64,000 nucleotides of DNA from Candidatus Multivoradales bacterium (GTDB lineage: Bacteria > Acidobacteriota > Thermoanaerobaculia > Multivoradales > J023). A program made the position numbers and the translations under genes. The stretch spans positions 864,001 to 928,000 of the forward strand of contig CBDFLE010000005.1 in assembly GCA_965248925.1 (NCBI GenBank), given 5' to 3'. The notes under the pieces were generated by a model. The model did not search any database. It was not told where the DNA came from and worked only from the letters and a program-made list of their open reading frames with translations. This document shows, one piece after another, positions 1 through 64,000 of the stretch. Position 1 is the stretch's first letter. Each line of letters opens with the position of its first letter.

Positions 1-191
1 TGCGGCTGGAGGAAGACCGCGGCGGTATTTCGTTTGCCAACTTCCTCGACCAACCCGGCGCGATTCCCACCCTCGACGGTCTCGGCCCTACCGGCGGCGG
101 CATGCACACGCGACAAGAATTCGTCTGGATCGACTCCTTCGCCAGCCGTGTCACCCTGCTCGCTGATCTGCTCGCCCACGAAGCGGACTAG
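1..191 (+). CDS. M20-family metallopeptidase, C-terminal end (partial)
   Basis: Manual translation of frame 3 gives ...RGGISFANF...PTLDGLGPTGGGMHTRQEF...* (TAG 189-191); PTLDGLGPxGGGxH..E is typical of M20/glutamate carboxypeptidase C-termini. Confidence 0.7.
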   Translation, partial: RLEEDRGGISFANFLDQPGAIPTLDGLGPTGGGMHTRQEFVWIDSFASRVTLLADLLAHEAD

Positions 192-214
192 GAATTGTCT
201 ACCGTGATGGGTCG

Positions 215-260
215 CCGGAAGCCGTGGAGATCCCGCTCGCGCCGCTTCCACGGCTTCCGG
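215..260. terminator. GC-rich hairpin, probable terminator
   Basis: Perfect 14-bp inverted repeat ccggaagccgtgga (215-228) / tccacggcttccgg (247-260) just after the M20 stop; no U-tract. Confidence 0.5.
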
Positions 261-429
261 GGAGAGGCATCGGTAGGATCTCATGCATGCTAGCCAGACC
301 AATATCAGCAGACATTCGAGCAGTGCGCCGCGATTGACGGACCAGGCATCAGAGCATATGCTCAAATGCGATCCTGGCTGTACGGTAGGCGCGCTGTAGT
401 GCCCTCTTCGGGCTTGCTGGAAGCCCCGA

Positions 430-1020
430 TTGCCAACAACCTCGGTGGCCCAACTATTGTATCCGCGCGATCTTCGCTCATCTTCGGCATTCCGTTCGGG
501 AGCTGCCGCCAAGTACTCGTCAAACGTCGATCCGGCAACACCGGGATCAGCCGACGAACAGTCGTTGACCCCCAATCTGAAGGCTGATCCGCAAGCCATC
601 GCCGACAGCGGATCGACCGACCCACCACCCGAGATCGCCCGCCCGCTAGTGCTGGTGGTCGACGATGAGGAGATGATCCTGACTGTCGCCAGCCAAATCC
701 TCATTCGGCGCGGCTTTGAGGTGTTGGTGGCCCGCGACGGAGCCGAAGGCTTGCGAGTTTTTGTCGAACATTGCGACCAGATCGACCTGGTGCTGCTCGA
801 CCTGAACATGCCGGGAAGAGGAGGCTACGAGACCCTGCGGGAAATGCGCAAGATCAAGCTCAATGCTCGAGTGATCCTGACCAGTGGCTTCGGTGAGCAA
901 GAATCTACCGACCTGCTCGACGCTAGCCAACCGGTCGACTTCCTCCAGAAACCCTACCGAGTTCAGGCCTTGGTGGCCAAAGTTCGGCAGGCCCTGGGGA
1001 GGGTCGACAACTTGGACTAA
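430..1020 (+). CDS. Stand-alone response regulator receiver protein with low-complexity N-terminal extension
   Basis: VLVVDDE, LVLLDLNMP (phospho-Asp), ILTSG, FLQKPY; start uncertain. Confidence 0.85.
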   Translation: MPTTSVAQLLYPRDLRSSSAFRSGAAAKYSSNVDPATPGSADEQSLTPNLKADPQAIADSGSTDPPPEIARPLVLVVDDEEMILTVASQILIRRGFEVLVARDGAEGLRVFVEHCDQIDLVLLDLNMPGRGGYETLREMRKIKLNARVILTSGFGEQESTDLLDASQPVDFLQKPYRVQALVAKVRQALGRVDNLD

Positions 1021-2547
1021 TTATTTGTGGAGCAGCAGCCAGAGACCGCTGAAAGCACGCATCAAGCGTATTCTGAGCACTTGTAAACGTTGCGCCTCAG
1101 TGATGTCACCGCTCAACACGACCTGATGCATCAGATGCTCGTAGCGGCGAACGAAGAGGTCGGCCAAGAAGACGGTGCGCCGCGCCTGGGAGAAAATCGG
1201 CGCCTGCTGGGTGATCGCGCTGTCGTCGAGCAGACCGCGAATGGCCTCGACCTCTTGCTCCACTCGGAGACGCAGAGCGGCGGCGCGCAACAGCAGTTCC
1301 TCCAAATCGCGATCGCAAGTGGCGTCGCCAAACAGCCGGCGATAGGCAATCACCTCCCGCGGCTCCAAGCGAAACGGGAAGACCTCAGGCAATACCGTCA
1401 CCTTGCGGGCATCGAGGGTCGGCATGGTGCCTTCGAGTACCGCGACCAGCTCGCGATAGTGCTCAGCCACGTACTCAAACTCCGTGCTTGGCCGGGGGCT
1501 TACCGGCGCCTCGCTACCCAGCAGCTCCCGCAATTCTGGCGATTGCACCACCGGTCCTTGGTCAAAGTCACGCTCAGGCCGCAGCTTGGGCAGCAGAGCG
1601 GCCATTCGCCGACGCAGACCGACCAGGGAGTCCAGGCGCACGTTGGAGCCCTCCAGCTGCTGCTCGAAGCGCTCGACCGCGACGCGGAAATCCTTGAGCT
1701 CGCGATCTAGCTTCAGGTCGACCGGAACTTCCCGTTCGAGTTCAAAGATCTCCTGGTACTCGGCTACAATGCGCTGTTCCTCGTGGTGATAGAGCTTTCG
1801 CACCAGATTCTTCAGCTTCAGATTGGTCTCGACGATTTCGGGACAGATACTGGGCTGGAAGTAGAGGTCGCCGAGCTCATGTTTGAGTTGTCGATAGCGC
1901 AGTACCAGACCCGTGCCGTCGAGGTCCTGGATACTCTTCACCTTCTCGGCATTGCGCCGCATTTCGATCAACTGGCCGAGCCTCTGCTCGATCAAGCTGG
2001 ACTCCGCCGAAGGACTTCCCAGCGCCGACCAAAAACCCTCCGAGACCTCCCGCAAATGGGTACGGTCGCGGGGCAGGAAGGCATCGAGGTGTTCGTCGAA
2101 CTCCTCGCACAGCTTGGTGGTCAGAAAGTCAACTTTGTCCAGCCGGTCAGCGCTCCAACTGCCATTCTGCGAGAAAAGGTAGAACTTGACCAGCTGCGAT
2201 AGGATGGTGTCCTCGTAGCTCTTGACCCGCTGGAAGAATTGGCGCAGCTGGCTCGGCGAGACCTCGCCGTCGCTTTCGCGGAGCGACTTGATCAGCTGGC
2301 TCAGCTCGATTTCGACCTCCGCGAGTTCTTCACCGGCGGCCTCGGCCCCGGTCTCCGTGAGGTTCTTCGAGATGGTCTTGAGCCGTGAATAGAGGCCCTG
2401 AAAGTCCGCCGGTTGCTCCGGCAGCGGCCGTTCAACAAAGACCTTCTGCAGATTCTGTAGAAACTGGTGGAAGGTCCAGGCGGACTTGAAGACGTTCGAT
2501 TGCCTGACGTACTGGCGATGAACGCTGTTCAGCTGCTGCACTGACAT
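1021..2547 (-). CDS. Hypothetical helical/coiled-coil protein (508 aa)
   Basis: Long ORF, ATG start with upstream GGAG, Leu/Glu/Arg-rich heptad-like composition; no recognisable motif. Confidence 0.8.
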   Translation of the reverse strand: MSVQQLNSVHRQYVRQSNVFKSAWTFHQFLQNLQKVFVERPLPEQPADFQGLYSRLKTISKNLTETGAEAAGEELAEVEIELSQLIKSLRESDGEVSPSQLRQFFQRVKSYEDTILSQLVKFYLFSQNGSWSADRLDKVDFLTTKLCEEFDEHLDAFLPRDRTHLREVSEGFWSALGSPSAESSLIEQRLGQLIEMRRNAEKVKSIQDLDGTGLVLRYRQLKHELGDLYFQPSICPEIVETNLKLKNLVRKLYHHEEQRIVAEYQEIFELEREVPVDLKLDRELKDFRVAVERFEQQLEGSNVRLDSLVGLRRRMAALLPKLRPERDFDQGPVVQSPELRELLGSEAPVSPRPSTEFEYVAEHYRELVAVLEGTMPTLDARKVTVLPEVFPFRLEPREVIAYRRLFGDATCDRDLEELLLRAAALRLRVEQEVEAIRGLLDDSAITQQAPIFSQARRTVFLADLFVRRYEHLMHQVVLSGDITEAQRLQVLRIRLMRAFSGLWLLLHK

Positions 2548-2661
2548 TGTCGAGACTCCGTTGCCATGAGCGCCGGGCAGAGAGTTCGAGCGGGTTGGCC
2601 GGCTGAGATAGGTTCCTGCGCTGATTCTAATCCTACTACCTTACGACAATCCGAGATAGAA

Positions 2662-3216
2662 ATGACCAATTCACCTGATACCAGTGCAGCTACTCCGCGA
2701 ATCTTGATCTCCGCCGAGGATCTCAGTCAACGCATTACCGAACTTGCCGCTGAAATCGACCGCGACTATCGCGACAGCGAACGGCTGATCACCATCGGCG
2801 TGCTCAAGGGTTCGGTGTTCTTCATGGTCGATCTCCTGCAGCAGGTGACGGTGCCGCTGGCAGTTGATTTTTTTCAGACTTCTAGTTATGGCGACGGCAC
2901 CATGCCGGGCGAGGTGCGGATCAAGAAAGACATCGACCTGCCGATTCGCGGCGCCGATGTGCTGTTGATCGAGGATATCGTCGACACCGGCTACACCCTG
3001 CGCACTATTCTCGACTTGCTGCGCTTCCGCGGCGCCCGCAGCGTCAAGCTCTGCGCCCTGCTCGACAAAGTCGCCCGCCGCGAGGTCGAGGTACCGATCC
3101 ACTACCGTGGATTCGAGATCGACGATGTGTTCGTGGTCGGCTACGGTCTGGACTATGCTGAGCGCTACCGCAACTTGACCTACATCGGGGTCTTCGACCA
3201 GATCCCTGAAATCTGA
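2662..3216 (+). CDS. hpt: Hypoxanthine phosphoribosyltransferase
   Basis: GVLKGS, PRPP motif VLLIEDIVDTGYTL, FVVGYGLDYAERYRNL; start moved to ATG 2662. Confidence 0.95.
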   Translation: MTNSPDTSAATPRILISAEDLSQRITELAAEIDRDYRDSERLITIGVLKGSVFFMVDLLQQVTVPLAVDFFQTSSYGDGTMPGEVRIKKDIDLPIRGADVLLIEDIVDTGYTLRTILDLLRFRGARSVKLCALLDKVARREVEVPIHYRGFEIDDVFVVGYGLDYAERYRNLTYIGVFDQIPEI

Positions 3217-3266
3217 AGTTCAAACCGCGCTTGCCTCACCAGAGGTGCGCGCCGAGGATTCCATTG

Positions 3267-3644
3267 ATGAAATTCATCCACAGCGCCGACGCCCCTGAGG
3301 CCATCGGCCCCTACTCCCAGGCCATCGCCGTCGATGGCTGGCTATACACCTCGGGCCAGATTCCCCTCGACCCCGCCACCGGCGAGATGGTCGAAGGTGA
3401 TTTCGAGACCCAGACCCGGCAAGTCCTGAGCAACCTGACCGCCGTGCTGGAGGCCGCCGGCTGCACCTTCGGCGACATCGTCAAGGCCACCGTCTATGTC
3501 GCCGACATGGCCGACTTTCCCCGCCTCAACAAGCTCTACGCCGAAGCCATGGGAGAGCACCGCCCAGCCCGCTCGACCGTGCAAGCAGCCCAGCTGCCCA
3601 AGGGATCGCGGGTCGAGATCGATCTGGTGGCGCGTATTCCTTGA
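3267..3644 (+). CDS. ridA: RidA/YjgF/UK114 enamine-imine deaminase
   Basis: APEAIGPYSQA, SGQIPLDP, PARSTV, LPKGSRVEID; start at ATG 3267. Confidence 0.93.
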   Translation: MKFIHSADAPEAIGPYSQAIAVDGWLYTSGQIPLDPATGEMVEGDFETQTRQVLSNLTAVLEAAGCTFGDIVKATVYVADMADFPRLNKLYAEAMGEHRPARSTVQAAQLPKGSRVEIDLVARIP

Positions 3645-3684
3645 GCTGAGAAACACGCCGGTCCTAGCAGCCTGTGGCAAAAGC

Positions 3685-4641
3685 CTAGCCCCGCCCGAGA
3701 TACTCGTCGAGCAGCTCAGCCTGGATCTCAGATTTGCCGCGGTGGACGATCTCATCGACCAACTCGGCCAGTTCGGCGTCGAGCCAATCCAAGACCTCGA
3801 GGTTTTCTTCACGCGCCACCGCCGCCAGGTCGTAGCGGGTGGTCTCGGCACCGCGGGCGGCACGGAAAATCGCTTGCCCGCGGCCTAGCGGGCGCTCTAG
3901 GCGAGACCACAACTCGGCAATCAACGACAGCTCGGCGGCGATCTTGCGATTGGCGGTTTGGCGCTGGCTCTGGCCGGTGTCGGGGCGGGGCATGAAGGTC
4001 TCGAGACCGTGGCTGGCGGCCACCCGCGCCAAAGCGCGTTCAGCGGGCGGTGGGCCATGAAACAAAGCATCGTAAACCCTATCGCTCTGCCCTTCGGCCA
4101 GGCGCCGGCGCAGAATCGGCGTCAACTCCAGGGTCAGCGGCTGGACAAATCCAACCCCCGCCGCTGCCAACAGCTCGCAGCCTTCCTGGCCAAGCTCTGG
4201 CTGGTCGGTCAGGCCGGCGATCAGTGGCCACACCGCGCCGCTACCGGCGGGCAGTTCAGTGAGTGCCTCCAGGCGCCCCTCTAGCAAGGGGATGAGCAAG
4301 TCGTAGACCAGCGTCGCCGGGCCTGTCAATGCAGCCTCACCGGGTAGCAGTTGCAGCAGCACCGGGGTGCCAGAAGCGCTCAGCCGCTCAACCAGCCGGT
4401 GGCGCTCTGCCACCAGCCGTGGCGCCACCGGCGGAATATAAAACAGCTCGTCGCGCCCCTCGGCCTTGATCTCTGGAATGATCTGGCCGGGGCCGGCCTC
4501 CCCCACACCCAACCGAGCTGCCGCCAAATAGGTCCACAGGCCACCACAGCCACGCCAAGAACGCGGCGCCATGCCAATCCAAAAGCGCCCCGGTTCGGGC
4601 AACTGGCGCACCGGCAGAGTACGACTCATCAGCGCCAACAC
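3685..4641 (-). CDS. Hypothetical protein with C-terminal PolX/pol-beta N-terminal (HhH)-like domain
   Basis: Co-oriented downstream of ribE; C-terminal NRKIAAELSLIAEL...AIFRAAR...DLAAVAREENL...LVDEIVHRGK resembles the PolX 8-kDa domain. Confidence 0.65.
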   Translation of the reverse strand: MLALMSRTLPVRQLPEPGRFWIGMAPRSWRGCGGLWTYLAAARLGVGEAGPGQIIPEIKAEGRDELFYIPPVAPRLVAERHRLVERLSASGTPVLLQLLPGEAALTGPATLVYDLLIPLLEGRLEALTELPAGSGAVWPLIAGLTDQPELGQEGCELLAAAGVGFVQPLTLELTPILRRRLAEGQSDRVYDALFHGPPPAERALARVAASHGLETFMPRPDTGQSQRQTANRKIAAELSLIAELWSRLERPLGRGQAIFRAARGAETTRYDLAAVAREENLEVLDWLDAELAELVDEIVHRGKSEIQAELLDEYLGRG

Positions 4642-4670
4642 CTCGACCGCAGGATCCTCACCGCCGCCTC

Positions 4671-5282
4671 TCAGCGCCCCTGACCACGGAGCTCGAGAGC
4701 CCGCTGGATGTATTTGGCTAACACGTCGATTTCCAGATGAACACGGTCGCCAACCACCCGCTCACCCAGAGTGGTCGCCTGCAAGGTGTGGGGAATTAGA
4801 GCGACCGAAAAGCGCTCGTCGTCTAAGCTGGCAACGGTCAGACTGACCCCGTCGAGAGTCACTGATCCCTTCTCTACAAAGCCGGCCAGGTGTTCGCTAG
4901 GTAGAGAGAAAATGAGTTCGCGGTGAGCTTCCAGATCTCGTCGGGCAAGCACCTCGACGGTGCCGTCAACATGCCCTTGGACCCAGTGTCCACCGAGCGG
5001 ATCGCCGAGCCTCAGCGCCGGCTCCAAATTGACCGCCTGACCGGCATCGAGCGCACCCAGACGAGTTCGGGCAAGTGTCTCGGGGGAAAGTTCCACCTCG
5101 CAGCTAGTGCTGGCCAGCTCGACCACCGTTAGGCAGACTCCTTCCACCGCCAGGCTGGCACCGATAGTCAGCCGTTCGCCAAGCTCCGCGCTGAAGCCGA
5201 TCCGCAGCCGCACCCCACCCTCCGAAGAAGCTCTCGGAGCCGCCGTCAGCCGGCCACACTCAAGCACAAGTCCGCTAAACAT
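4671..5282 (-). CDS. ribE: Riboflavin synthase (alpha chain)
   Basis: MFSGLV N-terminus, GASLAVEGVCLTV, GGHWVQGHVDG, KGSVTLDGVSLTV. Confidence 0.95.
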   Translation of the reverse strand: MFSGLVLECGRLTAAPRASSEGGVRLRIGFSAELGERLTIGASLAVEGVCLTVVELASTSCEVELSPETLARTRLGALDAGQAVNLEPALRLGDPLGGHWVQGHVDGTVEVLARRDLEAHRELIFSLPSEHLAGFVEKGSVTLDGVSLTVASLDDERFSVALIPHTLQATTLGERVVGDRVHLEIDVLAKYIQRALELRGQGR

Positions 5283-6409
5283 CCAGCTCGAAACCCCTCG
5301 ATGATCAAGTCTTCGCCCCGTCGCCGGGCACGCATTCCATCCAGCCGCGGCGCCGCCGCCAGCGGCTCAAAACCAGCACCACCCACCGGTCCCGGAGCCG
5401 AGACACCAGCGATCAGTAGCGGCGCGCAGTCGACTCCCACCCGATCGTAGAGCCCGGCGGCGACGAAGGCGGCGGTGATCTCGCTACCACCCTCGACTAA
5501 CAGACTCTGCACTCCGCGCCGACCCAAGTCGGCGAGAACGCTGGCCGGTGTCAGCCGATCGAGATATTGCACTTCGGCTCCTCGGTCGCTGAGCGCCGCC
5601 ACAGCCGCAGCATCCGATCTCTCAGTGTACACCAGCACCGGCCCCTCGATGCTCAGCATCCGCGCCGTCGGTGGCAGGCGCAGGCGACGATCAAGAACTA
5701 GCCGCAGATTTGCCCCAAGGGTCTTCTTCAAACGTCGGTTGAGGCTCGGATCGTCAGCCAGGGCGGTGCCGCTACCGACCAGAATGGCATCGTGGTCTTC
5801 GCGCTGCTCCATCCCCCAGCGACGGCCGGCGGCCGAGGAGATCCACTGGCTGTCGCCGCCGGCGGTGGCGATCTTGCCGTCGAGGCTCATCGCCCATTTG
5901 AGGCTGACCGCCGGACGGCCCATGGTCATGGCGACCAAGAAACGCCAGTTGAGCCGCACCGCCTGTTCAACCAGGTAGCCACAATCGACCTCGATACCCG
6001 CCGCGGCAATGCGCCGCAGGCCACGGCCGGCGACTTGCGGGTTGGGATCGCGATGGCAGACCACCACGCGGCGAACACCGGCGGCGATCACCGCTTCGCA
6101 GCAGGGACCGGTGCGGCCCTGATGGCTGCAAGGCTCGAGGGTGACGAAGAGGGTGGCACCCCGAGCCCGAGCGCCAGCGACCGCCAGCGCCTCGACCTCG
6201 GCATGGGGTCCACCGAGCTGCCGGTGCCAACCCTCCCCCACCACTTCCCCACCTGCTGTCACGACCACCGCGCCTACCTGGGGATTGGGAGAGGTGCCAA
6301 AACGACCGCGAGCGGCGAGCCGCAGAGCCCGTTGCAGAAAGGCGCAATCAACCGCGGCCAGCGGCCTATTCGAAGAGGGCAGCGGCAAACTCCTCAGCCT
6401 TGAATGCAA
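5246..6409 (-). CDS. ribD: Bifunctional riboflavin deaminase/reductase
   Basis: PNPQVGAV, HAEV, TLEPCSHQGRTGPC, SLDGKIA, LLVEGG; exact start uncertain. Confidence 0.95.
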   Translation of the reverse strand: MHSRLRSLPLPSSNRPLAAVDCAFLQRALRLAARGRFGTSPNPQVGAVVVTAGGEVVGEGWHRQLGGPHAEVEALAVAGARARGATLFVTLEPCSHQGRTGPCCEAVIAAGVRRVVVCHRDPNPQVAGRGLRRIAAAGIEVDCGYLVEQAVRLNWRFLVAMTMGRPAVSLKWAMSLDGKIATAGGDSQWISSAAGRRWGMEQREDHDAILVGSGTALADDPSLNRRLKKTLGANLRLVLDRRLRLPPTARMLSIEGPVLVYTERSDAAAVAALSDRGAEVQYLDRLTPASVLADLGRRGVQSLLVEGGSEITAAFVAAGLYDRVGVDCAPLLIAGVSAPGPVGGAGFEPLAAAPRLDGMRARRRGEDLIIEGFRAGCLADLCLSVAG

Positions 6410-7337
6410 TCAGATCATCGGCTCCCTCGCCGACCCCGAGGTAGACCACCGGCAGCTTCAGATCGCGGGCGACGGACACCACCATGCCTCCTTTGGCAGT
6501 ACCGTCGAGCTTGCTCAAGACCACTCCATCGACCGGCATCACCCGTTGAAACTCCCGCGCTTGCAGAATGGCGTTCTGGCCGGTAGTGGCGTCGAGTACC
6601 AACAGGGTGCGGCGAGAGAAGCCCTCGCTGGCGCGGTCGATCACCCGACCGATCTTGCCCAACTCGGCCATCAGGTGCTCTTTATTGTGCAGCCGGCCGG
6701 CGGTGTCGGCGATCACTTGGTCGGCGCGCCGAGCTCGACCGGCTTGTAAGGCATCGAAAATCACCGCTGCCGGGTCGCCGCCGCTCTGCTGACGGATCAC
6801 TTCGCAGCCCAACCTCTCGCCCCACAGGGACAGCTGTTCAATGGCGGCGGCGCGAAAGGTATCTCCGGCAGCCAGCAAGACCCGCTCGCCACGGCGTTGA
6901 TGAAAACGGGCCAACTTGGCGATTGTGGTGGTTTTGCCGACACCATTGACACCCACCACCAAGGTGATGGTCGGACAGGCCAAGACTGCTGGCGCGGGCA
7001 TCTGCCGCAGCATCTCCGCAACCAAAGCGGCCAGTTGGCGGCGCAACGCCGCGCCATCACCGGTGCTGCCAGACTCGACCTGGCCGCGCAAAGTCTCGAC
7101 TAACTGCAAAGAAGTCTCGACCCCCAAGTCAGCGCCGATCAAGGTCTCTTCGAGGTACTCCAGCGCGTTCTCATCGAGCACTCCACGCCCATCCATCCGC
7201 GCGTCAATACGCTCGATCAACTCGGTGTGGGTCATCAGCAAGCCCCGTTTGAGCTTGCTCCAGAAACCGCCTTTTCGCTTACTCTGCAGCTCGCTCTCCG
7301 GAGCCAACTGCAGGGGATCGGTGTGGTGGGAACTCAT
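6366..7337 (-). CDS. ftsY: SRP receptor GTPase
   Basis: GVNGVGKTTT, DTFRAAA, DTAGR, KLDGTAKGG. Confidence 0.96.
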   Translation of the reverse strand: MSSHHTDPLQLAPESELQSKRKGGFWSKLKRGLLMTHTELIERIDARMDGRGVLDENALEYLEETLIGADLGVETSLQLVETLRGQVESGSTGDGAALRRQLAALVAEMLRQMPAPAVLACPTITLVVGVNGVGKTTTIAKLARFHQRRGERVLLAAGDTFRAAAIEQLSLWGERLGCEVIRQQSGGDPAAVIFDALQAGRARRADQVIADTAGRLHNKEHLMAELGKIGRVIDRASEGFSRRTLLVLDATTGQNAILQAREFQRVMPVDGVVLSKLDGTAKGGMVVSVARDLKLPVVYLGVGEGADDLIAFKAEEFAAALFE

Positions 7338-7448
7338 CAGCCTCTACTCTCCCTGGGACCCACTGCCAAATCGGCAGCAGGCTCAGTATTGATCGGTAAA
7401 GCATAGATCGCGATGCGGGGCTCCGGCAGCCTCGCCCTGGCCGGCGGT

Positions 7449-7823
7449 TCAGGTCAGCTCGGCAAAGACTTCACGGGCAATTTCCTGCCGCGCCAGTTCG
7501 AGCGCTTCCGTCGCCCGCGCGAAAATCGCTGGCCGCCGCTGGACGAGCACCAGATAATAAGCCTCCGGCAGCTGCGCGGCGTACAGGTGCAGGCCTTCTT
7601 TTTCGATGTGCAAGGTCCGCGGCGAACCACAGCCGCTGGACTCCAGTACGGTGGTCAAATGGCGCATGTAGATACCGACATAGGCGCCAAGAATTTTCAT
7701 CTTGTAGGGCGAAAACTCGCTACAGGCAACATGTACGGCCTCGCCGCTTTCGTCGAGGAACATTGCTGCCACCACGCTCTCGTCGCTGGCCAGCAGATTG
7801 GCTATGGTGTATTGAAAAGGCAT
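7449..7823 (-). CDS. Roadblock/LC7 (MglB-like) domain protein
   Basis: 124 aa; AAMFLDESGEAV and YYLVLV pattern typical of the roadblock fold. Confidence 0.6.
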   Translation of the reverse strand: MPFQYTIANLLASDESVVAAMFLDESGEAVHVACSEFSPYKMKILGAYVGIYMRHLTTVLESSGCGSPRTLHIEKEGLHLYAAQLPEAYYLVLVQRRPAIFARATEALELARQEIAREVFAELT

Positions 7824-7909
7824 GCCTCAGATCCTGCTGCAAGAGACTCCAACGCAAAGCCGCAACCAAGGGATCCCTACCCGCGGCGACTCGACCCAGC
7901 GGGCCGGAT

Positions 7910-9757
7910 TCAGTTGGGCGGCAAGACGGACGGAACGACTAAATCAATGCTGGTACTATCCACCTCTCCAGCGTCGTCTTGGCTTGCCGACTCTTGTGTT
8001 GGACGGATCTTAATGCGCCCGGCCTCCCAGGCCAACAAGAAGGCGGTGACGATCTTGGCATCAAACTTGGTTCCTGTGAGCTGCTTGATCCGATCGAGGG
8101 CATAATCGGTGGTGTAAGCGTTCTGATAGGGCCGGTTGGTAGTGATGGCGTCGAAGGTGTCGGCAACGGCGATAATCCGCGCCATCAGTGGAATCTGGTC
8201 GCCTTTCAGGCCATCCGGATAGCCAGAACCGTTCCAAGCTTCATGGTGCCAGCGGATGCCGGGAATCATCTGCCGCAGGTCGGAAATCGGCTCGACGATT
8301 TCGGCACCAACCACCGGGTGCAACTTCATCTGCTCGAATTCCTCGGCGGTTAGCACCCCCCCTTTCTTGAGCACTCGATCGTCCACCCCGATCTTGCCCA
8401 CATCGTGCAACACGGCGCTGATCCACACCCGCTGGCGAACGTCGGCGGGCAAGCCAAGGTGGCGAGCGATGGCCCGGCTATAGGCCGCTACCCGCTCGGA
8501 GTGGCCGCGAGTGTAGGGATCCTTGGCATCGATGGCAGCCGCGAACGCTCGAATCGAACTGATGAACAGCTCGCGATTGGCCTCGGCGGCACGTTTGAGC
8601 TGCTCGACATAGCTCTCGACGTGATCGCTCATGCGATTGAAATCGTCGGCCAGCTCAGCGATCTCGAAGCCTACCCATTCAGTATCGATGCGCTGGTGGA
8701 AGTGACCCTGGGCGATCTGATGGCTGGAATCCGTAAGCCGCTGTATCGGCCGGCTCAACCAGCGGGCGGCGGCCAAGGCAAAGACCGAAGCCAGAGCTAC
8801 CAAGAGCAGAGAAGAAAGCAGGGTGTTCATCGCCATCTGCTCAACTTCGACGAAAGCCGCCTTGGCAGGCATATGCGCCACCACCACCCAACCGCTTTCG
8901 GCCACTGGCGACACCCTGGCCAGAACTGGCAGCAGACGATCGCGCAGTTGCAAGTTGTAGCGGCGAGTCACCGAAATCGGCTGGCGGACAAAGTCACTGA
9001 CCAAGTCAGTCTCCATCAACGCCAGCTCTACTTCAGGGTCGCCATCGCCGGACCACAGCAACTGACCGGTGCGGTCGACGACGATGATCTCCTTGCTATT
9101 CAAGTTCACTTGCGAACGCAAGGTGGCGCGGATCAACGGCGGCTCGACCAGCGCCTGAGCGATCAAGCGCTCGCCGCTTGCTGCTTCGACCAGTACCGCC
9201 ACCGCCACCAGGGGTCGCTCGCCGCGGGGCAAAGCTGCAAACCGGTAGACCACTGATTCTGCCGCCAGGCTGGATTCCTGAAACGCCAAGGTCAAGGCTT
9301 GAGCAGCCGGTGCGCTGAGATCCTTGAAACCAAAGCGCAGACCATAGCCCTCTGCATTGGCCAAGCGCAGAACTACAATGTCGGGATGATCGTCGAAGAA
9401 AGAGCGCATCAACTCTTCGACCCAGGGCTCACCGAGTCGGGTTTTCACCGATTCGAGATCGGGCACCGCCAGCAACACTCTGCCCAGCTGGCGTAGCTCG
9501 GACCGGTACTTCGCCAACCCCTCGCTGAGTTCCTGCGCCAGGCTCTGCGCCGAAGTCGTCAGGCGAACTGTTTCGTGGGTCTCGAGAATGTCACGATTCT
9601 CGGCAATCAGCCGCCAGCTACTGATCAGCAGGGGAATGATGCCGGAGAACAACAGCAACAAAAAGAGCAAATAGCGCAGCTTGACCCGGCGCATGAAAGA
9701 GCGCAAGCGGCGCGGCGGCCGAGATGAAGACGTAGGGTTGCTGGCGTGCTCAGTCAA
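7910..9757 (-). CDS. Membrane HAMP + HD-GYP cyclic-di-GMP phosphodiesterase
   Basis: Two TM helices around a periplasmic sensor, HAMP (PIQRL...LADDFNRM), DPYTRGHS, LHDVGKIG, HHEAWNGSGYPDG. Confidence 0.92.
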   Translation of the reverse strand: MTEHASNPTSSSRPPRRLRSFMRRVKLRYLLFLLLLFSGIIPLLISSWRLIAENRDILETHETVRLTTSAQSLAQELSEGLAKYRSELRQLGRVLLAVPDLESVKTRLGEPWVEELMRSFFDDHPDIVVLRLANAEGYGLRFGFKDLSAPAAQALTLAFQESSLAAESVVYRFAALPRGERPLVAVAVLVEAASGERLIAQALVEPPLIRATLRSQVNLNSKEIIVVDRTGQLLWSGDGDPEVELALMETDLVSDFVRQPISVTRRYNLQLRDRLLPVLARVSPVAESGWVVVAHMPAKAAFVEVEQMAMNTLLSSLLLVALASVFALAAARWLSRPIQRLTDSSHQIAQGHFHQRIDTEWVGFEIAELADDFNRMSDHVESYVEQLKRAAEANRELFISSIRAFAAAIDAKDPYTRGHSERVAAYSRAIARHLGLPADVRQRVWISAVLHDVGKIGVDDRVLKKGGVLTAEEFEQMKLHPVVGAEIVEPISDLRQMIPGIRWHHEAWNGSGYPDGLKGDQIPLMARIIAVADTFDAITTNRPYQNAYTTDYALDRIKQLTGTKFDAKIVTAFLLAWEAGRIKIRPTQESASQDDAGEVDSTSIDLVVPSVLPPN

Positions 9758-9910
9758 TCAAAGGGTCCCCGTGCTGCTATCCCTCCAGCAACAGAGTTTG
9801 ACTGCCCAAACCACTGAACCGCAGCTCAACACATTAGATTGCCGGACAGTATACATGAATCGAGCGCGACCGGTAGCCGACGCGGCTATCCAAGGATCTG
9901 GCACAGAGCG

Positions 9911-10987
9911 TTAGGCTAAGAATTCGTCCAGCTCGCGCAGCACTTCGGCCACCGGGATATCCTCCACCATGCGTCCTTCACCGAGTCGTGCCGGTAGCAC
10001 CCAAACCAGCCCTTTCTCGGTAGCTTTCTTGTCGCGGGCCATCAACTCGACCAGCCGCGCCGACTGCAACCCTGGCAAGGGCGGCAGGTCCATGCGCCGC
10101 AGCAGAGTCCGCAAGCGATCGGCCTCGGCCGGCGGCAGGCCACGACGTTCCGCCAAGCGTAGGGCGAAGAGCATGCCCCAGGACACCGCATCGCCATGGC
10201 GAAGTTGCCGATAGCCGGTGGCGGCTTCGATCGCATGGGCCAGGGTGTGACCAAAATTGAGCAGTCGGCGTCGATCTCCTTCACCCAGATCGCTCTTGAC
10301 CACCGAGCACTTGGCGGCCACCGCCGCCGCCACCACCGAGGCTAGCCGCCGCGGCTCGCCGGTCAGGATGGATGGCAGATGATCTTCAACTTGGCGCAGC
10401 AGATCCAGGTCAAGAAGGAAGGCTATCTTTACCACTTCCGCCAAGCCCGCCCGCAGCTCCGCCGGGGGCAGGCTGGCTAGCCAACGGGTGTCGGCCACCA
10501 CCATGGCCGGGTGGTGAAACAGCCCAACCGTGTTCTTGCCGGCCGCTAGATCGACCCCGGTCTTGCCGCCGATGGAAGCATCTACCTGGGCCAGCAAGGT
10601 GGTTGGGAATTGGGCAAACTCGATGCCGCGCAGAAAGCAGCCGGCGACAAAACCACCCAGGTCGCCAACGCTACCGCCCCCTAGGCACAGCAGGCGACTG
10701 TCGCGCTTGCCTACCTCGAGCATCTCCTGCCACAGCCGCTCCGCCTCACTGATCTGCTTGGCAGCCTCGCCATCAGGAGCCTGCAGCACCACCGTGCGCG
10801 CCGCCAAGGGGCGTAGAACTTCGACGACAGGCCCCAGACAAGCCAACACCTGCGGCGACGACAGCAAGAAGAGAGTGCGGCCGCGCAGCCAGGCCGTCAA
10901 CTGCGGCAGGGCGGCTTCCAAGGCCCCGACACCGATGTAGATCTCCGTGCGGCCCACGGCATGGTCGAGCTGCTGGCGGTAGATCAT
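9911..10987 (-). CDS. aroB: 3-dehydroquinate synthase
   Basis: GGGSVGDLGGF, PTTLLAQVDASIGGKTG, LNFGHTLAHAIE, HGDAV. Confidence 0.95.
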   Translation of the reverse strand: MIYRQQLDHAVGRTEIYIGVGALEAALPQLTAWLRGRTLFLLSSPQVLACLGPVVEVLRPLAARTVVLQAPDGEAAKQISEAERLWQEMLEVGKRDSRLLCLGGGSVGDLGGFVAGCFLRGIEFAQFPTTLLAQVDASIGGKTGVDLAAGKNTVGLFHHPAMVVADTRWLASLPPAELRAGLAEVVKIAFLLDLDLLRQVEDHLPSILTGEPRRLASVVAAAVAAKCSVVKSDLGEGDRRRLLNFGHTLAHAIEAATGYRQLRHGDAVSWGMLFALRLAERRGLPPAEADRLRTLLRRMDLPPLPGLQSARLVELMARDKKATEKGLVWVLPARLGEGRMVEDIPVAEVLRELDEFLA

Positions 10988-12789
10988 CCGTCGCCCTTGT
11001 CGTCACCCTCATCATCACTCTCAGCTGCCGCGGCCGGCGGGTCGTGAACACCGATGTGCAGCTCTTCGAGCTGCTGCTGCTCCACCACCGACGGGGCCTC
11101 GGTCATCAAACAGTTCGCTGAGGTAGTCTTGGGGAAGAGGATGACGTCGCGAATCGACGGCACTCCGGCCATCAGCATGATGATCCGATCCAGTCCCAAG
11201 GCAATGCCGCCGTGCGGTGGCGCACCAAAGCGCAGCGCCTCGAGCAAGAAACCAAAGCGCGCCTCAGCCTCCTCAGCATCAATACCCAACAACTCGAAGA
11301 CCTGGCGCTGCACCGGCTGCTGATGAATTCGGATCGAGCCGCCACCGAGTTCGACACCATCCATCACCACATCGTAGGCCCGCGAGCGCACCTCCCCCGG
11401 AGCACTCGCCAGGAGGTCCAAGTCGTCCTCGTGGGGGCTGGTGAAGGGGTGGTGGAGAGCCGCCCAGCGCTGTTTCTCCTGGTCCCTAGCAAAGAGCGGG
11501 AACTCGGTCACCCAGAGGACGGCATGGCGGTCTTGAGGGATCAGATCGTAGTCGCGCGCTAGCTGCAAGCGCAGGCGCCCCAAGGCTTCTGCGGTGGAGC
11601 CGGCCGGACCGGCAGCTATCAGCGCCAAGTCTCCCTCCTCCAAGCCGAGCAGCGCCGCGGTGCTCTCCAGTTCGCTCTCGCTGAGCGCTTTTTTGACCTG
11701 GAAGATGAGTTCTCCCTGGCGCTTGCGCAGCGCCAGAACACCAGCCGCGCCAGCTTGACGAGCGAGCGCCGCCCAGCCATCGAGCTGTTTGCGGCTAGCG
11801 CTAGCAGCACCAGGAATGCGGAAGCCGCGCACCACTCCGCCACTCTCGACGGCACCACGAAAGCCGCGAAAACCGCTCTCGCCGAGTAGTTTCGAGAGCT
11901 CATGAATTTCGAGTCCAAAACGCAGATCCGGCCGATCGCTGCCAAACCGCGCCATCGCCTCGGCGTAGGTCATCCGCGGCAGAGGCCGCGGCAGATCGAT
12001 ATCGACCAGGGCAAACATGCGCCGCAGTAGGTCCTCGGTGAGAGTCATCACCTGGTCTTCGTCGACAAACGACAGCTCCAGATCGATCTGAGTGAACTCA
12101 GGCTGGCGATCGGCGCGCAAGTCCTCGTCGCGGAAACAGCGAGCGATCTGGTAGTAGCGCTCGAAGCCACTGACCATCAGCAGCTGCTTGAACAGCTGCG
12201 GTGACTGCGGCAAGGCATAGAAACGGCCGGCATGGACCCGGCTCGGCACCAGGTAATCGCGCGCGCCCTCTGGCGTTGACCGGGTCAGGATGGGTGTTTC
12301 GAGTTCGAGAAAACCAGCCTCGTGCAAGAAATTACGGGTCGCAAAAGTGGCTTGATCGCGGAGTAAGAAATTCTGCTGCAAAGAGCGGCGGCGCAGGTCG
12401 AGATAGCGATACTTCAATCGCAGTTCTTCGCCGACCTCTTCCTTGTCATCCAGTCCAAAAGGCGGCGTCGCTGAGCGCGAAAGCACCAAGGCGCGGTCGA
12501 CATCCACCTCGATGGTACCACTGGGCAACCGCGAATTGACATTTTCGGGATCACGCCGCACCACCTCCCCCTCGACTTCCACCACCCACTCGGGGCGCAC
12601 CACTTCGAGCACCTGGTGCGCCTGCTGGCGCTGATCTGGATGGATCACCACTTGCACCAAGCCGCTGCGATCGCGCAAATCCAGGAACAGCAGGCCACCG
12701 AGATCACGGCGACGATGGACCCAGGCTTGTAGTTTAACCCGCTGTCCGACAGCGGATTCATCGAGGGTACCAGCGTGGCTGCGTCGCAT
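10984..12789 (-). CDS. aspS: Aspartyl-tRNA synthetase
   Basis: OB anticodon domain, [48 protein letters not shown]. Confidence 0.97.
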
Positions 12790-12791
12790 GA

Positions 12792-13349
12792 CTATTCTCC
12801 GTTGTCAGGCAACAGCCGCTGTCGATCGGCGGCGGTCAACATTGCCAAGTATTCATCTTTAAGCGCCACGTAGCGATCGGCGATGGCAGAGATCTCAGCG
12901 CTTTCTGCTGGGCTCAACGGGCGCACTACCCGAGCGGGTACGCCCAGCGCCAGCTGGCCGGCGGAAATTCGCTGGCCCGGCGTCACCACGGCGCCAGCAC
13001 CCACCTGGGCACCGCGCTCGACCACCGCGCCATCGAGCACTCGCGCGCCAATGCCGATCAGCGCCCCGTCTTCGACCGTGCAACCATGCACCATCGCACT
13101 GTGACCGACCACCACGCCGCTGCCCAGAGTCAGCGGAAACCGCTGGTGAGTGACATGCAGCACGCTACCGTCTTGGATATTGGTGCGGGCACCGATGCGC
13201 ATCCAATTGACATCACCCCGCGCCGCGGTGTGAAACCAGAACGAGACATCGTCACCCACTTCAATATCGCCGGTGAGGTAGGCCGAGGGCGCCACCCAAA
13301 CACCTCTGCCGAGACGGGGCTCGACGCCGCGGTAAGGATAGATCGGCAT
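12792..13349 (-). CDS. Gamma carbonic anhydrase-like hexapeptide-repeat protein
   Basis: RGDVN, TNIQDGSVLH, VGHSAMVHGC, hexapeptide repeats. Confidence 0.92.
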   Translation of the reverse strand: MPIYPYRGVEPRLGRGVWVAPSAYLTGDIEVGDDVSFWFHTAARGDVNWMRIGARTNIQDGSVLHVTHQRFPLTLGSGVVVGHSAMVHGCTVEDGALIGIGARVLDGAVVERGAQVGAGAVVTPGQRISAGQLALGVPARVVRPLSPAESAEISAIADRYVALKDEYLAMLTAADRQRLLPDNGE

Positions 13350-13609
13350 TTGTGCTGGTCCAGTTCTCAGGTCAGCCTACACGAAGGACAGGCGGGAGCG
13401 CTCCGATCAGCCGTCTTGCCGCGGCGCGGCAGGCGACGGCCGAGGCTGCGGATGGTATCACTCAAGGGTCGCCCTCGGCGGCTCTCCTGCCCTCGCTGCC
13501 AGTTCGTCACTGAAACCACTGGCGGTCGAGATTCGTTACACTCTGCATCAACCGCGCAACCACCGCCAAGCACCGAACCGCCCTTCCCCCAGCAGCCCGA
13601 CACCAAGCA

Positions 13610-14341
13610 ATGACTCCAACCAGCGCTCAGCCCCCTACCGACGGGCCGTCGATCGACGTGGTTATTCCGGCCTACAACGAAGAACAGAGCCTGCCTCTGG
13701 TGCTGGCCGATATACCGCGGCCGCCGGTGCGCCGCATCGTAGTGGCCAACAACCGCTCCACCGACACCACTGCCGAGGTGGCCACGGCCGGCGGTGCCGA
13801 GGTCGTCGAGGCGCCGATTGCAGGCTATGGCAGCGCCTGCCTGGCCGCTCTTGCCCACTTGCGCGCCAGTGGTCCGCCGGAAATCGTCGTCTTTCTCGAT
13901 GGCGACTACTCCGACCACCCCGAAGAACTTCCTGATCTAGTGGCGCCGATCCTCTCTGGCCGCGCCGACGCGGTGATCGGCTCGCGCACCCTGGGGCAGC
14001 GCGAACGTGGCGCCTTGCTGCCCCAAGCCAGGATGGGCAATCTGGTCGCCTGCACGCTGATTCGCCTGCTGTATTCTCACCGCTACACTGATCTCGGCCC
14101 CTTTCGCGCCATCCGCTGGAGCGCCTTCGAGCGCTTGGCGATGCGCGACACCAATTTTGGTTGGACCGCCGAACTTCAAGTCAAAGCACTGCGCCACGAC
14201 ATGACCGTGGTCGAAGTGCCGGTGAGCTACCGCAAACGGGTCGGCGTCTCCAAGATCACCGGCACCCTCAAAGGCACCTTGCTGGCGGGTTATAAGATCC
14301 TGCTCACCGTCTTTCGCTACAGTTTCGGCAAATTGGAATAG
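13610..14341 (+). CDS. Glycosyltransferase family 2
   Basis: VVIPAYNEE, GYGSACL, FLDGDYSD, TDLGPFRAI. Confidence 0.92.
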   Translation: MTPTSAQPPTDGPSIDVVIPAYNEEQSLPLVLADIPRPPVRRIVVANNRSTDTTAEVATAGGAEVVEAPIAGYGSACLAALAHLRASGPPEIVVFLDGDYSDHPEELPDLVAPILSGRADAVIGSRTLGQRERGALLPQARMGNLVACTLIRLLYSHRYTDLGPFRAIRWSAFERLAMRDTNFGWTAELQVKALRHDMTVVEVPVSYRKRVGVSKITGTLKGTLLAGYKILLTVFRYSFGKLE

Positions 14342-14355
14342 GAAATCCGCCAGGC

Positions 14356-14787
14356 ATGACCGAAATCAGCGACCGCCCCGCCGCGATCACCATCGACGTC
14401 GAAGTGCGCTACGCCGAAACCGACAAGATGGGCATCGTCCACCACTCGGTCTATCTGGTGTGGTTCGAGCTGGCGCGCACCCGTCTGTGCATGCAGAGTG
14501 GCTTTCACTACGCCGATATCGAAGAGCAGGGCCACTTCCTGGTGGTCACCCGCACCGCATGCCGGATGCTTTCAGGCGCTCGCTACGGCGACACCGTGCA
14601 GGTGACTTGCTGGCTGGAGAAAATGGCCAGCCGCGCCCTCTCCTTCGCCTACGCCGTCCACCGCGGCGAGCAGAAACTAGCTACCGGCCGCACCGGCCAC
14701 ATCTGGGTCGACCGCGCCAGCGGCCGCCCCTGCCGCACCCCGCCGCAGGTGCTGGAACCGTTCCGCAAGATGGCGGGTTTACCATGA
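14356..14787 (+). CDS. Acyl-CoA thioesterase (YbgC/4HBT family)
   Basis: VRYAETDKMGIVHHSVYLVWFELAR. Confidence 0.92.
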   Translation: MTEISDRPAAITIDVEVRYAETDKMGIVHHSVYLVWFELARTRLCMQSGFHYADIEEQGHFLVVTRTACRMLSGARYGDTVQVTCWLEKMASRALSFAYAVHRGEQKLATGRTGHIWVDRASGRPCRTPPQVLEPFRKMAGLP

Positions 14788-14823
14788 AAATCTAACACGT
14801 CGTGTTCAATTTTCATGGTAAAC
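14777..14823. repeat. 47-nt near-perfect palindrome between convergent genes
   Basis: GTTTACCATGAAAAT (14777-14791) / ATTTTCATGGTAAAC (14809-14823) with inner AACACG/CGTGTT. Confidence 0.85.
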
Positions 14824-14866
14824 GACCGCTGAGGCCCCGTCTTACCGCACCATGTCACTGTACTGA

Positions 14867-15745
14867 TCACAGCACCCACACCAGGCCGAAGACCATCAGC
14901 GACACCGCCGCGATCTTGCGCCGGCTGACCGTCTCGGCAAAGAGCAGGTGGCCGAAAACCAAGGCCAGGGCGCTGCCCAGACCGCGTTTGACGGTTTCGA
15001 CCAGACCTACCCAAACCTGCTGGATGGCGAAGAACTGCAAACCCAGCGCGACCACGCCGATCAACGCCGCCAGCACCATCCAAACCAACGCCGGGCGCAA
15101 GCTGGCGACCTCTCGCAGACGGCCACGGCGCCAGAGCAGCAAGGCCAGGCCCAGGGAAATTCCGACAGACAACACCAGCATGTGGACGGCTGAGCTGGTG
15201 TGGCGCAGCGCCAGTTTGTCGAATACTGGCGCGATCGACCACAAGAGCGCCACCAACACCATGTAGCGGCTTCCGGGCTCATCGGTCAACGCCCGCAGCA
15301 GGGCCGAGGGCGACAAGCCGAGTTCGGGACGGCTGTTGAGGAGTAAGGCCCCCAGCACCACCAACGAGATACCAAACCACTCACCCACCGCCGGCACCTC
15401 ACCGAGTAGAGGAATACCAAAGAGGGAACTGAATACCGGGGTCAGCGCCAGCAGCGGCAGGGTGGCGCTCATCGGAGACAGCCGTACCGACTGCATGTAG
15501 GCAACGCTAGCCACCAGATTGACGACGATCCCCAAGCCCCCGGGCAGCCAGTAACCAGGTTCGATCGCCCAGCTTGCCTCCACCCACGCCCAAACCAAGA
15601 TCAACGGCAACTGCACCAAGACCATTGCCAGAGTCACCGCGGTGGCCCGGCCATAGATCGCCAAACGCTTGCGCACGACATCGAGCAGCGACCAGCCCAA
15701 AGAGCAGAGAATCAGCACCACCAGGGTGAGCGAGCCTAACGACAT
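14867..15745 (-). CDS. EamA/DMT-family transporter
   Basis: About 10 hydrophobic helices in two repeats; LALTPVFSSLFG..LLGE motif. Confidence 0.88.
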   Translation of the reverse strand: MSLGSLTLVVLILCSLGWSLLDVVRKRLAIYGRATAVTLAMVLVQLPLILVWAWVEASWAIEPGYWLPGGLGIVVNLVASVAYMQSVRLSPMSATLPLLALTPVFSSLFGIPLLGEVPAVGEWFGISLVVLGALLLNSRPELGLSPSALLRALTDEPGSRYMVLVALLWSIAPVFDKLALRHTSSAVHMLVLSVGISLGLALLLWRRGRLREVASLRPALVWMVLAALIGVVALGLQFFAIQQVWVGLVETVKRGLGSALALVFGHLLFAETVSRRKIAAVSLMVFGLVWVL

Positions 15746-15902
15746 CTCGAAATCCAGTCTTTCACCGCGCCACTTTAGTCCCTACTTGCTAGTAATCCCA
15801 GACCTGAGCCGTGGTGTTCCGATAGACTTGGAGTGCCCCCCGAACCTCGCAGCGGGATTTCCACGCCAGGGATTCGTTCGCCGGCCGGGAGGCAAGAACA
15901 TC

Positions 15903-17663
15903 ATGCACTTGACCCCAGAACTGCTCGCCGATGTGCTGGCGCGCCAGCAGTTGATCAGCGCTGAGCAGCGCGAAGAGATCCTGCATCAGGCCAAGCTGCT
16001 GCCACGCCACCTGCGCTCGTCGAAGGCCTACAGCCAAAAATCGGTGGCCTACGAGCTGGTCACCAAGCTCGGCCTGACCAGTAGCAATGGCGACGGTCCT
16101 CTCGACGAACAGCAGATCGCGCGGGCGATCGCCACCGAGGCACAGCTGGGCTTTACCCGCATTGATCCGCTGGCGCTGGATGCCGACTTGATCGAGTCCC
16201 AGGTCTCACGCCCCTTCGCCCGCCGCCACCGCATGGTGCCGTTGGGGATTCGCGACAACGTCCTGCGGGTAGCCTGCGCCAACCCTTTCGACCTCGAGGC
16301 GCTCGATTCTTATCGCCGCATCGCCGGCCGCAAGATCGAGCTGGTGGTGGCCTCGGAACCGGAAATCCTCAAGGGACTGACTGAATTCTACGGCCTGCGC
16401 CAGTCGGTCAAGAAGGCGGAACGGGACCTCACCGGTGGCATCGACCTGGGCAATCTCGAACAGCTCGTGCGGATGAAAAACGAGGCCGAGATCGAGTCCA
16501 GCGACCAGCATGTGGTCAATGCTGTCGAGTACATGCTGCAACACGCCTACGACTCTCGCGCCTCGGACATTCACATCGAGCCCAAACGGCAGGGGTCGTT
16601 GGTGCGCTTCCGCATCGATGGGGTACTGCACGACATTCAAGAGATTCCCAAGGTCGTGCATCGGGCGGTGGTCAGCCGCATCAAGACCATGTCGCGACTC
16701 GACATCGCTGAAAAGCGGAAGCCGCAGGACGGTCGGGTGAAGACGCTGCGCGCCGGGCGCGAGATCGAACTACGGGTGTCTACCTTGCCGGTGGCATTCG
16801 GCGAAAAAGCGGTGCTGCGGATCTTCGACCCAGGTGTGCTGGTGCAGGACCTCACTGGCCTGGGCTTCTATCCTGAAGAACTCGACACCTTCTCGAAGTT
16901 CATTACCCGGCCGCACGGCATCGTGCTGGTCACCGGCCCTACCGGCTCGGGCAAAACCACGACCTTATATTCGGCGCTGCGCACCATCGCTACTCGCGAG
17001 CAGAACATCACCACCATCGAGGACCCCATCGAGCTGGTTTACGAGGGATTCAACCAAACCGCTGTCAACCCCAAGATCGGCATCACCTTCGGCAAAGCCC
17101 TGCGCCACATCTTGCGCCAGGATCCCGACATCATCATGGTTGGCGAGATCCGCGATCACGAAACGGCGCAGAATGCCATTCAAGCAGCCCTCACCGGCCA
17201 CCTGGTGTTCTCCACTTTGCACACCAACGACGCCGCCTCGTCGATCAGCCGCCTGGTCGATCTCGAGGTCGAGCCGTTTCTGATCTCTTCGACCTTGATC
17301 GGCACCATGGCCCAGCGACTGGTGCGACGGATCTGCAAACATTGTAAGGAAGAGCGACATCTGTCCGCTGAGGAAGCCGGCATGCTGCGCCTGTCGGTGC
17401 CGCAAGGCAAACAGCTCAAGGTGTTCGAGGGGGCAGGCTGCTTCGAATGCCGCCAGACGGGCTACCTCGGGCGTGCTGGCATTTTCGAGATCCTGGCTTT
17501 GGACGACAGAATCAAGGAGTTGGTGATCGACAGCGCCGACGCCGCCAAGATCAAGCGCGAAGCTGAGGCCTCGGGAATGCGCACTCTGCGCCAATCGGCC
17601 TTGCGCAAGCTGGCCGACGGGGTAACAACCTACGAGGAGGTGGTGCGGGTCACGGCGCTTTAG
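15903..17663 (+). CDS. GspE/PulE/PilB-family secretion ATPase
   Basis: ASDIHIEP, RIDGVL, GPTGSGKTTT, TIEDPIE, LRQDPDIIMVGEIRD, tetra-Cys (CKHC...CFEC); start moved to ATG 15903. Confidence 0.93.
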   Translation: MHLTPELLADVLARQQLISAEQREEILHQAKLLPRHLRSSKAYSQKSVAYELVTKLGLTSSNGDGPLDEQQIARAIATEAQLGFTRIDPLALDADLIESQVSRPFARRHRMVPLGIRDNVLRVACANPFDLEALDSYRRIAGRKIELVVASEPEILKGLTEFYGLRQSVKKAERDLTGGIDLGNLEQLVRMKNEAEIESSDQHVVNAVEYMLQHAYDSRASDIHIEPKRQGSLVRFRIDGVLHDIQEIPKVVHRAVVSRIKTMSRLDIAEKRKPQDGRVKTLRAGREIELRVSTLPVAFGEKAVLRIFDPGVLVQDLTGLGFYPEELDTFSKFITRPHGIVLVTGPTGSGKTTTLYSALRTIATREQNITTIEDPIELVYEGFNQTAVNPKIGITFGKALRHILRQDPDIIMVGEIRDHETAQNAIQAALTGHLVFSTLHTNDAASSISRLVDLEVEPFLISSTLIGTMAQRLVRRICKHCKEERHLSAEEAGMLRLSVPQGKQLKVFEGAGCFECRQTGYLGRAGIFEILALDDRIKELVIDSADAAKIKREAEASGMRTLRQSALRKLADGVTTYEEVVRVTAL

Positions 17664-17681
17664 CCGACCACTCTGCCGCCG

Positions 17682-19136
17682 ATGAGCGCCTACCTTCCCC
17701 ACCGTCGCCGCCTGCGCAGTTCGTTGGCCTGTCTCGACACCGCCGGCTTGCTGCTTGCAGCTTGGCTGGCCCTGATATTGCGCTTTCCGGCAGAAACTCA
17801 AGCGGCGAAACTAAGCGAGCTGCTGTCACGCCCTGGGCTGCTGGCCTGGGCAGTGGTCAGCGCCTGGTTGTTGGCAATTGCCTCGGAGATTTTTGAGCCG
17901 GAGGTCTTACACCGCCGTTTCGAGGTCTTGATTCGCGCCTTGGTCACTGTCCTCGCCTGGGCGGTGTTGCTGGTCTTGGCCACCTACCTGCGACCGGGAT
18001 GGGCCTATGGCCGCGGCCTGCTGGCGCTGACCGCTAGCGGCTGGCTGATCCAGATGGTGGCGACCCGCTGGCTATTCTCCGCCTGGCTGCGCAAGCGCGC
18101 CAAGTTCCCCGCCCTGGTGGTCGGCGAAGCAGTCGCGGTGCGACGCTTCTGCACCGAATTGATGGCGCGTCCTTCGGCCCCCTGGCTGCCGGTCGACGCG
18201 GCAAATCTGGAGTTCGCCGACCTGCAACGGGAGATCAACCGCCAAGCCGCTAGCCTAGTTGTGCTGGCACCGGGCGACGAGCATGCCTTGGAGATGGAGG
18301 CCAGCCTCTCGGCCTTGCATTTCTCCGGCGTGCCGGTGACCGCCGCTTCGGAGGTCTGGGCCTGGTTGGAGGAACGCCTGCCGCTCGAAGCGCTGACCCC
18401 GGCGTTTTTTCTCCACCAGCCGGGATTCGGCGCCGTGCATTGGGAGCTGTTCAATCGCGTCACCCGCATTCTCGACCTATTGTTGGCCAGCCTGCTAATG
18501 GTTGTATCGCTGCCGATTTTTGCGGTTGCCGCGCTACTGTTGTTAATCACCGACGGCCGGCCGGTGCTCTACCGTCAGCAGCGGGTGGGGCAGTTCGGCC
18601 GCCGTTTTACCTTGCTCAAGCTTCGCACCATGCGCACTGATGCCGAACGCCACGGCCCAGAATTCGCCAGCCGACGCGATCCGCGAACCACCGCCATCGG
18701 CAGTGTGCTGCGCCGCTTTCGCATCGATGAATTGCCGCAGCTCCTGAATGTGGTCAAGGGAGAGATGTCCTTGGTCGGCCCCCGCCCCGAACGTCCTGAG
18801 TTTATCGAGCAACTGAGCCACCAGATCCCGTACTACGCCTTCCGCCTCGCCGTCCCGCCGGGTCTCTCTGGCTGGGCACAGATCAACACCGCCTATGCTA
18901 GAGATCTTGAGGATCATCGCCGCAAGCTCGAGTTTGATCTCTATTTCATTCGCGAGCGCTCGCTGCGGCTCTACCTGCTGACCCTGCTGCGCACCATCAG
19001 CGCCGCCTTGACTGGCGGCCGCACCGGCATAGTGCTCGAACAACCCCCGCATCTCCGGCGGCGGGTCACGGCCACGGGTTTCACCGCGCCCGCCGCCACT
19101 ACCCGGCGCGCGAACGAAGTGGGGTTCGACGGCTGA
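17682..19136 (+). CDS. Polyprenyl glycosylphosphotransferase (WcaJ/WbaP-like priming sugar transferase)
   Basis: N-terminal TM helices; KLRTM, RIDELPQLLNV, GEMSLVGPRPERP, PGLSGWAQ. Confidence 0.92.
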   Translation: MSAYLPHRRRLRSSLACLDTAGLLLAAWLALILRFPAETQAAKLSELLSRPGLLAWAVVSAWLLAIASEIFEPEVLHRRFEVLIRALVTVLAWAVLLVLATYLRPGWAYGRGLLALTASGWLIQMVATRWLFSAWLRKRAKFPALVVGEAVAVRRFCTELMARPSAPWLPVDAANLEFADLQREINRQAASLVVLAPGDEHALEMEASLSALHFSGVPVTAASEVWAWLEERLPLEALTPAFFLHQPGFGAVHWELFNRVTRILDLLLASLLMVVSLPIFAVAALLLLITDGRPVLYRQQRVGQFGRRFTLLKLRTMRTDAERHGPEFASRRDPRTTAIGSVLRRFRIDELPQLLNVVKGEMSLVGPRPERPEFIEQLSHQIPYYAFRLAVPPGLSGWAQINTAYARDLEDHRRKLEFDLYFIRERSLRLYLLTLLRTISAALTGGRTGIVLEQPPHLRRRVTATGFTAPAATTRRANEVGFDG

Positions 19137-19244
19137 TCCGGACGTAGAGCAAATAGCCCTCATCGCCACCCGACAAGCCCCGCCAGACCTTCGTGGACCG
19201 CGTCCGGCTGGATAACCGCCGCCGCAGCTGACTCCTTCCTAGAT

Positions 19245-20516
19245 CACTGCTGTCCCGCTAACTTCACAAAAAAATAGGCTCAGAACCTCCCGGTATTGAT
19301 AGAATCAGTCAACGCTAAACAACTGATTCGAAGGGAGATCTGAACCTTAGCACACCATAGCACTGTCTTCGCCCAGCTGCTACAACTGATTTCGAGACAT
19401 GAATTCGAGGCCCTCGCAAAACGCCACCTCGCCGGTCGCCAGTTCCGCACTGCGAGCCGCTGGTCGCAGCTGGTGGCTCTGATGATGGCCCAGCTGTCCG
19501 GGCGTTCTAGCTTGCGCGACATCGTTGACAATCTGCGAGCGCAGCGTCATAAGCTCTACCATCTCGGCTGCCGAGTCCTGTCGCGATCTAACTTGGCACG
19601 GATCAACGAAGAGAAGCCTATCTCCTTTTTGAAGAGCTATTTGGGAGACTTCTGGGGCATGCTCAGGCAGTGGCGCCCAAGCATACGTTCCGGTTCAAGA
19701 ACCGCTTGTTCTCGCTTGACGCCTCGGTGATAGACCTTTGTCTGTCGATCTTCCCGTGGGCGAAGTTTCGTACGACCAAGGGAGCGATCAAGCTGCATGT
19801 GGGGTTGAATCACAGTGGCTACTTGCCTGCATTCGTTGCGATCTCGGATGGAAAAACAGGTGACATAGCGGGCTGCAAAAGCCTGGCGCTGCCACGAGGA
19901 AGCATCGTAGCTTGTGATCGTGGTTACAACAGCTACAGCTGGTTTCGTCAGCTGAGCGAGAAGGGTCTTTTCTTTGTGACTCGTCTGAAGCGCGGGGCCA
20001 AGTACCGCGTGACCGAGCGTCGAAAAGTCAATCGTTCCAAGGGTTTGATGAGCGACCAAACGATCGAGTGGACCGGTGTGAAGGCGTGTCGTGACTGTCC
20101 GATGCCTTTGCGGAGAGTAGGCTATCGCGACCCCGAGACCGGCAAGATCTACTATTTCTTGACGAACCTGTTCCGCCTGTCACCTCAGACCATTGCCGAG
20201 ATCTACCACGAACGTTGGCAAATTGAACTCTTCTTCAAGTGGATCAAGCAGAATCTGAAGATCAAGACTTTCGTCGGCACCAGCCGCAACGCCGTGCTGA
20301 CTCAGCTTTGGATTGCCATGTGCGTCTACCTCTTACTCGCTTTCATCAAGCACAAGCACCGTCTTTCCAGTAGTTTACAAGAGGCATTGCGCCTCCTTCA
20401 ATTGAACCTCTTTCAGCGCCGCGACCTCATGGCCCTCATGAGACGAGAGCCGCTGCGGATCCCAGGACTAGATGAAAGACAACTGGTAATCGTCGGAAGT
20501 TAACGGGACAGCAGTG
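19245..20516 (+). mobile_element. IS4-family insertion sequence
   Basis: 21-bp terminal IRs CACTGCTGTCCCGCTAACTTC (19245-19265) / GAAGTTAACGGGACAGCAGTG (20496-20516), 1 mismatch; no target duplication seen. Confidence 0.9.
19347..20503 (+). pseudogene. IS4-family transposase, frameshifted
   Basis: Frame reads (TTA)AHHSTVFAQLL... with no valid start codon; frameshift near 19617 joins ORF 19473-19730 to 19670-20503; DDE motifs LDASVI, DRGY, YHERWQIELFFKWIKQ. Confidence 0.85.
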
Positions 20517-21434
20517 CTGTTTCTTGGGGTTCCGGTGTGGTCCGGGGAGCGCATCGGTGTCGATCACGACCGCGATGGTTGGTTTGATGGCGACGAAATG
20601 GCCGCCGGTAGCGACCCGACTGACCCAGACTCCAACAATGATGGCTTCTGGGACCTCTGCGACTGCACCGCGCCGCCTCCGGGCTGCGCCGGTCAACCTA
20701 CCCCCCAAGTAATCCTCAGTTCGGTGAAGGGCTGGCTGGTGACCACCAATGTGTTCAAGCTCACCTATGAGACCGACGGCCTGTCATCCACCCGAATCGA
20801 ATTCGGTCCCGACTCGAACTACGGCTTCTTCTCTGGCGAGTCGCAGCCGTTGCCGGCCGGCAGCAACCATTGGAAGACCCGCCACACCGTTTTCCTAAGA
20901 CTCGACTCAACCCAGGGGCTTCTTGGCCTAGACGACGGCTCCTTCTTTGCGATCCAGATCCTCACCGAGGGACAGAACGGCAGCAGCGGCCAGAGTGGCA
21001 ACATCACCCTGGTCGATTCGGCGATCGGGCCGATTCCGATCTTCACCGTCGCCGACAACTCCGATCCCAACATCCGAGTTGGCGACTTGGTGGTCACCGC
21101 ACAGCGCAATGGCGCCATGGCCGACTACACCGCGGTGGTGACGATTATCGACAACGACGGCGTCGTCCAGCAAGGCATCGAAGTCGCAGGCAGGTACACC
21201 TACTTCGACAGCTTGGGCAACATCACCCAGGAATTCCCGGCCCTGGCGATCACCGACCTGGCTGGCCAAGTGACCCTCCCTGGCAGCGCCCTGCAGTCAG
21301 TCGGCGACCGTACTGTTTTCGACCTGCCGATGTCCATCAACGGTGGTTCCAGCGTCAAGGATCCGGCCGTCGCGTTGAAGAAGTTCTTCGCCTGGCCCGA
21401 GGGACCCAGCAACTGGGAACTCACCGCGCCCTGA
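20517..21434 (+). pseudogene. Orphan 3' fragment of a large exported protein, truncated by the IS4
   Basis: Frame starts exactly at the IS end, lacks its own start/RBS, begins mid-motif (LFLGVPVWSGERIGVDHDRDGWFDGDE..GSDPTDPDS) and continues with Ig/FnIII-like beta-rich sequence. Confidence 0.65.
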
Positions 21435-21590
21435 AGCACCGGTGAGCTACCTTAGCGGCGGGCGATGCACCCTTGGGTGCCACGAAAAGGAATACCTCCG
21501 CGTCACTCTCGGTCTCTTGGCAGAAACCAGGTGTCCCCTGCGGCTCAGGGCTGCGCAGGCACAGCGTCCCGCCTGCTAAGCTCCGCGGCC

Positions 21591-22301
21591 ATGGATATGA
21601 ACGCCCCTGATCTGGCCCTTGGCCTGGTTTGGTTTATCGTCTTCTTGTTCTCCACCACCCTGCACGAGGCGGCGCATGCCTGGAGCGCCTTGCGGCTGGG
21701 AGATCCCACCGCTTACCACGGCGGCCAGGTGACTCTGAACCCGCTGCCACACATTCGCCGCGAGCCCTTCGGCATGGTGCTGGTGCCGATCCTGACTTAC
21801 GTCATGTCCGGCTGGGCGATGGGTTGGGCGAGTGCCCCCTACGATCCGGAATGGGCGGAGCGCTATCCCAAACGCGCGGCGCTGATGGCCTTGGCCGGGC
21901 CGCTGTCGAATCTCAGTCTGGTGTTCTTTTCGGCCCTGGCGATCCGCGTCGGCATCGCCACCGGTGCCTTCTACGCCCCCGATTCAGTGATGTTCTCGCA
22001 GATCACCGCCAGTACCGAGCCCGGCGCGCTGGCCGCCGTGGCCACCTTGCTCAGCGTGGTGTTCTCCCTCAACATGATTCTCTTCACCTTCAATTTGCTA
22101 CCTCTACCTCCCCTCGATGGCAGCGCCATCTTGCCACTGGCGATGAGCCACGAAACGGCGACGCGCTGGCGCAGCTTCATCAGCCAACCCTCGATGTCGC
22201 TGCTCGGCATCATCATCGCTTGGAAGATCTTTGGTGCGGTCTACGGCCCGCTCCACCTGCTGGCGATTAACCTGCTCTATCCCGGCTTGCAGTACGGCTA
22301 G
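21591..22301 (+). CDS. Site-2 protease (M50 family)
   Basis: HEAAH, LAGPLSN, FNLLPLPPLDG; start at ATG 21591. Confidence 0.93.
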   Translation: MDMNAPDLALGLVWFIVFLFSTTLHEAAHAWSALRLGDPTAYHGGQVTLNPLPHIRREPFGMVLVPILTYVMSGWAMGWASAPYDPEWAERYPKRAALMALAGPLSNLSLVFFSALAIRVGIATGAFYAPDSVMFSQITASTEPGALAAVATLLSVVFSLNMILFTFNLLPLPPLDGSAILPLAMSHETATRWRSFISQPSMSLLGIIIAWKIFGAVYGPLHLLAINLLYPGLQYG

Positions 22302-24403
22302 TGGCTTCGCCGTCGACGACCGCGAGCCTCGGGGCAGCTGCGACCACACATGGCGGCATGGCCCTTCGCCGTCAGCGGCTAGCCCTCGGTGGGCTGTTTG
22401 TCGCCGCGTTCCTCCTCCGCCTGCTCTATCTGCTGGAAGCGCGCTCTCTACCCCTCTTTCATCACCTGATCTCCGATGGCCGTGCCTACGTCGCCTGGGC
22501 CGACGCGATTCGCGCCGGAGATCTGTGGAGTAGCGGCCAGCAGGTGTTTTACCAAGCGCCCCTCTACGCCTATACGCTGGCGGCAATCCGCACTTTGTTT
22601 GGCGACAGCCTGTGGGCGATTCGACTCTGCCAGGCAGCGGCCGGGGCGGTGGCTTGTGTCTTGCTGGTGATCGCCGGTCGCCGCTGGTTTGATCGGCAGA
22701 CCGGTTGGATCGCCGGCATTGCTCTGGCTCTCTATGCGCCAGCGATCTTCTTCGATGGAGTGATCAATAAGGCTAGCTTGGCGCTGCTGGCCTCGGTCGT
22801 AGTCATCAGCCTAATGGGCCATTTCAGCGGCACGCCACGGCCCAACACTTGGGCCGCAGCAGGCCTGGCGCTGGGCTGGTTGATTCTTCTGCGCGAGAAT
22901 GCCTTGTTGCTGGTGCCGGTGTTTTGGCTGTGGCTGTGGACCGGGCCGGACGCCGACAACCGCGGCTGGCGCCACCATCGTGGCCGTTGCGCGCTGCTCT
23001 TGGCCACCGGATTAGCCGTTGTTTTGCTGCCGGTCGCGGTGCGCAACCTGGTGATCGGCGGCACCTTCACCCTGACTACCGTGCAAGCGGGACCGAACCT
23101 GTGGATCGGCAACAACCCTCAAGCAGAAGGCACTTACCGCCCTCTGGTGACTGGGCGCAGCGACACCCCCTTCGAACGCGCCGACGCCGTGCGGCTGGCC
23201 GAACAAGCCCTTGGCCGTGAGCTGTCGCCACGGCAGGTCTCACGCTATTGGACATCTCGCGCCTGGGACTTCGCCCGCGCCGAGCCCGTCGCTTGGCTGC
23301 GCTTGACCGGCCGCAAACTACTGATGGTGCTGCATCGCTAAGAGCAGCCCGACGGCGAGGATCTCACCCTCTACGCCAGCCGTAGCCGGCTGCTCCGCTG
23401 GCTCGGTTGGGTTGGCCACTACGGCGTGGTCATACCGCTGGCGGTGGTCGGTTGGATGGTTTGTTGGCCGCGATGGCGGCGCCTCTGGCCCCTCGGTCTC
23501 ACTACCCTGGTGCTGCTCGGCAGCGTCGCCCTATTCTTTGTCTTTGCCCGTTATCGTCACCCGGCCCTACCTCCGTTACTGCTCTTCGCCGCTGCTGGGG
23601 TTACTGGTCTCGGACCAGCCTGGCGGCAATCCCGCCGCCGTGTCGCGGCCGCGCTGGCCGCCGGCATGGTGGCAGCAGTGCTGGCCAACGCACCCTTCGA
23701 CTTTGGCCAACGCCGCAATGGCGCCATGGCGAAGAACAATCTCGGCACCGCCCTAGCGGCGGAGAGTCGTTGGCCGGAAGCGGCGGCGGCCTACCGCGAC
23801 GCCCTGGCCATCGACCCCGAGCTGCTGGAAGGGCACCTCAACCTGGGAAGTACTCTACTTGCCATGGGTCAGAATGATGCCGCGATAGAGCATCTCGAGG
23901 TCGCCTACCGCCGGTCAACCAACGACGCCGATGTTGCCCACCAGTTAGGCGCCGCCCTCGCCCAACGCGGCGATTTGGCGCGGGCAGAACCGGTACTTCG
24001 CCAGGCCCTCGCCCTGCGCCCAGCTTCTGTGCCAGCAGTGCTCGACCTCAGCTGGGTACTCCGCGGTCGAAATGAACTCGACAGAGCGCTGCAAGTAGTT
24101 CGCCAAGGGCTGCAACTAAATCCAGGCGAAGCCTCCTTGGCCCTGCGCTTGGCAGCACTTTTATTGCAACGGCCAGAACGCTCCGCCGAAGACCTCAAGC
24201 AAGCTATCCGCCTGGGCCTGGCGGGGTGCGCGGCCACCGGCTACCGCAACCGCGATGCACTGCGCATCACCCACGCCGCTTTGGTCGCCGCCGACCGCGG
24301 TGAGCGGGCAAGAGAGCTGGCGCAACAAGCCCTCGACATCGCCATCTCCAACGGAGATAGAGCATCGGCCGAAGAGCTGCGGCAAGTGCTCGAGTCCTTT
24401 TGA
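22301..24403 (+). pseudogene. GT-C (ArnT/GT39-like) membrane glycosyltransferase + TPR, interrupted by an in-frame TAA
   Basis: ORFs 22301-23341 and 23426-24403 share one frame (...HR*EQPDGED...); TM-rich N-half with FYQAPLY, GPNLWIGNNP, FARYRHP; TPR C-half. Confidence 0.8.
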
Positions 24404-24607
24404 TCCAGCAGATAATAGCTTCACTGAACAAGTGAACGAAGTGCATGAATGTGTTAGGGTACGCTCACAGTTAAGCAAAATTTGGACCCGCCTGGTCTGC
24501 GTTCAGTCGCCATCGGGCTCGAGCGAGGGAGTCTTGCTCCGGCTGGGTGTGCGGCTTTGGCGCCGAGGCTGAAACAGGAACTACTGTCGGACGACGACGG
24601 AGATGTA

Positions 24608-25264
24608 ATGAAGAAGACTTCTGTATTGGCGCTCGCAGCGCTAGCGATGTTGTGCCTCGCCGGCTGGGCACTGGCCGATCAGTTCACAACCGGTGACGCG
24701 GCGATCGCCATTCCTGACAACACTGGAACGGTAGTCACCTGCCAGAGCCTGACGGTGCCTGCCAGCTTGATCATCGCTGACACCCCTTCGGTGCGGATTC
24801 AGACTGACCACAGTTGGGTTGGCGATCTCACCTACGAGCTGCGCGGGCCGCTCAACACTCTCACCGTGGTCAACCGGCCCGGCCGCAATGGCGCCGGTGC
24901 TGGCGACTCGAGCGATTATGCGGCCGCCACCCCGCTGATGCTCGGCGCGATGGCTCCCTCGGGCGTCGATGCTGAAGAGATTGGTAACGACTCGGCCGCT
25001 GGGGACGCGGCCTGCGGCGGCGGTGATGCGATCGGCACCAACGACTGTACCGACAACTTCTTGCCCAACCCGGATGCCAGCGACAGCCCAGTAGCTGGTC
25101 TTGGCACCGACTTCAGCGACTTCACCGGCACTGACGCGGTCGGCGTGTGGATGCTCTGCGTTGGCGACTCAGCGGGTGGCGACACCGGCACCCTGGTCAG
25201 CTGGACCTTGGGCTTCAACAGCATGTCCGTACCGGTTGAGCTGCTGTCGTTCTCGGTCGAGTAG
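24608..25264 (+). CDS. Exported protein with proprotein-convertase P-domain-like fold and C-terminal PVELLSFSVE tail
   Basis: Signal peptide MKKTSVLALAALAMLCLAGWALA; AIPDN, HSWVGDL, GVWMLCVGDSAGGDTGTLVSWTL. Confidence 0.8.
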   Translation: MKKTSVLALAALAMLCLAGWALADQFTTGDAAIAIPDNTGTVVTCQSLTVPASLIIADTPSVRIQTDHSWVGDLTYELRGPLNTLTVVNRPGRNGAGAGDSSDYAAATPLMLGAMAPSGVDAEEIGNDSAAGDAACGGGDAIGTNDCTDNFLPNPDASDSPVAGLGTDFSDFTGTDAVGVWMLCVGDSAGGDTGTLVSWTLGFNSMSVPVELLSFSVE

Positions 25265-25297
25265 CACTAGCTAACGATCAGCACGCACTAGCAAGAG

Positions 25298-25327
25298 CAG
25301 CGTCCCGTACTAGCGGGCGCTGCTTTT
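25298..25327 (+). terminator. Rho-independent terminator
   Basis: gcagcg(t)cccg-tactag-cgggcgctgc stem followed by tttt. Confidence 0.7.
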
Positions 25328-25348
25328 GTGTTTCTATCAAAGAGAATC

Positions 25349-26986
25349 ATGAAGCGGATTGGCCCTTACTGCTGGCTCCTCGTCGCCCTGACCCCGCTGC
25401 TGGCCTGTGGCGGTGGCGCCACGCCGCGGCGAGCGGCGGCCGTCGACCTGCGTCCTTGGCCCGCACCCACACTCGCCCATCTCGAGCCCGGAGTTCGCGC
25501 GCAGCTCACCGAGATCCGCCAAGAGGTCACCGCTCTGCTTGCCGAGCTGCCGGCGACTGCTGCGGAGGGCGAACAGCGGCCGGCAGCTCGGCAAGCGGTA
25601 GGGGAAGCCTTCGCCAACCTCGCGCGCCACTATCACGCCTATGAGTTGTGGACCGCGGCTGAGCCAAGCTACGACAACGCCCTGCGGCTGCTGGGTCCCG
25701 ATCCGCGCTTGCACTACCAGCTCGGTCAGTTGCATCTGTCCCGCGGCTTGCCGGACCAGGCTGTCGTCGCCCTACGCCGCGCGATTGAACTCGACGCCAA
25801 CATCGCCATGGCCTGGGTCACTCTGGGCCGCGCCCTCGGTAAGGCCGGTCAGGGAGAAGAAGCGGCGGCGGCTCTCGATCGAGCACTCGACCTGCAACCC
25901 AGCGCCATGGCCCACTTCCTACGCGGGCGGGCAGCGACGGATGCTGAGCAGCCGGCGCTAGCCATCACCCACTTTCAGGCCGCCTTGCGGCTGCAGCCCG
26001 ACGCCTCGGCGATTCAACTGCCGTTGGCTCTGGCCTATCGCAGCCTCGGCGACCAGACCGCCGCAGAAGCCGCCGCGGCCCAACGCGGCGATCAGGTGGT
26101 GGTGGTCGACGATCCGTGGATGCTGGAAATTCAATCCCTGGCCAGCCATAGTTCCTCGGCTATCGCCAAAGGTACCACCAGCCTCCGCCGGGGCGATGGC
26201 AGGGCTGCTGCGGAACTTTTTCGCGAAGCCTTGCGCGACGATCCCCAGAGTGTTGCTGCTCAGGTTAACCTGGGCGCCGCACTGCTCCAACTAGGCCAGC
26301 TCGAAGAGGCGGCGGCCAGCACTCGCAAGGCCCTGGCCGCTGACTCACGCAACCCCAAAGCGCTCTATAATTTGGCTCAGATCGCGGTGCGCCGCGGCGA
26401 CGACAAGGTCGCGGTGGGCCATTATCGAGCAGCCCTAGAAACCGAGCCTGATCACTTCGATGGCCGCTTCAACTTGGCCAACGCCCTCTTGCGTCTGGGT
26501 CGCTTCGAAGACTGCGCCGTTGCCTATGGGTCCACCATCGAACTCATGCCGGAAAAGGCCGAAGCCTGGCTCGGAGAGGTGGTCTGTCTGACTCAGCTTG
26601 GCGATATGAGCGGCGCCCTACGACGCACCGCCGCGGGGCGATCCGTTGTGCAAGATGTTGCCTTGCTTGGCAATGCCGAAGCCCGACTGCTCGCCGCCGG
26701 CCCTGATCCAGAGCTGCGGGACGGCAACCGAGCGCTGGCCCTGGTTCGCCCGTTGATGGCGACCGATAGATCATCGGAATTGGCCGAGACCCTGGCCATG
26801 GCACTGGCTGAAACCGGGGACTTCAACGCTGCGATGAATTGGCAACGTCAGGCCATCGCGGCTGTTCGCCTGAGCCCTAGGCAGGATCTACTGCCCGGAC
26901 TCGAAGCCAACCTCGCACGTTACAAAGCCGGCCAACCCTGCCGCAAGCCATGGCGGGGCTCGGCCTTTGGGGGTCGTTGGAACTAG
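25349..26986 (+). CDS. TPR-repeat lipoprotein
   Basis: Lipobox LLAC; many TPR-like 34-aa repeats; C-terminal RDGNRAL...TLAMALAETGDF. Confidence 0.88.
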   Translation: MKRIGPYCWLLVALTPLLACGGGATPRRAAAVDLRPWPAPTLAHLEPGVRAQLTEIRQEVTALLAELPATAAEGEQRPAARQAVGEAFANLARHYHAYELWTAAEPSYDNALRLLGPDPRLHYQLGQLHLSRGLPDQAVVALRRAIELDANIAMAWVTLGRALGKAGQGEEAAAALDRALDLQPSAMAHFLRGRAATDAEQPALAITHFQAALRLQPDASAIQLPLALAYRSLGDQTAAEAAAAQRGDQVVVVDDPWMLEIQSLASHSSSAIAKGTTSLRRGDGRAAAELFREALRDDPQSVAAQVNLGAALLQLGQLEEAAASTRKALAADSRNPKALYNLAQIAVRRGDDKVAVGHYRAALETEPDHFDGRFNLANALLRLGRFEDCAVAYGSTIELMPEKAEAWLGEVVCLTQLGDMSGALRRTAAGRSVVQDVALLGNAEARLLAAGPDPELRDGNRALALVRPLMATDRSSELAETLAMALAETGDFNAAMNWQRQAIAAVRLSPRQDLLPGLEANLARYKAGQPCRKPWRGSAFGGRWN

Positions 26987-28776
26987 CTTCGGGGGCGACC
27001 CGCGCCGCGCTGGACAGCGTGATAGCGGCCCAACTCGAAAGGGCCAAATTCTTCAACCGCGCCGCCGATCCACCGCACCTCGATGGCGGTGACTTCAGGA
27101 TCGTCACCCAACCCCACCAAGACCCTGGAATCGCTGGCCGAGAGATAGCTACCATCGCTGTGCACCCGCCGCCACAGGGTCGGTCCCTGGCGCCGGTGGA
27201 TGCCGATCCGGGCACCAAGGGCGGTGCTCCCCGACGACACGACCACCACCAACCCCAGCCACGGCACCTCCTGGCCTAGCTGATTGAGCAGCAGGCGAGC
27301 GCGGCCACCATTGTTGGTCACCAGCAGATCGAGATCGCCATCGTTGTCGATGTCCGCCACGGCCAATCCACGCGAAGTGTCAGGCACCGCGAAGGCGGCC
27401 CCCGCCCGCTCCCCCACTTCCTCGAAAAACGCTTCCCCTGCGCCCTTGGGCCGCTGCAAGAAGAGGTGGTTGGGCTGGTACAGCGTTCCCCCCTCGCCAT
27501 CGGCCCGGCCGCTGAACAGCCGCACCGCGCCGCTAGCCACCACTAAATCGAGCCAACCATCGTTGTCAGCGTCCAGGAAGGCCGTGCCGAAATTGGTGAG
27601 AGACAGGCTTGGTGCCGCCAGCCCCACGGCACGGGTGCGATCGCGAAAAATGCCGCCGCCCTGGTTACTGTAGAAGGTATCGGTTTCGCTGGCCAAGTGA
27701 GTGACCAAGATCTCGTCGTCGCCGTCGCGATCGACATCCCCCACCGCGATCCCCATCGATCCTTCGCGGCTGCCGGCGCCATTGGTGGCGCAGCCGCTGA
27801 GCAGGGCATCATCGATGAAGGCTAGTTGTCTTTGTTCGCCACCCAGATTGCGCCAGAGGCGGTTGTCGCCGGTGTCGTTGGCAACGTAGATATCGAGCCG
27901 CCCGTCGCCATCGAAGTCCGCCGCGATCACCCCGAGACCAGGACCGCGAGTGGCGCCAAGTCCCGCCACTTTGGTAACATCGGTAAACGAAACTCGGCCT
28001 TCGGCGTCCGGCCCCAGGTTGCGATAGAGACGATCAACCAAAGCCGGATAGCTCGCCGGACCACAGTAGTCCCGCGCCGAGCTGGCGCTGTGGCAAGGCG
28101 GCGCATCAAACCTGAAACTAAGATAGGCAGCTACCACCAGATCGAGCCAGCCATCGCCGTCAAAGTCAGCCCAAGCAGCGCTGGTAGTCCAACGTGGATC
28201 GCCAAGGCCAGCGGCGACTGTGCCGTCGACGAAAGTGCCATTGCCTACCGCTAGCCACAGCCGATCCGCTCCACCGAAGACTGTCACGTAGAGGTCGTCG
28301 TCGCCATCCTGGTCGACGTCCCCCACCGCGACTCCCATGCTGTAGGAAGAACCCTCGATGCCACTCGCCTCGGTCGTGTCAGTAAAGCTCAGCTGACCCT
28401 TCGGTATCAACTCGTTGCGCAGCAAGCGGTCGCGGGGCGCTTGCCGCCGCCCCGGGTTCCCCGCGGAGTCAGCGCCGGCTTGCATCGCTTCGTGGTTTCC
28501 CTGCAACAGAAAGAGATCGAGATCTCCATCGCCATCGACATCCAACCAAGCCGCGCCACTGCCCATGATCTCCGCGGAGTGGAGTTTGCCGCTAGCACCG
28601 TTGACATGCTGAAAATCAATTCCAGCGGACCCAGTGACATCGCGGAAAATCTGCACCTCGGGTTCGAGATCGCCAATGCCAGTCGGACGCTCCGGTGGTG
28701 ACGACGGCCCACAGGCCAACACCATGCTGGTCACTAGGCAGCTGGCAAGAAATATCTGACACCGCGACTGAGACAT
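26983..28776 (-). CDS. CRTAC1/ASPIC-UnbV family FG-GAP lipoprotein
   Basis: Lipobox VLAC; repeated D-x-DGDG-x-LDL motifs; C-terminal ALGARI...SYLSASD...GLG. Confidence 0.92.
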   Translation of the reverse strand: MSQSRCQIFLASCLVTSMVLACGPSSPPERPTGIGDLEPEVQIFRDVTGSAGIDFQHVNGASGKLHSAEIMGSGAAWLDVDGDGDLDLFLLQGNHEAMQAGADSAGNPGRRQAPRDRLLRNELIPKGQLSFTDTTEASGIEGSSYSMGVAVGDVDQDGDDDLYVTVFGGADRLWLAVGNGTFVDGTVAAGLGDPRWTTSAAWADFDGDGWLDLVVAAYLSFRFDAPPCHSASSARDYCGPASYPALVDRLYRNLGPDAEGRVSFTDVTKVAGLGATRGPGLGVIAADFDGDGRLDIYVANDTGDNRLWRNLGGEQRQLAFIDDALLSGCATNGAGSREGSMGIAVGDVDRDGDDEILVTHLASETDTFYSNQGGGIFRDRTRAVGLAAPSLSLTNFGTAFLDADNDGWLDLVVASGAVRLFSGRADGEGGTLYQPNHLFLQRPKGAGEAFFEEVGERAGAAFAVPDTSRGLAVADIDNDGDLDLLVTNNGGRARLLLNQLGQEVPWLGLVVVVSSGSTALGARIGIHRRQGPTLWRRVHSDGSYLSASDSRVLVGLGDDPEVTAIEVRWIGGAVEEFGPFELGRYHAVQRGAGRPRS

Positions 28777-28789
28777 CTTCTTTATCTAT

Positions 28790-28844
28790 GTTCCTCGGCC
28801 ACCGTTCCTCGGCCACCGTTCCTTGATCACCGTTCCTCGATCAC
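28790..28844. repeat. 14-bp tandem repeat, about 4 copies
   Basis: gttcctcggccacc x2, gttccttgatcacc, gttcctcgatcac. Confidence 0.9.
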
Positions 28845-30013
28845 TTTTCCCCGATTACCGTCGCCAGCATGGCCTCGAAAGCAGCAGCCGAGCTTCTCAA
28901 GGAGTGCCTGGCGACCAACCAACGATGCGCTTTCTGGGCTTGTCTAGCCGCTGCTGGCGGATCGTCGAGTAGAGCGAGCAGCTGCTCGGCAAAGGCTTGG
29001 GAGTCCGCTGCGACGGCGAGTTCACCGCCCGAGAGATCGTCCAGGCCAGCCGCGCCGCCGAGGGTGGTCACCACCGGCAGCCCCTCCGCCATGGCTTCGA
29101 GGATCTTGATCGGCGTGCCCGACCCAGACCGCAGCGGCGCGATCGCCACCGCTGCTTGGCGCCGCAATTCAGCCAAGTCGGAGGGCTCGGCGATCAGTCG
29201 AATTCCTGATCTACCGTGAAGCCGCCGCTGCGCCCGGGTAGGCCGGCTACCGGCCAACCACAGCTCGGCATCGGGCCGCGCGCGGCGGATCCGCGGCCAC
29301 ACTCGGCGCAGCAACCAGGAAATACCCTCAACGGTGGGAAAATAACCTAGGTTGCCGGTCAAAATCACCCTGGGCTGTGACGGCTGGCGGGCTCGCGGCG
29401 AGGCCGCTAGGGGCAAACCCAGGGGAACTACTCGCAAGCGCTTGGCGACTTCAGGATGGCCCAACACGAGGGCCTGCCGATCGCGCTCGCTCACCACCAC
29501 CGCAGCCGCCGTTTGCTCTATCAGCCGGCGTTCCCAGCGCAGCATTCGCCGCCCTTCCCAATTCAAGAGTGGCCCGGCCCAGCGCTGGCGAGCGGCCCGT
29601 TGGGCCATGTTCAAACCTAGGCAGTCGACCAGATCGACCACTACCGGCACTGCCCCGCAGTCGCCGATCAAGGAACCCAAGCGAGCCAGTACCAGCACCA
29701 CCACATCAGGCTCGAAACGTCTTATTTCCAGCGCCAGTGCGCGGCGCAAACTAGGCAGGTGATACATCGCCACTTGCAACGGCCAGCGACCCAAGCCAGC
29801 GACCGCCGCAGCTGTCTGCTCAGTCCTGGTAATATCGACCCAGTGAGTCGCCAGAGGGCTCTCATGCTTGCCGGCCCGCTGGCCCACCGGCCGCGGCGCT
29901 AGCACCAAGCTCGGGTGGCGCTGGCACAGTTCGCCCACCAAGCCAGCCAGACGCATTTGGTACCCTCGCCGGGGTGGCCACGGCGAGGCGCTGCTCAACC
30001 ACAGAATTCGCAA
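28841..30013 (-). CDS. Glycosyltransferase family 4
   Basis: MRILWLS..PWPPRRG, APLRSGSGTPIKILEAMAEGLPVVTT. Confidence 0.92.
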   Translation of the reverse strand: MRILWLSSASPWPPRRGYQMRLAGLVGELCQRHPSLVLAPRPVGQRAGKHESPLATHWVDITRTEQTAAAVAGLGRWPLQVAMYHLPSLRRALALEIRRFEPDVVVLVLARLGSLIGDCGAVPVVVDLVDCLGLNMAQRAARQRWAGPLLNWEGRRMLRWERRLIEQTAAAVVVSERDRQALVLGHPEVAKRLRVVPLGLPLAASPRARQPSQPRVILTGNLGYFPTVEGISWLLRRVWPRIRRARPDAELWLAGSRPTRAQRRLHGRSGIRLIAEPSDLAELRRQAAVAIAPLRSGSGTPIKILEAMAEGLPVVTTLGGAAGLDDLSGGELAVAADSQAFAEQLLALLDDPPAAARQAQKAHRWLVARHSLRSSAAAFEAMLATVIGEK

Positions 30014-30171
30014 AGTCAGCGCGCCTCGATTATTGATCGTTGATAGAGCATCTGTATTCTCGGCTTGAGCCGCCGCCGAACCCCGACTAGCTGGCGGCGG
30101 ATGGTCCCGGCAAGAACGATGAAGAGCTTAGATTATTGGCGCCAGCCGCCAGCAGATTGTATGATCTAACC

Positions 30172-31143
30172 ATGCTCCCCGCAGCTGCTTTCTTGCCTTC
30201 GGCATCGGTTGTGATCTGCACGCGAAATCGCTCGCGGCAGCTTCTTGAGGCTTGTCAGGCAGTCGCCCGTATTGACTATCCAGAAGACCTCTGGGAGGTC
30301 TTGATCGTCGACAATTCCTCCACCGACGACACTCTCGAGGTAGCCCACGGGTTTGCCGCCGAGCACTCCGATCTGGTGCGGGTGGTGGTCGAGAAGGAAC
30401 TGGGACTCTCAGCGGCCCGCAACGCCGGCATCCGCCACACCCAGGGCGATATTGTGGCCTTCATCGACGACGATGCAATCCCCGAAGCGGGCTGGCTAAA
30501 GGCTCTCGCGGAAGCCCTGCAACTGCCCTCTGCGATGGCTGCAGGAGGGCCGGTGGACCCGATCTTCGCCGGTGACTTACCCGCTTGGCTGGATGAGCGC
30601 TACTTGCCCTACATGACCGTCTGGGACCTGGGTGCCGAGCGTCAGGAACTGAAATACAACGAGTACCCGCGCGGCGCCAACGTGGCCTTCCGCCGCGATG
30701 CCCTGCGGCGCTATGGCAATTTCAGTACCCACCTTGGCCGCAAGGGCAAATCCTTGCTGTCTTGTGAGGAAATCGAACTCTGCCTACGCCTCGAACGAGG
30801 GGGAGGCAAGATCTTCTACGTTCCGGGTGCCCGCGTCGGCCACCATGTCAACGCCGAACGGATCAGTGAAGATTGGATGCTCGACCGCTTCGGCGCCCAA
30901 GGCCGCTCGGAAGCGATCGTCGATTGGCAACACGGAGGGTTGGCCGGGCTGCGGTTGGGTAGACGCCGTTTCAGCCGCTATGCCCGCGAAGCTCGCAGCC
31001 AGCAGGGTCCGTCTGGCGACCTCAACCGCCGCTTGCAGAAGTGCTCGCTCAGAGCCTACACCTGGAGCGCCCTGAGTTGCCCACTGCGGGTGCCACGCTA
31101 CTGCCCCCCTGATCCGGTCCGGCCTTGGCTACCGTCCTTGTAA
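30172..31143 (+). CDS. Glycosyltransferase family 2
   Basis: SVVICTRNR, VDNSSTD, GLSAARNAG, FIDDD, GANVAFRR. Confidence 0.92.
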   Translation: MLPAAAFLPSASVVICTRNRSRQLLEACQAVARIDYPEDLWEVLIVDNSSTDDTLEVAHGFAAEHSDLVRVVVEKELGLSAARNAGIRHTQGDIVAFIDDDAIPEAGWLKALAEALQLPSAMAAGGPVDPIFAGDLPAWLDERYLPYMTVWDLGAERQELKYNEYPRGANVAFRRDALRRYGNFSTHLGRKGKSLLSCEEIELCLRLERGGGKIFYVPGARVGHHVNAERISEDWMLDRFGAQGRSEAIVDWQHGGLAGLRLGRRRFSRYAREARSQQGPSGDLNRRLQKCSLRAYTWSALSCPLRVPRYCPPDPVRPWLPSL

Positions 31144-33363
31144 GCGGGCCAGCCGGTTGCCCAAGAACTGAATCAGCGGCAACAGCCACGGCAACAGCCG
31201 TTCGCTGACACCGCCATAGGTCAGCTGCTGCCATAGCCAGCTCCAGCCTCTCAGCTCACTCTGGAGAAGCCGCGGGCTGCGCCACTCGGCCAGCAGCCGC
31301 GGCAAGGCATAGCGTTGACCCAAGCGGCGATATTGACGCCCCTCGAGCCACGCCTCCGACAATAACTGTCGGCAGCTAAATCCCCAGGCCCGAAATACCA
31401 CCGCCGCTGGTAGCAATGATGGCTGGCGCCCACCGGCTTCGACCTGCCGCAACCAATGTCGGCCGGCGAGGCGTGGCACCGGGGGAAAGGGATAAGCTCG
31501 CCACAGCGCTCGCGGCAAGGCAGCGCTGGCGAAGTCGAGGTCGACACCCTGTCGTTGCGCTAACCAGCCGCGTTGCAAAGGCTGGGACTCGGGCCGCAGC
31601 TGCCGAAAATCGAGGTGCCAACTTGAATCATGACGGGGATTCCGGCGCCAACAGTAGACTTGCCGTAGCAGCCCGCCCGCAGCAGCCGGCAAGGGCTCGA
31701 CATCAAAAGCCCGCGCCATCTTTTCCAGCCATCGCGAATCGGCAACCACCACATTGCCATCGAGCAGCACTAGCAATCGCCCGCGGGCCAGCGCGGCGGC
31801 CTGATTGAGACCACGGGCCTGATGGTAGGCACCTCGCGGGCGTAGGATTCGCGCCCCCGCTTGGCCCAGGATCTTCGCCTGGTCTCGCCCCGGCCCCCAG
31901 TCGATCACCAGCAGCTCGTATTTTCGGTTGCTCTGCTGCTCAGTAAGTGCTTCGAGGCAGGGTTCGAGTAGGCGGGTCCAGGGCGGCAGGTCGAGCAGAA
32001 TCGACAGCTCCGGTGGCTCGTCTTGCAGCTCTCGGGATCGGTCCACGAGCAGCTCTTCGGCGCATGCTTGGCGGGTCAGCTCGGCGTAGGCGCTCAGCTG
32101 CCGGGCGCTGATCTGCCGCCAGTCGTAGGTCGCTTCGACCAGGCATCGAGCGTTGCCGGCAAGTTCTGTCCCCAGCGCCTCATCATCCAGCAAATCGAGC
32201 GTGGCTCGGGCAAACTCCGCCGCCTGCTCGGCGAGCAGCAGATGCTCCCCTGGCCGCTGCTCGATTCCCTCAGCCCCCAAGGCAGTCGAGACCACCGGCA
32301 GGCCGCTGGCAAAGGCTTCGAGAATCTTAAGCCGGGTCCCGGAGCCAGCTCGCATCGGCACCGCCAGCAGCCTATGACTAGCATAGAGGGGCACCACATC
32401 GCCGACTTCGCCCAGCACCCGCACACCGTCTCGGCCGTCCAGTTGTAGCACTGTGGCGGGTGGTCGGGCACCCACCACCGACAGTCGAGCACCGGGACGC
32501 TGCTGCCGCACCAGAGGCCAGATCTCGGCGATCATCCAGTCGAGAGCATCGAGGTTGGGCAGATGGGGAAAGCTACCCAAGAAAAGCACATCGCGGCGTT
32601 CACTCATCGCCAGAGAGGGATGAAAACGCTGGCAATCGACCCCATTCGGCACCACTACCAGCGGCTTGGAGCGCTCCACATGAGGCGCAAAGAAGTGCTG
32701 ATCAACCGCGGACATGAAGTGCACTTGCCAGGACTGGTGAGCAGCCCTCACTTCGTGGCGGTAGAGGCGCAACTCGTCGAGCCACGACGCCTCGACCGCA
32801 CCGATCTGTCGCCGGCGAGCCAGCGAGCGATAGGCTAGGTCGATCTCCACCAGCACCACTTCAGCCCGGCCGGCGGCAGCCGTCAGATGACCTAGCTCAC
32901 TATACTCGAGTTGCAAAATGTCGATCTGGTGTGCCTGCACCAGCGCCGCCACCCTCTCGGCCAACAGCGGGTCGGAGAATGGCAGAGCCTCAGCCGGTCG
33001 CCAGCCCCAAGGATCGGCCGCCGGCTGGCCCGGAACCTGGTGAAAGAACACTCCGCGACACCAGGGCGCCAAAGCGCGCCGTTGCTCGGTATCGTCAGTG
33101 CCGCCAATCAAGATCAGCAGGTAGACATCGACCCGCTCGGCGGCTTCGCGAAGCAGATTGGTGATCCGTACAGCGCCGCCATGGATGGGTGGATGCAAGG
33201 AATACGGACACACCCACAGCAGACGAGATCGCTTGGACGGCACGCTGGGCGTCGCTCGCGGTCGCCGTTGTGGCCTCGGCAAATAGTTACGAAGCGCCCT
33301 CCGGCCTCCCCACCACAGTGCTAGCCAAGCTCTGCCGAAAAGCCTGCGAATAGCCTTATCCAC
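31129..33363 (-). CDS. GT4 + GT2 fusion glycosyltransferase
   Basis: PPIHGGAVR, GSGTRLKILEAFASGLPVVST; C-terminal GT2-like domain (VIDWG, GLNQAA). Confidence 0.88.
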   Translation of the reverse strand: MDKAIRRLFGRAWLALWWGGRRALRNYLPRPQRRPRATPSVPSKRSRLLWVCPYSLHPPIHGGAVRITNLLREAAERVDVYLLILIGGTDDTEQRRALAPWCRGVFFHQVPGQPAADPWGWRPAEALPFSDPLLAERVAALVQAHQIDILQLEYSELGHLTAAAGRAEVVLVEIDLAYRSLARRRQIGAVEASWLDELRLYRHEVRAAHQSWQVHFMSAVDQHFFAPHVERSKPLVVVPNGVDCQRFHPSLAMSERRDVLFLGSFPHLPNLDALDWMIAEIWPLVRQQRPGARLSVVGARPPATVLQLDGRDGVRVLGEVGDVVPLYASHRLLAVPMRAGSGTRLKILEAFASGLPVVSTALGAEGIEQRPGEHLLLAEQAAEFARATLDLLDDEALGTELAGNARCLVEATYDWRQISARQLSAYAELTRQACAEELLVDRSRELQDEPPELSILLDLPPWTRLLEPCLEALTEQQSNRKYELLVIDWGPGRDQAKILGQAGARILRPRGAYHQARGLNQAAALARGRLLVLLDGNVVVADSRWLEKMARAFDVEPLPAAAGGLLRQVYCWRRNPRHDSSWHLDFRQLRPESQPLQRGWLAQRQGVDLDFASAALPRALWRAYPFPPVPRLAGRHWLRQVEAGGRQPSLLPAAVVFRAWGFSCRQLLSEAWLEGRQYRRLGQRYALPRLLAEWRSPRLLQSELRGWSWLWQQLTYGGVSERLLPWLLPLIQFLGNRLARLQGR

Positions 33364-33562
33364 CCGTCCTCAGCCGTCGTACAGGCCCAGCGCCTGGGGA
33401 ACCTGTCGTTCGAGGAGATCTTGAATCATCTAGGGTCTCTCCGCTGAATTTACCCGGAAGTATGCCTTGATAGTCGCACGGTAGGCGATCAACTGCGAGG
33501 GAATTCGCCCTCCCTATCGATCACCCCGCCTTGGTGACCGCTGTAGCCAGTATGCTCTTGCC

Positions 33563-34222
33563 ATGAGCAGAATCTCCTCTCCCTATCGCCTGATCATCTT
33601 CGACTGGGACGGTACCTTGCGCGACTCGGTCGGCACCATTGTCGGCTGCGCGCAAGCAGCTCTCGAAGAACTCGGCTTGGGGGCCGACCCCGACGGCATC
33701 CGCCAGACCATCGGTCTCGCTCTCGCCGCGGCCATTCCCAGTTGGTCGCCAGGGTTAGCCAGAGAACGAGTGGCGGCAGTACGCGAACGCTACATCCATC
33801 ATTGGATTCACCATTGGAACGATCGCGCCGAGTTCTTTGCCGGGGTCCCGGAACTGCTCGACCGCCTGGCCGAGCGTGACTTGCTGCTCGCCGTCGCCAC
33901 CGGCAAAGGCCGTCGCGGCCTCGATGTCGATATGCAGCGCTCGCAAGTCGAACAGCAGTTCCACGCCACCCGCACCAGCGACGACTGCGCCGCCAAGCCG
34001 GCGCCGCAGATGGTGTTGGAGATTCTGGACGAACTCGGCGTGCGAGCCGCTGATGCCTTGGTGGTCGGCGATACTACTCACGACTTGCAGATGGCCGCCA
34101 ATGCTGATGTCGATGCCCTGGCGGTCGCCGGAGGGGCGATGCCAGCCGAGGTCTTGCAGCCTCTAGCGCTCGATTGTCTAGCCAACGTCTGTGAGCTGGA
34201 TCGCTGGCTGGATCGCAGATAA
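33563..34222 (+). CDS. HAD-IA hydrolase (phosphoglycolate phosphatase-like)
   Basis: FDWDGTL, ATGK, KPAP, VGDTTHD. Confidence 0.92.
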   Translation: MSRISSPYRLIIFDWDGTLRDSVGTIVGCAQAALEELGLGADPDGIRQTIGLALAAAIPSWSPGLARERVAAVRERYIHHWIHHWNDRAEFFAGVPELLDRLAERDLLLAVATGKGRRGLDVDMQRSQVEQQFHATRTSDDCAAKPAPQMVLEILDELGVRAADALVVGDTTHDLQMAANADVDALAVAGGAMPAEVLQPLALDCLANVCELDRWLDRR

Positions 34223-34279
34223 AAAAACCAGGTCTACGGTGAATAAGCGACCACCTATAGCCGTACTCAGAATTACCGT

Positions 34280-34308
34280 TTGACAAGCTACCGACAAGAC
34301 AATAAGGT
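34280..34308 (+). promoter_or_regulatory. Sigma70-type promoter candidate
   Basis: TTGACA (34280-34285), 17-bp spacer, TAAGGT (34303-34308) in an AT-rich gap upstream of the 1233-aa gene. Confidence 0.5.
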
Positions 34309-34497
34309 ACCACAAGCGCGTAATGGTTAGCCTTTCTTCAATATATGTAAGCCTTCGAATCTTGTACATTAAGTAATTGATTTTCTAGCAATTTTAGAGG
34401 GCTTGAGTCACAGCCGCTCCGATGCTGAGCGTACAATAGGAGAGAACTCTGGCACAGGAGTTCCCTCATTTATTCTCTTAACTCAAGTAGGTGAAAA

Positions 34498-37400
34498 ATG
34501 GTATCCAGCAACTTCGGTCGATCCTCTGCCAGGACTCTCTGTTTGCTCCTATTGCTGACTTGTTCGCCATTGACCTCGGCGGCAGAGCAGCCCACCAAAC
34601 CTTCGTCCGATGAGGAGCGACATTCCCAACACCAGCATAGCCTTGCGGAACTACCTCTTCTGGTCCTTGGCGCGGACAGTTTCTCTCCGCCAGAAGACGA
34701 GATCCAAGACCCGCCAGGGGAAAGCTCGAGCAAAGCCCAGGCGACTACTTTTCATACTGCCGCCGGGCACAGCGGTAGTGGGCAGCCGGCCCCCCAGAGC
34801 CATCTATCGGTCGGCAGCAGTACCAGCTATCGAATCCTGCTCGATCTCCCCGACGATGAGTCGGTTCTGGCAGCCTATGGCGCGGGCCTAGAAACCGCCA
34901 GTCGAAGCCGCCAAGAATATCTGGTAGCCGATTGGATCTTGGAGCAACTTCTCGACCGCGCGTTCGATGTAGAGCTACTGGGAGGAGTGACCACGCATAC
35001 TTTTGTCCGGCCGAACCTCGGCGAGCTGGCGCGCCCTGGAACTGACGGCTTCCCTGCAATTGTCACCCGCGGTACTTCGAATTTCACCATCGGCAGCGGC
35101 ACCGTCAATGATCCGATCCCTGATCAGGGCTTTACTTGGCGCTGGGTACGAGTCGGCGGCGGTAGCACGGCACCGACAGGTTCCACGACCACCAACCTCG
35201 AGTACCGCCTCAGGATTCACAAGGATTCCGATCCCGGATCGATCTACTGCGGCGACTTTGAGATTTACCTGTCATCGAGCGCCAGGGGAGGGGCGGTCGC
35301 AGAGCATCTGGTCTACAACAATCTAGGAGCCCGCACCGACGGCGGTTTCGATGACGACGCCGCTGACGACGCCGATATCTATATCAACTTCCGCGATAGC
35401 AGCTACTTCAATGGCGAAGATCCGAACCAGCAGTGGTATGTCTATATCCGCGACACCCTCGCCCAGGACACGGGTTTTCTTCAATACATCGAGTTCAGAG
35501 TTCATTGGCAAGCACCAGCAGTGGATCTGGTGGCGACCGATGTTTACTTCAGAAGTCAACCGCAAAATGGGGGCACCCTCGTCTCCAGTCCGGCAGTTGG
35601 CCAGCAGCTCTACGCCCATTTCGCCTATACGGTCAGCGCCTCTAGTAGCGTTCCCGACACCAACTGGCGGCTGGAGTTGCCGCTGAGTTCGCAGACCCTT
35701 TGCACCTTTTCCGGAACCGAACCCGCAGGTCCCAGAGTTGGTTGGTGCAACTCCCCTTGGACAGTCAGCGCTGGCACCCACAGTCTCCACGGCGAGCTGG
35801 ACTATCTCAATCTAGTCGATGAAACTAACGAGAACAACAACGAGCGGTTTCAGAACTACATCGTTAGCAGCTCGGAGCCCGACATTAGGATCGCCCCTTT
35901 GTCGCTCAGTTTTGGTAGCAGTAGTGGAATACCGATCTTCATGGAGCTAGATTGGATGGCGACCGGCAGCCACTCCCACCGGCCCTCCCAATCGGTAGTC
36001 GATTCGGTGATCGCTAGCTTCGCCGCCGCCGGTTTTGACTTGACTGTCGATATCAGCAACTCGATCCCTCACCAAGCAACCATCGATATCACTACAAGCC
36101 CCTCCCAATCGCCGGACGTTCTAGCAATCATCGCCAACCACTTCGATCACGAGGCCGACAACCGCTACTTCTACAGCCTGTGGGTTCACAACTACAGCCG
36201 CAACGGTGCATCCACCTCGAGTTCCGGCATAGGCGACCTACCGGGCCGCGTTCATCTAGTCTCGCTGGGTTCCTTCACCGGGCAGGTGGGAACCTCCAGC
36301 CACCAATCGGGAACTCTTATCCACGAATTCGGCCACAACCTCGGCCAGAAACATGGCGGTTCCGATCACGAGAACTACAAGCCGAACTACCTCAGTTCGA
36401 TGAACTACCACTACCAGCTCCGTGGCATAGCAACTTCTTTAATCAGCCTTAATCTCACCAACGACGCCACGGGTTTCCGTGAGTTCGACTACTCCTATGG
36501 CGACCAGAGTCCGCTGAATGAGAACGCGCTCGACGAAGGTGTCGGCATCGGCCTTGGCCTGGCGGTAGATTGGGATTGTGACGGAAACATCGAGAACTCG
36601 GTTGCCAAAGATATACAAACATCCAATTGGTGCCTGGCAGACAGTTTTCGTTCGACTATTCGGGACTTCGACAACTGGGCGAATGTCAACCTGTTTCTGC
36701 GAAACGCTGCTAGCCCCAGGATCGAACCGAACGCACAACCGTCGCTGCCCTGCATAGGATGGGAAGAATTCTCGGCCAGCTTGCGGCAGGCTGGGCCAGG
36801 CAATGTGCTGCCAAGATCTACTCCAAGCCAGCAGACAGCCGTCCGAGGCAGCTCGCAAGTCTTCACCATCTTCAATGACGGCGATGCTTCACTGACTGTC
36901 ACTAGTATAGCCTTGGACTCTCCGGCCTCTTGGATTTCCTGGTCCCCAGCAGGCGGATTTACCATTCCCCAAGGAGCCTCGCGACAAGTTTCGGTAACTG
37001 TCGATCTGGCCAACGCTCCCACCGGCAACACGACGCGGCGGCTGTTGGTACATTCAAATGACCCCGACGAGAGCCCCTATCCAGGGGGCATTTTCCTCCA
37101 GATCAGCAGACCGACCAGCGCGCCGGATCTGGTGGTCGAATCGCCATCCGTCAGTGCTTCGCTGTTGGCGCCGGGGCAATCCTATACTCTGAGCCTGACC
37201 ACTAAGAACCAAGGCAACGCCACCTCCCCCTCGATCAGCGGCGGGCTTCACTACTTGTTGTCGAGCAACCCGTCGATCACTCTTGCAGATCTTGAAATGT
37301 CTACCGACTCCGTCAGTTCCCTGGCTCCTGGTCAGACCGATCCGGATTCTGATGTCAGTTCGGCACCTTCGGTTCCCGGGACCTACTGGGTGGGAGGCTG

Positions 37401-38199
37401 TGTAGACACGGTCGCAGGAGAGAGCACCACCACCAATCAATGCTCCGTAGGGGTTCAAATCACAGTGCAGCCGCCAGCGGGCAACGCACCCAATGTCGGC
37501 GTCTATCGTAGCGGCACTTGGGTGCTGGACAGTGACGGCAATCAAAGTTGGAGTGCTGGGGTCGACGCCGTTTTCGGATTCGGCCAGCCCACTGACCGAG
37601 CGGTGGCCGGAGATTGGAATGGCAACGGCGTCGACCATGCGGGGATCTTTCGCAGCGGACTGTGGATACTCGATATTGACGGTAGTCAGAGCTGGACTCC
37701 CGGAGTCGATGTCGTATTCGGTTTCGGCCAGCCGACCGATCTGCCAATCGTCGGCGACTGGAACGGCGACGGTAGGGATCAGGTAGGGATATTTCGTGCC
37801 GGTCTGTGGATTCTGGACTCCGATGGGAACCGCGGCTGGACCCCGGGGGTCGACGCGGTGTTCACCTACGGCATCGCGGCAGATCTGCCCGTGAGCGGAG
37901 ACTGGAATGCGACGGGTGCCGACCGAGTGGGAATCTTCCGTCAGGGAACCTGGGTCCTGGATAGTGACGGAAACCACCGCTATACCGCTGGGGTTGATGC
38001 CGTTTTTGGATTCGGCGGCGCAGCGAATCTACCCGTGACTGGCGATTGGAATGACGACGGGGTCGACGATCCGGGCTTGTTCAGCTCCGGAACTTGGATC
38101 TTGGATAGTGACGGAAGTCGCAATTGGACTCCCGGCATCGATTCTGTATTCGGCTACGGCAGAGCGGCCGATCAGCCGCTTGTCGGCAACTGGCCCTGA
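34498..38199 (+). CDS. Secreted multidomain zinc metalloprotease (metzincin) with P-domain-like, CARDB/Ig-like and FG-GAP-like modules
   Basis: Signal peptide; HEFGHNLGQKH with Met-turn SSMNY; CARDB-like VDETNENNN and PDLVV; five C-terminal 48-aa repeats. Confidence 0.85.
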   Translation: MVSSNFGRSSARTLCLLLLLTCSPLTSAAEQPTKPSSDEERHSQHQHSLAELPLLVLGADSFSPPEDEIQDPPGESSSKAQATTFHTAAGHSGSGQPAPQSHLSVGSSTSYRILLDLPDDESVLAAYGAGLETASRSRQEYLVADWILEQLLDRAFDVELLGGVTTHTFVRPNLGELARPGTDGFPAIVTRGTSNFTIGSGTVNDPIPDQGFTWRWVRVGGGSTAPTGSTTTNLEYRLRIHKDSDPGSIYCGDFEIYLSSSARGGAVAEHLVYNNLGARTDGGFDDDAADDADIYINFRDSSYFNGEDPNQQWYVYIRDTLAQDTGFLQYIEFRVHWQAPAVDLVATDVYFRSQPQNGGTLVSSPAVGQQLYAHFAYTVSASSSVPDTNWRLELPLSSQTLCTFSGTEPAGPRVGWCNSPWTVSAGTHSLHGELDYLNLVDETNENNNERFQNYIVSSSEPDIRIAPLSLSFGSSSGIPIFMELDWMATGSHSHRPSQSVVDSVIASFAAAGFDLTVDISNSIPHQATIDITTSPSQSPDVLAIIANHFDHEADNRYFYSLWVHNYSRNGASTSSSGIGDLPGRVHLVSLGSFTGQVGTSSHQSGTLIHEFGHNLGQKHGGSDHENYKPNYLSSMNYHYQLRGIATSLISLNLTNDATGFREFDYSYGDQSPLNENALDEGVGIGLGLAVDWDCDGNIENSVAKDIQTSNWCLADSFRSTIRDFDNWANVNLFLRNAASPRIEPNAQPSLPCIGWEEFSASLRQAGPGNVLPRSTPSQQTAVRGSSQVFTIFNDGDASLTVTSIALDSPASWISWSPAGGFTIPQGASRQVSVTVDLANAPTGNTTRRLLVHSNDPDESPYPGGIFLQISRPTSAPDLVVESPSVSASLLAPGQSYTLSLTTKNQGNATSPSISGGLHYLLSSNPSITLADLEMSTDSVSSLAPGQTDPDSDVSSAPSVPGTYWVGGCVDTVAGESTTTNQCSVGVQITVQPPAGNAPNVGVYRSGTWVLDSDGNQSWSAGVDAVFGFGQPTDRAVAGDWNGNGVDHAGIFRSGLWILDIDGSQSWTPGVDVVFGFGQPTDLPIVGDWNGDGRDQVGIFRAGLWILDSDGNRGWTPGVDAVFTYGIAADLPVSGDWNATGADRVGIFRQGTWVLDSDGNHRYTAGVDAVFGFGGAANLPVTGDWNDDGVDDPGLFSSGTWILDSDGSRNWTPGIDSVFGYGRAADQPLVGNWP
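37498..38196 (+). repeat. Five 144-bp/48-aa intragenic repeats
   Basis: GIFR.G.W.LDSDG...W..GVD.VFGFG...D.P..GDWN units start at 37498, 37642, 37786, 37930 and 38074. Confidence 0.9.
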
Positions 38200-38353
38200 T
38201 CAATCCATCAACGTGGAAGAGCCACCGAATAGTACTCGGTGGCTCTTCCACAGGCCCCAAACAAGGAAGATCGCCGAGGCTAGAAAGCTATGGCCGGGGA
38301 AACGAAACCCAACTGGCCCGCCCGCTGAGCAGCAGAGACCGCAAGCTGCGGTC

Positions 38354-41300
38354 CTAGTGCAGCACCTGCCGCCCGAAGTGGTTGCCCCACCACAGCGCGA
38401 CCGGTCGCAGCATGGGAAAGAGCAGCGCCGCCGGTCGCCAGGCGCGACCGCGAAGCAAGCCCTTGGCTAGCTCTAGCCAAACCCGACCGATGAGCAGGTC
38501 GTGCGCTAGGTCTTTGGCGCTGTAACTCTCGCCCAGCAGGCGCCAGCCAAAACCCTCGCTGTAGCACCGCCGCACAAGCGAGCGTAGATCGTAGTCGTGG
38601 GTGTGCAGCACCGCTGCCTGGTGAGCGCTGTCGATCCGTAAACCAGCTTCGGTGGCGCGCCGCTGCCATTTCTTGTCTTCCATGATCTCTGCATAGCCGA
38701 AGGGCAGCTGGCGCCAGACCTCGGTGCGCAGGGCGGCGTTGACGGTCGAGAAACCCACCCCCGCGAAGCGCTCGATCCAGCCCTCGGACTCGCGAGTGAA
38801 ATAAAACCGCTGACCGCAGGAATCCCAGAAGAAACGGGCGACGCCACTGCCCTGCTCGAATTCTCGAATGCCCCCCTGGACCGCCGCCGGAGGATCCTCA
38901 GCAAACAACGGCGCGGTGAGGCCATCGAGCCAATTTTGGTCGGCTGGAACCGCGTCCTGGTTGAGGAAAACGATGACCTCTCCCCGGGCCAGAGCCGCAC
39001 CACGGTCGCGGGTCAGTCCGTGGTTGAAAGTGCTGCGATCAATCGGCTGAATGCGCACCCCATGGCGACGCATGGTTTCCAAGTCAGCAGCGCTCGAACC
39101 TGAATCGACACAAATCACTTCCCAACTGCGTGGGCATTGCTGCTCGGTGATCGCTTGCAGACTGCGCTCGAACAACTCGCCACCGTTTAGAGTTGGATAG
39201 ACGATCGAGATGTCGACCCGATCACTGGCGGCGGCAGACTCGGCGGCAAACCGGGCGATCTCCACCGCCGGTGCCGGCGGCGGTTGCTCCGGTAGCAGCT
39301 GATGCAGCGCGGCCAGATGGACAGCGGCGGAATGGCGCCAGTCATGGCGCTCTTTGACCCACCGCGAGGCAGCGCCGGCTAGCTTGGCACCCAATTCGCG
39401 GTCGTCGAGCAAGCGGAGGATCGCCGCGGCGAAAGCGGGAGCCGCATCGGCGATCAAAAGATGCTCGTCGGCGCTGCAATCGATACCTTCCGCGCCCAGG
39501 GTGGTCGAAACTGCTGGGATCTCGGCAGCGAAGGCCTCGAACAACTTCAAGCGGGTGCCGGAGCCTGCCCGAATCGGCACCGCCAATACCCGGTGGCGGT
39601 GGTAAAAGGGCCGCAGCTCGGGCACCGCTCCGAGCGCCGCGACCCCTTCGCGCCGACCGTGGGCGCGCACTTCCTCGGGCATTTCGGCGCCGACCAAGGT
39701 CAGCTCGGCGCTGCCGTTGCCCTGCCGCACCAGCGGCCACACCTCGGCCATGAACCAAGTCACAGCATCCACATTGGGCAGGTTCTGATAGTTGCCGACA
39801 ATCAAGATACCGTTCCGCTCGAGGGGTGGCTGCGGCGGGCGGTAGAAAGCACAATCGACCGCGTTGGGCACGACCACGATCCGGCGTCCACCATCGCCTA
39901 AGAAGGAGGCCAAGTAGGCACCATCGTCCGCCGACATGGCGTGTACTTGGTCAACTTGCCGGCAAGACCTCACCTCATGCCGCAGCATGCGCATCCAGTC
40001 ACCATGGCTAGCGCCGAAAGCCCGACTGTCGGGATAGCGACGGTGAAAACCCAAGCTGCGGCGGCGGCGGAAGGAGCGGAAGGTGACGTCTTCTTCGACC
40101 AGCAAGACCGCTACCTCGGGCACCACTCGGCGATACGAGGCCAACTCTGTATTCTCCAGATGCAGCACTTCGATTCCCTGGCAATAAACTAAGTCGCGAA
40201 TCTTCTCCGCCACCCGATGCGAGCCGAAGAGACGAGAATTGGGCGGCTCCAGGGTCCACCAGGGATGCTCGAACGATGGTTCCCAATGATGTTGGTGGAC
40301 CACCACCCCCAGGGCTTCTAGAGCACTTCGCTGCTCATCCCCTGGCTCACGATCGAAAATCAACAGGTGGATATCCGCGTCTTCGGCGAGCAGCCGGATC
40401 AGGTTGTAGAGCCGCACCGCGCCGCCATGATTCGGCGGGTAGATGCGGTAGGGCATGACGATCAGCAAGCGAGGACGGCGCTGTCGATCGACCACCGGCG
40501 GCGGCAGGGCGACCGCCGCCGGAGTGCCGAGAAAACGGCGTAGTGCCGCCGCGACTCGGGTGCTGGTGGTATCGAACCACAACCACAGCCACAAGCCGAG
40601 GCGGCCGGCTGGTCGCAGGGTCGCAGCCACCAAAGTGCCGCACAGACCGAGCAGGACCAACGGCCGGCGCAACAACCCAAGGAAAATGGCCAGCGCTCTC
40701 CCTAACCCGCGGCGTAGCTGGCCCCACTTTTGCCACGAGCGATAAAAGCGCGATTGGTGGATCGCCGTCAGCTCTTGCTGCTGCGCTGCCAGAGTCTGCC
40801 GCAGGCCCTGCTCCTCGGCGGATAAGATGCGGGCGTAGCGTGGATCGCGAATCGGCTGGCACCACCACTGGCCGAGCCCTGGCGGCGGCTCGCCTTCCCA
40901 AACCTCGACTCTTTCAAAGCCGCCATCACCCAGGTGCAAACGACCGCGCAGGCCAAGGTGGGTGAGGAGCTCGCCGCGGGCAGTGGCACTGCCGACGCTC
41001 AGCTTGTCGGCCCGGTCGAACAGCCAGCCCAGTCCGGCCCACCAGCGGTAGCACCCCGCAGCATCCACCTCGGCGGTCGGCGCCGCCGCTAACCAATCTG
41101 TTGTCGAGGCCGATAGATCGACCCACAGAGGACGCAGCGCCACCACCTGAGCCGCCACTACCGCCGGCAGCAGGCCAATTCCGCCGATGGCATCCGGCTG
41201 CGCTTGGTGCAGAACTTGGTCGAGCCGCTCGGGATGTTCGAAAAAGCTGCTCGGCACCTGGCAGACCCGCAATCCTTCGCGCGGCGACAGTGCATCGGCG

Positions 41301-41476
41301 GCGGCCTCTTCCGCCGCCGCGTAGACCACGGTCAGTCGGTATCCGGCAGCGAGCAGCGCATCGACCGCTTGCCGCAGGCGCCCGGCTTCTGGCGACTGGG
41401 CTGGGTCGTCCAACCAAGCCAAGGCTGCTGGCTGCTGGCAGAAGAGCAAGAAGCTCGAGCGATCTTCTTCACTCAC
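38354..41476 (-). CDS. Multidomain glycosyltransferase (degenerate N-domain, GT4, GT2)
   Basis: PPNHGGAVR, GSGTRLKLFEAFAA; GT2 VDSGS, FNHGLTRD, FLNQDA, EDKKW. Confidence 0.9.
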   Translation of the reverse strand: MSEEDRSSFLLFCQQPAALAWLDDPAQSPEAGRLRQAVDALLAAGYRLTVVYAAAEEAAADALSPREGLRVCQVPSSFFEHPERLDQVLHQAQPDAIGGIGLLPAVVAAQVVALRPLWVDLSASTTDWLAAAPTAEVDAAGCYRWWAGLGWLFDRADKLSVGSATARGELLTHLGLRGRLHLGDGGFERVEVWEGEPPPGLGQWWCQPIRDPRYARILSAEEQGLRQTLAAQQQELTAIHQSRFYRSWQKWGQLRRGLGRALAIFLGLLRRPLVLLGLCGTLVAATLRPAGRLGLWLWLWFDTTSTRVAAALRRFLGTPAAVALPPPVVDRQRRPRLLIVMPYRIYPPNHGGAVRLYNLIRLLAEDADIHLLIFDREPGDEQRSALEALGVVVHQHHWEPSFEHPWWTLEPPNSRLFGSHRVAEKIRDLVYCQGIEVLHLENTELASYRRVVPEVAVLLVEEDVTFRSFRRRRSLGFHRRYPDSRAFGASHGDWMRMLRHEVRSCRQVDQVHAMSADDGAYLASFLGDGGRRIVVVPNAVDCAFYRPPQPPLERNGILIVGNYQNLPNVDAVTWFMAEVWPLVRQGNGSAELTLVGAEMPEEVRAHGRREGVAALGAVPELRPFYHRHRVLAVPIRAGSGTRLKLFEAFAAEIPAVSTTLGAEGIDCSADEHLLIADAAPAFAAAILRLLDDRELGAKLAGAASRWVKERHDWRHSAAVHLAALHQLLPEQPPPAPAVEIARFAAESAAASDRVDISIVYPTLNGGELFERSLQAITEQQCPRSWEVICVDSGSSAADLETMRRHGVRIQPIDRSTFNHGLTRDRGAALARGEVIVFLNQDAVPADQNWLDGLTAPLFAEDPPAAVQGGIREFEQGSGVARFFWDSCGQRFYFTRESEGWIERFAGVGFSTVNAALRTEVWRQLPFGYAEIMEDKKWQRRATEAGLRIDSAHQAAVLHTHDYDLRSLVRRCYSEGFGWRLLGESYSAKDLAHDLLIGRVWLELAKGLLRGRAWRPAALLFPMLRPVALWWGNHFGRQVLH

Positions 41477-42272
41477 CCCGAATTCCCCTCTTGCCTCGCG
41501 TTAGCTCCTCCAGCTCTCGCCGCGCCAACTCATCCAAAGCCGGGCTGTGGTAGAGACCGCGGTACCTGGCCCAGCCCATCCGACCCAGATCGCCGAGCAT
41601 CTGCAACGAGTCCACCACCAAGCGCACCGATGAAGTCTCGTTGGCCCGCAGGCGAACCGGAATGCGCTTGATGTCGAGATGGTGAATCAGCGCCATGTAG
41701 ACCAACTCGACATCAAAAGCGAAGCGCTCCACCCGACCGCGGCGGAACAGCTCCTCGGCGATATCGGCGCGAAACGCCTTCAAACCGCATTGGGTGTCGA
41801 AGAATCCACCGGTCACTACGCGGCCGACTAAGGAGGAAAATACCCGCGAAGCCAGCCGCCGCCGCCAACCAAGATCCTCGGCGTAGCGCGATCCTGGCAA
41901 GGTACGGTCGCCGATCACCATGTGAAATCCCCTTTGCAGAATCAGCTCCGCCGCCAGCAACAGAGGTTCTACCCCGTAGGGTAGATCGGCATCGGTGAAC
42001 AGCCGCACCCGTCCGCGAGCGGCCAGCATGCCAGTTCGCACCGCCGCCCCCTTGCCGGCATTGTCCGGCAAAGCGAGCAGGCGCACTTGCACCCCGTCGC
42101 ACCACGGTCCGTTCACCAGGTCACCGCCGCCATCGTCGACCACGAGAACTTCGAAACTCTCTCCACGAGCGCTCAACACCTCCTGTAAGTGAGCTGCGGA
42201 AGCCATCGCCAGGACACCGGTGCGGTAGCACGGTAAGATGATCGACAGCTGAGGTGAAGGAGAGGATTTCAT
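41469..42272 (-). CDS. GT2, dolichyl/polyprenol-phosphate glycosyltransferase-like
   Basis: VVDDG, GKGAAVRTG, FTDADL, DTQCGLKAF, FAFDVE. Confidence 0.9.
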   Translation of the reverse strand: MKSSPSPQLSIILPCYRTGVLAMASAAHLQEVLSARGESFEVLVVDDGGGDLVNGPWCDGVQVRLLALPDNAGKGAAVRTGMLAARGRVRLFTDADLPYGVEPLLLAAELILQRGFHMVIGDRTLPGSRYAEDLGWRRRLASRVFSSLVGRVVTGGFFDTQCGLKAFRADIAEELFRRGRVERFAFDVELVYMALIHHLDIKRIPVRLRANETSSVRLVVDSLQMLGDLGRMGWARYRGLYHSPALDELARRELEELTRGKRGIRGE

Positions 42273-42283
42273 CGCTCAGCAAC

Positions 42284-45049
42284 CTAGTCCAGATAGCCCA
42301 AGGCCTGCAACCTAGCCCGCAACTCGGGATCGACCGTCGACGGCTCCGGCCCTGGATCGTTGACTTCCCCCCGCCAGCTGAGTTCGATACCGTGTTCCGG
42401 CGCCGCTTCCTCGGCTGCCAGGGTTCGCACCTGCCGCCCCTCGATGGCTAAACGCAAGGGCCGGCTGGCAAGCTCTGCCGGCGAGGTCTCGATAGCAAAA
42501 TGGCCGCGGCGTTGCCCCTCGATCTTCAAGGACCCTCGCATGACGATCGGCTCGACCGCCCGCGGCAGCCACAGAGTTAGCCGCTCGCCGGATTCGAGGG
42601 TGAAGCGCAGTCGACCGTCTCGCCACCTGACACTGTCGCTCAGGGAAGTGGTTTTGACCGCCATCAAGCTCACCGCCCGGCTGTTCAAGACCCCACTCAA
42701 GAGGCCAGGCCCAGCGTTTCGCAGCTCGACGGCCAAACCGCGGTAGCTCGACTCCAACAACCCGGTGACTTCCTCTCGCAGAGCGGCCAAACCGGCCTCG
42801 GTAGGCGCCAGGTTGTTGAGTTCGGAAGCATCGCCAGCCAGACGGTAGACCTCCTCGCGGCGGCTCGACTCGGGCCATGGGGAATCGCCGAAAATGTACT
42901 TGAAGCGCCCGCCGTCACGCACTGCCAAACCTAGATTATTAAGTCCGTTGTAGCTGATCGCTCGCCGCGGGTGCCGTTGCCCGGCAGGATCACCCATCAG
43001 CAACGGCACCAGGGAGCGCCCGTCCGCCGGTGGCAATTCGAGACCGGCCAGCTCGATCAGAGTCGGCGCCAGATCGATCTGCCGTACCTGCCGCTCGACC
43101 CGAGCCGACCCCCGTTCGAGATTCGGCGTGGCAATGACCAGCGGCACCATGAGGTTGTCATCATAGAGATTGCCGTGGCCGGCGGAACTGTGCTCACCCA
43201 AGGCTTCGCCATGATCAGAAGTCAGCACCACCACCGTCGACTCGCTCAGACCGAGCTGGTCGAGGCGTTCGAGCAGCCGGCCGATGGCAGCGTCGGTGTA
43301 GGCCAAGCCACTATCATAGAAGGTCTGCACCAAATCGCTGTCCGCAGCGAAGTTCAGCGGCCTCTCCTTGCTGTCGAGGCGATGCACGAACTGGCGCCGA
43401 GCCATCCACCCGTCATCGGCCCGTTCGGGCAGCGGCTCGGGAACAACTTCCACCTTCTCCATCCCTTCAGGACCACCGAACTGCCTGAAGTAGGGTTGCC
43501 GTGCGCGATAGGGGTCGTGGACTTCGTAAGTGTGGAAAAAGAGCAAGAACGGCCGCCGCTCAGCCAGCCGCGGCAGCCATTCGAGAGCTTCTTCCAGACT
43601 GCTGGTTAGCCGGTTCTCTGGCTTCGCGGTGCCAAATGCATAGCGATATCTGTCAAAGCCCTGGGCAAAGCCAAAACGCGGATGCAGAAAACCACCGCCG
43701 GTGATCGCCACCGTGGCATAGCCGGCGTCGCGCAGAGTTTCGGCCAACAACCGCAGACTGAGCGGCGCGCTACGTTTGTGATTAACCCCATGGTTGAGTG
43801 GGTTCAACCCGGAAAGCATCGAAATGTGCGCCGGCAGCGTCCACGGTGCCGCCGCCACTACTTGCTCAAAGGTCACCCCCCGGCGCCGCGCCCAGCGGTC
43901 GATATTCGGCGTCGTCTGCCGCGGGTAGCCGTAGAGGGAGAGATGGTCCGCGCGCAGGGTGTCGATCGAGATCAGCACCACGTTAGGAGGCACCGTGCGC
44001 TCCGTTCCTCTAGCGTTCTTGATCCGTTGGCCAGGGCGGCTCGCGGTGTAGATCTCGGGATGGCCCCAAGCTGGCAATCCGTGCCGGGGATCCACCGGTT
44101 GGGTGGGCGAGGCAACAAAAAGCAGCTCGATCTGGCGCCCCTCCCAGGCCGCCAGATCGACCTCATGATCCTGCCACTTCCCTTTCTGCGCCGGACCCAC
44201 ACGACCTTCGAAGAGCACCGTTTCCTGGCCTTCGAAAGAGGCCGAAACGGTGTAGATCACTCGTTGCAACCAGCTGGTCGGCGCCGAAAAAGCAAAACGC
44301 AACTTGGCACCAGCAGCCACCGTCAGAGAATGGCGCAGAGGAATGTCCGGCACCACCAACCAGGCGTTGCGCAGCTCCCCCACTCGATTGACCTTGCGCG
44401 GTCGGGAGATCAGCTCGGCCAAGCCCTCGCCGGCCAGCTGATAGCGCCAAGCGACCAACTGCCGCAAGCGAGTCTGCTGTCCTGGCATGGCGGTCTGTTC
44501 GATTGCCAGCTGGCGAATCCTGCCGCGCCAGGCGACGTCTTGAGCCAGGTCGAAATAGAACACCCGGCGACCGGTTTCGCCCACCCCTTCGCGGGCGCGC
44601 AGCGAAATGCTGCGCCTACTATCCAACTCCTGCCCCGGCCCGGCCCATAACAGCCGCACCCGGCTCGACCGAAGACCGCTGAGGCCAATCTCCAGCCGGT
44701 CCACCTCGGCGGCATCGAAATCGACTTGCCGCACCAGCCGGGCTTGCTCAGTGGAGTGCGATATGGAGACCATCGCCCCAAAACGAAACTGCCAACCCGG
44801 CTCGAGCCCCTCGATCTGCCAATCTTCGAGTTCCTGCGAACTCGCGAAGCTCCAGCGGAAGGCCTCTATTGGCAGCGAAAAATCCGCCAGGTCAAGAACC
44901 TCCTGGGGATCTTCGGGGATCAAGCGTTCGAGATGCCTCGCGGGGACCTCGCCCGGCCCACCACAAGCAGCAGCCAGACCGCCGACGATCAGGACAGCCG
45001 CCAGCACTCCCTGCGAGCCGGCTGCAACTTGGCGAGAACTCCAGCTCAC
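42284..45049 (-). CDS. Sulfatase-like lipoprotein (alkaline phosphatase superfamily) with N-terminal beta domains
   Basis: Lipobox AAAC; PNVVLISIDTLRADHL, WTLPAH, HTYEVHDPY, TSDHGE, C-terminal LQALGYLD. Confidence 0.88.
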   Translation of the reverse strand: MSWSSRQVAAGSQGVLAAVLIVGGLAAACGGPGEVPARHLERLIPEDPQEVLDLADFSLPIEAFRWSFASSQELEDWQIEGLEPGWQFRFGAMVSISHSTEQARLVRQVDFDAAEVDRLEIGLSGLRSSRVRLLWAGPGQELDSRRSISLRAREGVGETGRRVFYFDLAQDVAWRGRIRQLAIEQTAMPGQQTRLRQLVAWRYQLAGEGLAELISRPRKVNRVGELRNAWLVVPDIPLRHSLTVAAGAKLRFAFSAPTSWLQRVIYTVSASFEGQETVLFEGRVGPAQKGKWQDHEVDLAAWEGRQIELLFVASPTQPVDPRHGLPAWGHPEIYTASRPGQRIKNARGTERTVPPNVVLISIDTLRADHLSLYGYPRQTTPNIDRWARRRGVTFEQVVAAAPWTLPAHISMLSGLNPLNHGVNHKRSAPLSLRLLAETLRDAGYATVAITGGGFLHPRFGFAQGFDRYRYAFGTAKPENRLTSSLEEALEWLPRLAERRPFLLFFHTYEVHDPYRARQPYFRQFGGPEGMEKVEVVPEPLPERADDGWMARRQFVHRLDSKERPLNFAADSDLVQTFYDSGLAYTDAAIGRLLERLDQLGLSESTVVVLTSDHGEALGEHSSAGHGNLYDDNLMVPLVIATPNLERGSARVERQVRQIDLAPTLIELAGLELPPADGRSLVPLLMGDPAGQRHPRRAISYNGLNNLGLAVRDGGRFKYIFGDSPWPESSRREEVYRLAGDASELNNLAPTEAGLAALREEVTGLLESSYRGLAVELRNAGPGLLSGVLNSRAVSLMAVKTTSLSDSVRWRDGRLRFTLESGERLTLWLPRAVEPIVMRGSLKIEGQRRGHFAIETSPAELASRPLRLAIEGRQVRTLAAEEAAPEHGIELSWRGEVNDPGPEPSTVDPELRARLQALGYLD

Positions 45050-46509
45050 AAGTAACCCAAAGCGCGAATGGCCGCTTCTTGCTCGGCGCTGAGGTCCTGC
45101 GGCTCGGGCTGCGGGAATTGCTGCGACAGCCGGTTGCCGCGCCGCAAGCGCTGTTCAATCAAGGCGGTCAGGCGGGCGACATCGGCGGGCCGCTCGGCCG
45201 CCAAGTCATGGCTTTCTGTCGGATCGCTGCGCAGGTCATAGAGTTCCGCCCGGTCGACACGCAAGATCAACTTCAAGCCGTCGGTATCGATCATCGTCCG
45301 ATCACGACCATACTCACAGTAGACTGGCCGCAAATTGGCGCTACCGCCACGGACCGCCGCCGCCAGGCTAGAACCTGTCCACTGCTCCGCCGCTTCGATT
45401 CCAGCCAACTCGGCCAAGGTTGGCGGCAAATCGGTGAGTTCCAGCCAACCAGCTACTCGGCGCGGGGTAGCGGTTGGCGCCTTGATCACCAGCGGCACAT
45501 GGATATTTTCCTGGTAGAGATCGTGGTGAAAGAAGCCGCCATGCTCGAAAAAAGCCTCGCCATGGTCGGCCACCACGGCAATCACCGTATCGCCCCCGAG
45601 ACCATCCAGAGCGGCGAGCAAGCGACCCAACTGAGCGTCCCAATAGGTGATCTCTGCATCGTAAAGCGCCAACAAGCGTCGCAAGTCGCCGGCACCGAGC
45701 GCTTTCTCACCTTTGTCGAAGGGCACGATCTGGCCATGATTGCCGTTCAATTGACTACTGCTCTCGGGATCCAGCCAGCGCTCGAAATAGGGCGTGGGAG
45801 CGCGGTAGGAAGCGTGTACATCCATGTAGTGCAGATAGAGGAAAAACGGCCGCTCGGGGTCGCGCTCAGCACTGAGCCAAGCGAGAATCCGATCGGTCAA
45901 CTGCTGGCCGCTGTCACCATGCTCCTTGGGCTTTTGACCGATGAAATGAAAAGCATCGAAACCCTGATCGAAGCCCCGACCGGCATTGATCACGTCGGAC
46001 TTGACCACCGCCACTGTTTGATAGCCCGCCGCCTGGAACCGTTCGGCCAATGTATCGTGCGCCAAGGACATGGCGTCGAGCTGCACCGCCGCCACATCGC
46101 CGTCGCCGAAGCCGGCGTGCTTCTTCGGGTCAATGAAGCGTCGCACCCGGTGGGCCTGCGGATCGACACCGGTGAACAACGAAGCCACCGACGGCACCGT
46201 CCAGGCAGTCTGGCTGATCACTTGCTCGAACACCGTGCCGCTGGCCGCCAGCCGATCCAGATGCGGCGTGGTGGAACGCTGATCGAAACCATACGGCCCT
46301 AGCCGGTCGGCGCGCATGGCATCGGAAAGAATCACCACCACGTTGGCCGCAGCCACCGTACCGCCAGATGGCTGCGGCCCGCTGGGCGCACAGCCACCGC
46401 CGATCAGCAAGACCAGCAGAGTCGCGAGGAGTCCGCATACTGACAGTCGAGAGTTGCGCGCACGAGCCTCGAGCCGTCGCGAGTTTGCGTTCTTGCCGCT
46501 CTTTAACAT
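45046..46509 (-). CDS. Sulfatase-like lipoprotein
   Basis: NVVVILSDAMRADRL, WTVPSV, HYMDVH, ADHGE, IRALGYL; start moved to ATG 46509. Confidence 0.88.
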   Translation of the reverse strand: MLKSGKNANSRRLEARARNSRLSVCGLLATLLVLLIGGGCAPSGPQPSGGTVAAANVVVILSDAMRADRLGPYGFDQRSTTPHLDRLAASGTVFEQVISQTAWTVPSVASLFTGVDPQAHRVRRFIDPKKHAGFGDGDVAAVQLDAMSLAHDTLAERFQAAGYQTVAVVKSDVINAGRGFDQGFDAFHFIGQKPKEHGDSGQQLTDRILAWLSAERDPERPFFLYLHYMDVHASYRAPTPYFERWLDPESSSQLNGNHGQIVPFDKGEKALGAGDLRRLLALYDAEITYWDAQLGRLLAALDGLGGDTVIAVVADHGEAFFEHGGFFHHDLYQENIHVPLVIKAPTATPRRVAGWLELTDLPPTLAELAGIEAAEQWTGSSLAAAVRGGSANLRPVYCEYGRDRTMIDTDGLKLILRVDRAELYDLRSDPTESHDLAAERPADVARLTALIEQRLRRGNRLSQQFPQPEPQDLSAEQEAAIRALGYL

Positions 46510-46534
46510 CGTTATTCTGCCCTCCCCCCACCGC

Positions 46535-48487
46535 CTAACGGGGCCCCTCCTTCGAGGTAAGCTGGCGCAGCTCTTCTTCGGTCGCGGCGAGCTTGGCGTT
46601 GACTGCCGCCAGAGTGTCGACCAGTTGCAGATTCTGATCGCCCAAACCTTGCAAACGGGCATAAGTCTGGGCCAGTTCCTCATCACGTTGGTGCAGGCGG
46701 GAGACTTCACCTTCGATGCGCTGCTCGGCCTCTTGCTTGAACCCGCGCAGTCGCTCTTCAGCCTGCTGCAGTTCGCTTTCCGCCGCGGCCTCGAACCCTG
46801 GCTGGCGCGGCCACGGCCGACGCTCGCTGAAAGGCTCCAGCAGCAGCTTTTCGAAGCGAGCCGTGGCCTGTTCCTCGGAGTCAGTGCCCACTAGCCGCTG
46901 AAAGCTGACCTCTAGCTTGAGATCCGCTGCCAGATCCGCGGTCAAGCCAAGTCGGCCGCACAGCAGATCATAAAGCTCGCCCAAGCAGCGCATTTCGAGT
47001 CGGCGATGAAAGTAGTGCCAACAGCCCCCTAGCACCACCACGTTGCGCAGCACATGCCAGGAGCGGCGCATGTCGATGTCTTCGAGTTGCCATTCCAAGT
47101 CAAAGAGTTCATAAGTCGAGGGCCCTCGTTCGACCACCACCGCATTGGTTAAGACGGCGTCTAGGGCCCGGCCATCGAGCCCCGCGGAGGTTCCTGGCAG
47201 GTGGTCAGCTACCCAATTACAGAAACCGGTCAGACGGTCGACGAAAGCCTGCCAACGATCGAAGTAGAGCTCGCGCAGGAGTTCCAGGCGCAGACGCTTG
47301 CCGCGAGCTACCAAGACCAGACCTGGGGAACGCCAGCGAATGCGCGAGCCATCTGCCAACCGCCGTAGATCTGGGGGGGGTGGCGCAGCGGCCTGCTTGT
47401 CGGCCAGCAGCTTTCCCCGCGGATCGAGCAGCAATCGCGACACGGTTGGCCAGCGCCGGTCGCGGGAGTAGTGCCAGGCCAGAGTTTGGCAGCCCGCCTT
47501 CGCTAGATCCTCGGGCTCGGCGGTCAAGTGGCGCAGAATGTCGGAGTCTTCCAGACCACAGGCGGCGATCAAAAAGGAGTTGGCGTGCTCGACCAACAAG
47601 CCGTCACGAGCCAGCCCTTCGAGCACCAATTCGTCGGGCAGCAACTGACTACGCGCCTGGCCACCGGTCTCGGAGGTCTCGTAGCAAGCCAGGTCGGCGG
47701 CCAATCGCGGCGCTCGGCGAGCCAAGTCCGGCCGCAAGATCGATCGAGTCAACTTGTAGTCGGGGAAGGGCAAATACTCCTGCCGATGGCCGAGTCCAGC
47801 CCGCGTCAGACGCGCCGCTAGCTCGTGACGGCCGAAAGTTCGCGTCACCGGCGCGGCGGGATAGCCCGCCAAGCCATCGAACAGACAACCGCTGTGATCT
47901 TCCGCCGCACCGCACCAATACTTGACCCCTAGCCGATTCTCGATCGCTAGAAGCAACACCCCACCCGGTCGCAAATAGCCCCTTGCCCGCCGCAAGATGA
48001 AATCGAAGGCGTCGCCAGCCGGGTCGTCCACAGCCGCCTCGGCGGGCATCTCGACGTAGAGTTCGGCATACTCCAAGACACCGATCATCAGCACAACATC
48101 GAAATGTCGATCGCTGGCGAAATGCTCCATGCGAACGACTTCGCCACTCCAATTGTCCAAATCCCGCAGCCGGGCCGACAAGCCGGCAAAGCGTTCAGCG
48201 CTGGCTTCGACTACGGTCAACGAAGCGGCGCGCTCGGCTAACAAACGCGACACCGCTCCCATGCCGGCGCCCAATTCCAAAACGTCAAGACCGGAAAAAT
48301 CGAAATGCCGCAATAGCTGGCTGCGTTCAGCCGCTAGGTGGTAGCGCAGAGGCCAGCTGCGGCCCTGTTCCTCGGCGGCGATCTGCACCTCCGAACCTAG
48401 TTGGTCGGCAGCTTGGATCAGCTCCACCACGCGGCGCTCGACCGCGGCACCGTCGGAGTAGTCGAATGACTTCGGCATAGGGCGCAT
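46535..48487 (-). CDS. Class I SAM methyltransferase with kinase-like segment and C-terminal coiled coil (WbdD-like)
   Basis: VLELGAGMG, IGVLEY, AIENRLG; DAVLTN...FDLEW; heptad-rich C-terminus. Confidence 0.8.
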   Translation of the reverse strand: MRPMPKSFDYSDGAAVERRVVELIQAADQLGSEVQIAAEEQGRSWPLRYHLAAERSQLLRHFDFSGLDVLELGAGMGAVSRLLAERAASLTVVEASAERFAGLSARLRDLDNWSGEVVRMEHFASDRHFDVVLMIGVLEYAELYVEMPAEAAVDDPAGDAFDFILRRARGYLRPGGVLLLAIENRLGVKYWCGAAEDHSGCLFDGLAGYPAAPVTRTFGRHELAARLTRAGLGHRQEYLPFPDYKLTRSILRPDLARRAPRLAADLACYETSETGGQARSQLLPDELVLEGLARDGLLVEHANSFLIAACGLEDSDILRHLTAEPEDLAKAGCQTLAWHYSRDRRWPTVSRLLLDPRGKLLADKQAAAPPPPDLRRLADGSRIRWRSPGLVLVARGKRLRLELLRELYFDRWQAFVDRLTGFCNWVADHLPGTSAGLDGRALDAVLTNAVVVERGPSTYELFDLEWQLEDIDMRRSWHVLRNVVVLGGCWHYFHRRLEMRCLGELYDLLCGRLGLTADLAADLKLEVSFQRLVGTDSEEQATARFEKLLLEPFSERRPWPRQPGFEAAAESELQQAEERLRGFKQEAEQRIEGEVSRLHQRDEELAQTYARLQGLGDQNLQLVDTLAAVNAKLAATEEELRQLTSKEGPR

Positions 48488-48561
48488 CTTAGCCGCTGCA
48501 GAGGGTGAGGGGCGAGTCGGTATCGCATGCTAAGCTGCCCGCCGCTCGTACCCGTAAACCG

Positions 48562-50022
48562 ATGAAAACAGCCGCTAGCAACAGACCCGCCAACGCCCCG
48601 CACGCCGCGTCTGCTCAACCTTTGGTCCTTGGCACCGCCAGGTACCGCGGTGGCTGGCTCGCTACCACGGGGCTGGCCTATTCCTTCGCCCTGGCCCTCA
48701 GTCTAGGCTGTGGCGACACCCAGACCACGGCCCCCGAGGTCGCGCTGCCCGCCGCTCCGCACCCGATTATCGTCCTCGACATCGACACCCTGCGCGCCGA
48801 TCGGCTCGGCACCTACGGCTACGACGGCTATACCAGCCCGACCATCGATCAGTTGGCCGCGCAGGGTGTGGTCTTCGAATGGACCTTCAGCCAAGCCCCC
48901 AACACCGGCCCTTCGCAGGCCTCGATCCTCACCGGCCTCTACCCCTCGACCCACGGCAAGATCGCCGACGAGGACCAGATACCGCAGTCGGTGGAGACTC
49001 TGGCCGAAGCCCTGCGGCGGCACGGTTACAGCGCCGCGGCCTTCGTCGATGGTGGTTTCATGAGCGCTGAGTTCGGGGGCGATCAGGGCTTTGAGCCCTA
49101 CAACGACAGCCGCGGCGGCGGGCTGAAGAAGATCGGCCCCAAAGTCGACCGCTGGCTCGCCGAGCACGCCGAGGAAGACTTCTTCCTGCTGATCCACACC
49201 TACGACGTCCACACACCTTACGCTCCGCCGCAGGATTATCAAGATCGCTTCACCGCCGGCCTTGCGGCGCCCACCCCAGGATTCGCACCGAGCCCCAAAG
49301 AGCTGGAAGCGATCCGCCTGTCGCGCTACAGCGGCGAGCCGCGGCAGCTGTCCGCCAATGATCTGGCCTGGGCATCGGCGCTTTACGACGCCGGCATTCG
49401 CTGGGTGGACGACTGGCTAAAAGGATTCCTCGAACGGCTCGAGCGCCTCGGCTTGCTTGATCGCGCCACCCTGGTGGTGATCTCGGACCATGGCGAGGAA
49501 TTCCAAGAACACGGCTCAGTGCTACACGAAAAGCTCTACTCGACGGTCACCCGCGTACCCTTGATCTTGCGCCCACCTGGCGGCATCGCCGGACGGCGAA
49601 TTAGCGCCGTGGTCCAGACAATCGATCTGATGCCGACCCTGCTGGAGCTAGCAGGTGCGGCGCCAGTGGCGGGAGTACAAGGCAGCAGCCTGCTGCCGTT
49701 GATTCGCGGCGAGCAGACGGCAGGTGCCCGGCTGGCGGTCAGCGAGTCGCCCTTCTTTGGCCAGCGCCGGGCGATCACGGTGGGCGACTACCGCTTGCTG
49801 TGGACCCGTTCCAGCGAGCAGATCGAACTCTACCGATTCCGCGACGACCGCGCCGAAGCCACCGACTTAACCCAGGCCGAGCCCGAACAGGCGGCGCGAC
49901 TGCGCCAAGGTCTCGCCGGCTGGCAGCAGATGGTCGACCAAAGCCACATCCACAGCGCCGAGTCCAGCCGGCCCGCGGCCGAGACCCTTGAGCAACTGCG
50001 CGCTCTAGGCTACCTCCAATAG
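48562..50022 (+). CDS. Sulfatase-like lipoprotein
   Basis: LSLGC lipobox-like; IDTLRADRL, NTGPSQ, HTYDVHTPY, SDHGEEF, LRALGYLQ. Confidence 0.88.
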   Translation: MKTAASNRPANAPHAASAQPLVLGTARYRGGWLATTGLAYSFALALSLGCGDTQTTAPEVALPAAPHPIIVLDIDTLRADRLGTYGYDGYTSPTIDQLAAQGVVFEWTFSQAPNTGPSQASILTGLYPSTHGKIADEDQIPQSVETLAEALRRHGYSAAAFVDGGFMSAEFGGDQGFEPYNDSRGGGLKKIGPKVDRWLAEHAEEDFFLLIHTYDVHTPYAPPQDYQDRFTAGLAAPTPGFAPSPKELEAIRLSRYSGEPRQLSANDLAWASALYDAGIRWVDDWLKGFLERLERLGLLDRATLVVISDHGEEFQEHGSVLHEKLYSTVTRVPLILRPPGGIAGRRISAVVQTIDLMPTLLELAGAAPVAGVQGSSLLPLIRGEQTAGARLAVSESPFFGQRRAITVGDYRLLWTRSSEQIELYRFRDDRAEATDLTQAEPEQAARLRQGLAGWQQMVDQSHIHSAESSRPAAETLEQLRALGYLQ

Positions 50023-50058
50023 ACCAATCGGTGGTCCGCGGAGCCGAACCCAAAACAG

Positions 50059-51930
50059 ATGCCGGTCTTACCCCAGTTCTTCCACCGACTCTTAGCGCCT
50101 CCGCTGCGTTCCATCAAGCGGCGCCTCGCCGAACGCAGCTATCACCGGGCCCTACGCCAAGGGCAAGCCGCCGGCGCCTACGTCTATCGCTTCGTCACCA
50201 CCGGGGCGCGGGGCGACGCCGGCATCGAGGTGCGACTGCGAGCCGAGGCCTGTACGCCGACAGCAGCAACCCGTTGGTGTGCCCAGCAGACTCTGGTCGA
50301 ACTCCAGGTAGTGGGTCTCGAGAACAACGGCCAAGTAGCCTGGCGGGTCGACGCCGGCGGCCCGGTGGACGAGCCGGAAGCCCTGCCGGCCAAATGGTTT
50401 CTGGCCCCCGGCGAGCTGCCGGACTTCTATCCCGCACTGCTGGAGTCTGCGTGGCTGGTAGCGGCCGGTGAGGTGCTCGACGCGGTCATCCTGGGAGAAC
50501 GCCTGGAGCTGCCCGAGGCCACCGAGGTCAGCGCAATCAGGATCCCTGAGCTACGCCGAGTGAGCTTGTTACGCGCCGCCGCTTGGTCCTACCAGCCCCA
50601 CTCCGACCAGGTGCAGCCGACGAGGAAACAGCTGTTAGTCAAGCAGATCGGTGCTGCCGGAGTGGCTGCAGAATCCCGCGCAGCCGAGTGCTGGACCACC
50701 ACTCGCCGGGGTCCTTATCTGGGCACCCACAACTTTGGGCCGGTGCTCGAGGTTGGCGTCCGTGACGCCGCCGCGACACCGCGGCGGCAACAATCCTTCT
50801 CCAAGCCCGTGCTGCTAGTGAGCAACTGCTTCCTGGCCCGCGGCGGCGCCGAGCACACCCTCTTCGAAACCCTGAGGGCATTGCAGGAGCGCTTCGAGAT
50901 CGCCATCGTCACCCTGGCCCCGCACCGCCCCGAGTTGGGCGACCGGCGAGAGGATTTCCGCCAGATCACCGAACGCATCTACTGCCTCGGCGATCTGGCC
51001 CACCCGGCGGCGATGTATGGCATGTTGCTATCACTAATCGACTCCCTCGGCGTCGAAGTGCTTTACAACGCCAACGGCACTACTTTGTTTTATCAGTATG
51101 CGCCACGGCTCAAGGCCGACCGTCCCGGTCTGCGCATTCTCGACCACCTGTACGATCACCTGCACGGCTACATCGAACACTACAGCCGGGCTCTGCTCGA
51201 CACGGTAGATGCCTGCGTCGCCGAAAACCGTCGTATCGCCGAGACCCTGGCTGCCGAACACGGTTGGCCGCGGCAGCGGGCGCCGGTGATCTGGCCTTGC
51301 GGCCGCCGCCGCGACGCCTTCCCCAGCACCGATCAGATCGCTGCCGTGCGCCGCCGCATTCGCCAACAGCTGAAAGTAGCCAACGACGACCTGCTGATCC
51401 TCACCGCCGCCCGCATGCACCCACAGAAACGGCCCATCGACCTGGTCCACCTGGCGCGAAGGGTCCGCGATCTGCGGCAGGTGCATTTCTTGGTAGTTGG
51501 CGGTGGCGAGTTGTCGGATCAGGTCGATCAGGAGATCAGCAACGATCCGGGAATCAACCTGCGGCGTCTGCCCTTCCGCAGCGACATCCCTGAGCTGATC
51601 ATCGCCGCCGATGTCGGCTGCCTGGTGTCGGAATACGAAGGTCTACCGGTGTTCATGCTCGAATGCCTGCAAGCCGGCCGGCCATTCCTGGGTACCGACG
51701 TGGGGGAGATGGGCTATGTGCTGCGCACCACTGGCGCCGGCCTAGTGACCGATCAGCCCGGCGACTTGGCGTCGCTGGAAGACCATGTGCGCAACCTGTG
51801 CGACCCGGAGTTGTGGTCTGAGTTGGCGCAGAAGGCGAGGGTGGCCGGGAATCGTTTCGACGTCGAGCACTGTGCCGAGCGCTATGCGGCAGTGTTCCTG
51901 GGTCAGGATCTAGTGCCGGAGGAGATCTGA
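50059..51930 (+). CDS. Glycosyltransferase family 4 with N-terminal extension
   Basis: LARGGAE, ARMHPQKRP, SEYEGLPVFMLECL, TDVG. Confidence 0.9.
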   Translation: MPVLPQFFHRLLAPPLRSIKRRLAERSYHRALRQGQAAGAYVYRFVTTGARGDAGIEVRLRAEACTPTAATRWCAQQTLVELQVVGLENNGQVAWRVDAGGPVDEPEALPAKWFLAPGELPDFYPALLESAWLVAAGEVLDAVILGERLELPEATEVSAIRIPELRRVSLLRAAAWSYQPHSDQVQPTRKQLLVKQIGAAGVAAESRAAECWTTTRRGPYLGTHNFGPVLEVGVRDAAATPRRQQSFSKPVLLVSNCFLARGGAEHTLFETLRALQERFEIAIVTLAPHRPELGDRREDFRQITERIYCLGDLAHPAAMYGMLLSLIDSLGVEVLYNANGTTLFYQYAPRLKADRPGLRILDHLYDHLHGYIEHYSRALLDTVDACVAENRRIAETLAAEHGWPRQRAPVIWPCGRRRDAFPSTDQIAAVRRRIRQQLKVANDDLLILTAARMHPQKRPIDLVHLARRVRDLRQVHFLVVGGGELSDQVDQEISNDPGINLRRLPFRSDIPELIIAADVGCLVSEYEGLPVFMLECLQAGRPFLGTDVGEMGYVLRTTGAGLVTDQPGDLASLEDHVRNLCDPELWSELAQKARVAGNRFDVEHCAERYAAVFLGQDLVPEEI

Positions 51931-51962
51931 GTCAGCCATCCCCACGGCCCCAGGCACAGCCC

Positions 51963-53780
51963 TTGAGAAGGCGCCTCGTTGGCTGGCTGTGGGACCACAG
52001 TCAGCTCTTCCGGCGACCGGCGAGACGCTTGCGGCAGCAGCTTTCCGTGGCTGCCTATTGGCTGCGCCACCGACTCGGCAGCAGCCAGCCACCAAGGGTG
52101 CTCTGCGTCGTCAGCGACCCGGCATCTGCCAGTGCCGGGCAGCTCGCCCATCCGGTTGTCCGCATCGCAGCGGATTCTGCCGAGATCTTGGTGAGCTTTG
52201 TCGCCCAGCAGACCGAGACTTCCATCGCCATCGAGTCGACCCGCGCCGCCAGCTATGTCTTGACCTTGGCCAAGGAGCCGACCTCCCTACCGGCCACCTT
52301 TCTCGAGTCCCTGCTCCTAGCGGTCGCTGCCGAGGATCTCTGTTGGGCCACCGGCGGCTGGGCGGGGCCCGCCCAAGCCAATGCGCCGGCAGGCGGGCTA
52401 AAGCTGGCTGCCGCCGTGGACAGTGCCAGCGCTACCCTCAGCCGCTTGCCAACCGCCAAGCCAAGCGCCGCACCAGAGGTTTATGGCCGGACCGTGCCGC
52501 ATATCACTTCGGCCTTGAATCTCGAGCTTATGCAACCTCTGGCGGCGCTACCTCTGCCTCGATCGGGGGCCTATCTGCTGCGCGATGATCAAGTCGCCGG
52601 GCGGATGGTGACCCAGCCAGTCTACGATCTCGCCGAGCGACTAGGTCGCTTGCCCACTCACGAAGGGCCGCCGACCGCCCTGTTGCTGCTGCCCTTCCTC
52701 GCTGTTGGCGGCGCCGAGAGCTTGCTCTTTGAGTTGCTCGAAGGTTGGGTCGGGCGCTACCGCATCCTGGTAGTCACCACCGAGCCCCACCGCGCCGAAC
52801 TCGGCCAAACGGTCGATCGCTGCCGCGCCCTGACCCCCCACGTCTACACCCTTGGCGACTGGCTACCCCGCGCCGCTTTGGCCGGCGCCTTGGCCCATCT
52901 GCTACGCCGCTGGCGGGTTAGTAGCCTGATGTCGTGGAATGGCACGGTAGCGTTCTACGACCTCGCCGGCGAGCTGCGCGCCGGCTGTCCCGGCCTGCGC
53001 CTGATCGATCAACACTTCAACCACCGCGGCGGTTGGATCGAGCGCATGACCCCGCGCCGCTTCGCCAAACTCGACGCCAGCGTAGCGGTCAATCAACCCA
53101 CGGCCCGAGCATTGCGCGAGCAGCACGGCGGCCCGCCGGAGAAGGTACGGCTGATTCACCATGGCGTCCGCCTGCCCAGGATCCGTTCAGCCGCCGAAAT
53201 CAGCCAGCGCAAGCAGCACCACCGCGAGCTCTTCGGCGTGCCCCAAGAAGCGCTAGTAGTGGGCACTTTCGTTCGCATGCATGCCCAGAAACGGCCCCTT
53301 GACGTACTCGCCTTGGCCCACCGCCTGCGGCACCGAGGAGTCTGGTTCGTACTCGCCGGTGGCGGCCCCTTGGACGCGGAGATCGACCGTGAGCTGGCTC
53401 GCCGGCCGGCTGACAACTTGCTGCGACTGCCGATGCAGGAAGACGTCGAGCCGCTCTACGCGATGGTCGACTTATGTCTCTCGACCTCGGATTTCGAGGG
53501 TCTGCCGGTATTCTTGCTCGACGCCCTGGCCCGGTCCTTGCCAGCGGTAGCCACCGCCGTTGGCGATGTACCCCTGCTGCTCGGTGATGGCGGCGGCCTG
53601 CTGGTGGACGAACCAGGGAATCTCGACGCCTTGGAAACAGCTCTATGCTCTCTCCTCGACCCCACTGAGCGCCAGCGGCGGGGTGCTATCGGCCGCGCCA
53701 CAGTGGCCGAGCGATTCGGTCTACAACGCTACCGCGAGGCTTACGAAGAACTGCTCTTCCCCGAGGGAGAGCAAGCGTGA
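51963..53780 (+). CDS. Glycosyltransferase family 4 (paralog of 50059-51930)
   Basis: LAVGGAE, RMHAQKRP, SDFEGLPVFLLDAL, TAVG. Confidence 0.9.
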   Translation: MRRRLVGWLWDHSQLFRRPARRLRQQLSVAAYWLRHRLGSSQPPRVLCVVSDPASASAGQLAHPVVRIAADSAEILVSFVAQQTETSIAIESTRAASYVLTLAKEPTSLPATFLESLLLAVAAEDLCWATGGWAGPAQANAPAGGLKLAAAVDSASATLSRLPTAKPSAAPEVYGRTVPHITSALNLELMQPLAALPLPRSGAYLLRDDQVAGRMVTQPVYDLAERLGRLPTHEGPPTALLLLPFLAVGGAESLLFELLEGWVGRYRILVVTTEPHRAELGQTVDRCRALTPHVYTLGDWLPRAALAGALAHLLRRWRVSSLMSWNGTVAFYDLAGELRAGCPGLRLIDQHFNHRGGWIERMTPRRFAKLDASVAVNQPTARALREQHGGPPEKVRLIHHGVRLPRIRSAAEISQRKQHHRELFGVPQEALVVGTFVRMHAQKRPLDVLALAHRLRHRGVWFVLAGGGPLDAEIDRELARRPADNLLRLPMQEDVEPLYAMVDLCLSTSDFEGLPVFLLDALARSLPAVATAVGDVPLLLGDGGGLLVDEPGNLDALETALCSLLDPTERQRRGAIGRATVAERFGLQRYREAYEELLFPEGEQA

Positions 53781-54751
53781 GCCAGCAACTGCCCTCGGTG
53801 TCGGTGGTCATTCCGTCCTACAACCACGCCGCCTACATTGAAGACGCGATCGACAGCGTGTTCGAACAGCAAATCGATGGACTCCAGCTGGTGGTGATCG
53901 ACGACGGTTCCTCAGACAACAGCCTGGAACTTATGCAGCGCTACCGCCAGCGGCCCGGTTTCGAGTTCTACCCGCAAGCCAACCAAGGAGCCCATGCGGC
54001 GCTCAACCGCGGCATCGAGCTGACCCATGGCGAGCTGATCCTGATCCTCAACTCCGACGACAGCTGGGACCCGGGCCGTATCGCCGACCTGCGCCAACGT
54101 TTCGCCGCCCACAAGGAGCTGGTCCTGGCGGCGAGCTGGCTGCGGGTAGTCGACGGTCAGGGGGAGACCCTGGCGATCAAACAGGCCTTCCACAATCTGC
54201 CCCCATGGTCGCCACCTCGACCTGGCCCTCAGCTCAGCGAGTCTGGTGAGCCCTCCTTGGCGCTGCTCGAAAGCAACTACATTTCGACCACCTCGAACGT
54301 CGCCTTCCGGCGCCAAGTTTGGCGGCAAGGTGTCCGCTTCCAGGCCCTACGCTACGCTCATGATTGGGACTTCGTACTTGCTGCTTGCCAGGTCGGTGAG
54401 CTAGAGATTCTCGAACAGCCTTCGGTGCGCTACCGCGTGCATGGCAAGAACACCATCCGAGAAGGCACTGACCTGGGCAAGGGCCTGATGCGCTTCGAGA
54501 TCCTCTGGTCGGTGGCCCGGCATGCCAACGCCCTGATCGAGCGCTGGGCGGCGAAGGGTTACGATCGGGCTGAACTCGAAAGGCGCCTGTGGACCTCGGC
54601 CCCGCGCTTTGGCAACGATGCATTGTTCGCCCAGCTCCTCGCTCTGCGCGGCGGCGCGCGCCATCCGGGTTCGGCCTACGACGCCCTGATCCGCCAGGAC
54701 CACCCCTTCCGCGATGCCGCGGTAAGACAGCTGGCGGCAGCGGCTGATTGA
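53777..54751 (+). CDS. Glycosyltransferase family 2
   Basis: SVVIPSYNH, IDDGSSD, GAHAALNRG, LNSDD, HDWDF. Confidence 0.92.
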   Translation: MSQQLPSVSVVIPSYNHAAYIEDAIDSVFEQQIDGLQLVVIDDGSSDNSLELMQRYRQRPGFEFYPQANQGAHAALNRGIELTHGELILILNSDDSWDPGRIADLRQRFAAHKELVLAASWLRVVDGQGETLAIKQAFHNLPPWSPPRPGPQLSESGEPSLALLESNYISTTSNVAFRRQVWRQGVRFQALRYAHDWDFVLAACQVGELEILEQPSVRYRVHGKNTIREGTDLGKGLMRFEILWSVARHANALIERWAAKGYDRAELERRLWTSAPRFGNDALFAQLLALRGGARHPGSAYDALIRQDHPFRDAAVRQLAAAAD

Positions 54752-54891
54752 GGCCTGCAAGTCTCCCCGGCAGCGACTCGCCATTCAGGAGCCTCCCCCT
54801 GTCGTCTTTGGGGGGGTATGGGAAGACAATTCCGACACATTCGCCCCACGAGCGGAATGTGTCAATGAAAGTGAGACACTTTCTTCTGGGA

Positions 54892-55675
54892 ATTAGTACG
54901 GAATCGGTAGTGGCTCCGGCACCATCTTGAAATGGGCTTCAGAGAACGGATTGTCGTTGCTCGTGTAGGGCCGGTTCAGCGACCGTGTCATTCAGAGATC
55001 GGCCAGCAGTAGAGCCACCGGCTTGGATGCCATGCTCGAACCGCGGTCCGAGTGCAAGGTAAGTCGATCTCGCTCAACACCTTGCTTGTCAACACCTTGC
55101 TTGTCAACACCTTGCTTGTCAACACCTTGCTTCTCAACACTGTCGGCAATCAACCGCTTCGCGAGTCCTCCGGACTCGCGGCAGGCGAGCATCCAGCCGG
55201 CGATGTAGCGGCTGAAGACCTCCAGAATTACGTAAAGGTAGTAGTAGGTCCACTTCACCGGGCCATTGAGCTTGGTGATGTCCCACGACCACACCTCGTT
55301 CGGCCCTGTGGCCAGCAGTTCGGGCTTGGTGTAGTTGGGATGACGCCGCTGACGGCGTCGCTCGCGCAGCTCGCCCTCAGACTCCAGGACCCGGTACATG
55401 GTGCGCACCGAGCAGATATGGCGCTGATCCTCGTCCAGCAGCGCCGCCCAGACTTGACGCGGCGAGCGGTCGACGAAGCGCTCCGAGTGCAACACATCGA
55501 GGACCTCCTGGCGTTCAGCGGGCGTCAATGCCAGCGGCGGTCGAGGCCGCGTCGATAGCTGCGGCCCTGCGCCCTGCTGCCGACGGCGGCGATAGAAAGT
55601 GGCTCTGGGGACCGCCAAGGCGGCGCAGGCTGCCTGCACCCCCACCATCTCGGCCAGCGGCGCCACAGCGCTCAT
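54892..55675 (-). pseudogene. IS3 OrfB integrase-core transposase, inactivated
   Basis: PNEVWSWDIT, LHSDRG; TGA at 54992 followed in frame by ...NRPYTSNDNPFSEAHFK and then an apparent C-terminal deletion; 15-bp expansion inside. Confidence 0.85.
55074..55140. repeat. 15-bp tandem repeat, about 4.5 copies, inside IS3 orfB
   Basis: tcaacaccttgcttg units; encodes VEKQG-VDKQG-VDKQG-VDKQG-VE. Confidence 0.92.
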
Positions 55676-55700
55676 GACTGGCTCTCACTCGGCTCGATCC

Positions 55701-56054
55701 CTAGCAGCCGGGAAAGTTTTTTTGGACATCGATGATCGTCTCGGCTTTGTACAGCTGATGCTTGAGCCGGGCAATCTCACGCTCAAGCTCCGCGACGCGG
55801 CGGGCCTCAGCAGCGACCGGCCGACGCTTGCGACCGCGCTTCTTCGACAAACCGGCCAGAGCACTGGCATCGCGTTGCTGGCGCCAATTCGATAGTAGAG
55901 ATGAATACAGACCCTCCCGGCGGAGCAGGGCGCCAATCTCGCCGGGCTTGCTACAGGCGTCGGCAGCCTGGACGATGCTCAGCTTGTACGACGCGCTGTA
56001 CCGACGCCGCTTCGCCTTCTCAGTTACCTCTGGATCTCGTCGGTCAGCGCTCAT
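55701..56054 (-). CDS. IS3 OrfA HTH protein (A7 run near the 3' end, possibly frameshifted)
   Basis: DPEVTEKAKRRRYSASYKL...GEIGALLRREGLYSSLL..WR...IIDVQK. Confidence 0.8.
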   Translation of the reverse strand: MSADRRDPEVTEKAKRRRYSASYKLSIVQAADACSKPGEIGALLRREGLYSSLLSNWRQQRDASALAGLSKKRGRKRRPVAAEARRVAELEREIARLKHQLYKAETIIDVQKNFPGC

Positions 56055-56153
56055 ATCTCGCAGCTCGTGGCTTGGACTCGCCCTGGTGATTGCTCTCCAC
56101 GCCCTCACTAATTTCTCGGTACGGCAGTGTCTCACTTACATTGGCACAGAGGG

Positions 56154-56197
56154 CCGTGGCAGTACAGGGTGGAGATGGTAAGCTTGTGCTCGGTCAT
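56154..56197 (-). pseudogene. 5' stub of a second SymE-like gene, truncated by the IS3
   Basis: 41/44 nt identical to 63616-63659; encodes MTEHKLTISTLYCH versus MTEHKLTISALYRH; GAGGAGGA RBS upstream. Confidence 0.8.
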
Positions 56198-56377
56198 TGG
56201 GAATCCTCCTCTTCCGGAGAGCCGCCGGAACCCTGTCAACAGGGAATATGCGCTCTACGTGACTTTCCTGAACTTCATTTACGGTCTATGTGGATATACG
56301 TTATACGAGTATTTCAAACAAGAGGATATCCACCCTCGCCCACCGAAAACGAAAACTGCCCTTAGAATTGGGGAACG

Positions 56378-56749
56378 ATGCCGAGGAAAAAGCAGCCACC
56401 CACCGACTTTGGACATCGCCTGCCTGCCATCCGCAAGGCCAAAGGCTTCACCCAGGTTCAGCTTGCAGATGTGACCGGGACCACCCAGCGGGCGATCTCC
56501 TACTACGAAACGGAGGCCGGCTATCCACCGATGCCGGCGGTCGTCGCTCTGGCCCAGGCCCTCGGTGTTTCTGCCGATGAGTTGATGGGTCTCAAACAGC
56601 CCCAGGTCGACCTGCTCCAGGACGATCCCGAAACCCGCAGGATGTGGAAGAAGTTTCAGCAGGTCCGGACTCTGCCCGAGAGGGACCAACGAGCCGTAAT
56701 TCGGCTCGTCAATTCGCTTGCCTCAGCGAGTCAGCCCGCCACGGAGTAG
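56378..56749 (+). CDS. XRE-family HTH transcriptional regulator
   Basis: FGHRL..IRKAKGFTQVQLA..TGTTQRAISYYE...LAQALGVSADELMG. Confidence 0.92.
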   Translation: MPRKKQPPTDFGHRLPAIRKAKGFTQVQLADVTGTTQRAISYYETEAGYPPMPAVVALAQALGVSADELMGLKQPQVDLLQDDPETRRMWKKFQQVRTLPERDQRAVIRLVNSLASASQPATE

Positions 56750-56836
56750 GCTACGTCTGCTCTTTCGCTGGGGTTTTTCATGAGAACCCGGCCGAAGGCG
56801 AATCTCAAGAAACGGTCGATACCGGACCCCACGAAG

Positions 56837-57073
56837 TTACGCTTCGTCTCGAAGATGTAGATCGACGTTGATAGCGCACTCTTTCACGGTCCGCACAGCC
56901 GTTTTCCAATCCGCCCAAACAGCGGGATCAGCTGTCCCTTCATCCTGCAAGAGGCTCATACCTCCAAGCAGGGCGCCGAGATCGTCCGACTCGGTGCGTT
57001 GGTAGATCTCTTCGAGGAAAGCGAACATCGCGGCATAGGCTTCCCGTGTAGTTAAAGTATCCCCCATTGCCAC
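56837..57073 (-). CDS. Probable immunity protein of the upstream toxin
   Basis: 78-aa acidic ORF starting 2 nt after the toxin stop; position typical of cognate immunity genes. Confidence 0.7.
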   Translation of the reverse strand: MAMGDTLTTREAYAAMFAFLEEIYQRTESDDLGALLGGMSLLQDEGTADPAVWADWKTAVRTVKECAINVDLHLRDEA

Positions 57074-57075
57074 TC

Positions 57076-58161
57076 CTATTGGCCCGACAGGCCGGTTGTT
57101 GAGTCAAAGATTCGCGGTGTCTGGTTCAACCCGCCGTTTTTGATGACTCCATTGCGGCTCTGGACCCAAACCTGAGTGCCGTCGTCCAGTGTTCGTGCAG
57201 ACCAGACATTACCGAACTTGTCCGTTCCAAGGGCCGTTGAAGCGTCATCTGCGACCCCTTGCAGGAGCTTTCGGTTTGCTGGCGTGTCAGCGAGGTGACC
57301 AGGGGCGTCTCGGAAAATGTGCTTGATCTGACCAGGCTTACTGGGAAACCTCGCTGCCCCCCTTGGTACTCCGCGCGATCCCCGCTGAAAGACCTTACCA
57401 AGTCGAGCAAAGACAGCAGACAGCTTTGACCCAACATTAGGAAGTGCTTTTCGAGTAGCAGCGACAACAAGAGTCGTCTCGTCGACCGGCGAGAGAAGAC
57501 TGACGGCAAACAGCGCCCCCATACCTCGAGCATTGATGTTCTCGATGTATTGCTCCTGGGTGATCTCGCCCCGCATCAAGCGCTGTATATCTTGTTCGAG
57601 AGCCATCGCCGCACGGCTTTCTCGCCCATTGGAGTCGATCTCGTTGATCGGGTTGTTGGCCCCGTAGGTATAGCGGTTCCAGCTTCCAGGCGCGCTGACC
57701 TTGGCGGACCTCGCCGGATCGACACTCAAGAACCGCCCTAGCACTGGGCTACAATACCGAGCGTGCATGTAGTCCAGCTCGCTCCTCGCCCCGGTCCCGG
57801 TCTTGTCCCGCTCATGGCCAGTGAATTTCAGCTGAATCTCGTCAGCCTCCGCGCTGGTCGCCTCTTGACCAAAGGGAAAGTAGTTGTGCAACGCCACCTG
57901 CTGTCCGCCTCGGGTGAAGGGGACAGCCCGACGCGGTTTCCAGCTTGAGAGCTGGTAACCCTCTATGCCTGTTCTACTTAAGCCTCGCTCGGCCCTACTG
58001 CCGGCGGGGTCTTGGTGCTCGAAGGTCCAGAGGCGAGTTTCGGCGTAGCTCGACTCGGAGATCGGCGCGATCGCTGTTGCCGGCATCGTCACCGCCAGGA
58101 GCGCGACGACCAGCCCGAGCGCCATCGTCCAAGTGCTTCTTCCTTTAGCTGCCTGCCTCAT
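57076..58161 (-). CDS. Signal-peptide-bearing mini-Rhs polymorphic toxin
   Basis: Hydrophobic leader LGLVVALLAVTMPATA; Rhs-associated core YFPFG, KFTGHERD, DYMHARY..GRFLSVDP, NRYTY.NNP..IDSNG; C-terminal HIFRDAPGH...GNVW...GTQVWV domain. Confidence 0.85.
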   Translation of the reverse strand: MRQAAKGRSTWTMALGLVVALLAVTMPATAIAPISESSYAETRLWTFEHQDPAGSRAERGLSRTGIEGYQLSSWKPRRAVPFTRGGQQVALHNYFPFGQEATSAEADEIQLKFTGHERDKTGTGARSELDYMHARYCSPVLGRFLSVDPARSAKVSAPGSWNRYTYGANNPINEIDSNGRESRAAMALEQDIQRLMRGEITQEQYIENINARGMGALFAVSLLSPVDETTLVVAATRKALPNVGSKLSAVFARLGKVFQRGSRGVPRGAARFPSKPGQIKHIFRDAPGHLADTPANRKLLQGVADDASTALGTDKFGNVWSARTLDDGTQVWVQSRNGVIKNGGLNQTPRIFDSTTGLSGQ

Positions 58162-58242
58162 GCCGGGCCATTCTACGCCGCGGGTGGCGCTCGAAGACAG
58201 CGGCTAAAGGAGGAAGGGTGGTTGGTGCGGAGGCGGGATGCG

Positions 58243-58301
58243 GTTTTCTTAGGCCGCTTTCTTCGGGCAGTGGGTGTTTTCTTAGGTCGTTTTCGTCGGG
58301 C
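58243..58301. repeat. Two 26-bp direct repeats, 33-bp period
   Basis: gttttcttaggccgctttcttcgggc (58243-58268) and gttttcttaggtcgttttcgtcgggc (58276-58301). Confidence 0.8.
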
Positions 58302-58618
58302 TGGTCGTCGGAGCGAGCGCGGGTCTTTCCGGCAGTTTGGTGCCGGCGGCGCAGCCGCCAAACCAATCTGCACGTTGGGGGCGTGGTGGCGGCGGGGCCG
58401 GAGCCGAGCACGGCGACCGCAGGGCGCCGCGCGCAGGGTACGGAGGCCACGACGCAGGGCGGGTCTTGGGAGGAGGATGGGGAGCCCCCTTGAGGGGGCG
58501 GACGGGGCCGGGCCGAGCCGTCGCAGTGCTGGCTGGTGGATCTCGGCAAGGAGGCCCGGAGCGGGGCGTGGTTCCGAAGCCGCTGACCATCGCAGGCTCG
58601 CGGAGTGCTCACCCCAAG

Positions 58619-58644
58619 TTTCCATAATGCACGCGTTATGGAAA
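58619..58644. other. Symmetric dif/cer-like tyrosine-recombinase site (candidate att)
   Basis: TTTCCATAA-tgcacgcg-TTATGGAAA: perfect 9-bp arms with CATAA/TTATG inner cores as in E. coli dif, about 400 bp downstream of the recombinase gene. Confidence 0.7.
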
Positions 58645-59052
58645 GGCCGTAGGCCCGGAGCCGGGGCGTGTGAGGGCCAGGTCGGATAGGGCGCGCACTA
58701 TCGGACAGCGACCCATGCAAGCCGCGTGACACCTGGGAGGTCCGAGGAGGGGCCCAGGTGGCGCGCGGCTTGCGGAGCGGCTGGCCCGTGCCCGGAGGGA
58801 GCGCAGCGACCGGAGGGACACACGCCCCGGCGGAGCTTGGGGCGAGCTTTCGGAGACTCTTTTCTTGGACTACCTGAAGCCTCGCTCCGGGCCGGTGATC
58901 GGAGGGCTCAGGTGGTGGATCGCAGATGCTCGGGCCGGGGCGGGCAGGGGTGACAAAACAAACACCGCCGAGGGCTGCGTGGCCCGCGAGCGGAGGACGG
59001 CGCAGCCGGCCGCAGCGCGGGACCCGCAGACCCGGACCGCTTCGGGCGGGGG

Positions 59053-60126
59053 TCAGTCCTCCGCCTCGGTCTCGACTACATCGAGTAAGTCCTCGGCGGT
59101 CACTTCATCGCTGCCGTCTTCTTCTGTCGGCGGTGCCACCCGCCGCCCTAGCTTCGCGCCCGGATGGGTTGCCGAGTGGATCGACTTCAGTTTGCGGATC
59201 GATACCTGAGTGTAAATCTGCGTCGTCTCCAGCTTGGCATGGCCGAGCATCTGCTGAATGAAGCGGATATCCGCACCACCTTCGAGCATCAGCGTCGCCA
59301 TCGTGTGGCGGAAGAGATGGCAAGCGCCCGACTTGCCGAGATCGGCGGCGAGCACGTAGCCGCGCACCAGCTGACTCATTCGCGACGGAGCAAACGGCGT
59401 CCCCTGGTTGGTGAGAAAGAGCGTCCCGCCGTCCGGCTCGACCATCAGCGACGGCCGTACCTCAGTGACGTAGCGATCGATCCAGGCCAGCGCCCGCTCG
59501 CCGATCGGGATCATCCAGTCTTTCCGCCCCTTGCCCTGGCGCACCATCACCGTTCCGCGTTCGATGTCGAGATCGTAACGGCCGAGGCCGATCAGCTCAG
59601 CCCGGCGCATGCCGGTCGAGTAGAAGACTTCAAGGATCGTCCGGTCGCGCATCCCGAGTGGGTCGGCGGTGTCGGGCTGGTTGAGCACCTGGTCGGCTTC
59701 CGAGGCGGTCAGCACCGCCGCCGGCAACCGGTGCTCCAGCTTCGGCAGCTCCAGCTCCGAGGCCGGGTTGTAGAGCAGGTGGTTGGCCCGAGTCGCCCAC
59801 TTGAAGAAAGCCCGCACCGGCACCAGCCGCGAGTGCTGCGCCCGGAAAGACAGCGGCCGCCCGTCCCCAGGCTTGCGGTAGTGGTAGAGCCACCTGGCGT
59901 AGCGCTCCAGGATCGGCTTGGTCACTTCCGACGGCCGCGACACCCCACGCTCTTCACACCATGCGATGAGAAACGAGAGGTATAGATGCCGGTTCTCAAC
60001 GGTTCGTGGAGAGTAGTTCTTGATCGCCATCCACTCCAGGTACTGACCCGCCATCACCGCGAAGCCCCGAGGGTCGGTTGGATTGCCCGGCAAGAGGCGG
60101 ATCTTGCGCTCGCCACGGCGCGGCAT
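59053..60126 (-). CDS. XerC/XerD-like site-specific tyrosine recombinase
   Basis: N-terminal SAM-like domain; catalytic STGMRRAEL (R), GKGRK (K), HLFRH, LGHA, TTQIYT (Y). Confidence 0.95.
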   Translation of the reverse strand: MPRRGERKIRLLPGNPTDPRGFAVMAGQYLEWMAIKNYSPRTVENRHLYLSFLIAWCEERGVSRPSEVTKPILERYARWLYHYRKPGDGRPLSFRAQHSRLVPVRAFFKWATRANHLLYNPASELELPKLEHRLPAAVLTASEADQVLNQPDTADPLGMRDRTILEVFYSTGMRRAELIGLGRYDLDIERGTVMVRQGKGRKDWMIPIGERALAWIDRYVTEVRPSLMVEPDGGTLFLTNQGTPFAPSRMSQLVRGYVLAADLGKSGACHLFRHTMATLMLEGGADIRFIQQMLGHAKLETTQIYTQVSIRKLKSIHSATHPGAKLGRRVAPPTEEDGSDEVTAEDLLDVVETEAED

Positions 60127-63100
60127 CAGGGCCCCTCGACCGCCGCCGAGCCGCCGGTACGACGCCCAGATTTACGACATGACGGGCCGTTTTCTCGCAC
60201 CCCCTTATATGCGTTTTTTGCCGAAACCCCACGATTTCCGGCCGAAGTCGTTGATTCTGCTTGGGAAACTGCACCCCGACCACCCCCCGACACCCCCCCG
60301 ACTTGGGGCCGACTTGGCCCCGACTTCTCAGCTTCAGACCCCGACTTCTTTTCGTCGTACCTGAGTGTTTCGACCTCGATCAGCCCCGGCAGTCGCGGCC
60401 GCTCCGGTTCGTCGCTGGCCACGTAAACCAGCTCGTAGACAAAGCTCTGCCCCCGCCCGCCCTGATGCACCAGCAGATACTCAAACTCCTCAAGACGGCG
60501 TAGGTGCAGCTTCAGCTGCGTATTGCCCCAGCCGGTGTGCTCGCGCACCGCCCGCCGGCTGAAACGGTAGTCCGGCCGATCCATCGCCAGCGCCTCACAG
60601 GCTTCGCTGACCATCTCGTCGATCAGCCCCAGCAGGCGCCGCGTCTGCGGCGGCAGCTCATCGAGCGAGCGCCCCAAGACTTCGTGCGCCAGGCGGTTGG
60701 CTGTCTCGATGTCTGTGGCCACCACTTCGACGTACTCCACCTCTCGCCCGTCGACCACCGCCAGCTTCACCTCTCGCTGGTATTGATGCAAAAGAGCAAT
60801 CACGTCGATCAGCGTCAGGTACTTCTCGTGGTCCCGGCGGGTGCGGATTTGCGTATCGAGAAAGGTAAGTTCCGGAGCAAAGGGATTGACCACCGCCAGC
60901 GGCCGCAGCAGCCGCTGCGCGTTCTGGTGCAGCGCCATCACCCCGTCGCGCCGGGTGCGCGAGAGTAGCCCCTCCAGCGTCCGCCGCTGCCGCTGCAGCC
61001 GGTGAATCGCCCGCGTCTGCTCTCGCGCCTCGTCCACCGAGAGCACCAAGCAGCGATTCAAAAGCTCTTCATCGATGTCGATTGCCGTGGTCGTCAAGAA
61101 GATCATCACCGGCCCTTCGACGTGGTACTCGTGCGTCACCAGCTTGCCCGTTGAAGCATCCTTGCCGGTCGAGGCAATCGTCAGCTCGCCCTCCGACTGA
61201 AGCAGCTTCAAGGCGTAGCTAGCCCGCTCGGCCCCCTCCTCCTCGACGATCGCCAGGATCTTGTGCTGCAGATCCGTTTCGCCCATGTAGAACAGCGATT
61301 GCCCGGTCATCGCCGAGTACTTCACTTGCTGCTCACCTGGCATCAGCGACAGCACCGCCTCCATCAGCGCCGACTTGCCGGCCGCCGAGCTCGACTGCAC
61401 CACCACCGCCAAAGGCCGATCCAGAAAGCGCGAGGTGGCCGCCATATAGCCCATGAGCTTGTTGGTTTCCTCGCCCACCACCCCGCAGCGCTCGAAGTCC
61501 GCGAGGATGCGCACCAAGAGATCTGGTGAGCGCAGCAGCTCAAGCGCCGCTTCCTTCTCTCCCTCTGACAGCTCCACCGCCGTCGACTGCGGCTCGAGTG
61601 CTGAGCGGATCTGCTCGTCCTGCAGCTCCTCGAGCTTCAGCAGCACCTTGCCCAGATCCTTCTTGACCACCTTCTCATCGACCCCCAGTTCAGCGGCTGC
61701 CGCCCGCTGAAACACCGCGCGCGGCCGCGCAGCGTAGAGATCGAAGGTATCGACGTGGAAGGCGTCGCCGCGCGACGCCAAAACATTGACCTTGAGCACG
61801 TCGTAAGCCAGGTTCTTCGGCAGACCGCGAATCCTGTAGCGACGATCGCCCAGCGACAGCACCACCTCCTGATCGCGCACTTCCGCCGGCATATCTGGCG
61901 GAGGCGGGGCGGGCAATGGGGAGGCTTCGGCCGGGGCGACCGGCGCCAATACCGCCTCTGCGGCGGTATTAGGCCGTGTCGATTGCTCTGCCGGCGGTGC
62001 CAATGAGCCCACTATGGGCTCGTTGCCCAGTTTCACGTCGGGCGCCTTGCCTTTCCCGAGCCACTGTGCTTTGCGGATCACCACCCCCAGCGACTTCGCG
62101 GCTGGCGTCACCTTCAGCGCATATTCGTTGGCGTCCATGCCGCGCGGAAAGTGAATGCGATAGGCGTCGATCCCGGCACCCACCAGCTTCTCGGCCAGCT
62201 TCCCGGCGGCCTTCTCGCCGGCATCGTCCCGGTCGTAGGCGATCAGCACCCGCTCGACTCCGTGGCCACCGAAGGCTGCCAGCATCTCCGCGGTGAAACC
62301 CTGGATGCCGTAGGCGCTGGTGACGTTGCGGTAGCCCGCGCACCAGAAGGTCAGAGCGTCGATCAGCGACTCGCAAAGGATGATCTCGGTCGAGGCCACC
62401 AGAGCTTCCGCATTGAAGATCCCTCGATGCGGACCCGGCAGATAGAGATGCAAGGGTGTCCCCTTGCGAAGATTCAGTGTGATCTTTCGGCCGTAGATCT
62501 CCACCACCTGGCCTGTTGAATCGAAGACCGGAAAGACGATCGAGCCATTGAAGTGCTCATGACCCGACTTGCGCAGCACGCCGAGCTTCTGCAATCGACC
62601 CCGCATCTCCTTACCCGCCTTCAGCTGCTTCGATGGCAGTCGATAGCCCAGCGTCCGGTTGGCGAAGCCAAGCCTGAAATGCTCGATCATCTCCGGGTGC
62701 TTCAGCCCTCTGCTCTCCAGATAAGCCAGCGCCTCCGGGCTCTCCTTCAAAGCCTCGTGGTAGTAGCCGACGACCTGACCGAGTAGCTCCGCGTCCTCTG
62801 CTTCCGCCACCACCGGCGAAGGCAGGGCCGGCGCCGAAGGCAACGCCTCTGCGACCGCCTCCGCCGGCAGATCCGAGCGCAGCAGCTCGACCGCGTGGCG
62901 AAACGAAACCCCGCGATCTCGCATCACCCAATCGATCACCGACCCGCCCGCCTGGCAGGCGCCCAGGCAATGCCACAGATTCTTCTTCGGCGAGATCACC
63001 AGCGACGGCTCGCGGTCGTCGTGAAACGGGCAGAGCCCCAGCAGGTCCGCCCCGTGGCGTTTCAGTTTCACCCCACGGGCCAGGGCCAGGCGCTCCACCG

Positions 63101-63149
63101 ATACTTCTCGCTTTAGTCGCTCTACCTCGGCTTCTGGAATCCTGCTCAC
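60126..63149 (-). CDS. CHC2 zinc-finger DnaG-type primase fused to a P-loop ATPase/helicase
   Basis: CPFH...WHCLGAC, TOPRIM LCESLIDAL / YDRDDAG, Walker A-like SSSAAGKS, IVEEEG, LLNR; GTG 63149 overlaps the upstream stop. Confidence 0.9.
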   Translation of the reverse strand: MSRIPEAEVERLKREVSVERLALARGVKLKRHGADLLGLCPFHDDREPSLVISPKKNLWHCLGACQAGGSVIDWVMRDRGVSFRHAVELLRSDLPAEAVAEALPSAPALPSPVVAEAEDAELLGQVVGYYHEALKESPEALAYLESRGLKHPEMIEHFRLGFANRTLGYRLPSKQLKAGKEMRGRLQKLGVLRKSGHEHFNGSIVFPVFDSTGQVVEIYGRKITLNLRKGTPLHLYLPGPHRGIFNAEALVASTEIILCESLIDALTFWCAGYRNVTSAYGIQGFTAEMLAAFGGHGVERVLIAYDRDDAGEKAAGKLAEKLVGAGIDAYRIHFPRGMDANEYALKVTPAAKSLGVVIRKAQWLGKGKAPDVKLGNEPIVGSLAPPAEQSTRPNTAAEAVLAPVAPAEASPLPAPPPPDMPAEVRDQEVVLSLGDRRYRIRGLPKNLAYDVLKVNVLASRGDAFHVDTFDLYAARPRAVFQRAAAAELGVDEKVVKKDLGKVLLKLEELQDEQIRSALEPQSTAVELSEGEKEAALELLRSPDLLVRILADFERCGVVGEETNKLMGYMAATSRFLDRPLAVVVQSSSAAGKSALMEAVLSLMPGEQQVKYSAMTGQSLFYMGETDLQHKILAIVEEEGAERASYALKLLQSEGELTIASTGKDASTGKLVTHEYHVEGPVMIFLTTTAIDIDEELLNRCLVLSVDEAREQTRAIHRLQRQRRTLEGLLSRTRRDGVMALHQNAQRLLRPLAVVNPFAPELTFLDTQIRTRRDHEKYLTLIDVIALLHQYQREVKLAVVDGREVEYVEVVATDIETANRLAHEVLGRSLDELPPQTRRLLGLIDEMVSEACEALAMDRPDYRFSRRAVREHTGWGNTQLKLHLRRLEEFEYLLVHQGGRGQSFVYELVYVASDEPERPRLPGLIEVETLRYDEKKSGSEAEKSGPSRPQVGGVSGGGRGAVSQAESTTSAGNRGVSAKNAYKGVRENGPSCRKSGRRTGGSAAVEGP

Positions 63150-63370
63150 TGTGCCGCCCCCGACTCCACCGGAGTAAGCACCAAACGATCCTGCTCGACC
63201 TCCACCCGCAGCCTCTCCCCGCAGCGAAACCCCGCCGCTTCTAGCCAAGCACCCCGCATCCGCACAAACGGCACAAGCCGCACCGAGCACGGGCCGTTGA
63301 CGTAGTGCGGCGCACGGGGCTCGTGCAGGGTAGAGATCGTCAGATATCGCTCAGCTCTCGGCTCAGACAC
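63146..63370 (-). CDS. SymE-family (AbrB-fold) small protein
   Basis: PFVRMRGAWLEAAGFRCGERLRVEV...LVLT matches the SymE pattern PxxxLxGxWLxxAGFxxGxxvxVxV. Confidence 0.85.
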   Translation of the reverse strand: MSEPRAERYLTISTLHEPRAPHYVNGPCSVRLVPFVRMRGAWLEAAGFRCGERLRVEVEQDRLVLTPVESGAAQ

Positions 63371-63659
63371 AGGCCACTCCCGCCAGGCGACCCGCCGAGA
63401 CCTCCTCGATCCGGCCGATCTGATCCGCCGGCACCCACACCACCGGCTGCATTTCCCTCTCCTCCTCGCCCTCTTCCACCCGCGTCACCACCAAACGCCC
63501 GTCACCCACGACGTCCACCCGCACCTGGGCTCCAGGATAGAAGCCGGCGTCGCGCATCCACAGCCCCGCCAGCTGCAGCAGCGGTAGCTGCGCGGACTTG
63601 GGGAAGGCGTGCCAACCGTGGCGGTACAGGGCGGAGATGGTTAGCTTGTGCTCGGTCAT
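63363..63659 (-). CDS. SymE-family (AbrB-fold) small protein
   Basis: PLLQLAGLWMRDAGFYPGAQVRVDV..GRLVVT; GGAGG RBS. Confidence 0.85.
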   Translation of the reverse strand: MTEHKLTISALYRHGWHAFPKSAQLPLLQLAGLWMRDAGFYPGAQVRVDVVGDGRLVVTRVEEGEEEREMQPVVWVPADQIGRIEEVSAGRLAGVACV

Positions 63660-63712
63660 CGGTCTGCCTCCAAATTTCTTCAGTTAACTCAGATGCAACT
63701 CATCTGTGCTCT

Positions 63713-63741
63713 ACAGTACCAATCGGTTGCATTGGTGTCAA
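63713..63741 (-). promoter_or_regulatory. Sigma70 promoter of the SymE-primase-recombinase operon, with an operator palindrome in its spacer
   Basis: Minus strand TTGACA-17-TACTGT; ACCAAT-N7-ATTGGT palindrome (63718-63736) fills the spacer. Confidence 0.7.
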
Positions 63742-63753
63742 GCCTGCAATGTC

Positions 63754-63782
63754 TTGACGCATACCTTCGGGTTGCCTAGAAT
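63754..63782 (+). promoter_or_regulatory. Sigma70 promoter of the XRE gene
   Basis: TTGACG-17-TAGAAT. Confidence 0.7.
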
Positions 63783-63828
63783 TAACTCAGGACGGAAAAA
63801 GGCGTACAAGAAAGGACTGGAAGGTTCT

Positions 63829-64000
63829 ATGAGCCAAGAAAGCGGCACGATCAAGACACGGTTCGGCAAGCGAGTTCTTGAGCTACGCAAGACTCGCAGC
63901 TGGAAGCAAGACGAGCTTGGCAAAAAGCTCGGCACTTCGGGCGTCGTCATCGGGCGCTACGAGCGAGGCGAGGTGATGCCGTCGATCAAGGTGGCTCAGA
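63829..64000 (+). CDS. XRE-family HTH regulator (partial, runs off the window)
   Basis: Manual translation MSQESGTIKTRFGKRVLELRKTRSWKQDELGKKLGTSGVVIGRYERGEVMPSIKVAQ... Confidence 0.88.
   Translation, partial: MSQESGTIKTRFGKRVLELRKTRSWKQDELGKKLGTSGVVIGRYERGEVMPSIKVAQ

Follow-up and report, generated by a model that had tools for sequence, protein, structure and literature searches.

Positions 56,154 to 64,000 of the window, the whole stretch of 64,000 nucleotides of Candidatus Multivoradales bacterium (GCA_965248925.1) that was analysed, probably hold the last complete copy of an integrative, self-replicating element of ~6-8 kb, one of a family whose members reside inside Rhs genes, inserted in frame at a short site termed J. 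In the direction of transcription, a unit opens with an Rhs tip and its toxin, followed by an immunity gene and a divergent XRE; some lineages then have SymE-like genes. Next come a primase with an MCM-like part and a Xer recombinase, and the unit closes with a palindrome-bearing non-coding stretch of ~0.9 kb and a short leader open reading frame (ORF) ending in one arm of J.

The primase-Xer module is present in 14 copies in this genome, of which seven stand in tandem at the window locus, repeating every 7,854 bp, and another three form a second array; the gene arrangement in the window is far from chance. The first-pass annotation had recognised a tandem array of a Xer/primase element in which both the associated Rhs toxin/immunity cassettes and the XREs vary; this description stands, as do the positions that it gave for the individual features and the gene overlaps of 8, 4 and 1 nt. 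The left neighbour is, as proposed there, cut off by an IS3-family insertion sequence (54925-56153, minus strand; Pfam HTH_Tnp_1 and rve), one of ~35 copies in the genome at 92-93% identity, with an orfA (55701-56135, minus) and an orfB fragment (54992-55675, minus) that carries an expanded 15-nt repeat. The unique sequence that follows (56154-56377) has no SymE start left and may be what remains of the control region between the divergent XRE and operon in this older, coreless unit. The XRE-type repressor of the truncated unit, XRE_L (56378-56749, plus strand; HTH_3, 8.9e-12), has no other copy in the genome, differs from the XRE at 63706 and scores 64 bits against the RstR-family model, below the cut-off of 80. 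More units lie to the right: past 64000, where the annotation had suggested looking, there is a further mini-Rhs on the minus strand (64960-66015), with a 145-aa ORF after it (64500-64937), and the palindrome recurs (C5:930473). Units also occur as identical pairs, in this genome and in the related genome G001, a pattern that in-frame insertion does not predict.

The mini-Rhs gene of the window (57076-58161, minus strand; TIGR03696, Rhs_assc_core, 61.6 bits over residues 94-179 with a cut-off of 32.5) had been taken for a self-contained exported cargo. Comparison of the copies indicates instead that it is a chimera, codons 1-81 being element sequence and codon 82 onwards coming from the neighbouring cassette. 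The leader is identical in 12 of 12 main-family mini-Rhs genes, all of which switch to Rhs-like sequence at one nucleotide. With its 81 codons, start included (57918-58161, minus), it is 100% identical in 10 aligned units, ends in the same 45 nt before the junction in 12 copies and resembles, to the eye, a signal peptide (a charged start, a hydrophobic stretch and AIA-P). Codons 82-361 (57076-57917, minus; TIGR03696 and similarity to full-length Rhs) comprise the displaced Rhs tip, a linker and the C-terminal toxin domain; similarity to full-length Rhs genes begins at 57917, and the segment 57076-57350 is unique in the genome. No family matched the toxin domain, for which Atlas scores did not exceed 0.85. 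Two nucleotides past the mini-Rhs stop starts a 78-aa ORF (56837-57073, minus) with no family in Pfam, NCBIfam or PHROGs, which by its position is the putative immunity gene of the displaced cassette. J, the proposed crossover site, is a 28-bp dyad at codon 81/82 (57900-57927, minus; 11-6-11, with nine of the 11 arm positions complementary). The junction between element and target falls within it in all 12 main-family copies, and the J-type end sequence also abuts three other target contexts.

A full-length Rhs gene lies directly upstream of the element at every locus examined (n=5). The order at these array heads is Rhs frame, tip and toxin, XRE, core, the signal-peptide Rhs frames measuring 1,678-1,719 aa at four loci and 1,459 aa at the fifth. 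These upstream frames were classed as full-length Rhs with YD/RHS repeats and the core-end domain, the corresponding models matching in the window's tip (TIGR03696) and in G001 (RHS_repeat); the downstream tips retain a core fragment and are each followed by a small ORF, for which position suggests an immunity role, and in relatives MafI and NTF2-fold immunity families are recognised. At all five heads, unit similarity begins inside the full-length Rhs gene, at the codon that matches mini-Rhs codon 82, not in non-coding DNA. Nucleotide-level comparison with uninterrupted paralogous genes resolved four junction classes. In two diverged elements the terminal sequence is of the same kind (GCGTCGGG followed by a CTRTCC-type arm), but the places that it abuts are different. 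The target of one is the mid-shell of a ~5,000-aa Rhs-family gene, and four uninterrupted paralogues read through the site; that of the other lies ~400 codons ahead of the tip in another Rhs family and is read through by seven further copies, six at other loci and one within the array's own region. Insertions are found in three different Rhs families of one genome, and a single-copy insertion carries one non-coding region rather than two halves. The repeat unit, as these alignments delimit it, ends at J inside the toxin gene and consists of the cargo (Rhs tip, toxin and immunity), XRE, replication genes, Xer, non-coding DNA and the 81-codon leader.

Such an arrangement suggests how the elements may move. 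The circular form would have the leader joined via J to the element's own tip, and would recombine at J, in frame, with a matching short sequence inside a resident Rhs gene. After insertion the frame of the full-length Rhs shell would continue into the new tip and its toxin; the previous tip would be pushed downstream together with its own toxin and immunity gene and gain the element's start codon and signal-peptide-like leader, becoming a mini-Rhs. Repeated insertion would stack units, the newest beside the Rhs gene, to give an array of toxin/immunity cassettes, and exchange between any pair of J sites would free circles and alter the toxin of the large Rhs. The Xer protein presumably catalyses the exchange at J, the primase-helicase and iterons would drive replication of the circle, the XRE is likely to repress the operon, and circles may pass between cells.

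A different reading, unlikely in our judgement though worth weighing, is that host homologous recombination inserts and excises the circle via Rhs fragments, and that Xer and the palindrome, P, only resolve multimers. Resolution of plasmid multimers is the role of the cer and psi sites, and P, being dif-like, perfectly conserved and situated behind xer, would suit it. The arms of J are unlike dif, whereas P is dif-like, so the recombinase could act on P instead. Tips in this genome share 200-2,900 nt with their targets, and with at least 200 nt in common RecA-type single crossovers would give the same topology; the tip region is a mosaic, with a patchwork of shared polymorphisms, and at three loci the cargo copies on either side are identical or match at 95-98%. 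For one element, flanked by sites at C6:1342650 and C6:1350251, the central regions of these two sites disagree at a single position. The position of the junction along the Rhs tip varies among lineages, distant relatives included, where no 11-6-11 dyad was found at the junctions; the exact J pattern occurs in only one of 76 related loci. The reading corresponds to a two-crossover model already published by Jackson et al. (2009; PMC2935791).

Host recombination is hard to reconcile with G001, in which four tandem units lie behind a 3,747-aa RHS-repeat protein (RHS_repeat, 359 bits) with the junction in the toxin linker. The large gene, the leader with cargo A and the leader with cargo B have only ~11 nt in common at the junction, which is too little for RecA, and the site between leader and cargo A is a perfect 11-6-11 palindrome that shares 20 of 28 positions with J. 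Similarity always starts at the edge of the central 6-7 nt of the junction site. A third genome, L011, has the same site as G001 with another cargo. Taken together, the junction classes and G001 support, at the level of sequence, in-frame insertion into Rhs genes.

Between Xer and the leader lies a non-coding region (58162-59052, 891 bp) that matches no Rfam family; its left side varies by deletions and its right side is nearly invariant. P (58619-58644) is a 26-bp dif-like palindrome, CATAA-N8-TTATG, with 9-nt arms and an 8-nt spacer. Its sequence is unchanged in 12 of the 14 elements, two diverged ones included, there are no other close matches to it in the genome, and a CATAA-N6-TTATG site is absent from the entire genome; among relatives, a P-like motif stands behind 19 of 85 xer ends. 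P is a candidate resolution site or part of an origin. The stretch from P to J shows near-zero diversity, which the in-frame insertion model does not explain.

The first-pass annotation had placed the unit boundary at P, with units running from P to P, an intact exported mini-Rhs as cargo and Xer acting at P; the neighbouring Rhs gene would then be incidental or reached later by homologous exchange. The conservation and dif-like form of P suit this, as do deletions that end at P in two units and an identity that climbs from 97.9% to 100% at P in one comparison, the latter confounded by the IS3 there (IS3 is inserted next to P in two units). It is nevertheless very improbable, given where similarity begins at the five heads and the one non-coding region of single-copy insertions. 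The leader type in G001 follows the upstream core and not the downstream cargo, so that in a duplicated pair the P-to-P segments differ and the J-to-J segments are identical. The two of 14 elements without P, finally, retain all genes.

The recombinase assigned to J in the insertion model (59053-60126, minus strand) is a Xer-family tyrosine recombinase that scores 427.7 bits against NF002331 (the NCBIfam model named 'XerC', curated cut-off 371), relatives scoring 386-442 bits. Its PF00589 match (3e-37) spans positions 2-169 of the 172 in the profile, and the catalytic R..K..HxxR..H..Y residues are visible by eye (MRRAEL, GKGRKD, HLFRH, LGHAK and QIYTQ). A role in chromosomal dimer resolution as XerC or XerD was considered and rejected, there being 14 copies, each within a mobile unit; the XerC and XerD equivalog models give 222 and 217 bits with cut-offs of 335 and 330. 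Identity with integron integrases was likewise rejected (TIGR02249, 101 bits; cut-off 265).

The adjoining gene (60126-63149, minus) encodes a fusion of a DnaG-type primase with an MCM-like AAA+ ATPase. It starts with GTG at 63149, as read directly, and a relative uses the same start. The layout is zinc ribbon, catalytic core, Toprim, MCM-like AAA+, winged-helix end and low-complexity tail; PF01807, PF08275 and PF13155 exceed their Pfam cut-offs, and PDB primases are matched, with 2au3 at 1.9e-25. The DnaG equivalog TIGR01391 reaches only 160 bits (cut-off 283.6), and the host has a separate dnaG-like gene (C6:2582752). A standard DnaG with a C-terminal DnaB-binding domain was ruled out, as the C-terminal half is MCM-like instead: the structure model (pLDDT 80) matches MCM chains in Foldseek with a probability of 1.00, E values of 6.6e-10 and weaker and TMq of 0.38-0.46, at a sequence identity of 10-17%. 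A Walker A GKS is present, and GKS and IVEEE motifs are invariant across 46 sequences. This half is accordingly modelled as having an MCM-like helicase fold. Inside the 3' end of the gene, five AAGTCGG-type repeats form an iteron-like run (60280-60359, minus), a candidate origin whose first 20 nt are unchanged at synonymous sites in relatives of several phyla.

The operon opens with two small SymE/AbrB-fold proteins (63363-63659 and 63146-63370, both minus), which score 33.1 and 47.2 bits against PF08845 (cut-off 29) but only 27-28 bits against the E. coli SymE equivalog (cut-off 132). As they head a replication operon, a DNA-binding, AbrB-fold role is as likely for them as one in a type I toxin-antitoxin. 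Divergent from the SymE-SymE-primase-Xer operon is the XRE-type repressor of the window unit (63706-64000, plus strand, continuing to 64200 outside the window; HTH_3, 9.2e-8). The unit contains no capsid or conjugation genes, as the annotation had noted, and none for packaging or helper interference among its ORFs in Pfam, NCBIfam or PHROGs.

Relatives were confirmed by tblastn at at least 536 loci in several phyla, from which 76 distinct loci were kept. The first-pass annotation had predicted linkage of such homologs to toxin genes, and gene order and strand bear this out: in all 76 the gene behind the primase is Xer, and 67 Rhs tip matches share the primase strand against one on the opposite strand. 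Where at least 3 kb of upstream sequence was present, a tip was found upstream in 23 of 31 loci; among the eight misses, one (L065) has Rhs by Pfam and seven have none upstream, some standing beside conjugation genes or other cargo. Behind xer, a tip was found in 14 of the 27 loci with enough downstream sequence. The primase strand carries 36 occurrences of a terminal motif (TACGA, 4-12 nt, GTC[AG]GG) and the opposite strand none, 16 of them standing directly before a tip fragment; the conservation of this motif across phyla, even where the element has no leader ORF, also argues against host recombination. The same gene order is found in a Massilia isolate, a Nitrospirales MAG and a Ralstonia megaplasmid, and the XREs of relatives score 131-141 bits against the RstR model (cut-off 80).

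A circular form exists as an 11,289-bp Lonsdalea plasmid with XerC, primase, HTH and SymE genes and two toxin/immunity cassettes, the toxin frames of which open with Rhs tip remnants. Terminal overlaps of 63-129 nt occur on five metagenomic contigs. In the contigs of the one sample analysed here, no circle, excision product or recombination was observed, and contig depth equals the chromosomal copy number. The earlier description of the element as self-replicating is in keeping with this 11.3-kb relative and with the MCM-like helicase part. That the elements are immobile, their arrays being products of segmental duplication and primase and Xer relics or parts of a domesticated host Rhs toxin switch, would account for the identical doublets, the stop codons or IS insertions in several copies and the contig depth, but is scarcely credible in view of the spread of ~60% identical copies over many phyla, plasmids and the neighbourhood of conjugation genes included, of the small circular plasmid, of uninterrupted primase frames in eight of the 14 copies and of insertions in three Rhs families.

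Rhs C-terminal displacement and orphan tip arrays were reportedly treated by Koskiniemi et al. in 2014. Jackson et al. (2009; PMC2935791) describe a full-length rhs followed by displaced tips, each with a core fragment and an immunity gene. An older tip is moved aside by a new one, not deleted, and the authors propose that tips pass through a circular intermediate and form an episomal pool; their model has no vehicle for the tips. Here, in contrast, a recombinase, a replication module and a repressor accompany every tip, and the displaced tip receives a defined leader at a fixed nucleotide. Ordinary orphans of this genome retain core fragments that vary in length (56-911 codons). As in integrons, the recombinase is a Xer-related tyrosine recombinase, the newest cassette lies next to the expression platform with older ones moved down the array, and cassettes go through circular intermediates (proposed, for the present elements); unlike in integrons, recombinase and replication genes come with each cassette, coding sequence is the place of insertion, in frame, and no attI/attC pair is evident.

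Phages and islands may bring a replacement gene end for their target, as with tRNA genes or icd for e14 and phage 21. The present elements would likewise insert site-specifically in a gene and supply a new 3' end, but where such replacements conserve the function, here a different toxin is installed and the displaced end gains a start and leader. CTX-type and other mobile elements use Xer at dif; RstR-like repressors, a dif-like site, tandem arrays and toxin cargo are common to CTX-type elements and this family, which differs in having its own recombinase and predicted replication by a primase-MCM-like protein, in lying elsewhere than at the chromosomal dif and in lacking filamentous-phage genes. 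Phage satellites (PICI-like) and tycheposons combine repressor, primase-helicase and integrase, are small and accumulate in tandem; the family shares this gene core, the small size and the tandem copies, but has no visible packaging or helper genes, and its target is a toxin gene whose product is rewired. The recombinase-associated immunity arrays (rAID) of Bacteroidales and XerC/D-linked polyimmunity loci (PMC12247911, PMC3482391) have a tyrosine recombinase beside arrays of orphan immunity genes and toxin fragments, with one recombinase per array, no replication genes and, in the available portions of these papers, no described in-frame link to a full-length toxin. No description in print of such Rhs-inserted replicating elements was found.

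The chances seem to us evenly balanced that the family is the episomal reservoir and vehicle of Rhs tips predicted in 2009, whose own Xer would insert it in frame, re-arm the toxin, archive the old toxin and immunity gene behind a leader and let cells switch toxins. If true, the family would amount to an integron-like system with cassettes that are each a replicon in their own right, spread over Acidobacteriota, Proteobacteria, Nitrospirota and others.

The feature at the end of the window is best read as an integrative, replicative element that carries and installs Rhs toxin tips. On this reading, the element would insert in frame into an Rhs gene, so that the incoming tip fuses to the shell of that gene and the displaced tip fuses to a leader encoded by the element. 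The topology described here is very probably correct; the full statement, which includes an Xer-mediated exchange at a defined site, is likely, though with distinctly less assurance.

The gene content described in the first-pass annotation was borne out in full by ORF calls and by Pfam and NCBIfam searches, and so was the palindrome. Two SymE-like genes, the primase and Xer, all on the minus strand, form the tight operon proposed, with overlaps of 8, 4 and 1 nt. SymE-like 1 (63659-63363) and SymE-like 2 (63370-63146) have SymE_toxin domains scoring 33.1 and 47.2 bits (Pfam cut-off 29). The primase starts from a GTG at 63149 and comprises a DnaG-type zinc ribbon, a catalytic core and Toprim. 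Xer (60126-59053) matches the NCBIfam NF002331 ‘XerC’ subfamily model with 427.7 bits against a cut-off of 371, and falls below the cut-offs of the NCBIfam equivalogs for XerC, XerD and integron integrases. An XRE gene recognized by ORF and domain search starts at 63706 and is divergent from the operon. Behind Xer lie 891 bases of non-coding DNA containing a perfect 9-8-9 palindrome, P (58619-58644), and then the mini-Rhs gene (57076-58161, minus strand), whose 361-aa product has a signal-peptide-like start and the Rhs core-end domain TIGR03696 at residues 94-179 (61.6 bits). There follow a 78-aa ORF without a family, a different XRE gene (XRE_L, 56378-56749) and a copy of IS3. No family in Pfam, NCBIfam or PHROGs was found for the toxin domain or the putative immunity protein of the window; Atlas scores do not exceed 0.85, and MafB, Ntox35 and colicin D are weak leads only. 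An Rfam search of 57800-59200 returned only a sub-threshold miRNA match. IS3 has about 35 copies in the genome; its orfB copy at 54992-55675 is truncated and has an expanded 15-nt repeat (QGVDK four times), and 45 nt at 55073-55119 are absent from the contigs of the other copies. Left of IS3, at 48505-54751, translations read by eye are of ordinary chromosomal genes outside the element, namely a sulfatase-like ORF and several glycosyltransferase-like ORFs.

The genome (7.98 Mb, six contigs), of which the window is C5:864001-928000, has 14 copies of the primase-Xer pair. Seven tandem elements occupy contig C5 from 920 kb to 985 kb, the last one inside the window; a second array of three lies at C6:3.495-3.519 Mb, and single elements are found at C4:72-77 kb, C4:254-258 kb, C6:1.345 Mb and C6:3.624 Mb. 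At all five loci examined, a full-length signal-peptide Rhs frame, the head, stands directly upstream of the element. The head frames have 1,678-1,719 aa at four loci and 1,459 aa at the fifth, where the frame is probably broken, and the order at each is the Rhs frame through its own tip and toxin, then the XRE gene, then the replication and Xer core. Among the 55 Rhs tips of the genome, one and the same 95-codon open frame precedes 12, which are the element-linked mini-Rhs genes; the ordinary orphan tips retain core fragments of variable length (56-911 codons). No fewer than three Rhs families are represented among the tips; more than 20 frames have at least 1,380 codons before the tip, and some reach about 5,000 aa. 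An orphan array of seven tips at C6:2.444-2.457 Mb is without any element.

The limits of the unit were drawn from an alignment of ten units and five big Rhs genes, omitting two units of the C5 array with IS3 in the non-coding DNA (U3 and U4) and two diverged elements (C4_b and C6_b). All ten units have the same sequence over codons 1-81 of mini-Rhs and the non-coding DNA on their left. They resemble the big Rhs genes from a single nucleotide on, at codon 81/82 (window 57917), past which the tips are polymorphic and mosaic; the 45 nt preceding this switch point are the same in 12 of 12 main-family copies. Among nine units, with IS-interrupted and diverged ones omitted, the mean pairwise difference is 0.02-0.06 in the core, 0-0.005 from P to codon 81 and 0.09-0.23 thereafter. 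As the leader is invariant and the tip polymorphic from one nucleotide on, mini-Rhs is a chimera in which an element-encoded leader is joined to the tip of the neighbouring cassette. The window's displaced toxin domain, its immunity ORF and XRE_L each lack a second copy in the genome. The conserved core, from the start of SymE-like 1 to codon 81, measures 5.74 kb, and the variable part of about 2.1 kb comprises tip, toxin, immunity gene, XRE and promoter. Some 600 nt from P to the end of the leader (57939-58530) are virtually invariant in nine units whose cores differ by 2-6%, and concerted evolution or a recent sweep may be responsible.

The two diverged elements have ends of the same kind as the main family, GCGTCGGG and then a CTRTCC-type arm, and abut different targets. 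C4_b lies mid-shell in a giant Rhs-family gene, of which four paralogues are uninterrupted across the site, and the target-side sequence starts at the same nucleotide at either end of the insertion. C6_b interrupts a third Rhs family some 400 codons ahead of the tip; its site is read through by seven further copies (six elsewhere, one close to the array itself), and the flanking copies have 98.3% identity over 2.9 kb.

The closest related genome, G001, is a Thermoanaerobaculia MAG with a 75% identical primase. Here a 3,747-aa RHS-repeat protein is followed by four tandem units, and leader and cargo are joined in the toxin linker, about 220 residues past the tip, where the big gene, leader with cargo A and leader with cargo B have only about 11 nt in common. 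The joint of leader and cargo A is a perfect 11-6-11 palindrome, with a chance at a given place of about 2e-7. The homologous 28-bp dyad site of the window, J (57900-57927), shares 20 of 28 positions with it and has arms complementary at 9 of 11; in a third genome (locus L011) a J-type site with an 8/11 arm match adjoins another cargo again. All four junction classes agree in that target similarity starts at the border of the central 6-7 nt. The exact pattern GCTGT-N18-ACAGC is found 23 times in the window's genome against about 9 expected, six of them at J, and once (L012) in 927,638 nt of related loci. A scan for 11-6-11 dyads at 20 junctions of distant relatives gave two weak 8/11 matches, neither at the junction.

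We infer that Xer performs the exchange at J, given how little sequence the partners share in G001, the dyad layout of the site and a conserved end motif. The genome of the window would also allow RecA-type crossovers between its tips, since these share long similarity; the tips are also mosaic. Whereas the first-pass annotation had drawn the unit from palindrome to palindrome, with mini-Rhs as an intact exported cargo toxin, the leader variant in G001 tracks the upstream core and not the downstream cargo, which disfavours that boundary and favours a unit running from junction to junction. The earlier interpretation stands in part, its observations entirely. A further exchange point may lie at a (G/A)VPRG motif, where three cassettes with a common 190-aa pre-toxin linker diverge in their toxin domains (window 57350-57360; C4:68122 and C5:973639) and where the G001 element joins its cargo.

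The palindrome P is dif-like and is identical in 12 of the 14 elements, two of these having flanks only about 86% alike; a strict CATAA-N6-9-TTATG scan matched at only 19 of 85 xer ends of relatives. It may serve as a resolution site, as part of an origin or as a true Xer site. In two units, IS3 lies immediately beside P (at C5:938331-939970 and at the corresponding position of the following unit) and is accompanied by a 3-nt target duplication, AAC; in two others, deletions end at P. Breaks or insertions may be especially frequent at P.

A pattern scan of one genome per species yielded 575 stretches, 536 of which were confirmed by tblastn (at least 536 loci), and 76 distinct loci were kept. 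These relatives, about 57-75% identical, come from Acidobacteriota, Beta-, Gamma- and Deltaproteobacteria, Nitrospirales, Anaerolineae, Bacteroidia and others, and primase is followed by Xer in all 76. An HMM built from the tips of the window's genome matched 67 times on the primase strand and once on the opposite strand. By this HMM, which missed the Rhs of L065 and the short tip remnants of a Lonsdalea plasmid (found by eye or Pfam), a tip lies upstream in 23 of 31 loci with at least 3 kb there, L065 being one of the misses and having Rhs by Pfam, and behind xer in 14 of 27 with room downstream; ten short contigs start inside a tip. Tandem units occur in at least ten other genomes, and in four of these arrays unit-to-unit similarity stops within conserved Rhs tip motifs. 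The full order of Rhs, immunity gene, XRE, primase, Xer and partial tip was confirmed in several relatives: a Massilia isolate, MAGs of Nitrospirales, Gammaproteobacteria and Thermoanaerobaculia, and the megaplasmid of Ralstonia solanacearum Po82. Other neighbours of some members are a relaxase with a coupling protein, a NikA-like gene and peptidase M23 cargo. An adjoining TrwB-type coupling protein with a TrwC relaxase, or a carried NikA-like gene (L080:473-5955, L046:13857-14225), is a possible route of cell-to-cell transfer. The Massilia isolate has two more orphan tips (L057:16050-18815), each with the element end motif, one with an RstR-like XRE and with no primase or Xer between them; they look like core-less scars of older units.

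This end motif, TACGA, 4-12 nt, GTC[AG]GG, is present in distant relatives at 36 places on the primase strand and absent from the opposite one. Sixteen copies stand directly before an Rhs fragment, often with a TAGGNAAAA hairpin loop ahead and even without a leader ORF; the other 20 lie inside the primase 3' tail. There a 20-nt stretch coding for YDEKKSG is identical at synonymous positions across phyla (window 60280-60359; L013, L014, L015, L016, L033, L044 and L056) and, in the window, heads five AAGTCGG-type repeats. Synonymous-site identity and the repeats therefore point to a DNA-level signal embedded in the gene, and the repeats are putative iterons of an origin. The non-coding DNA of relatives holds several hairpins: L011 and L012 have conserved stems behind xer (GCAGAGTG...CACACTGC), and in L086, L061, L049 and L066 the stems vary and A-rich loops are conserved (AAACNNC or CTAGGNAAA). 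They might be priming or binding signals. A scan for 9-nt inverted repeats behind xer gave GC-rich hairpins too numerous to read.

Several findings concern replication. A model of primase residues 440-930, built from 46 sequences in which the Walker motifs are invariant (pLDDT 80), matches MCM helicase chains (Foldseek probability 1.00, E from 6.6e-10, TMq 0.38-0.46), and a feature search on the primase points to the plasmid replication-protein domain PF27228. Relatives are present in 186 plasmid records. The circular 11,289-bp plasmid of Lonsdalea populi N-5-1 encodes XerC, the primase, an HTH regulator, SymE and a truncated second primase. Its cargo is two toxin/immunity pairs, one made up of an endonuclease and an NTF2-fold immunity protein, the other of an HNH toxin and a small ORF; both toxin frames start with the last Rhs core motif and have an end-motif-like sequence ahead. 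This plasmid is the module in autonomous form, its cargo being Rhs tips. Five metagenomic contigs, 6.3-7.9 kb long, overlap at their ends by 63-129 nt, as a circle or a perfect tandem repeat would. None of the eight sequencing runs listed for the sample is recorded as RNA. In Logan contigs of one sample (four runs), the contig with the invariant leader is 7-13 times as deep as the one with the single-copy cargo, which fits 12 identical copies. No joint pointing to a circle or a deletion was found in these runs; tandem and circle junctions are identical, and short contigs therefore cannot tell them apart. The two units closest to the window end do not differ at all (100% identity; period 7,854 bp), and identical units recur as pairs along the C5 array, (U7,U6) U5 (U4,U3) (U2,U1), and as two pairs in G001 (C50:192494-216864). 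The recurring pairs are predicted by none of the models considered; one idea is that they may arise from insertion of dimeric circles.

Few bacterial toxin-delivery proteins are as widespread as Rhs proteins, which are well known for their exchangeable tips. Jackson et al. (2009; PMC2935791) proposed that tips are displaced by homologous recombination with a circular intermediate, and since then tip arrival and displacement have been explained by this hypothetical intermediate without a known carrier or enzyme. Steele et al. (2017; PMC5727410) note integrase-like genes near Rhs genes of bee-gut bacteria without a mechanism, Zhang et al. (2012; PMC3482391) note XerC/D genes adjoining polyimmunity loci, and the rAID arrays of Bacteroidales combine a tyrosine recombinase with orphan immunity genes (PMC12247911). 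No primase-Xer element tied to Rhs was described in the full-text literature searched, subscription journals and supplements being outside its scope. Two chloroplast-genome papers naming rhs, primase and integrase were rejected, as these are separate genes in different algae.

For each of the parts still lacking, the element provides a candidate, namely a replicon, a recombinase, a defined 28-bp site and a repressor. Since cultivated bacteria (Massilia isolates) and a small plasmid have the module, the model is testable at the bench, and the site and recombinase might serve for in-frame cassette exchange. With the model it would become understandable that MAG assemblies fall apart at Rhs loci, leaving contigs of about 6-8 kb, that orphan cassettes continue to be expressed at a level which preserves immunity, and that toxin/immunity repertoires pass from one phylum to another.

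What the first reader, a model, noticed from the sequence alone, without database searches (positions are those of the whole stretch)
57076..58161. Rhs core fused directly to a Sec-type signal peptide
Seen: MRQAAKGR-hydrophobic stretch-ATA leader, a ~55-aa linker (with ETRLWTFE), only the terminal Rhs-associated core ending PINEIDSNG, a hydrophobic spacer, then a compact C-terminal domain. Established: Rhs toxins normally have long YD-repeat shells and PAAR/VgrG or other delivery domains, and the PxxxxDPxG motif marks autoproteolytic release; orphan Rhs-CTs usually lack export signals. Inference: a minimal Sec-exported self-cleaving toxin, or an Rhs tip recombined onto an element-supplied leader.
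Basis: partly seen in the sequence, partly recalled or inferred. Interest (0 to 1): 0.72.

Follow-up and report, generated by a model that had tools for sequence, protein, structure and literature searches.

The report
Mobile element swaps Rhs toxin tips
The short "signal peptide plus Rhs core plus toxin" gene is a toxin tip joined to a leader supplied by a small integrase-and-primase mobile element, which appears to insert in frame into full-length Rhs toxin genes and exchange their toxic ends.

Summary
Window 57076-58161 (minus strand) encodes 361 aa: a Sec-type leader, a 52-aa linker, only the Rhs-associated core (TIGR03696, E 7e-17), a helical spacer and a compact C-terminal domain.

It is not a lone oddity. 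The genome holds 12 genes with the identical leader and linker. Each ends a roughly 7.5-7.9-kb unit of regulator, two SymE-like genes, primase-helicase and Xer-like tyrosine recombinase. The units stand in tandem directly behind full-length rhs genes.

The leader/Rhs joint lies in a 10-8-10 inverted-repeat site. Repeat-unit boundaries fall within 8 nt of it. A relative (G016) has the same site (perfect 10-bp arms), but placed before the toxin domain with no core. Each core-toxin-immunity cassette travels with the backbone downstream of it.

I read this as integrase-driven "C-terminal displacement": the element puts its own tip on the host Rhs shell and re-heads the displaced tip with a signal peptide.

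The leader recurs on 96 further protein clusters carrying diverse toxins. The toxin has a RelE/colicin-D-like RNase fold, and the 78-aa neighbour is modelled as its immunity protein.

Self-cleavage, export and recombination are inferred, not shown. No prior description turned up in five literature searches.

The parts
57076..58161 (-). L gene (the finding): leader, linker, Rhs core, spacer and toxin, 361 aa. It is an in-frame fusion of element-encoded aa 1-82 with cassette 'e' (aa 83-361).
58072..58161 (-). Sec-type signal peptide, aa 1-30 (n-region with K6, R8; hydrophobic region ALGLVVALLAVTM; ATA|IA).
   Evidence: Sequence. The layout is conserved despite sequence turnover in 96 relatives. 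AF2 models a helix at aa 9-25. No SignalP run was available.
57916..58071 (-). Linker, aa 31-82. It is element DNA read as protein and overlaps the putative attP arm.
   Evidence: dN/dS about 1; nucleotide-level conservation
58027..58040 (-). Nucleotide block AAACTCGC(C/G)TCTGG, which encodes ETR(L/V)W. Third codon positions are conserved across element lineages whose integrases share only about 55% identity. It is a candidate arm-type or accessory binding site, about 115 nt from the crossover.
57898..57927 (-). Core-type recombination site. On the minus strand it reads GCTGTCCCCT / TCACCCGA / GGCGGACAGC (10-8-10). The leader|Rhs joint is at 57916|57915.
   Evidence: the repeat finder pair I15, arms 57900-57911 and 57916-57927; junction alignments; the homologous perfect 10-8-10 site in G016
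57625..57882 (-). Rhs-associated core (TIGR03696), aa 94-179. The Rhs-derived sequence starts at aa 83 (57915). D148 and D176 are invariant. The second protease motif reads DSNGR.
   Evidence: motif definition from PMC8636562 (passages)
57340..57624 (-). Pre-toxin helical, partly hydrophobic spacer, aa 180-274. It ends ...SRGVPRGAARF; VPRG is the joint motif of the sister element lineage.
57079..57339 (-). C-terminal toxin domain, aa 275-361. Invariant residues are H281, R284, H289, D292 and R297. The fold resembles RelE, colicin D/E5 and CdiA-CT RNase toxins.
56837..57073 (-). 78-aa cognate immunity gene of cassette 'e'.
   Evidence: 89 same-size homologues. Homologues adjoin toxin homologues elsewhere: P0193 next to P0032 by consecutive locus tags, and P0128 with P0014 on one contig. 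Complex model score 0.62 against best control 0.02.
56378..56749 (+). XRE/RstR-like HTH regulator of the truncated eighth unit. It has the same relative position and orientation as the HTH genes of the other units.
56154..56197 (-). 5' remnant of a symE2-like gene (41 of 44 nt identical to the intact copy), cut by the IS. It shows that cassette 'e' once had its own backbone.
54853..56153 (-). Multi-copy IS3-like insertion sequence that truncates the array.
58162..59052 (-). Spacer between the integrase gene and the L gene. It holds 26-nt direct repeats (58243-58268, 58276-58301) and a 75-bp block (58631-58704) conserved in G016, G009 and L023, with a palindrome at 58619-58644. The putative attP arm, promoter or origin may lie here.
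   Evidence: no sigma-70-like promoter found
59053..60126 (-). Tyrosine recombinase (Phage_integrase E 3e-37; NCBIfam NF002331 'XerC' subfamily, 427.7 bits against a cut-off of 371).
60126..63290 (-). 1054-aa primase-helicase-like protein (CHC2 zinc finger, DnaG core, Toprim; the C-terminal half matches no family).
63146..63659 (-). Two overlapping SymE/AbrB-fold small genes (63146-63370 and 63363-63659).
63706..64000 (+). Divergent XRE HTH regulator of unit d2; it runs off the window.

Best explanation
The gene is the right-hand junction product of a small integrative, probably self-replicating element. Each unit comprises a divergent HTH regulator, two SymE-like genes, a primase-helicase and a Xer-like tyrosine recombinase. 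It ends in a promoter-distal ORF that encodes only a Sec signal peptide and a linker.

That ORF runs across the element's attachment site into whatever lies beyond. In the free, circular form this would be the element's own cassette (Rhs core, toxin, immunity gene).

Recombination with the matching 8-10-bp sequence at the start of the core of a resident full-length rhs gene would have two effects. It would fuse the element's cassette in frame to the host shell. It would also fuse the displaced resident tip in frame to the element's leader. Repeated insertion builds tandem arrays.

The finding is the leader of the seventh unit joined to cassette 'e'. Cassette 'e' belongs to an eighth unit that an IS has cut off.

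Shown here: the anatomy, the copy structure, the site architecture, the linkage of cassettes to backbones, the recurrence in other genomes, the toxin fold class, and a modelled toxin-immunity contact.

Inferred: that the integrase catalyses the exchange; that a circle exists in this organism; that the leader exports the orphan tip to the periplasm, either as a weapon or to keep it out of the cytoplasm while keeping its immunity gene transcribed; and that the toxin is an RNase.
For: 1. Copy structure. The genome holds 14 integrase copies at 81-100% identity and 12 L genes with an identical leader and linker. Five of the 6 element loci lie directly behind a full-length rhs ORF of 1455-1716 aa.

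2. Sharp joint. Element-specific ...GCTGTCCCCTTC and shell-specific ...CCCCGGCAGATC both run into ACCCGAGG.

3. Site form. The joint reads 10-8-10 with 8 of 10 complementary arms here; the repeat finder found it independently as pair I15. In G016 (integrase 82% identical) the site has perfect 10-bp arms, GCTGTTCCCC/GGGGAACAGC, around TGTCCCAA. The left arm GGGCTGTYCCC is conserved, yet the site lies before the toxin domain rather than before the core.

4. Boundaries. Polymorphisms at +9 and +12 follow the downstream cassette, not the upstream backbone. In three pairs the upstream unit is the same and the haplotype differs; in three pairs the reverse holds. The empty paralogue C6:1743531 is identical to two occupied genes for 650 nt upstream. 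It then differs from +8 on, with 102 mismatches in 300 nt.

5. Linkage. The units read a,a,b,c,c,d,d in contig C5, and CT1,CT1,CT2,CT2 in G016. In every case the cassette matches the backbone downstream of it.

6. Other lineages. Acidobacteriaceae-type elements show equally sharp in-frame joints at other points of the core. Contig L055 closes on itself (7303 bp, 63-nt terminal overlap). It carries integrase, leader-YD-core-toxin gene, immunity gene, HTH genes and primase.

7. Leader. The profile search finds 101 representatives at E<=1e-3, 96 of them outside this genome, all matching at their N-termini. Of the first 60, 25 carry TIGR03696. Others carry CdiA_C, barnase-type ribonuclease, Ntox10 or Tox-SHH directly after the leader.

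8. Toxin and immunity. See and the parts list.

9. Literature. Jackson et al. [quoted passage not shown]
Against: - No excised circle, empty site or recombination product was observed for this genome. Integrase activity and target are inferred from sequence alone.
- One occupied rhs gene (C6:1342653) reads ACGCGCGG, not ACCCGAGG, after the joint. It therefore shares only TCAC with the leader side. Later gene conversion could explain this but was not shown.
- The identical unit 'a' at two loci could have spread by homologous recombination. The two host genes are identical for 651 nt upstream of the joint.
- Leader and linker have dN/dS about 0.8-1.1 between lineages.
- L055 may be a collapsed tandem repeat rather than a circle.
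- AF2 gives the core region pLDDT 25-37 without a shell, so nothing supports an autonomous self-cleaving module.
- The fold matches are middling (best Z 6.3), and Foldseek found nothing at E<=0.001.
Confidence: 0.75

Rival explanations
1. A free-standing design: a minimal Sec-exported Rhs toxin that folds its core alone, cleaves itself after DSNG and releases the toxin. On this view its position next to mobile-element genes is incidental.
For: The signal-peptide layout is conserved. D148 and D176 are invariant in 25 aligned proteins. Leader-core-toxin is the architecture of 25 of 60 scanned leader proteins. An unrelated leader with one YD repeat, a core and the same toxin exists (P0015).
Against: The leader is fused at a recombinase site, and the same leader carries toxins with no core in the sister lineage. 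The conserved core residues are explained by cassettes cycling through the full-length position. The core is modelled as unfolded without a shell. In solved Rhs proteins the protease plug is buried in the barrel (PMC8636562, passages). The second motif lacks the consensus P and L.
Confidence: 0.15
2. An ordinary orphan-tip array built by RecA-dependent homologous recombination, as in the Jackson model. The integrase and primase genes would be a passenger element that sits between tips, and its recombinase would act elsewhere.
For: Rhs paralogues here are 95-98% identical and clearly recombine: core 5' and 3' halves are mosaic. A classical orphan array without elements exists at C6:2440015-2457561. 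There is a 651-nt identical tract upstream of the joint.
Against: Upstream of the joint there is no homology between leader and shell, yet haplotypes switch within 8 nt downstream of it. Classical orphans here start at variable points (ORFs of 266 to 717 aa), whereas all 12 L genes start at one nucleotide. The inverted-repeat site is conserved in G016 at a different target position. Several lineages each have their own sharp joint.
Confidence: 0.08
3. A chance in-frame extension of an orphan fragment, or an assembly artefact of collapsed or expanded repeats.
For: GC-rich DNA has few stop codons. Identical 7.8-kb tandem units are hard to assemble.
Against: There are 12 identical copies at four loci. 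The same architecture appears in an independent assembly (G016) and in 96 public protein clusters. Start codon, basic n-region, hydrophobic core and AxA motif are all retained.
Confidence: 0.02

Closest known systems
Rhs 'C-terminal displacement' and orphan-tip arrays (Jackson et al. 2009, BMC Genomics, PMC2935791; passages read)
   Same: A new core-plus-tip cassette replaces the tip of a full-length rhs gene. The old tip and its immunity gene are left downstream, and arrays build up. A circular intermediate carrying the tip was postulated.
   Different: That model uses homologous recombination with core fragments of variable length. [quoted passage not shown] Here the tip rides on a unit with its own tyrosine recombinase and primase. 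The joint is one fixed nucleotide position in an inverted-repeat site. The displaced tip also acquires a start codon and a signal peptide.
Integrative elements that insert into the 3' end of a gene and carry a replacement 3' end (tRNA-gene islands; phage 21 and e14 in icd). Recalled, not checked in a call.
   Same: attP lies inside a copy of the target's 3' part, so the target stays intact after insertion and the old 3' end is displaced.
   Different: Those replacements restore the same function. Here the replacement is a different toxin with its own immunity gene. The displaced end is re-expressed from an element-supplied leader. No tRNA gene is present in the window.
Integron cassettes, and the recombinase-associated immunity arrays of Bacteroidales (Ross et al. 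2019). Recalled, not checked in a call.
   Same: A tyrosine recombinase and arrays of toxin- or immunity-related cassettes that accumulate at one site.
   Different: The integron-integrase model scores 101 bits against a cut-off of 265, so this is not an integron integrase. Every 'cassette' here carries its own recombinase and replication gene. Insertion is in frame inside a coding sequence.
Shufflon of plasmid R64 (Rci recombinase swapping PilV C-termini). Recalled, not checked in a call.
   Same: Tyrosine-recombinase sites inside a coding region exchange alternative C-terminal segments on a constant N-terminal body.
   Different: The shufflon inverts resident segments. Here exchange is by integration and excision of a mobile unit that brings new segments from outside.
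P4-like satellites and other small elements with an integrase and a primase-helicase. Recalled; family hits.
   Same: A minimal gene set of integrase, zinc-finger/Toprim primase fused to a long C-terminal part, and small regulators, in about 8 kb.
   Different: No capsid-hijacking or conjugation genes were recognised. Only 1 related locus was found in the viral contig collection. The target is a toxin gene.
BECR-type RNase toxins (CdiA-CT, colicin D and E5, BrnT, RelE/HigB)
   Same: Small alpha-plus-beta fold. The top structural matches are 8ey4_A (Z 6.3, rmsd 3.2, 77 aligned), 6cp9_A (Z 5.2), 7vd7_A (Z 5.1), 3u97_A (Z 5.1) and 5znm_B (Z 4.5). His and Arg residues are invariant, and the immunity protein is modelled over them.
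   Different: There is no sequence-family match in Pfam or NCBIfam. Z values are below the level at which the tool's own note allows a firm call. Activity is untested.

Membership tests
Rhs / YD-repeat polymorphic toxin | Rhs-associated core domain (TIGR03696) | tested here: met
   E 7.3e-17, 61.6 bits against a cut-off of 32.5, aa 94-179
Rhs / YD-repeat polymorphic toxin | Long YD-repeat shell (beta-cocoon) | tested here: not met
   No RHS_repeat or other Pfam match at E<=1 in the 361-aa protein. Only 11 Rhs-derived residues precede the core. The upstream full-length gene does have RHS_repeat (E 1.9e-16).
Rhs / YD-repeat polymorphic toxin | Two DPxGL-type aspartyl-protease motifs before the toxin (PMC8636562, passages) | tested here: inconclusive
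   Both aspartates are present and invariant (D148, D176). The motifs read VDPARS and IDSNGR, and they are spaced 28 rather than 22 residues start to start. Cleavage was not testable.
Rhs / YD-repeat polymorphic toxin | N-terminal delivery domain (PAAR, VgrG-binding, T6SS) | tested here: not met
   No PAAR in the protein. No TssC in the genome, which is 96.9% complete. There are 3 small PAAR hits elsewhere in the genome.
Sec (type I) signal peptide | Basic n-region, hydrophobic region of 10-15 residues, small residues at -3 and -1 | tested here: inconclusive
   By inspection: K6, R8; ALGLVVALLAVTM; A-T-A|I. The best 12-mer has mean Kyte-Doolittle 2.89. The layout is kept in relatives with different sequences. 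No SignalP or export assay was available.
Tyrosine-recombinase integrative element | Integrase of the phage-integrase/Xer family encoded in the unit | tested here: met
   PF00589 E 3e-37; NF002331 427.7 bits against a cut-off of 371
Tyrosine-recombinase integrative element | Core-type site: inverted arms around a 6-8-bp overlap, with the overlap identical in both partners | tested here: met
   10-8-10 here with 8 of 10 arm positions complementary, and perfect arms in G016. Shell side and leader side share TCACCCGAGG. One occupied gene is an exception (C6:1342653).
Tyrosine-recombinase integrative element | Excised circular form or empty site | tested here: inconclusive
   Unoccupied paralogues carry the intact site (C6:1743531). 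A 7303-bp self-closing contig of a related element exists (L055), but it could be a collapsed repeat. Nothing was seen for this genome itself.
Integron | Integron-type integrase | tested here: not met
   TIGR02249 101 bits against a cut-off of 265; NF011946 70.6 against 435
Toxin-immunity pair | Small gene directly downstream, co-inherited with the toxin, whose product binds it | tested here: met
   There is a 2-nt gap between the two genes. Homologues are adjacent in two other records. The complex model supports binding but does not show it: median score 0.62, best of 3 controls 0.02, runs agree in at least 80% of contacts, partner pLDDT at least 78. That mark was reached by 116 of 157 solved complexes and 2 of 215 mismatched pairs; these counts hold only roughly because my own alignments were used.
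BECR-fold RNase toxins | Structural similarity to solved members | tested here: inconclusive
   VIA-align wide search: 13 of the top 14 rows are RNase or RelE/ParE-type toxins, with best Z 6.3. Foldseek found nothing at E<=0.001.

The most novel reading that the evidence does not exclude
These units are autonomous 'toxin-tip replicons'. They are selfish, self-replicating elements that use a host's Rhs shell as the delivery vehicle for their own toxin, through in-frame site-specific integration. A carrier would then kill non-carriers and favour the element's spread. The Sec leader would turn every displaced tip into an exported, shell-free toxin, or safely dispose of it, while keeping its immunity gene expressed. 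This would give the long-postulated circular intermediate of Rhs C-terminal displacement a concrete, enzyme-driven form. The association with Rhs cores is seen mostly in Acidobacteriota, with a few loci in other phyla.
Probability: 0.45. Interest if true: 0.85.

Novelty: new variant of a known kind. Interest (0 to 1): 0.8.

Why it matters
How polymorphic toxin genes acquire new tips and leave arrays of orphan tips behind has been explained only by homologous recombination with hypothetical circles. The 2009 paper that proposed the model noted that no integrase was known to accompany Rhs.

This locus and its relatives provide a testable enzymatic mechanism. It has a defined 28-bp site, a candidate arm site, a replication gene and a built-in way to re-express the displaced tip. 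If it works as inferred, three things follow:

- It is a natural system for in-frame, site-specific exchange of protein C-termini.
- It makes the toxin cassette, not the Rhs gene, the unit of selection.
- It explains a recurrent class of short 'RHS repeat-associated core domain-containing' proteins with signal peptides in soil and sediment metagenomes.

Tried and rejected
- **Word-index search with the leader (aa 1-84):** found only this genome's own 9 proteins. The HMM search was needed to find relatives.
- **Foldseek against PDB with the toxin model:** nothing at E<=0.001.
- **Sequencing runs:** 9 runs listed, 4 from one sample holding most of the stretch, and no RNA holder listed. Read laying was not used. 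The runs are kept as contigs, and every informative joint lies inside repeats more than 1 kb long that are 97-100% identical, so contigs could not tell forms apart.
- **Sigma-70 promoter scan of 56300-59200:** 0 sites found, against 0.4 expected.
- **tRNA scan of the window:** 0 genes, so this is not a tRNA-targeting island.
- **Viral contig collection searched with the primase:** 1 locus at 65% identity, not followed up.
- **Earlier scan notes:** nothing on this locus.
- **Literature:** five searches found no description of an integrase-borne Rhs tip element. Steele et al. 2017 only remark on integrase-like genes near Rhs genes (PMC5727410, passages). Subscription journals and supplements were not covered.
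- **Cassette 'e' as the ancestral chromosomal tip:** rejected. An HTH gene and a symE2 remnant follow it, and an IS cuts them off.
- **Linker motif ETRLWTFE as a protein motif:** rejected in favour of a DNA site.
- **Whole-protein AF2 model:** mean pLDDT 51, informative only for the signal helix and the toxin domain.
Full report
**The gene**

Window 57076-58161 holds a 361-aa ORF on the minus strand.
- It begins MRQAAKGRSTWT, followed by a 14-residue hydrophobic stretch and PATA|IAP.
- A 52-aa linker follows.
- NCBIfam TIGR03696 (Rhs-associated core) matches aa 94-179 (E 7.3e-17, 61.6 bits, cut-off 32.5).
- Pfam finds no RHS repeat, PAAR or toxin family at E<=1.
- After the core come a helical spacer and an 87-aa C-terminal domain.
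- A 78-aa ORF (56837-57073) follows two bases after the stop codon.

**Neighbours**

Upstream on the same strand lie four genes:
- a tyrosine recombinase (59053-60126; PF00589 E 3e-37; NCBIfam 'XerC' subfamily NF002331 above its cut-off);
- a 1054-aa protein with a CHC2 zinc finger, DnaG core and Toprim domain (60126-63290);
- two SymE/AbrB-like small genes (63146-63659).

A divergent XRE regulator starts at 63706. The window has no tRNA gene.

**Copies in the genome**

The whole genome is 7.98 Mb in 6 contigs; the window is C5:864001-928000.
- tblastn and the genome search find 14 integrase copies at 81-100% identity.
- ORF tracing finds 12 genes with the identical leader and linker.
- They form tandem arrays: seven units in contig C5 (period 7.5-7.9 kb, longer where an IS has inserted), three in C6 near 3.50 Mb, one in C6 near 1.35 Mb and one in C4 near 70-78 kb.
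- Two diverged copies also exist. One is in C6 near 3.63 Mb, with a frameshifted leader fused to a 784-aa shell fragment. The other is in C4 near 257 kb, with an in-frame stop in the leader and no rhs gene nearby.
- Five of these six loci begin directly behind a full-length rhs ORF of 1455-1716 aa.
- The ORF ahead of the C5 array (C5:983795-988852, 1685 aa) has RHS_repeat (E 1.9e-16) and its own hydrophobic N-terminus.
- ORF tracing shows 23 long Rhs-type ORFs in the genome.
- No TssC sheath gene was found, so these Rhs proteins are probably not T6SS cargo.

**The joint**

Aligning all copies shows that the leader and linker (aa 1-82...KPRRAVPF) are joined to TRGGQQVALHNY(F/Y)PFGQE. Full-length genes read ...LHLDHLGTPRQI before the same residues.

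At the DNA level...GCTGTCCCCTTC (element) and ...CCCCGGCAGATC (shell) both run into ACCCGAGGnGGnCAGCAGG.

On the minus strand the joint reads GCTGTCCCCT / TCACCCGA / GG(n)GG(n)CAGC. This is two imperfectly complementary 10-nt arms around an 8-nt spacer. The repeat finder reported the pair independently (arms 57900-57911 and 57916-57927).

**Test against homologous recombination**

Leader and shell share no homology upstream of the joint. A RecA-type crossover would therefore have to lie tens of bases downstream of it. That would leave an element-derived stretch after every leader. This is not seen.

- The two polymorphic positions at +9 and +12 follow the downstream cassette.
- Units with the same upstream backbone carry different haplotypes (three pairs).
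- Units with different upstream context but the same cassette carry the same haplotype (three pairs).
- An unoccupied paralogue (C6:1743531) is identical to two occupied genes over the 650 nt before the joint. It then differs from +8 onward, with 102 mismatches in 300 nt.

One exception: the occupied gene C6:1342653 reads ACGCGCGG after the joint.

**What travels with what**

The C5 array reads, in transcription order: shell, then a, a, b, c, c, d, d, e. Here each letter is a core-toxin-immunity cassette.
- Each duplicated cassette is followed by the same backbone variant. The backbone ahead of it, whose leader is fused to it, differs.
- The mobile unit is therefore [cassette, regulator, SymE genes, primase, integrase, leader], bounded by two joints.
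- Unit 'a' (7542 bp) is 100% identical at the C5 locus and at C6:3495911. The host rhs genes there are 96.8% identical, and their similarity ends within the genes' 5' parts, so the upstream flanks are unrelated.
- This fits transposition of the unit. Copying by homologous recombination is not excluded, because the two host genes are identical for 651 nt before the joint.

Cassette 'e', the finding, occurs once in the genome. It is followed by an RstR-like HTH gene and 44 nt of a symE2 start, which a multi-copy IS cuts off. It therefore belonged to an eighth unit and is not necessarily the ancestral tip.

**An independent genome**

G016 belongs to the same family but another genus. It has four tandem units (integrase 82%, primase 74% identical) behind a 3747-aa Rhs-type gene.
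- Its leader is 41-43% identical to the one here.
- It is fused at ...GCSPVPRG directly to the toxin domain, with no Rhs core.
- The site is GCTGTTCCCC / TGTCCCAA / GGGGAACAGC, a perfect 10-bp inverted repeat.
- The full-length gene shares only GTCCCAAGGGG with it.
- The units read CT1, CT1, CT2, CT2. Leader variants follow the upstream backbone and cassettes follow the downstream one.

The same site architecture thus serves a different point of a different toxin gene. This is hard to reconcile with chance or with plain homology.

**Wider distribution**

The integrase query returned 73 distinct loci from many phyla, nearly all with the primase next to it.
- 25 of the 73 also match aa 1-185 of the finding. 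These are mostly Acidobacteriota and often have Rhs cores on both sides.
- In Acidobacteriaceae-type elements the joint is equally sharp and in frame but lies at other core positions. The upstream ORF there lacks a signal peptide.
- Three contigs close on themselves. One of them (L055, 7303 bp) carries integrase, a leader-YD-core-toxin gene, an immunity gene, HTH genes and primase. That is the predicted free form, unless it is a collapsed repeat.

**The leader**

A profile built from seven leaders found 101 representatives at E<=1e-3 among 1.84 billion proteins. All matches are at the N-terminus and the proteins are 68-388 aa long. Ninety-six are outside this genome.

Of the first 60 scanned:
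- 25 carry TIGR03696 starting around residue 48-93 (one at residue 208);
- others carry CdiA_C, a barnase-type ribonuclease, Ntox10 or Tox-SHH directly after the leader.

The hydrophobic regions differ greatly in sequence but keep the basic / hydrophobic / A-x-A layout. Ten have a lipobox-like motif. I take this as protein-level selection for export.

The linker is different. dN/dS is about 1 between lineages. The block encoding ETR(V/L)W keeps its third codon positions even between lineages whose integrases are about 55% identical. It is therefore most likely a DNA site, about 115 nt from the crossover.

**Toxin and immunity**

- The C-terminal domain aligns with Rhs, PT-HINT, PAAR, WXG100 and SitA5-named proteins. 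Invariant residues are H281, R284, H289, D292 and R297.
- Its AF2 model (pLDDT 92.6) has no Foldseek match at E<=0.001.
- In the wide VIA-align search, 13 of the top 14 rows are small RNase or RelE/ParE-type toxins: 8ey4_A Z 6.3, 6cp9_A 5.2, 7vd7_A 5.1, 3u97_A 5.1, 5znm_B 4.5. These Z values are middling.
- The 78-aa protein has 89 homologues of the same size, two of them next to toxin homologues.
- The complex model supports binding but does not show it. The median score is 0.62 and the best of 3 controls is 0.02. That mark was reached by 116 of 157 solved complexes and 2 of 215 mismatched pairs. The runs agree in at least 80% of contacts and the partner's pLDDT is at least 78. These counts are only rough because my own alignments were used.
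- The modelled interface covers the invariant residues.

**Self-cleavage**

D148 and D176 are invariant in 25 aligned proteins. The second motif, however, is DSNGR rather than DPxGL. In solved Rhs proteins this plug is buried in the barrel (PMC8636562, passages). The whole-protein model gives aa 25-184 a pLDDT below 50. Nothing here supports autonomous cleavage, and nothing excludes it.

**Comparison with what is known**

Jackson et al. 2009 proposed C-terminal displacement through homologous recombination and a circular intermediate. [quoted passage not shown] Steele et al. 2017 noted integrase-like genes near Rhs loci without a mechanism (PMC5727410, passages). Five full-text searches found no description of the arrangement seen here. 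Subscription-only papers were not covered.

**Verdict**

- The finding is real.
- The mechanism is a new variant of known kinds: gene-3'-end-replacing integrative elements and Rhs tip displacement.
- It can be tested directly at the bench.

Noticed in passing
window 54853-56153: A multi-copy IS3-like element, with more than 30 near-identical copies in the genome. This copy's OrfB carries a four-fold KQGVD tandem repeat (about 55020-55090) and appears shortened.
   Followed up: partly
window 58619-58704: A 75-bp non-coding block that is 77-81% identical in G016 and G009 elements. It includes an AT-rich palindrome, TTTCCATAATGC..GCGTTATGGAAA. It could be an operator, promoter or origin of the element.
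   Followed up: partly
window 58243-58301: Two 26-nt direct repeats (88% identical, 33-nt spacing), 80-140 nt upstream of the L start codon.
   Followed up: no
G000 C6:3617906-3631757: A diverged element (integrase 81% identical) whose leader is frameshifted and joined to a 784-aa shell-plus-core fragment. That fragment has the same toxin end as the upstream full-length gene. This lineage seems to use a joint about 600 codons deeper in the shell.
   Followed up: partly
G000 C4:254174-260172: A diverged element with a VPRG-type leader that has an in-frame stop at codon 69, and no rhs gene upstream. It is a decayed copy at a non-rhs site.
   Followed up: partly
G000 C6:2440015-2457561: A classical orphan array with no integrase units: a 1672-aa rhs gene followed by six fragment ORFs of 266 to 717 aa. 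It served as an internal contrast.
   Followed up: partly
G000 C5:1234922-1258164, C5:2318242-2356514, C6:5202499-5213130: Six giant Rhs-type ORFs of 3543-3572 aa with an Rhs-type core near the C-terminus, several in tandem.
   Followed up: no
L022 and L025 (Myxococcota MAG contigs): Two self-closing contigs (8003 and 7594 bp after removing the terminal overlap) of the same integrase-primase family. They carry no Rhs or leader and have other small cargo genes. The element family is broader than its toxin-targeting branch.
   Followed up: partly
window 57343-57363 (aa 267-273): The finding's own pre-toxin region reads ...SRGVPRGAARF. It contains the VPRG joint motif used by the sister element lineage, so this toxin domain may once have been moved by a VPRG-type element.
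   Followed up: no
P0015: A protein from an unrelated contig has a different signal peptide, a single YD-like repeat, an Rhs core and the same toxin domain. Short leader-core-toxin proteins may have arisen more than once.
   Followed up: no
window 58126-58161: Public gene calls start this protein family at Met13 (MALGL...), which removes the basic n-region. Relatives lacking that Met show that Met1 is the likelier start.
   Followed up: yes

What the first reader, a model, noticed from the sequence alone, without database searches (positions are those of the whole stretch)
58619..58644. Symmetric dif/cer-like site between recombinase and toxin
Seen: TTTCCATAA-TGCACGCG-TTATGGAAA, an AT-rich perfect 9-bp inverted repeat in very GC-rich DNA. 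Established: E. coli dif is GGTGCGCATAA-TGTATA-TTATGTTAAAT, and cer has an 8-bp spacer with a TTATGGTAAAT arm. Inference: identical arms fit a single element-encoded recombinase rather than host XerC+XerD, and crossover here would swap the toxin cassette relative to the replication module.
Basis: partly seen in the sequence, partly recalled or inferred. Interest (0 to 1): 0.75.

Follow-up and report, generated by a model that had tools for sequence, protein, structure and literature searches.

The report
Xer-type palindrome in toxin-carrying mobile element
The palindrome is real and is one of two conserved recombinase-type binding sites in a widespread, little-studied mobile element that carries bacterial toxin genes, although it is probably not where the toxin genes are swapped.

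Summary
The 26-bp palindrome (58619-58644) is exactly as described and is not chance. It lies in an 890-bp conserved non-coding region between a Xer-family tyrosine recombinase gene and an Rhs-core toxin gene. The setting is a chromosomal island, not a plasmid.

The island is built of tandem units: XRE regulator, SymE-like protein, DnaG-type primase, recombinase, non-coding region, toxin cargo. The primase-recombinase pair recurs in 71 of 79 related loci across many phyla. The unit also occurs in 56 of 5,426 complete E. coli genomes and as small circular records.

Dif-like cores cluster just after the recombinase stop in 24 of 72 loci. The finding ("B") has two XerD-type arms. A second palindrome 62 nt away ("A", 58681-58706) has two XerC-type arms, judged against published Myxococcales dif sites. 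Both sit in a stem-rich fold with compensatory changes.

Best reading: a Xer-type recombination locus acting between element copies (resolution or integration). Host XerC/XerD may take part. In E. coli relatives the arrays begin and end at the Rhs core-end repeat, about 0.7 kb from the site pair, so cassette swapping at the palindrome is not supported. No crossover at B was seen.

One paper that may bear on novelty could not be read.

The parts
58619..58644 (.). Palindrome B (the finding): TTTCCATAA-N8-TTATGGAAA, with two XerD-type arms
   Evidence: real, unique, AT-rich. (orthologous TTTACATAA-N5-8-TTATGTAAA in L001, L002, L003, L010, L017, L022, L046, L063). (arm is 10 of 11 to published Myxococcales XerD arms). 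(both arms changed together in the window, A-T to C-G).
58681..58706 (.). Palindrome A: GTCGGATAG-N8-CTATCGGAC, with two XerC-type arms; one arm position is never complementary
   Evidence: sequence. (GTCCGATAA-N7/8-TTATCCGAC in L003, L010, L046, L063, L034, L050). (M. xanthus XerC arm AGGTCCGATAA). (C.C at arm position 4 in 5 of 5 sequences).
58717..58773 (-). Long hairpin (P2) with invariant GTCAC...CTTGCA
   Evidence: I3: 21-nt arms, 90% complementary. (in the minimum-energy fold of both strands). (8 of its 17 pairs changed on both sides).
58674..58787 (-). Outer stem P1 (58781-58787 pairs with 58674-58680), which encloses P2 and palindrome A
   Evidence: centroid fold. (7 pairs, 2 with changes on both sides, 97% of cells paired).
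58484..58499 (-). Short G+C hairpin GCCCCC-loop-GGGGGC, conserved in position with a variable loop
   Evidence: alignment block present in window, L001, L003, L010, L017, L063.
58136..58216 (-). Inverted repeat CTTCCTCCTTTAGCCGC-N47-GCAGCTAAAGGAAGAAG; the second arm overlaps the start of the cargo gene
   Evidence: I14. (the same TTTAGCYGC / GCRGCTAAA pair occurs before the cargo in many loci).
58162..59052 (-). Conserved non-coding region between recombinase stop and cargo start
   Evidence: alignment of 9 loci. (84% identity between L001 and L017 here, against 71% in their recombinase genes). (nhmmer finds the 9 training loci, plus L047 twice and L060). The ORFs overlapping it have no family, and spacer-length differences break any reading frame.
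59053..60126 (-). Xer-family tyrosine recombinase (357 aa)
   Evidence: Best solved relative is E. coli XerD, 2e-39. Catalytic R, K, H-x-x-R, H and Y columns are invariant in 26 sequences. More than 8000 relatives were found, and the 120 listed are at least 64% identical.
60126..63290 (-). DnaG-type primase with a long C-terminal half (1054 aa); its stop overlaps the recombinase start
   Evidence: The C-terminal half gives only a weak P-loop hit, E = 0.078. It is called 'Prim-Hel' (MCM-like AAA+ helicase) in the Fig. 7 legend of PMC1891008.
63363..63659 (-). SymE-like (AbrB-fold) small protein
   Evidence: PF08845, 6e-8.
63829..64000 (+). Divergent XRE-type helix-turn-helix regulator, cut by the window end
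   Evidence: translation. Family assigned by likeness to 56378-56749 and to annotated neighbours.
57076..58161 (-). Cargo: signal-peptide-like N-terminus, Rhs core end, then ~180-aa tip of unknown family
   Evidence: Similar leaders occur in the cargo of related loci.
56837..57073 (-). 78-aa ORF directly after the cargo gene; possibly the immunity gene (by position only)
   Evidence: No family found.
56378..56749 (+). XRE-type regulator of a second, truncated unit
   Evidence: HTH_3, 9e-12.
56150..56209 (-). Start of a second SymE-like gene, cut after about 16 codons
   Evidence: D1: 86% identical to 63616-63671. (translation).
54992..56150 (-). IS3-family insertion sequence that truncates the second unit
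   Evidence: rve, HTH_32. (transposase-like frame).

Best explanation
Palindrome B is a binding element for Xer-family tyrosine recombinases. It is a homopalindrome of the XerD-type half-site.

Together with the XerC-type homopalindrome A, 62 nt away, and the conserved stems around them, it forms the recombination locus of a mobile element. That element consists of an XRE regulator, a SymE-like protein, a primase(-helicase), a Xer-family recombinase and a polymorphic-toxin cargo.

The element occurs both as a small circle and as integrated tandem units beside Rhs or CDI toxin genes.

The most likely job of the locus is recombination between copies of the element. This would resolve multimers or tandem arrays into unit circles, or join a circle to a resident copy. 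The catalyst would be the element's own recombinase, possibly helped by host XerC/XerD.

Shown: the site, its conservation, its Xer-type arms, the concerted change of both arms, and the element's architecture and distribution.

Inferred: binding, catalysis, which protein acts, and which reaction occurs.

It is probably not the point where toxin tips are exchanged.
For: 1. The site is real and unlikely by chance.

2. It lies 410 nt after the stop of an intact Xer-family recombinase.

3. Dif-like cores are concentrated just after the recombinase stop. There are 22 hits in 0-250 nt and 10 in 250-500 nt, against 0-4 per 250-nt bin elsewhere. 24 of 72 loci have at least one within 750 nt.

4. The inner CATAA/TATG bases are invariant in 9 of 9 aligned loci, while the outer arm bases change together on both arms. 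This is as expected for a sequence-specific dimeric binder.

5. The arms equal published host-type dif arms. L010's right arm matches the M. xanthus XerD arm at 11 of 11 positions and the window's at 10 of 11. Palindrome A arms match the XerC arm AGGTCCGATAA at 8-10 of 11.

6. Gammaproteobacterial relatives carry two dif-like sites with gamma-type arms. In E. coli, site 1 is 10 of 11 on each arm to E. coli dif.

7. All 5 E. coli recombinase copies inspected, plus the Shigella circle, carry the pair 167-291 nt after the stop.

8. The unit exists as circular records of 8,758 and 11,289 bp. It also exists as tandem arrays. These are the forms that a resolution or integration site would interconvert.

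9. The backbone resembles a plasmid maintenance kit: a primase-type replication protein, toxin-antitoxin pairs and a recombinase.
Against: 1. No junction or crossover at B or A was found.

2. The window holds only one copy of B.

3. In E. coli D6 the array begins and ends at the ~75-nt Rhs core-end repeat, not at the dif-like pair. The identity step between its two units falls at the primase start.

4. The B spacer varies from 5 to 8 nt among orthologous sites. E. coli site 1 varies between 9 and 10 nt within one genome. This is odd for a duplex crossover core.

5. Stems P1 and P2 show compensatory changes, and P1 closes over P2 and A. This points to a folded single strand rather than plain duplex binding sites.

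6. 48 of 72 loci show no CATAA-type core in the first 750 nt. The Paraburkholderia and P. aeruginosa units have none at all.

7. In L047, L060 and L084 the sites lie after the cargo.
Confidence: 0.5

Rival explanations
1. First reader's version. B is the crossover site of the single element-encoded recombinase, and exchange there swaps the toxin cassette relative to the replication module.
For: Identical arms fit one protein. The conserved module lies on one side of the non-coding region and variable cargo on the other. In L047 the cargo is bracketed by A-B and B'-A' in inverted order.
Against: Sequence conservation runs 100-150 nt past B, up to the cargo start. In E. coli relatives units are bounded by the Rhs core-end repeat. 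The arms track host dif arms, so host Xer proteins may act. There is only one B in the window.
Confidence: 0.15
2. The non-coding region is a folded single-stranded DNA used for replication. It would be a priming signal or origin for the element's DnaG-type primase(-helicase), with A and B as two of its hairpins.
For: The structure is conserved: 92.9% of cells pair against 30-41% when slid, and 14 of 42 pairs changed on both sides. Both strands fold below shuffles, z = -2.4 and -3.4. Loop lengths are variable. A primase gene lies directly upstream in 71 of 79 loci. That hairpin priming signals exist in phage G4 and RSF1010 is recalled, not tested here.
Against: The invariant CATAA/TTATG bases and 10-11 of 11 matches to XerC and XerD arms are not explained by a priming signal. 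No origin features such as iterons or an AT-rich stretch were seen.
Confidence: 0.17
3. The region is a structured RNA, either the leader of the cargo toxin mRNA or the trailer of the recombinase operon. B would be an RNA hairpin that controls toxin expression.
For: The same covariation evidence applies. The last inverted repeat overlaps the ribosome-binding and start region of the cargo gene. The region lies between two co-oriented genes.
Against: No Rfam family matches: none at gathering score, and the best E-value is 0.27. No promoter-like site was found. The sequence-level match of the stems to Xer arms is unexplained. In some loci the sites lie after the cargo.
Confidence: 0.1
4. B is an operator for the element's XRE or SymE/AbrB-type DNA-binding protein.
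For: It is a palindrome of suitable size, and each unit encodes such proteins.
Against: The divergent regulator-SymE promoter region (63660-63830) contains other repeats and nothing like the B arms. The Xer-arm match is unexplained.
Confidence: 0.05
5. B is a chance palindrome.
For: A few perfect 9-nt inverted repeats are expected per window: 2.5 in simulations.
Confidence: 0.02

Closest known systems
Chromosomal dif with XerC/XerD
   Same: Inverted ~11-nt arms with inner CATAA/TTATG, low G+C in G+C-rich DNA and a palindromic character. These features are listed in the abstract and passages of PMC2731167. The arm sequences match delta-type dif arms.
   Different: Both arms of B are XerD-type. 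The spacer is 8 nt rather than 6. The site is not at a GC-skew switch. It lies inside a mobile island next to its own recombinase gene.
Plasmid multimer-resolution sites with or without their own recombinase (cer and psi with host XerCD; recalled: loxP/Cre of P1, rfsF/ResD of F)
   Same: A small circular replicon carrying a recombinase-type site, and in the recalled cases the recombinase gene beside it.
   Different: There are two homopalindromes instead of one heterologous core. cer-type accessory sequences were not looked for. The element is mostly found integrated.
Single-recombinase Xer modules (XerS/difSL, XerH/difH)
   Same: The recombinase gene is genetically linked to its dif-like motif (abstract of PMC2731167, seen in the listing).
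   Different: The protein scores below the XerS and XerA cut-offs. The module is on a mobile element, not the chromosome's own dimer-resolution system.
Integrative mobile elements exploiting Xer (CTX phage type)
   Same: Gammaproteobacterial relatives carry two dif-like sites in inverted order that can pair with each other. CTX phage integrates its single-stranded genome via the host dimer-resolution system (abstract of PMC3089051, listing). The detailed two-site hairpin is recalled.
   Different: In the window, A and B are each self-complementary and not complementary to each other. The element encodes its own recombinase and primase. It is integrated at toxin loci, not at dif.
[quoted passage not shown]
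   Same: A tyrosine recombinase lies beside arrays of polymorphic-toxin tips and immunity genes, with conserved intergenic motifs (PMC12247911 passages; PMC3482391 passage; citing sentence in bioRxiv 10.64898/2026.07.13.738213).
   Different: Here each unit has its own primase, regulator and recombinase. No primase is mentioned in the passages read. The cited Current Biology 2026 paper (doi 10.1016/j.cub.2025.11.047) is not held, so overlap with it is unknown.
SymE - cHTH - 'Prim-Hel' gene neighbourhoods (Kawano et al. 2007)
   Same: The same gene trio, noted next to haemagglutinin and RHS genes (PMC1891008, section 13 and Fig. 7 legend read).
   Different: That section mentions neither a recombinase nor a site.

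Membership tests
Xer-type core site (dif/cer/psi class) | Two inverted ~11-nt arms with conserved inner CATAA / TTATG | tested here: met
   compared with dif sequences printed in PMC2731167.
Xer-type core site (dif/cer/psi class) | Central region of fixed length, 6-8 nt | tested here: inconclusive
   The window has 8 nt, but orthologous B sites have 5, 7 or 8 nt.
Xer-type core site (dif/cer/psi class) | One XerC-type arm and one XerD-type arm | tested here: not met
   Both B arms are XerD-type, 10 of 11 and 8 of 11 to the M. xanthus XerD arm. The XerC-type arms are in palindrome A.
Xer-type core site (dif/cer/psi class) | Bound and cleaved by Xer recombinases | not testable with these tools
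   Needs gel-shift and cleavage assays.
Chromosomal dif | Lies near the replication terminus (GC-skew switch) | tested here: not met
   Cumulative GC skew falls monotonically across the window. The only local excursion is the non-coding region itself.
cer-type plasmid resolution site | About 180 nt of accessory sequence binding ArgR and PepA (recalled) | not tested
   No model of these sites was at hand.
NCBIfam NF002331 'site-specific tyrosine recombinase XerC' subfamily (the protein) | Score at or above the curated cut-off | tested here: met
   427.7 bits against a cut-off of 371.
Canonical XerC (TIGR02224) / XerD (TIGR02225) equivalogs | Score at or above the curated cut-off | tested here: not met
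   222.4 against 335.15, and 217.3 against 329.6.
Tyrosine recombinase, catalytically competent | R, K, H-x-x-R, H/W and Y catalytic residues present | tested here: met
   R174/R175, K199, H270, R273, H296 and Y305 are invariant in 26 aligned sequences. Their assignment to catalytic roles is by recalled motif order.
CTX-type folded attachment site | Two dif-like sites in inverted order that pair with each other in single-stranded DNA | tested here: not met
   In the window, A and B are each self-complementary and not mutually complementary. The feature is met in relatives L007, L008, L013, L032, L077 and the E. coli units.
Integron (IntI with attI/attC) | Integron-integrase family membership | tested here: not met
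   TIGR02249 scores 101 against a cut-off of 265.
Shufflon / invertible segment | At least two copies of the site in inverted order flanking a segment | tested here: not met
   There is one B in the window. The 52-nt inter-site segment has the same orientation in both E. coli D6 units.

The most novel reading that the evidence does not exclude
The non-coding region is a folded single-stranded DNA attachment site of a new design. Hairpin A presents a duplex XerC-type arm and hairpin B a duplex XerD-type arm, held together by the conserved stems P1 and P2. In gammaproteobacterial relatives, by contrast, two inverted dif-like sites pair into one CTX-like hairpin.

Under this reading a single strand of the episome is recombined by Xer-family enzymes. 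These would be the element's own paralogue with, or instead of, host XerC/XerD. The element's primase then primes the complementary strand.

That would make this a phylum-spanning class of Xer-exploiting elements. They would bring their own recombinase and primase, and would stack new toxin tips onto Rhs and CDI genes.
Probability: 0.2. Interest if true: 0.85.

Novelty: new variant of a known kind. Interest (0 to 1): 0.62.

Why it matters
Polymorphic toxin loci (Rhs, CDI) diversify by acquiring new toxin tips and immunity genes. How those cassettes travel is largely unexplained.

This site belongs to a very common vehicle that has hardly been described. More than 8000 recombinase relatives were found. 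The unit is present in 56 of 5,426 complete E. coli genomes.

The vehicle combines a primase-type replicon, toxin-antitoxin genes, a Xer paralogue and Xer-type sites with a toxin-immunity cargo.

The unusual layout is a XerC-arm palindrome plus a XerD-arm palindrome inside a fold that shows covariation. It gives Xer specialists a concrete substrate to test. The E. coli version gives a tractable model system.

It would also explain why assemblies break at these loci.

Tried and rejected
- Plasmid context: rejected. The window carries core chromosomal genes. Megablast against plasmids gave only a 72% primase match. The non-coding region has no plasmid match.
- tRNA-linked integration: no tRNA in the window.
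- Known RNA family: none.
- Promoter or terminator reading of B: no promoter-like site, and the two terminator-like hits lie elsewhere.
- Coding reading of the region: ORFs 58145-58732(-) and 58012-58689(+) have no family. Indels among relatives are not multiples of three.
- RNAalifold on a rough 9-sequence alignment recovered only hairpin B. A cleaner 5-sequence alignment with a hand-drawn structure was needed. That structure was derived from the same sequences, which inflates the slid-control contrast.
- Boundary mapping by pairwise comparison gave no break at A or B.
- Inversion of the segment between the two E. coli sites: not seen.
- Integron, shufflon and XerS/XerA membership: not met.
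- Protein-atlas look-up of the toxin tip was unavailable.
- The Current Biology 2026 paper on Rhs poly-immunity arrays could not be read.
So a genome-wide motif scan, and the other copies in the window's own genome (one search shows at least one more on the same contig), were not examined.

Full report
**1. The observation**

Window 58619-58644 reads TTTCCATAA-TGCACGCG-TTATGGAAA, exactly as reported.
- It is unique in the window even with 3 mismatches allowed. None of 100 dinucleotide shuffles produced a match.
- No half-site copy occurs elsewhere in the window.
- Perfect 9-nt inverted repeats with 4-10 nt spacers are not rare as such: 8 in the window against 2.5 on average in 30 Markov simulations.
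- This is the only one with A/T-rich arms, and no simulation gave such a repeat.
- The local kilobase has 69% G+C and a strand skew unlike its surroundings.

**2. Surroundings**

The window is chromosomal. It carries aspS, ftsY, aroB, a type II/IV secretion ATPase and a long glycosyltransferase/sulfatase cluster. There is no tRNA and no Rfam match.

The right-hand 10 kb is an island. Read on the minus strand it contains, in order:
- a SymE-like gene, 63659-63363, with a divergent XRE-type regulator upstream
- a 1054-aa DnaG-type primase with a long C-terminal half, 63290-60126
- a 357-aa Xer-family tyrosine recombinase, 60126-59053
- 890 nt without a credible gene
- a 361-aa protein with a signal-peptide-like start, an Rhs core end and an unknown tip, 58161-57076
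- a 78-aa ORF
- the start of a second unit, with an XRE regulator at 56378-56749. Its SymE-like gene is cut after about 16 codons by an IS3-family element.

**3. A widespread element**

- The recombinase has more than 8000 relatives, and the 120 listed are at least 64% identical.
- In 79 loci from species-representative genomes of many phyla, a primase gene ends within 700 nt upstream of the recombinase in 71 of 79. Three of the eight exceptions have under 250 nt of upstream sequence.
- Several loci hold two units.
- Downstream genes, where recognisable, are polymorphic-toxin tips and immunity genes: YwqJ deaminase, EndoU plus CdiI_4, Imm70 and RHS repeats. An Rhs-core match lies downstream on the same strand in 8 of 79 loci.
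- Annotated records show the same pattern. There are tandem units after filamentous-haemagglutinin/ShlB genes in Paraburkholderia. A unit follows tpsA2 plus immunity in a P. aeruginosa plasmid. Another follows an FG-GAP toxin in Janthinobacterium.
- Two small circular records consist only of such units: 8,758 bp labelled Shigella flexneri and 11,289 bp from Lonsdalea.
- The Shigella circle is 98% identical to one period of a chromosomal tandem array in E. coli D6. I cannot exclude that such circles are assembly products of tandem repeats.
- The E. coli unit occurs in 56 of 5,426 complete genomes, at 197 places, all chromosomal.

**4. The site in its family**

The exact arms are not shared: 0 of 79 loci have them, and 2 of 79 come within 2 mismatches. 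Related sites are common, however.
- CATAA-N5-11-TTATG cores with at most one mismatch give 22 hits in the first 250 nt after the recombinase stop and 10 in the next 250 nt. Every other 250-nt bin gives 0-4.
- 24 of 72 loci with at least 300 nt available have one within 750 nt. The other 48 do not.

Nine loci (window, L001, L002, L003, L010, L017, L022, L046, L063) share an alignable non-coding region.
- In L001 and L017 this region is better conserved than the recombinase gene, 84% against 71%.
- In it, an 'A' palindrome precedes a 'B' palindrome by 58-162 nt.
- A reads GTCCGATAA-N7/8-TTATCCGAC or TCGCATAA-TGCGCA-TTATGCGA. B reads TTTACATAA-N5-8-TTATGTAAA.
- The window has both. A lies at 58681-58706 and B is the finding.

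**5. What the arms are**

Table 1 of Carnoy and Roten 2009 (PMC2731167, passages read) prints these dif sites:
- M. xanthus: AGGTCCGATAA-CATGCG-TTATGTAAACT
- Anaeromyxobacter: ACGTCCGATAA-TATGGA-TTATGGTAACT
- E. coli: GGTGCGCATAA-TGTATA-TTATGTTAAAT

So the A arms are the delta-type XerC arm and the B arms the delta-type XerD arm. The window's right B arm, TTATGGAAACT, is 10 of 11 to both Myxococcales XerD arms. L010's is 11 of 11 to M. xanthus.

Gammaproteobacterial relatives are arranged differently.
- They have two heterologous dif-like sites in inverted order, separated by a small hairpin.
- In the E. coli unit, site 1 (ATTCAACATAA-N9-TTATGCGCACT) is 10 of 11 to each arm of E. coli dif.
- The two sites are imperfect inverted copies of each other.
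- All five E. coli recombinase copies inspected, plus the circle, carry the pair 167-291 nt after the stop.

The sites thus follow host-type dif arms, while the recombinase family itself is conserved across phyla. This is a small-sample observation, not a formal test. It argues that host XerC/XerD may be involved.

**6. A fold, not only binding sites**

I aligned five sequences of the same sub-architecture and drew five helices: an outer stem P1 enclosing a long hairpin P2 and hairpin A, followed by hairpin B.
- 92.9% of cells pair, against 30-41% when partners are slid.
- 14 of 42 pairs changed on both sides.
- 0 of 500 shuffles reached any of the five measures.
- In B, the window's C-G replaces the A-T of the other four. 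The inner five pairs never vary.
- A carries a C.C mismatch at the same position in 5 of 5 sequences.
- Both strands are predicted to form hairpin B as single-stranded DNA, z = -2.4 and -3.4.

Caveats: there are only five sequences, and the structure was derived from them.

**7. Where units begin and end**

- In E. coli D6 two 7.1-kb units (94.3% identical) follow vgrG, a full-length rhs gene and its immunity gene.
- The array starts and ends at a ~75-nt repeat that encodes the Rhs core end. The non-coding region abuts it directly.
- In strain FDAARGOS_1373 the tip and immunity gene of the main rhs gene are followed directly by the SymE, regulator, primase and recombinase genes.
- This fits insertion of a circle by exchange within the Rhs core end. 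That puts the incoming tip onto the resident gene and pushes the old tip downstream.
- The dif-like pair lies 660-740 nt from that junction.
- The identity step between the two D6 units falls at the primase start, not at the sites.
- So toxin-tip exchange does not need a crossover at the Xer-type sites, and I found no junction there.

**8. Explanation**

I commit to this reading: B is a Xer-type recombinase-binding element. Together with A it forms the element's recombination locus, used between element copies for multimer or array resolution and for circle-to-copy integration. Confidence is 0.5.

Evidence in favour:
- position next to an intact Xer paralogue
- invariant inner bases, with both arms changing together
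- arm identity with dif arms
- conservation of a site pair in every E. coli copy inspected
- existence of both circular and tandem forms

Evidence against:
- no observed junction at the sites
- variable spacers (5-8 nt for B; 9 versus 10 nt for E. coli site 1)
- a fold showing covariation
- absence of such cores in 48 of 72 loci

The boldest reading still open is a folded single-stranded attachment site whose hairpins present XerC-type and XerD-type arms.

**9. Comparison and novelty**

- The site works like a dif/cer-class core but fails the 'one XerC arm plus one XerD arm' criterion and the terminus location.
- The protein belongs to NCBIfam NF002331. It does not reach the cut-offs of the XerC, XerD, XerS, XerA or integron-integrase models.

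Prior art found with ten literature searches:
- SymE-cHTH-'Prim-Hel' neighbourhoods next to RHS and haemagglutinin genes (PMC1891008, section 13 read)
- XerC/D next to polyimmunity loci (PMC3482391, one passage)
- rAID arrays (PMC12247911, passages)
[quoted passage not shown] It refers to a Current Biology 2026 paper that I could not read.

None of the text I saw describes the paired XerC-arm and XerD-arm palindromes or the fold. The unread paper, and any supplements, may do so. I therefore rate this a new variant of a known kind.

Noticed in passing
L001-L079; window 58200-58208 and 58144-58152: A 9-nt motif, TTTAGC[CT]GC on the sense strand, occurs 115 times. Its complement occurs 61 times in 629,222 nt. 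Block shuffles give 3.2 and 4.2. It sits at fixed places: the primase linker, the primase/recombinase junction, the recombinase tail and just before the cargo. It is read in different frames and uses the rare TTA codon, so the constraint is on the nucleotides. Its function is unknown.
   Followed up: partly
window 54992-56749: A second, decayed unit is present: an XRE regulator plus the first ~16 codons of a SymE-like gene, 86% identical to the first unit's start. It is truncated by an IS3-family insertion.
   Followed up: partly
L085 9975-34243; L087 1-18742: In E. coli rhs loci the units are stacked after the main rhs gene and are bounded by the ~75-nt Rhs core-end repeat. This looks like stepwise displacement of toxin tips by incoming circles.
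   Followed up: partly
L081 (whole), L082 (whole): Two records deposited as small circular plasmids (8,758 and 11,289 bp) consist only of one or two such units. They may be excised episomes, or they may be assemblies of tandem repeats.
   Followed up: partly
L047 939-1130, 6148-6230, 8731-8922; L060 10704-10901; L084 12700-12820: In some loci the Xer-type sites lie after the cargo, or on both sides of it in inverted order (A-B ... B'-A' in L047).
   Followed up: partly
window 58681-58706 and orthologues: Palindrome A keeps a C.C mismatch at arm position 4 in 5 of 5 aligned sequences. The two arms are therefore never identical there.
   Followed up: no
L047 1-3264 = 7793-11056; L032 1-3859 = 7129-10987: Whole units are duplicated in tandem at 100% and 99.97% identity in two genome records. 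These may be real amplification or an assembly effect.
   Followed up: no
window 58717-58773 and orthologues: The invariant GTCAC-N5-CTTGCA in the 3' arm of hairpin P2 has the spacing of a sigma-54 -24/-12 promoter as I recall it, but it lacks the GG. Not tested.
   Followed up: no
window 58243-58301: Two 26-nt direct repeats, 33 nt apart (GTTTTCTTAGGCCGCTTTCTTCGGGC, 88% identical), lie in the distal part of the non-coding region (D7).
   Followed up: no
L085 21320 and 30166: The spacer of E. coli site 1 is a G-run that differs by one G between the two units of one genome, 9 versus 10 nt.
   Followed up: no
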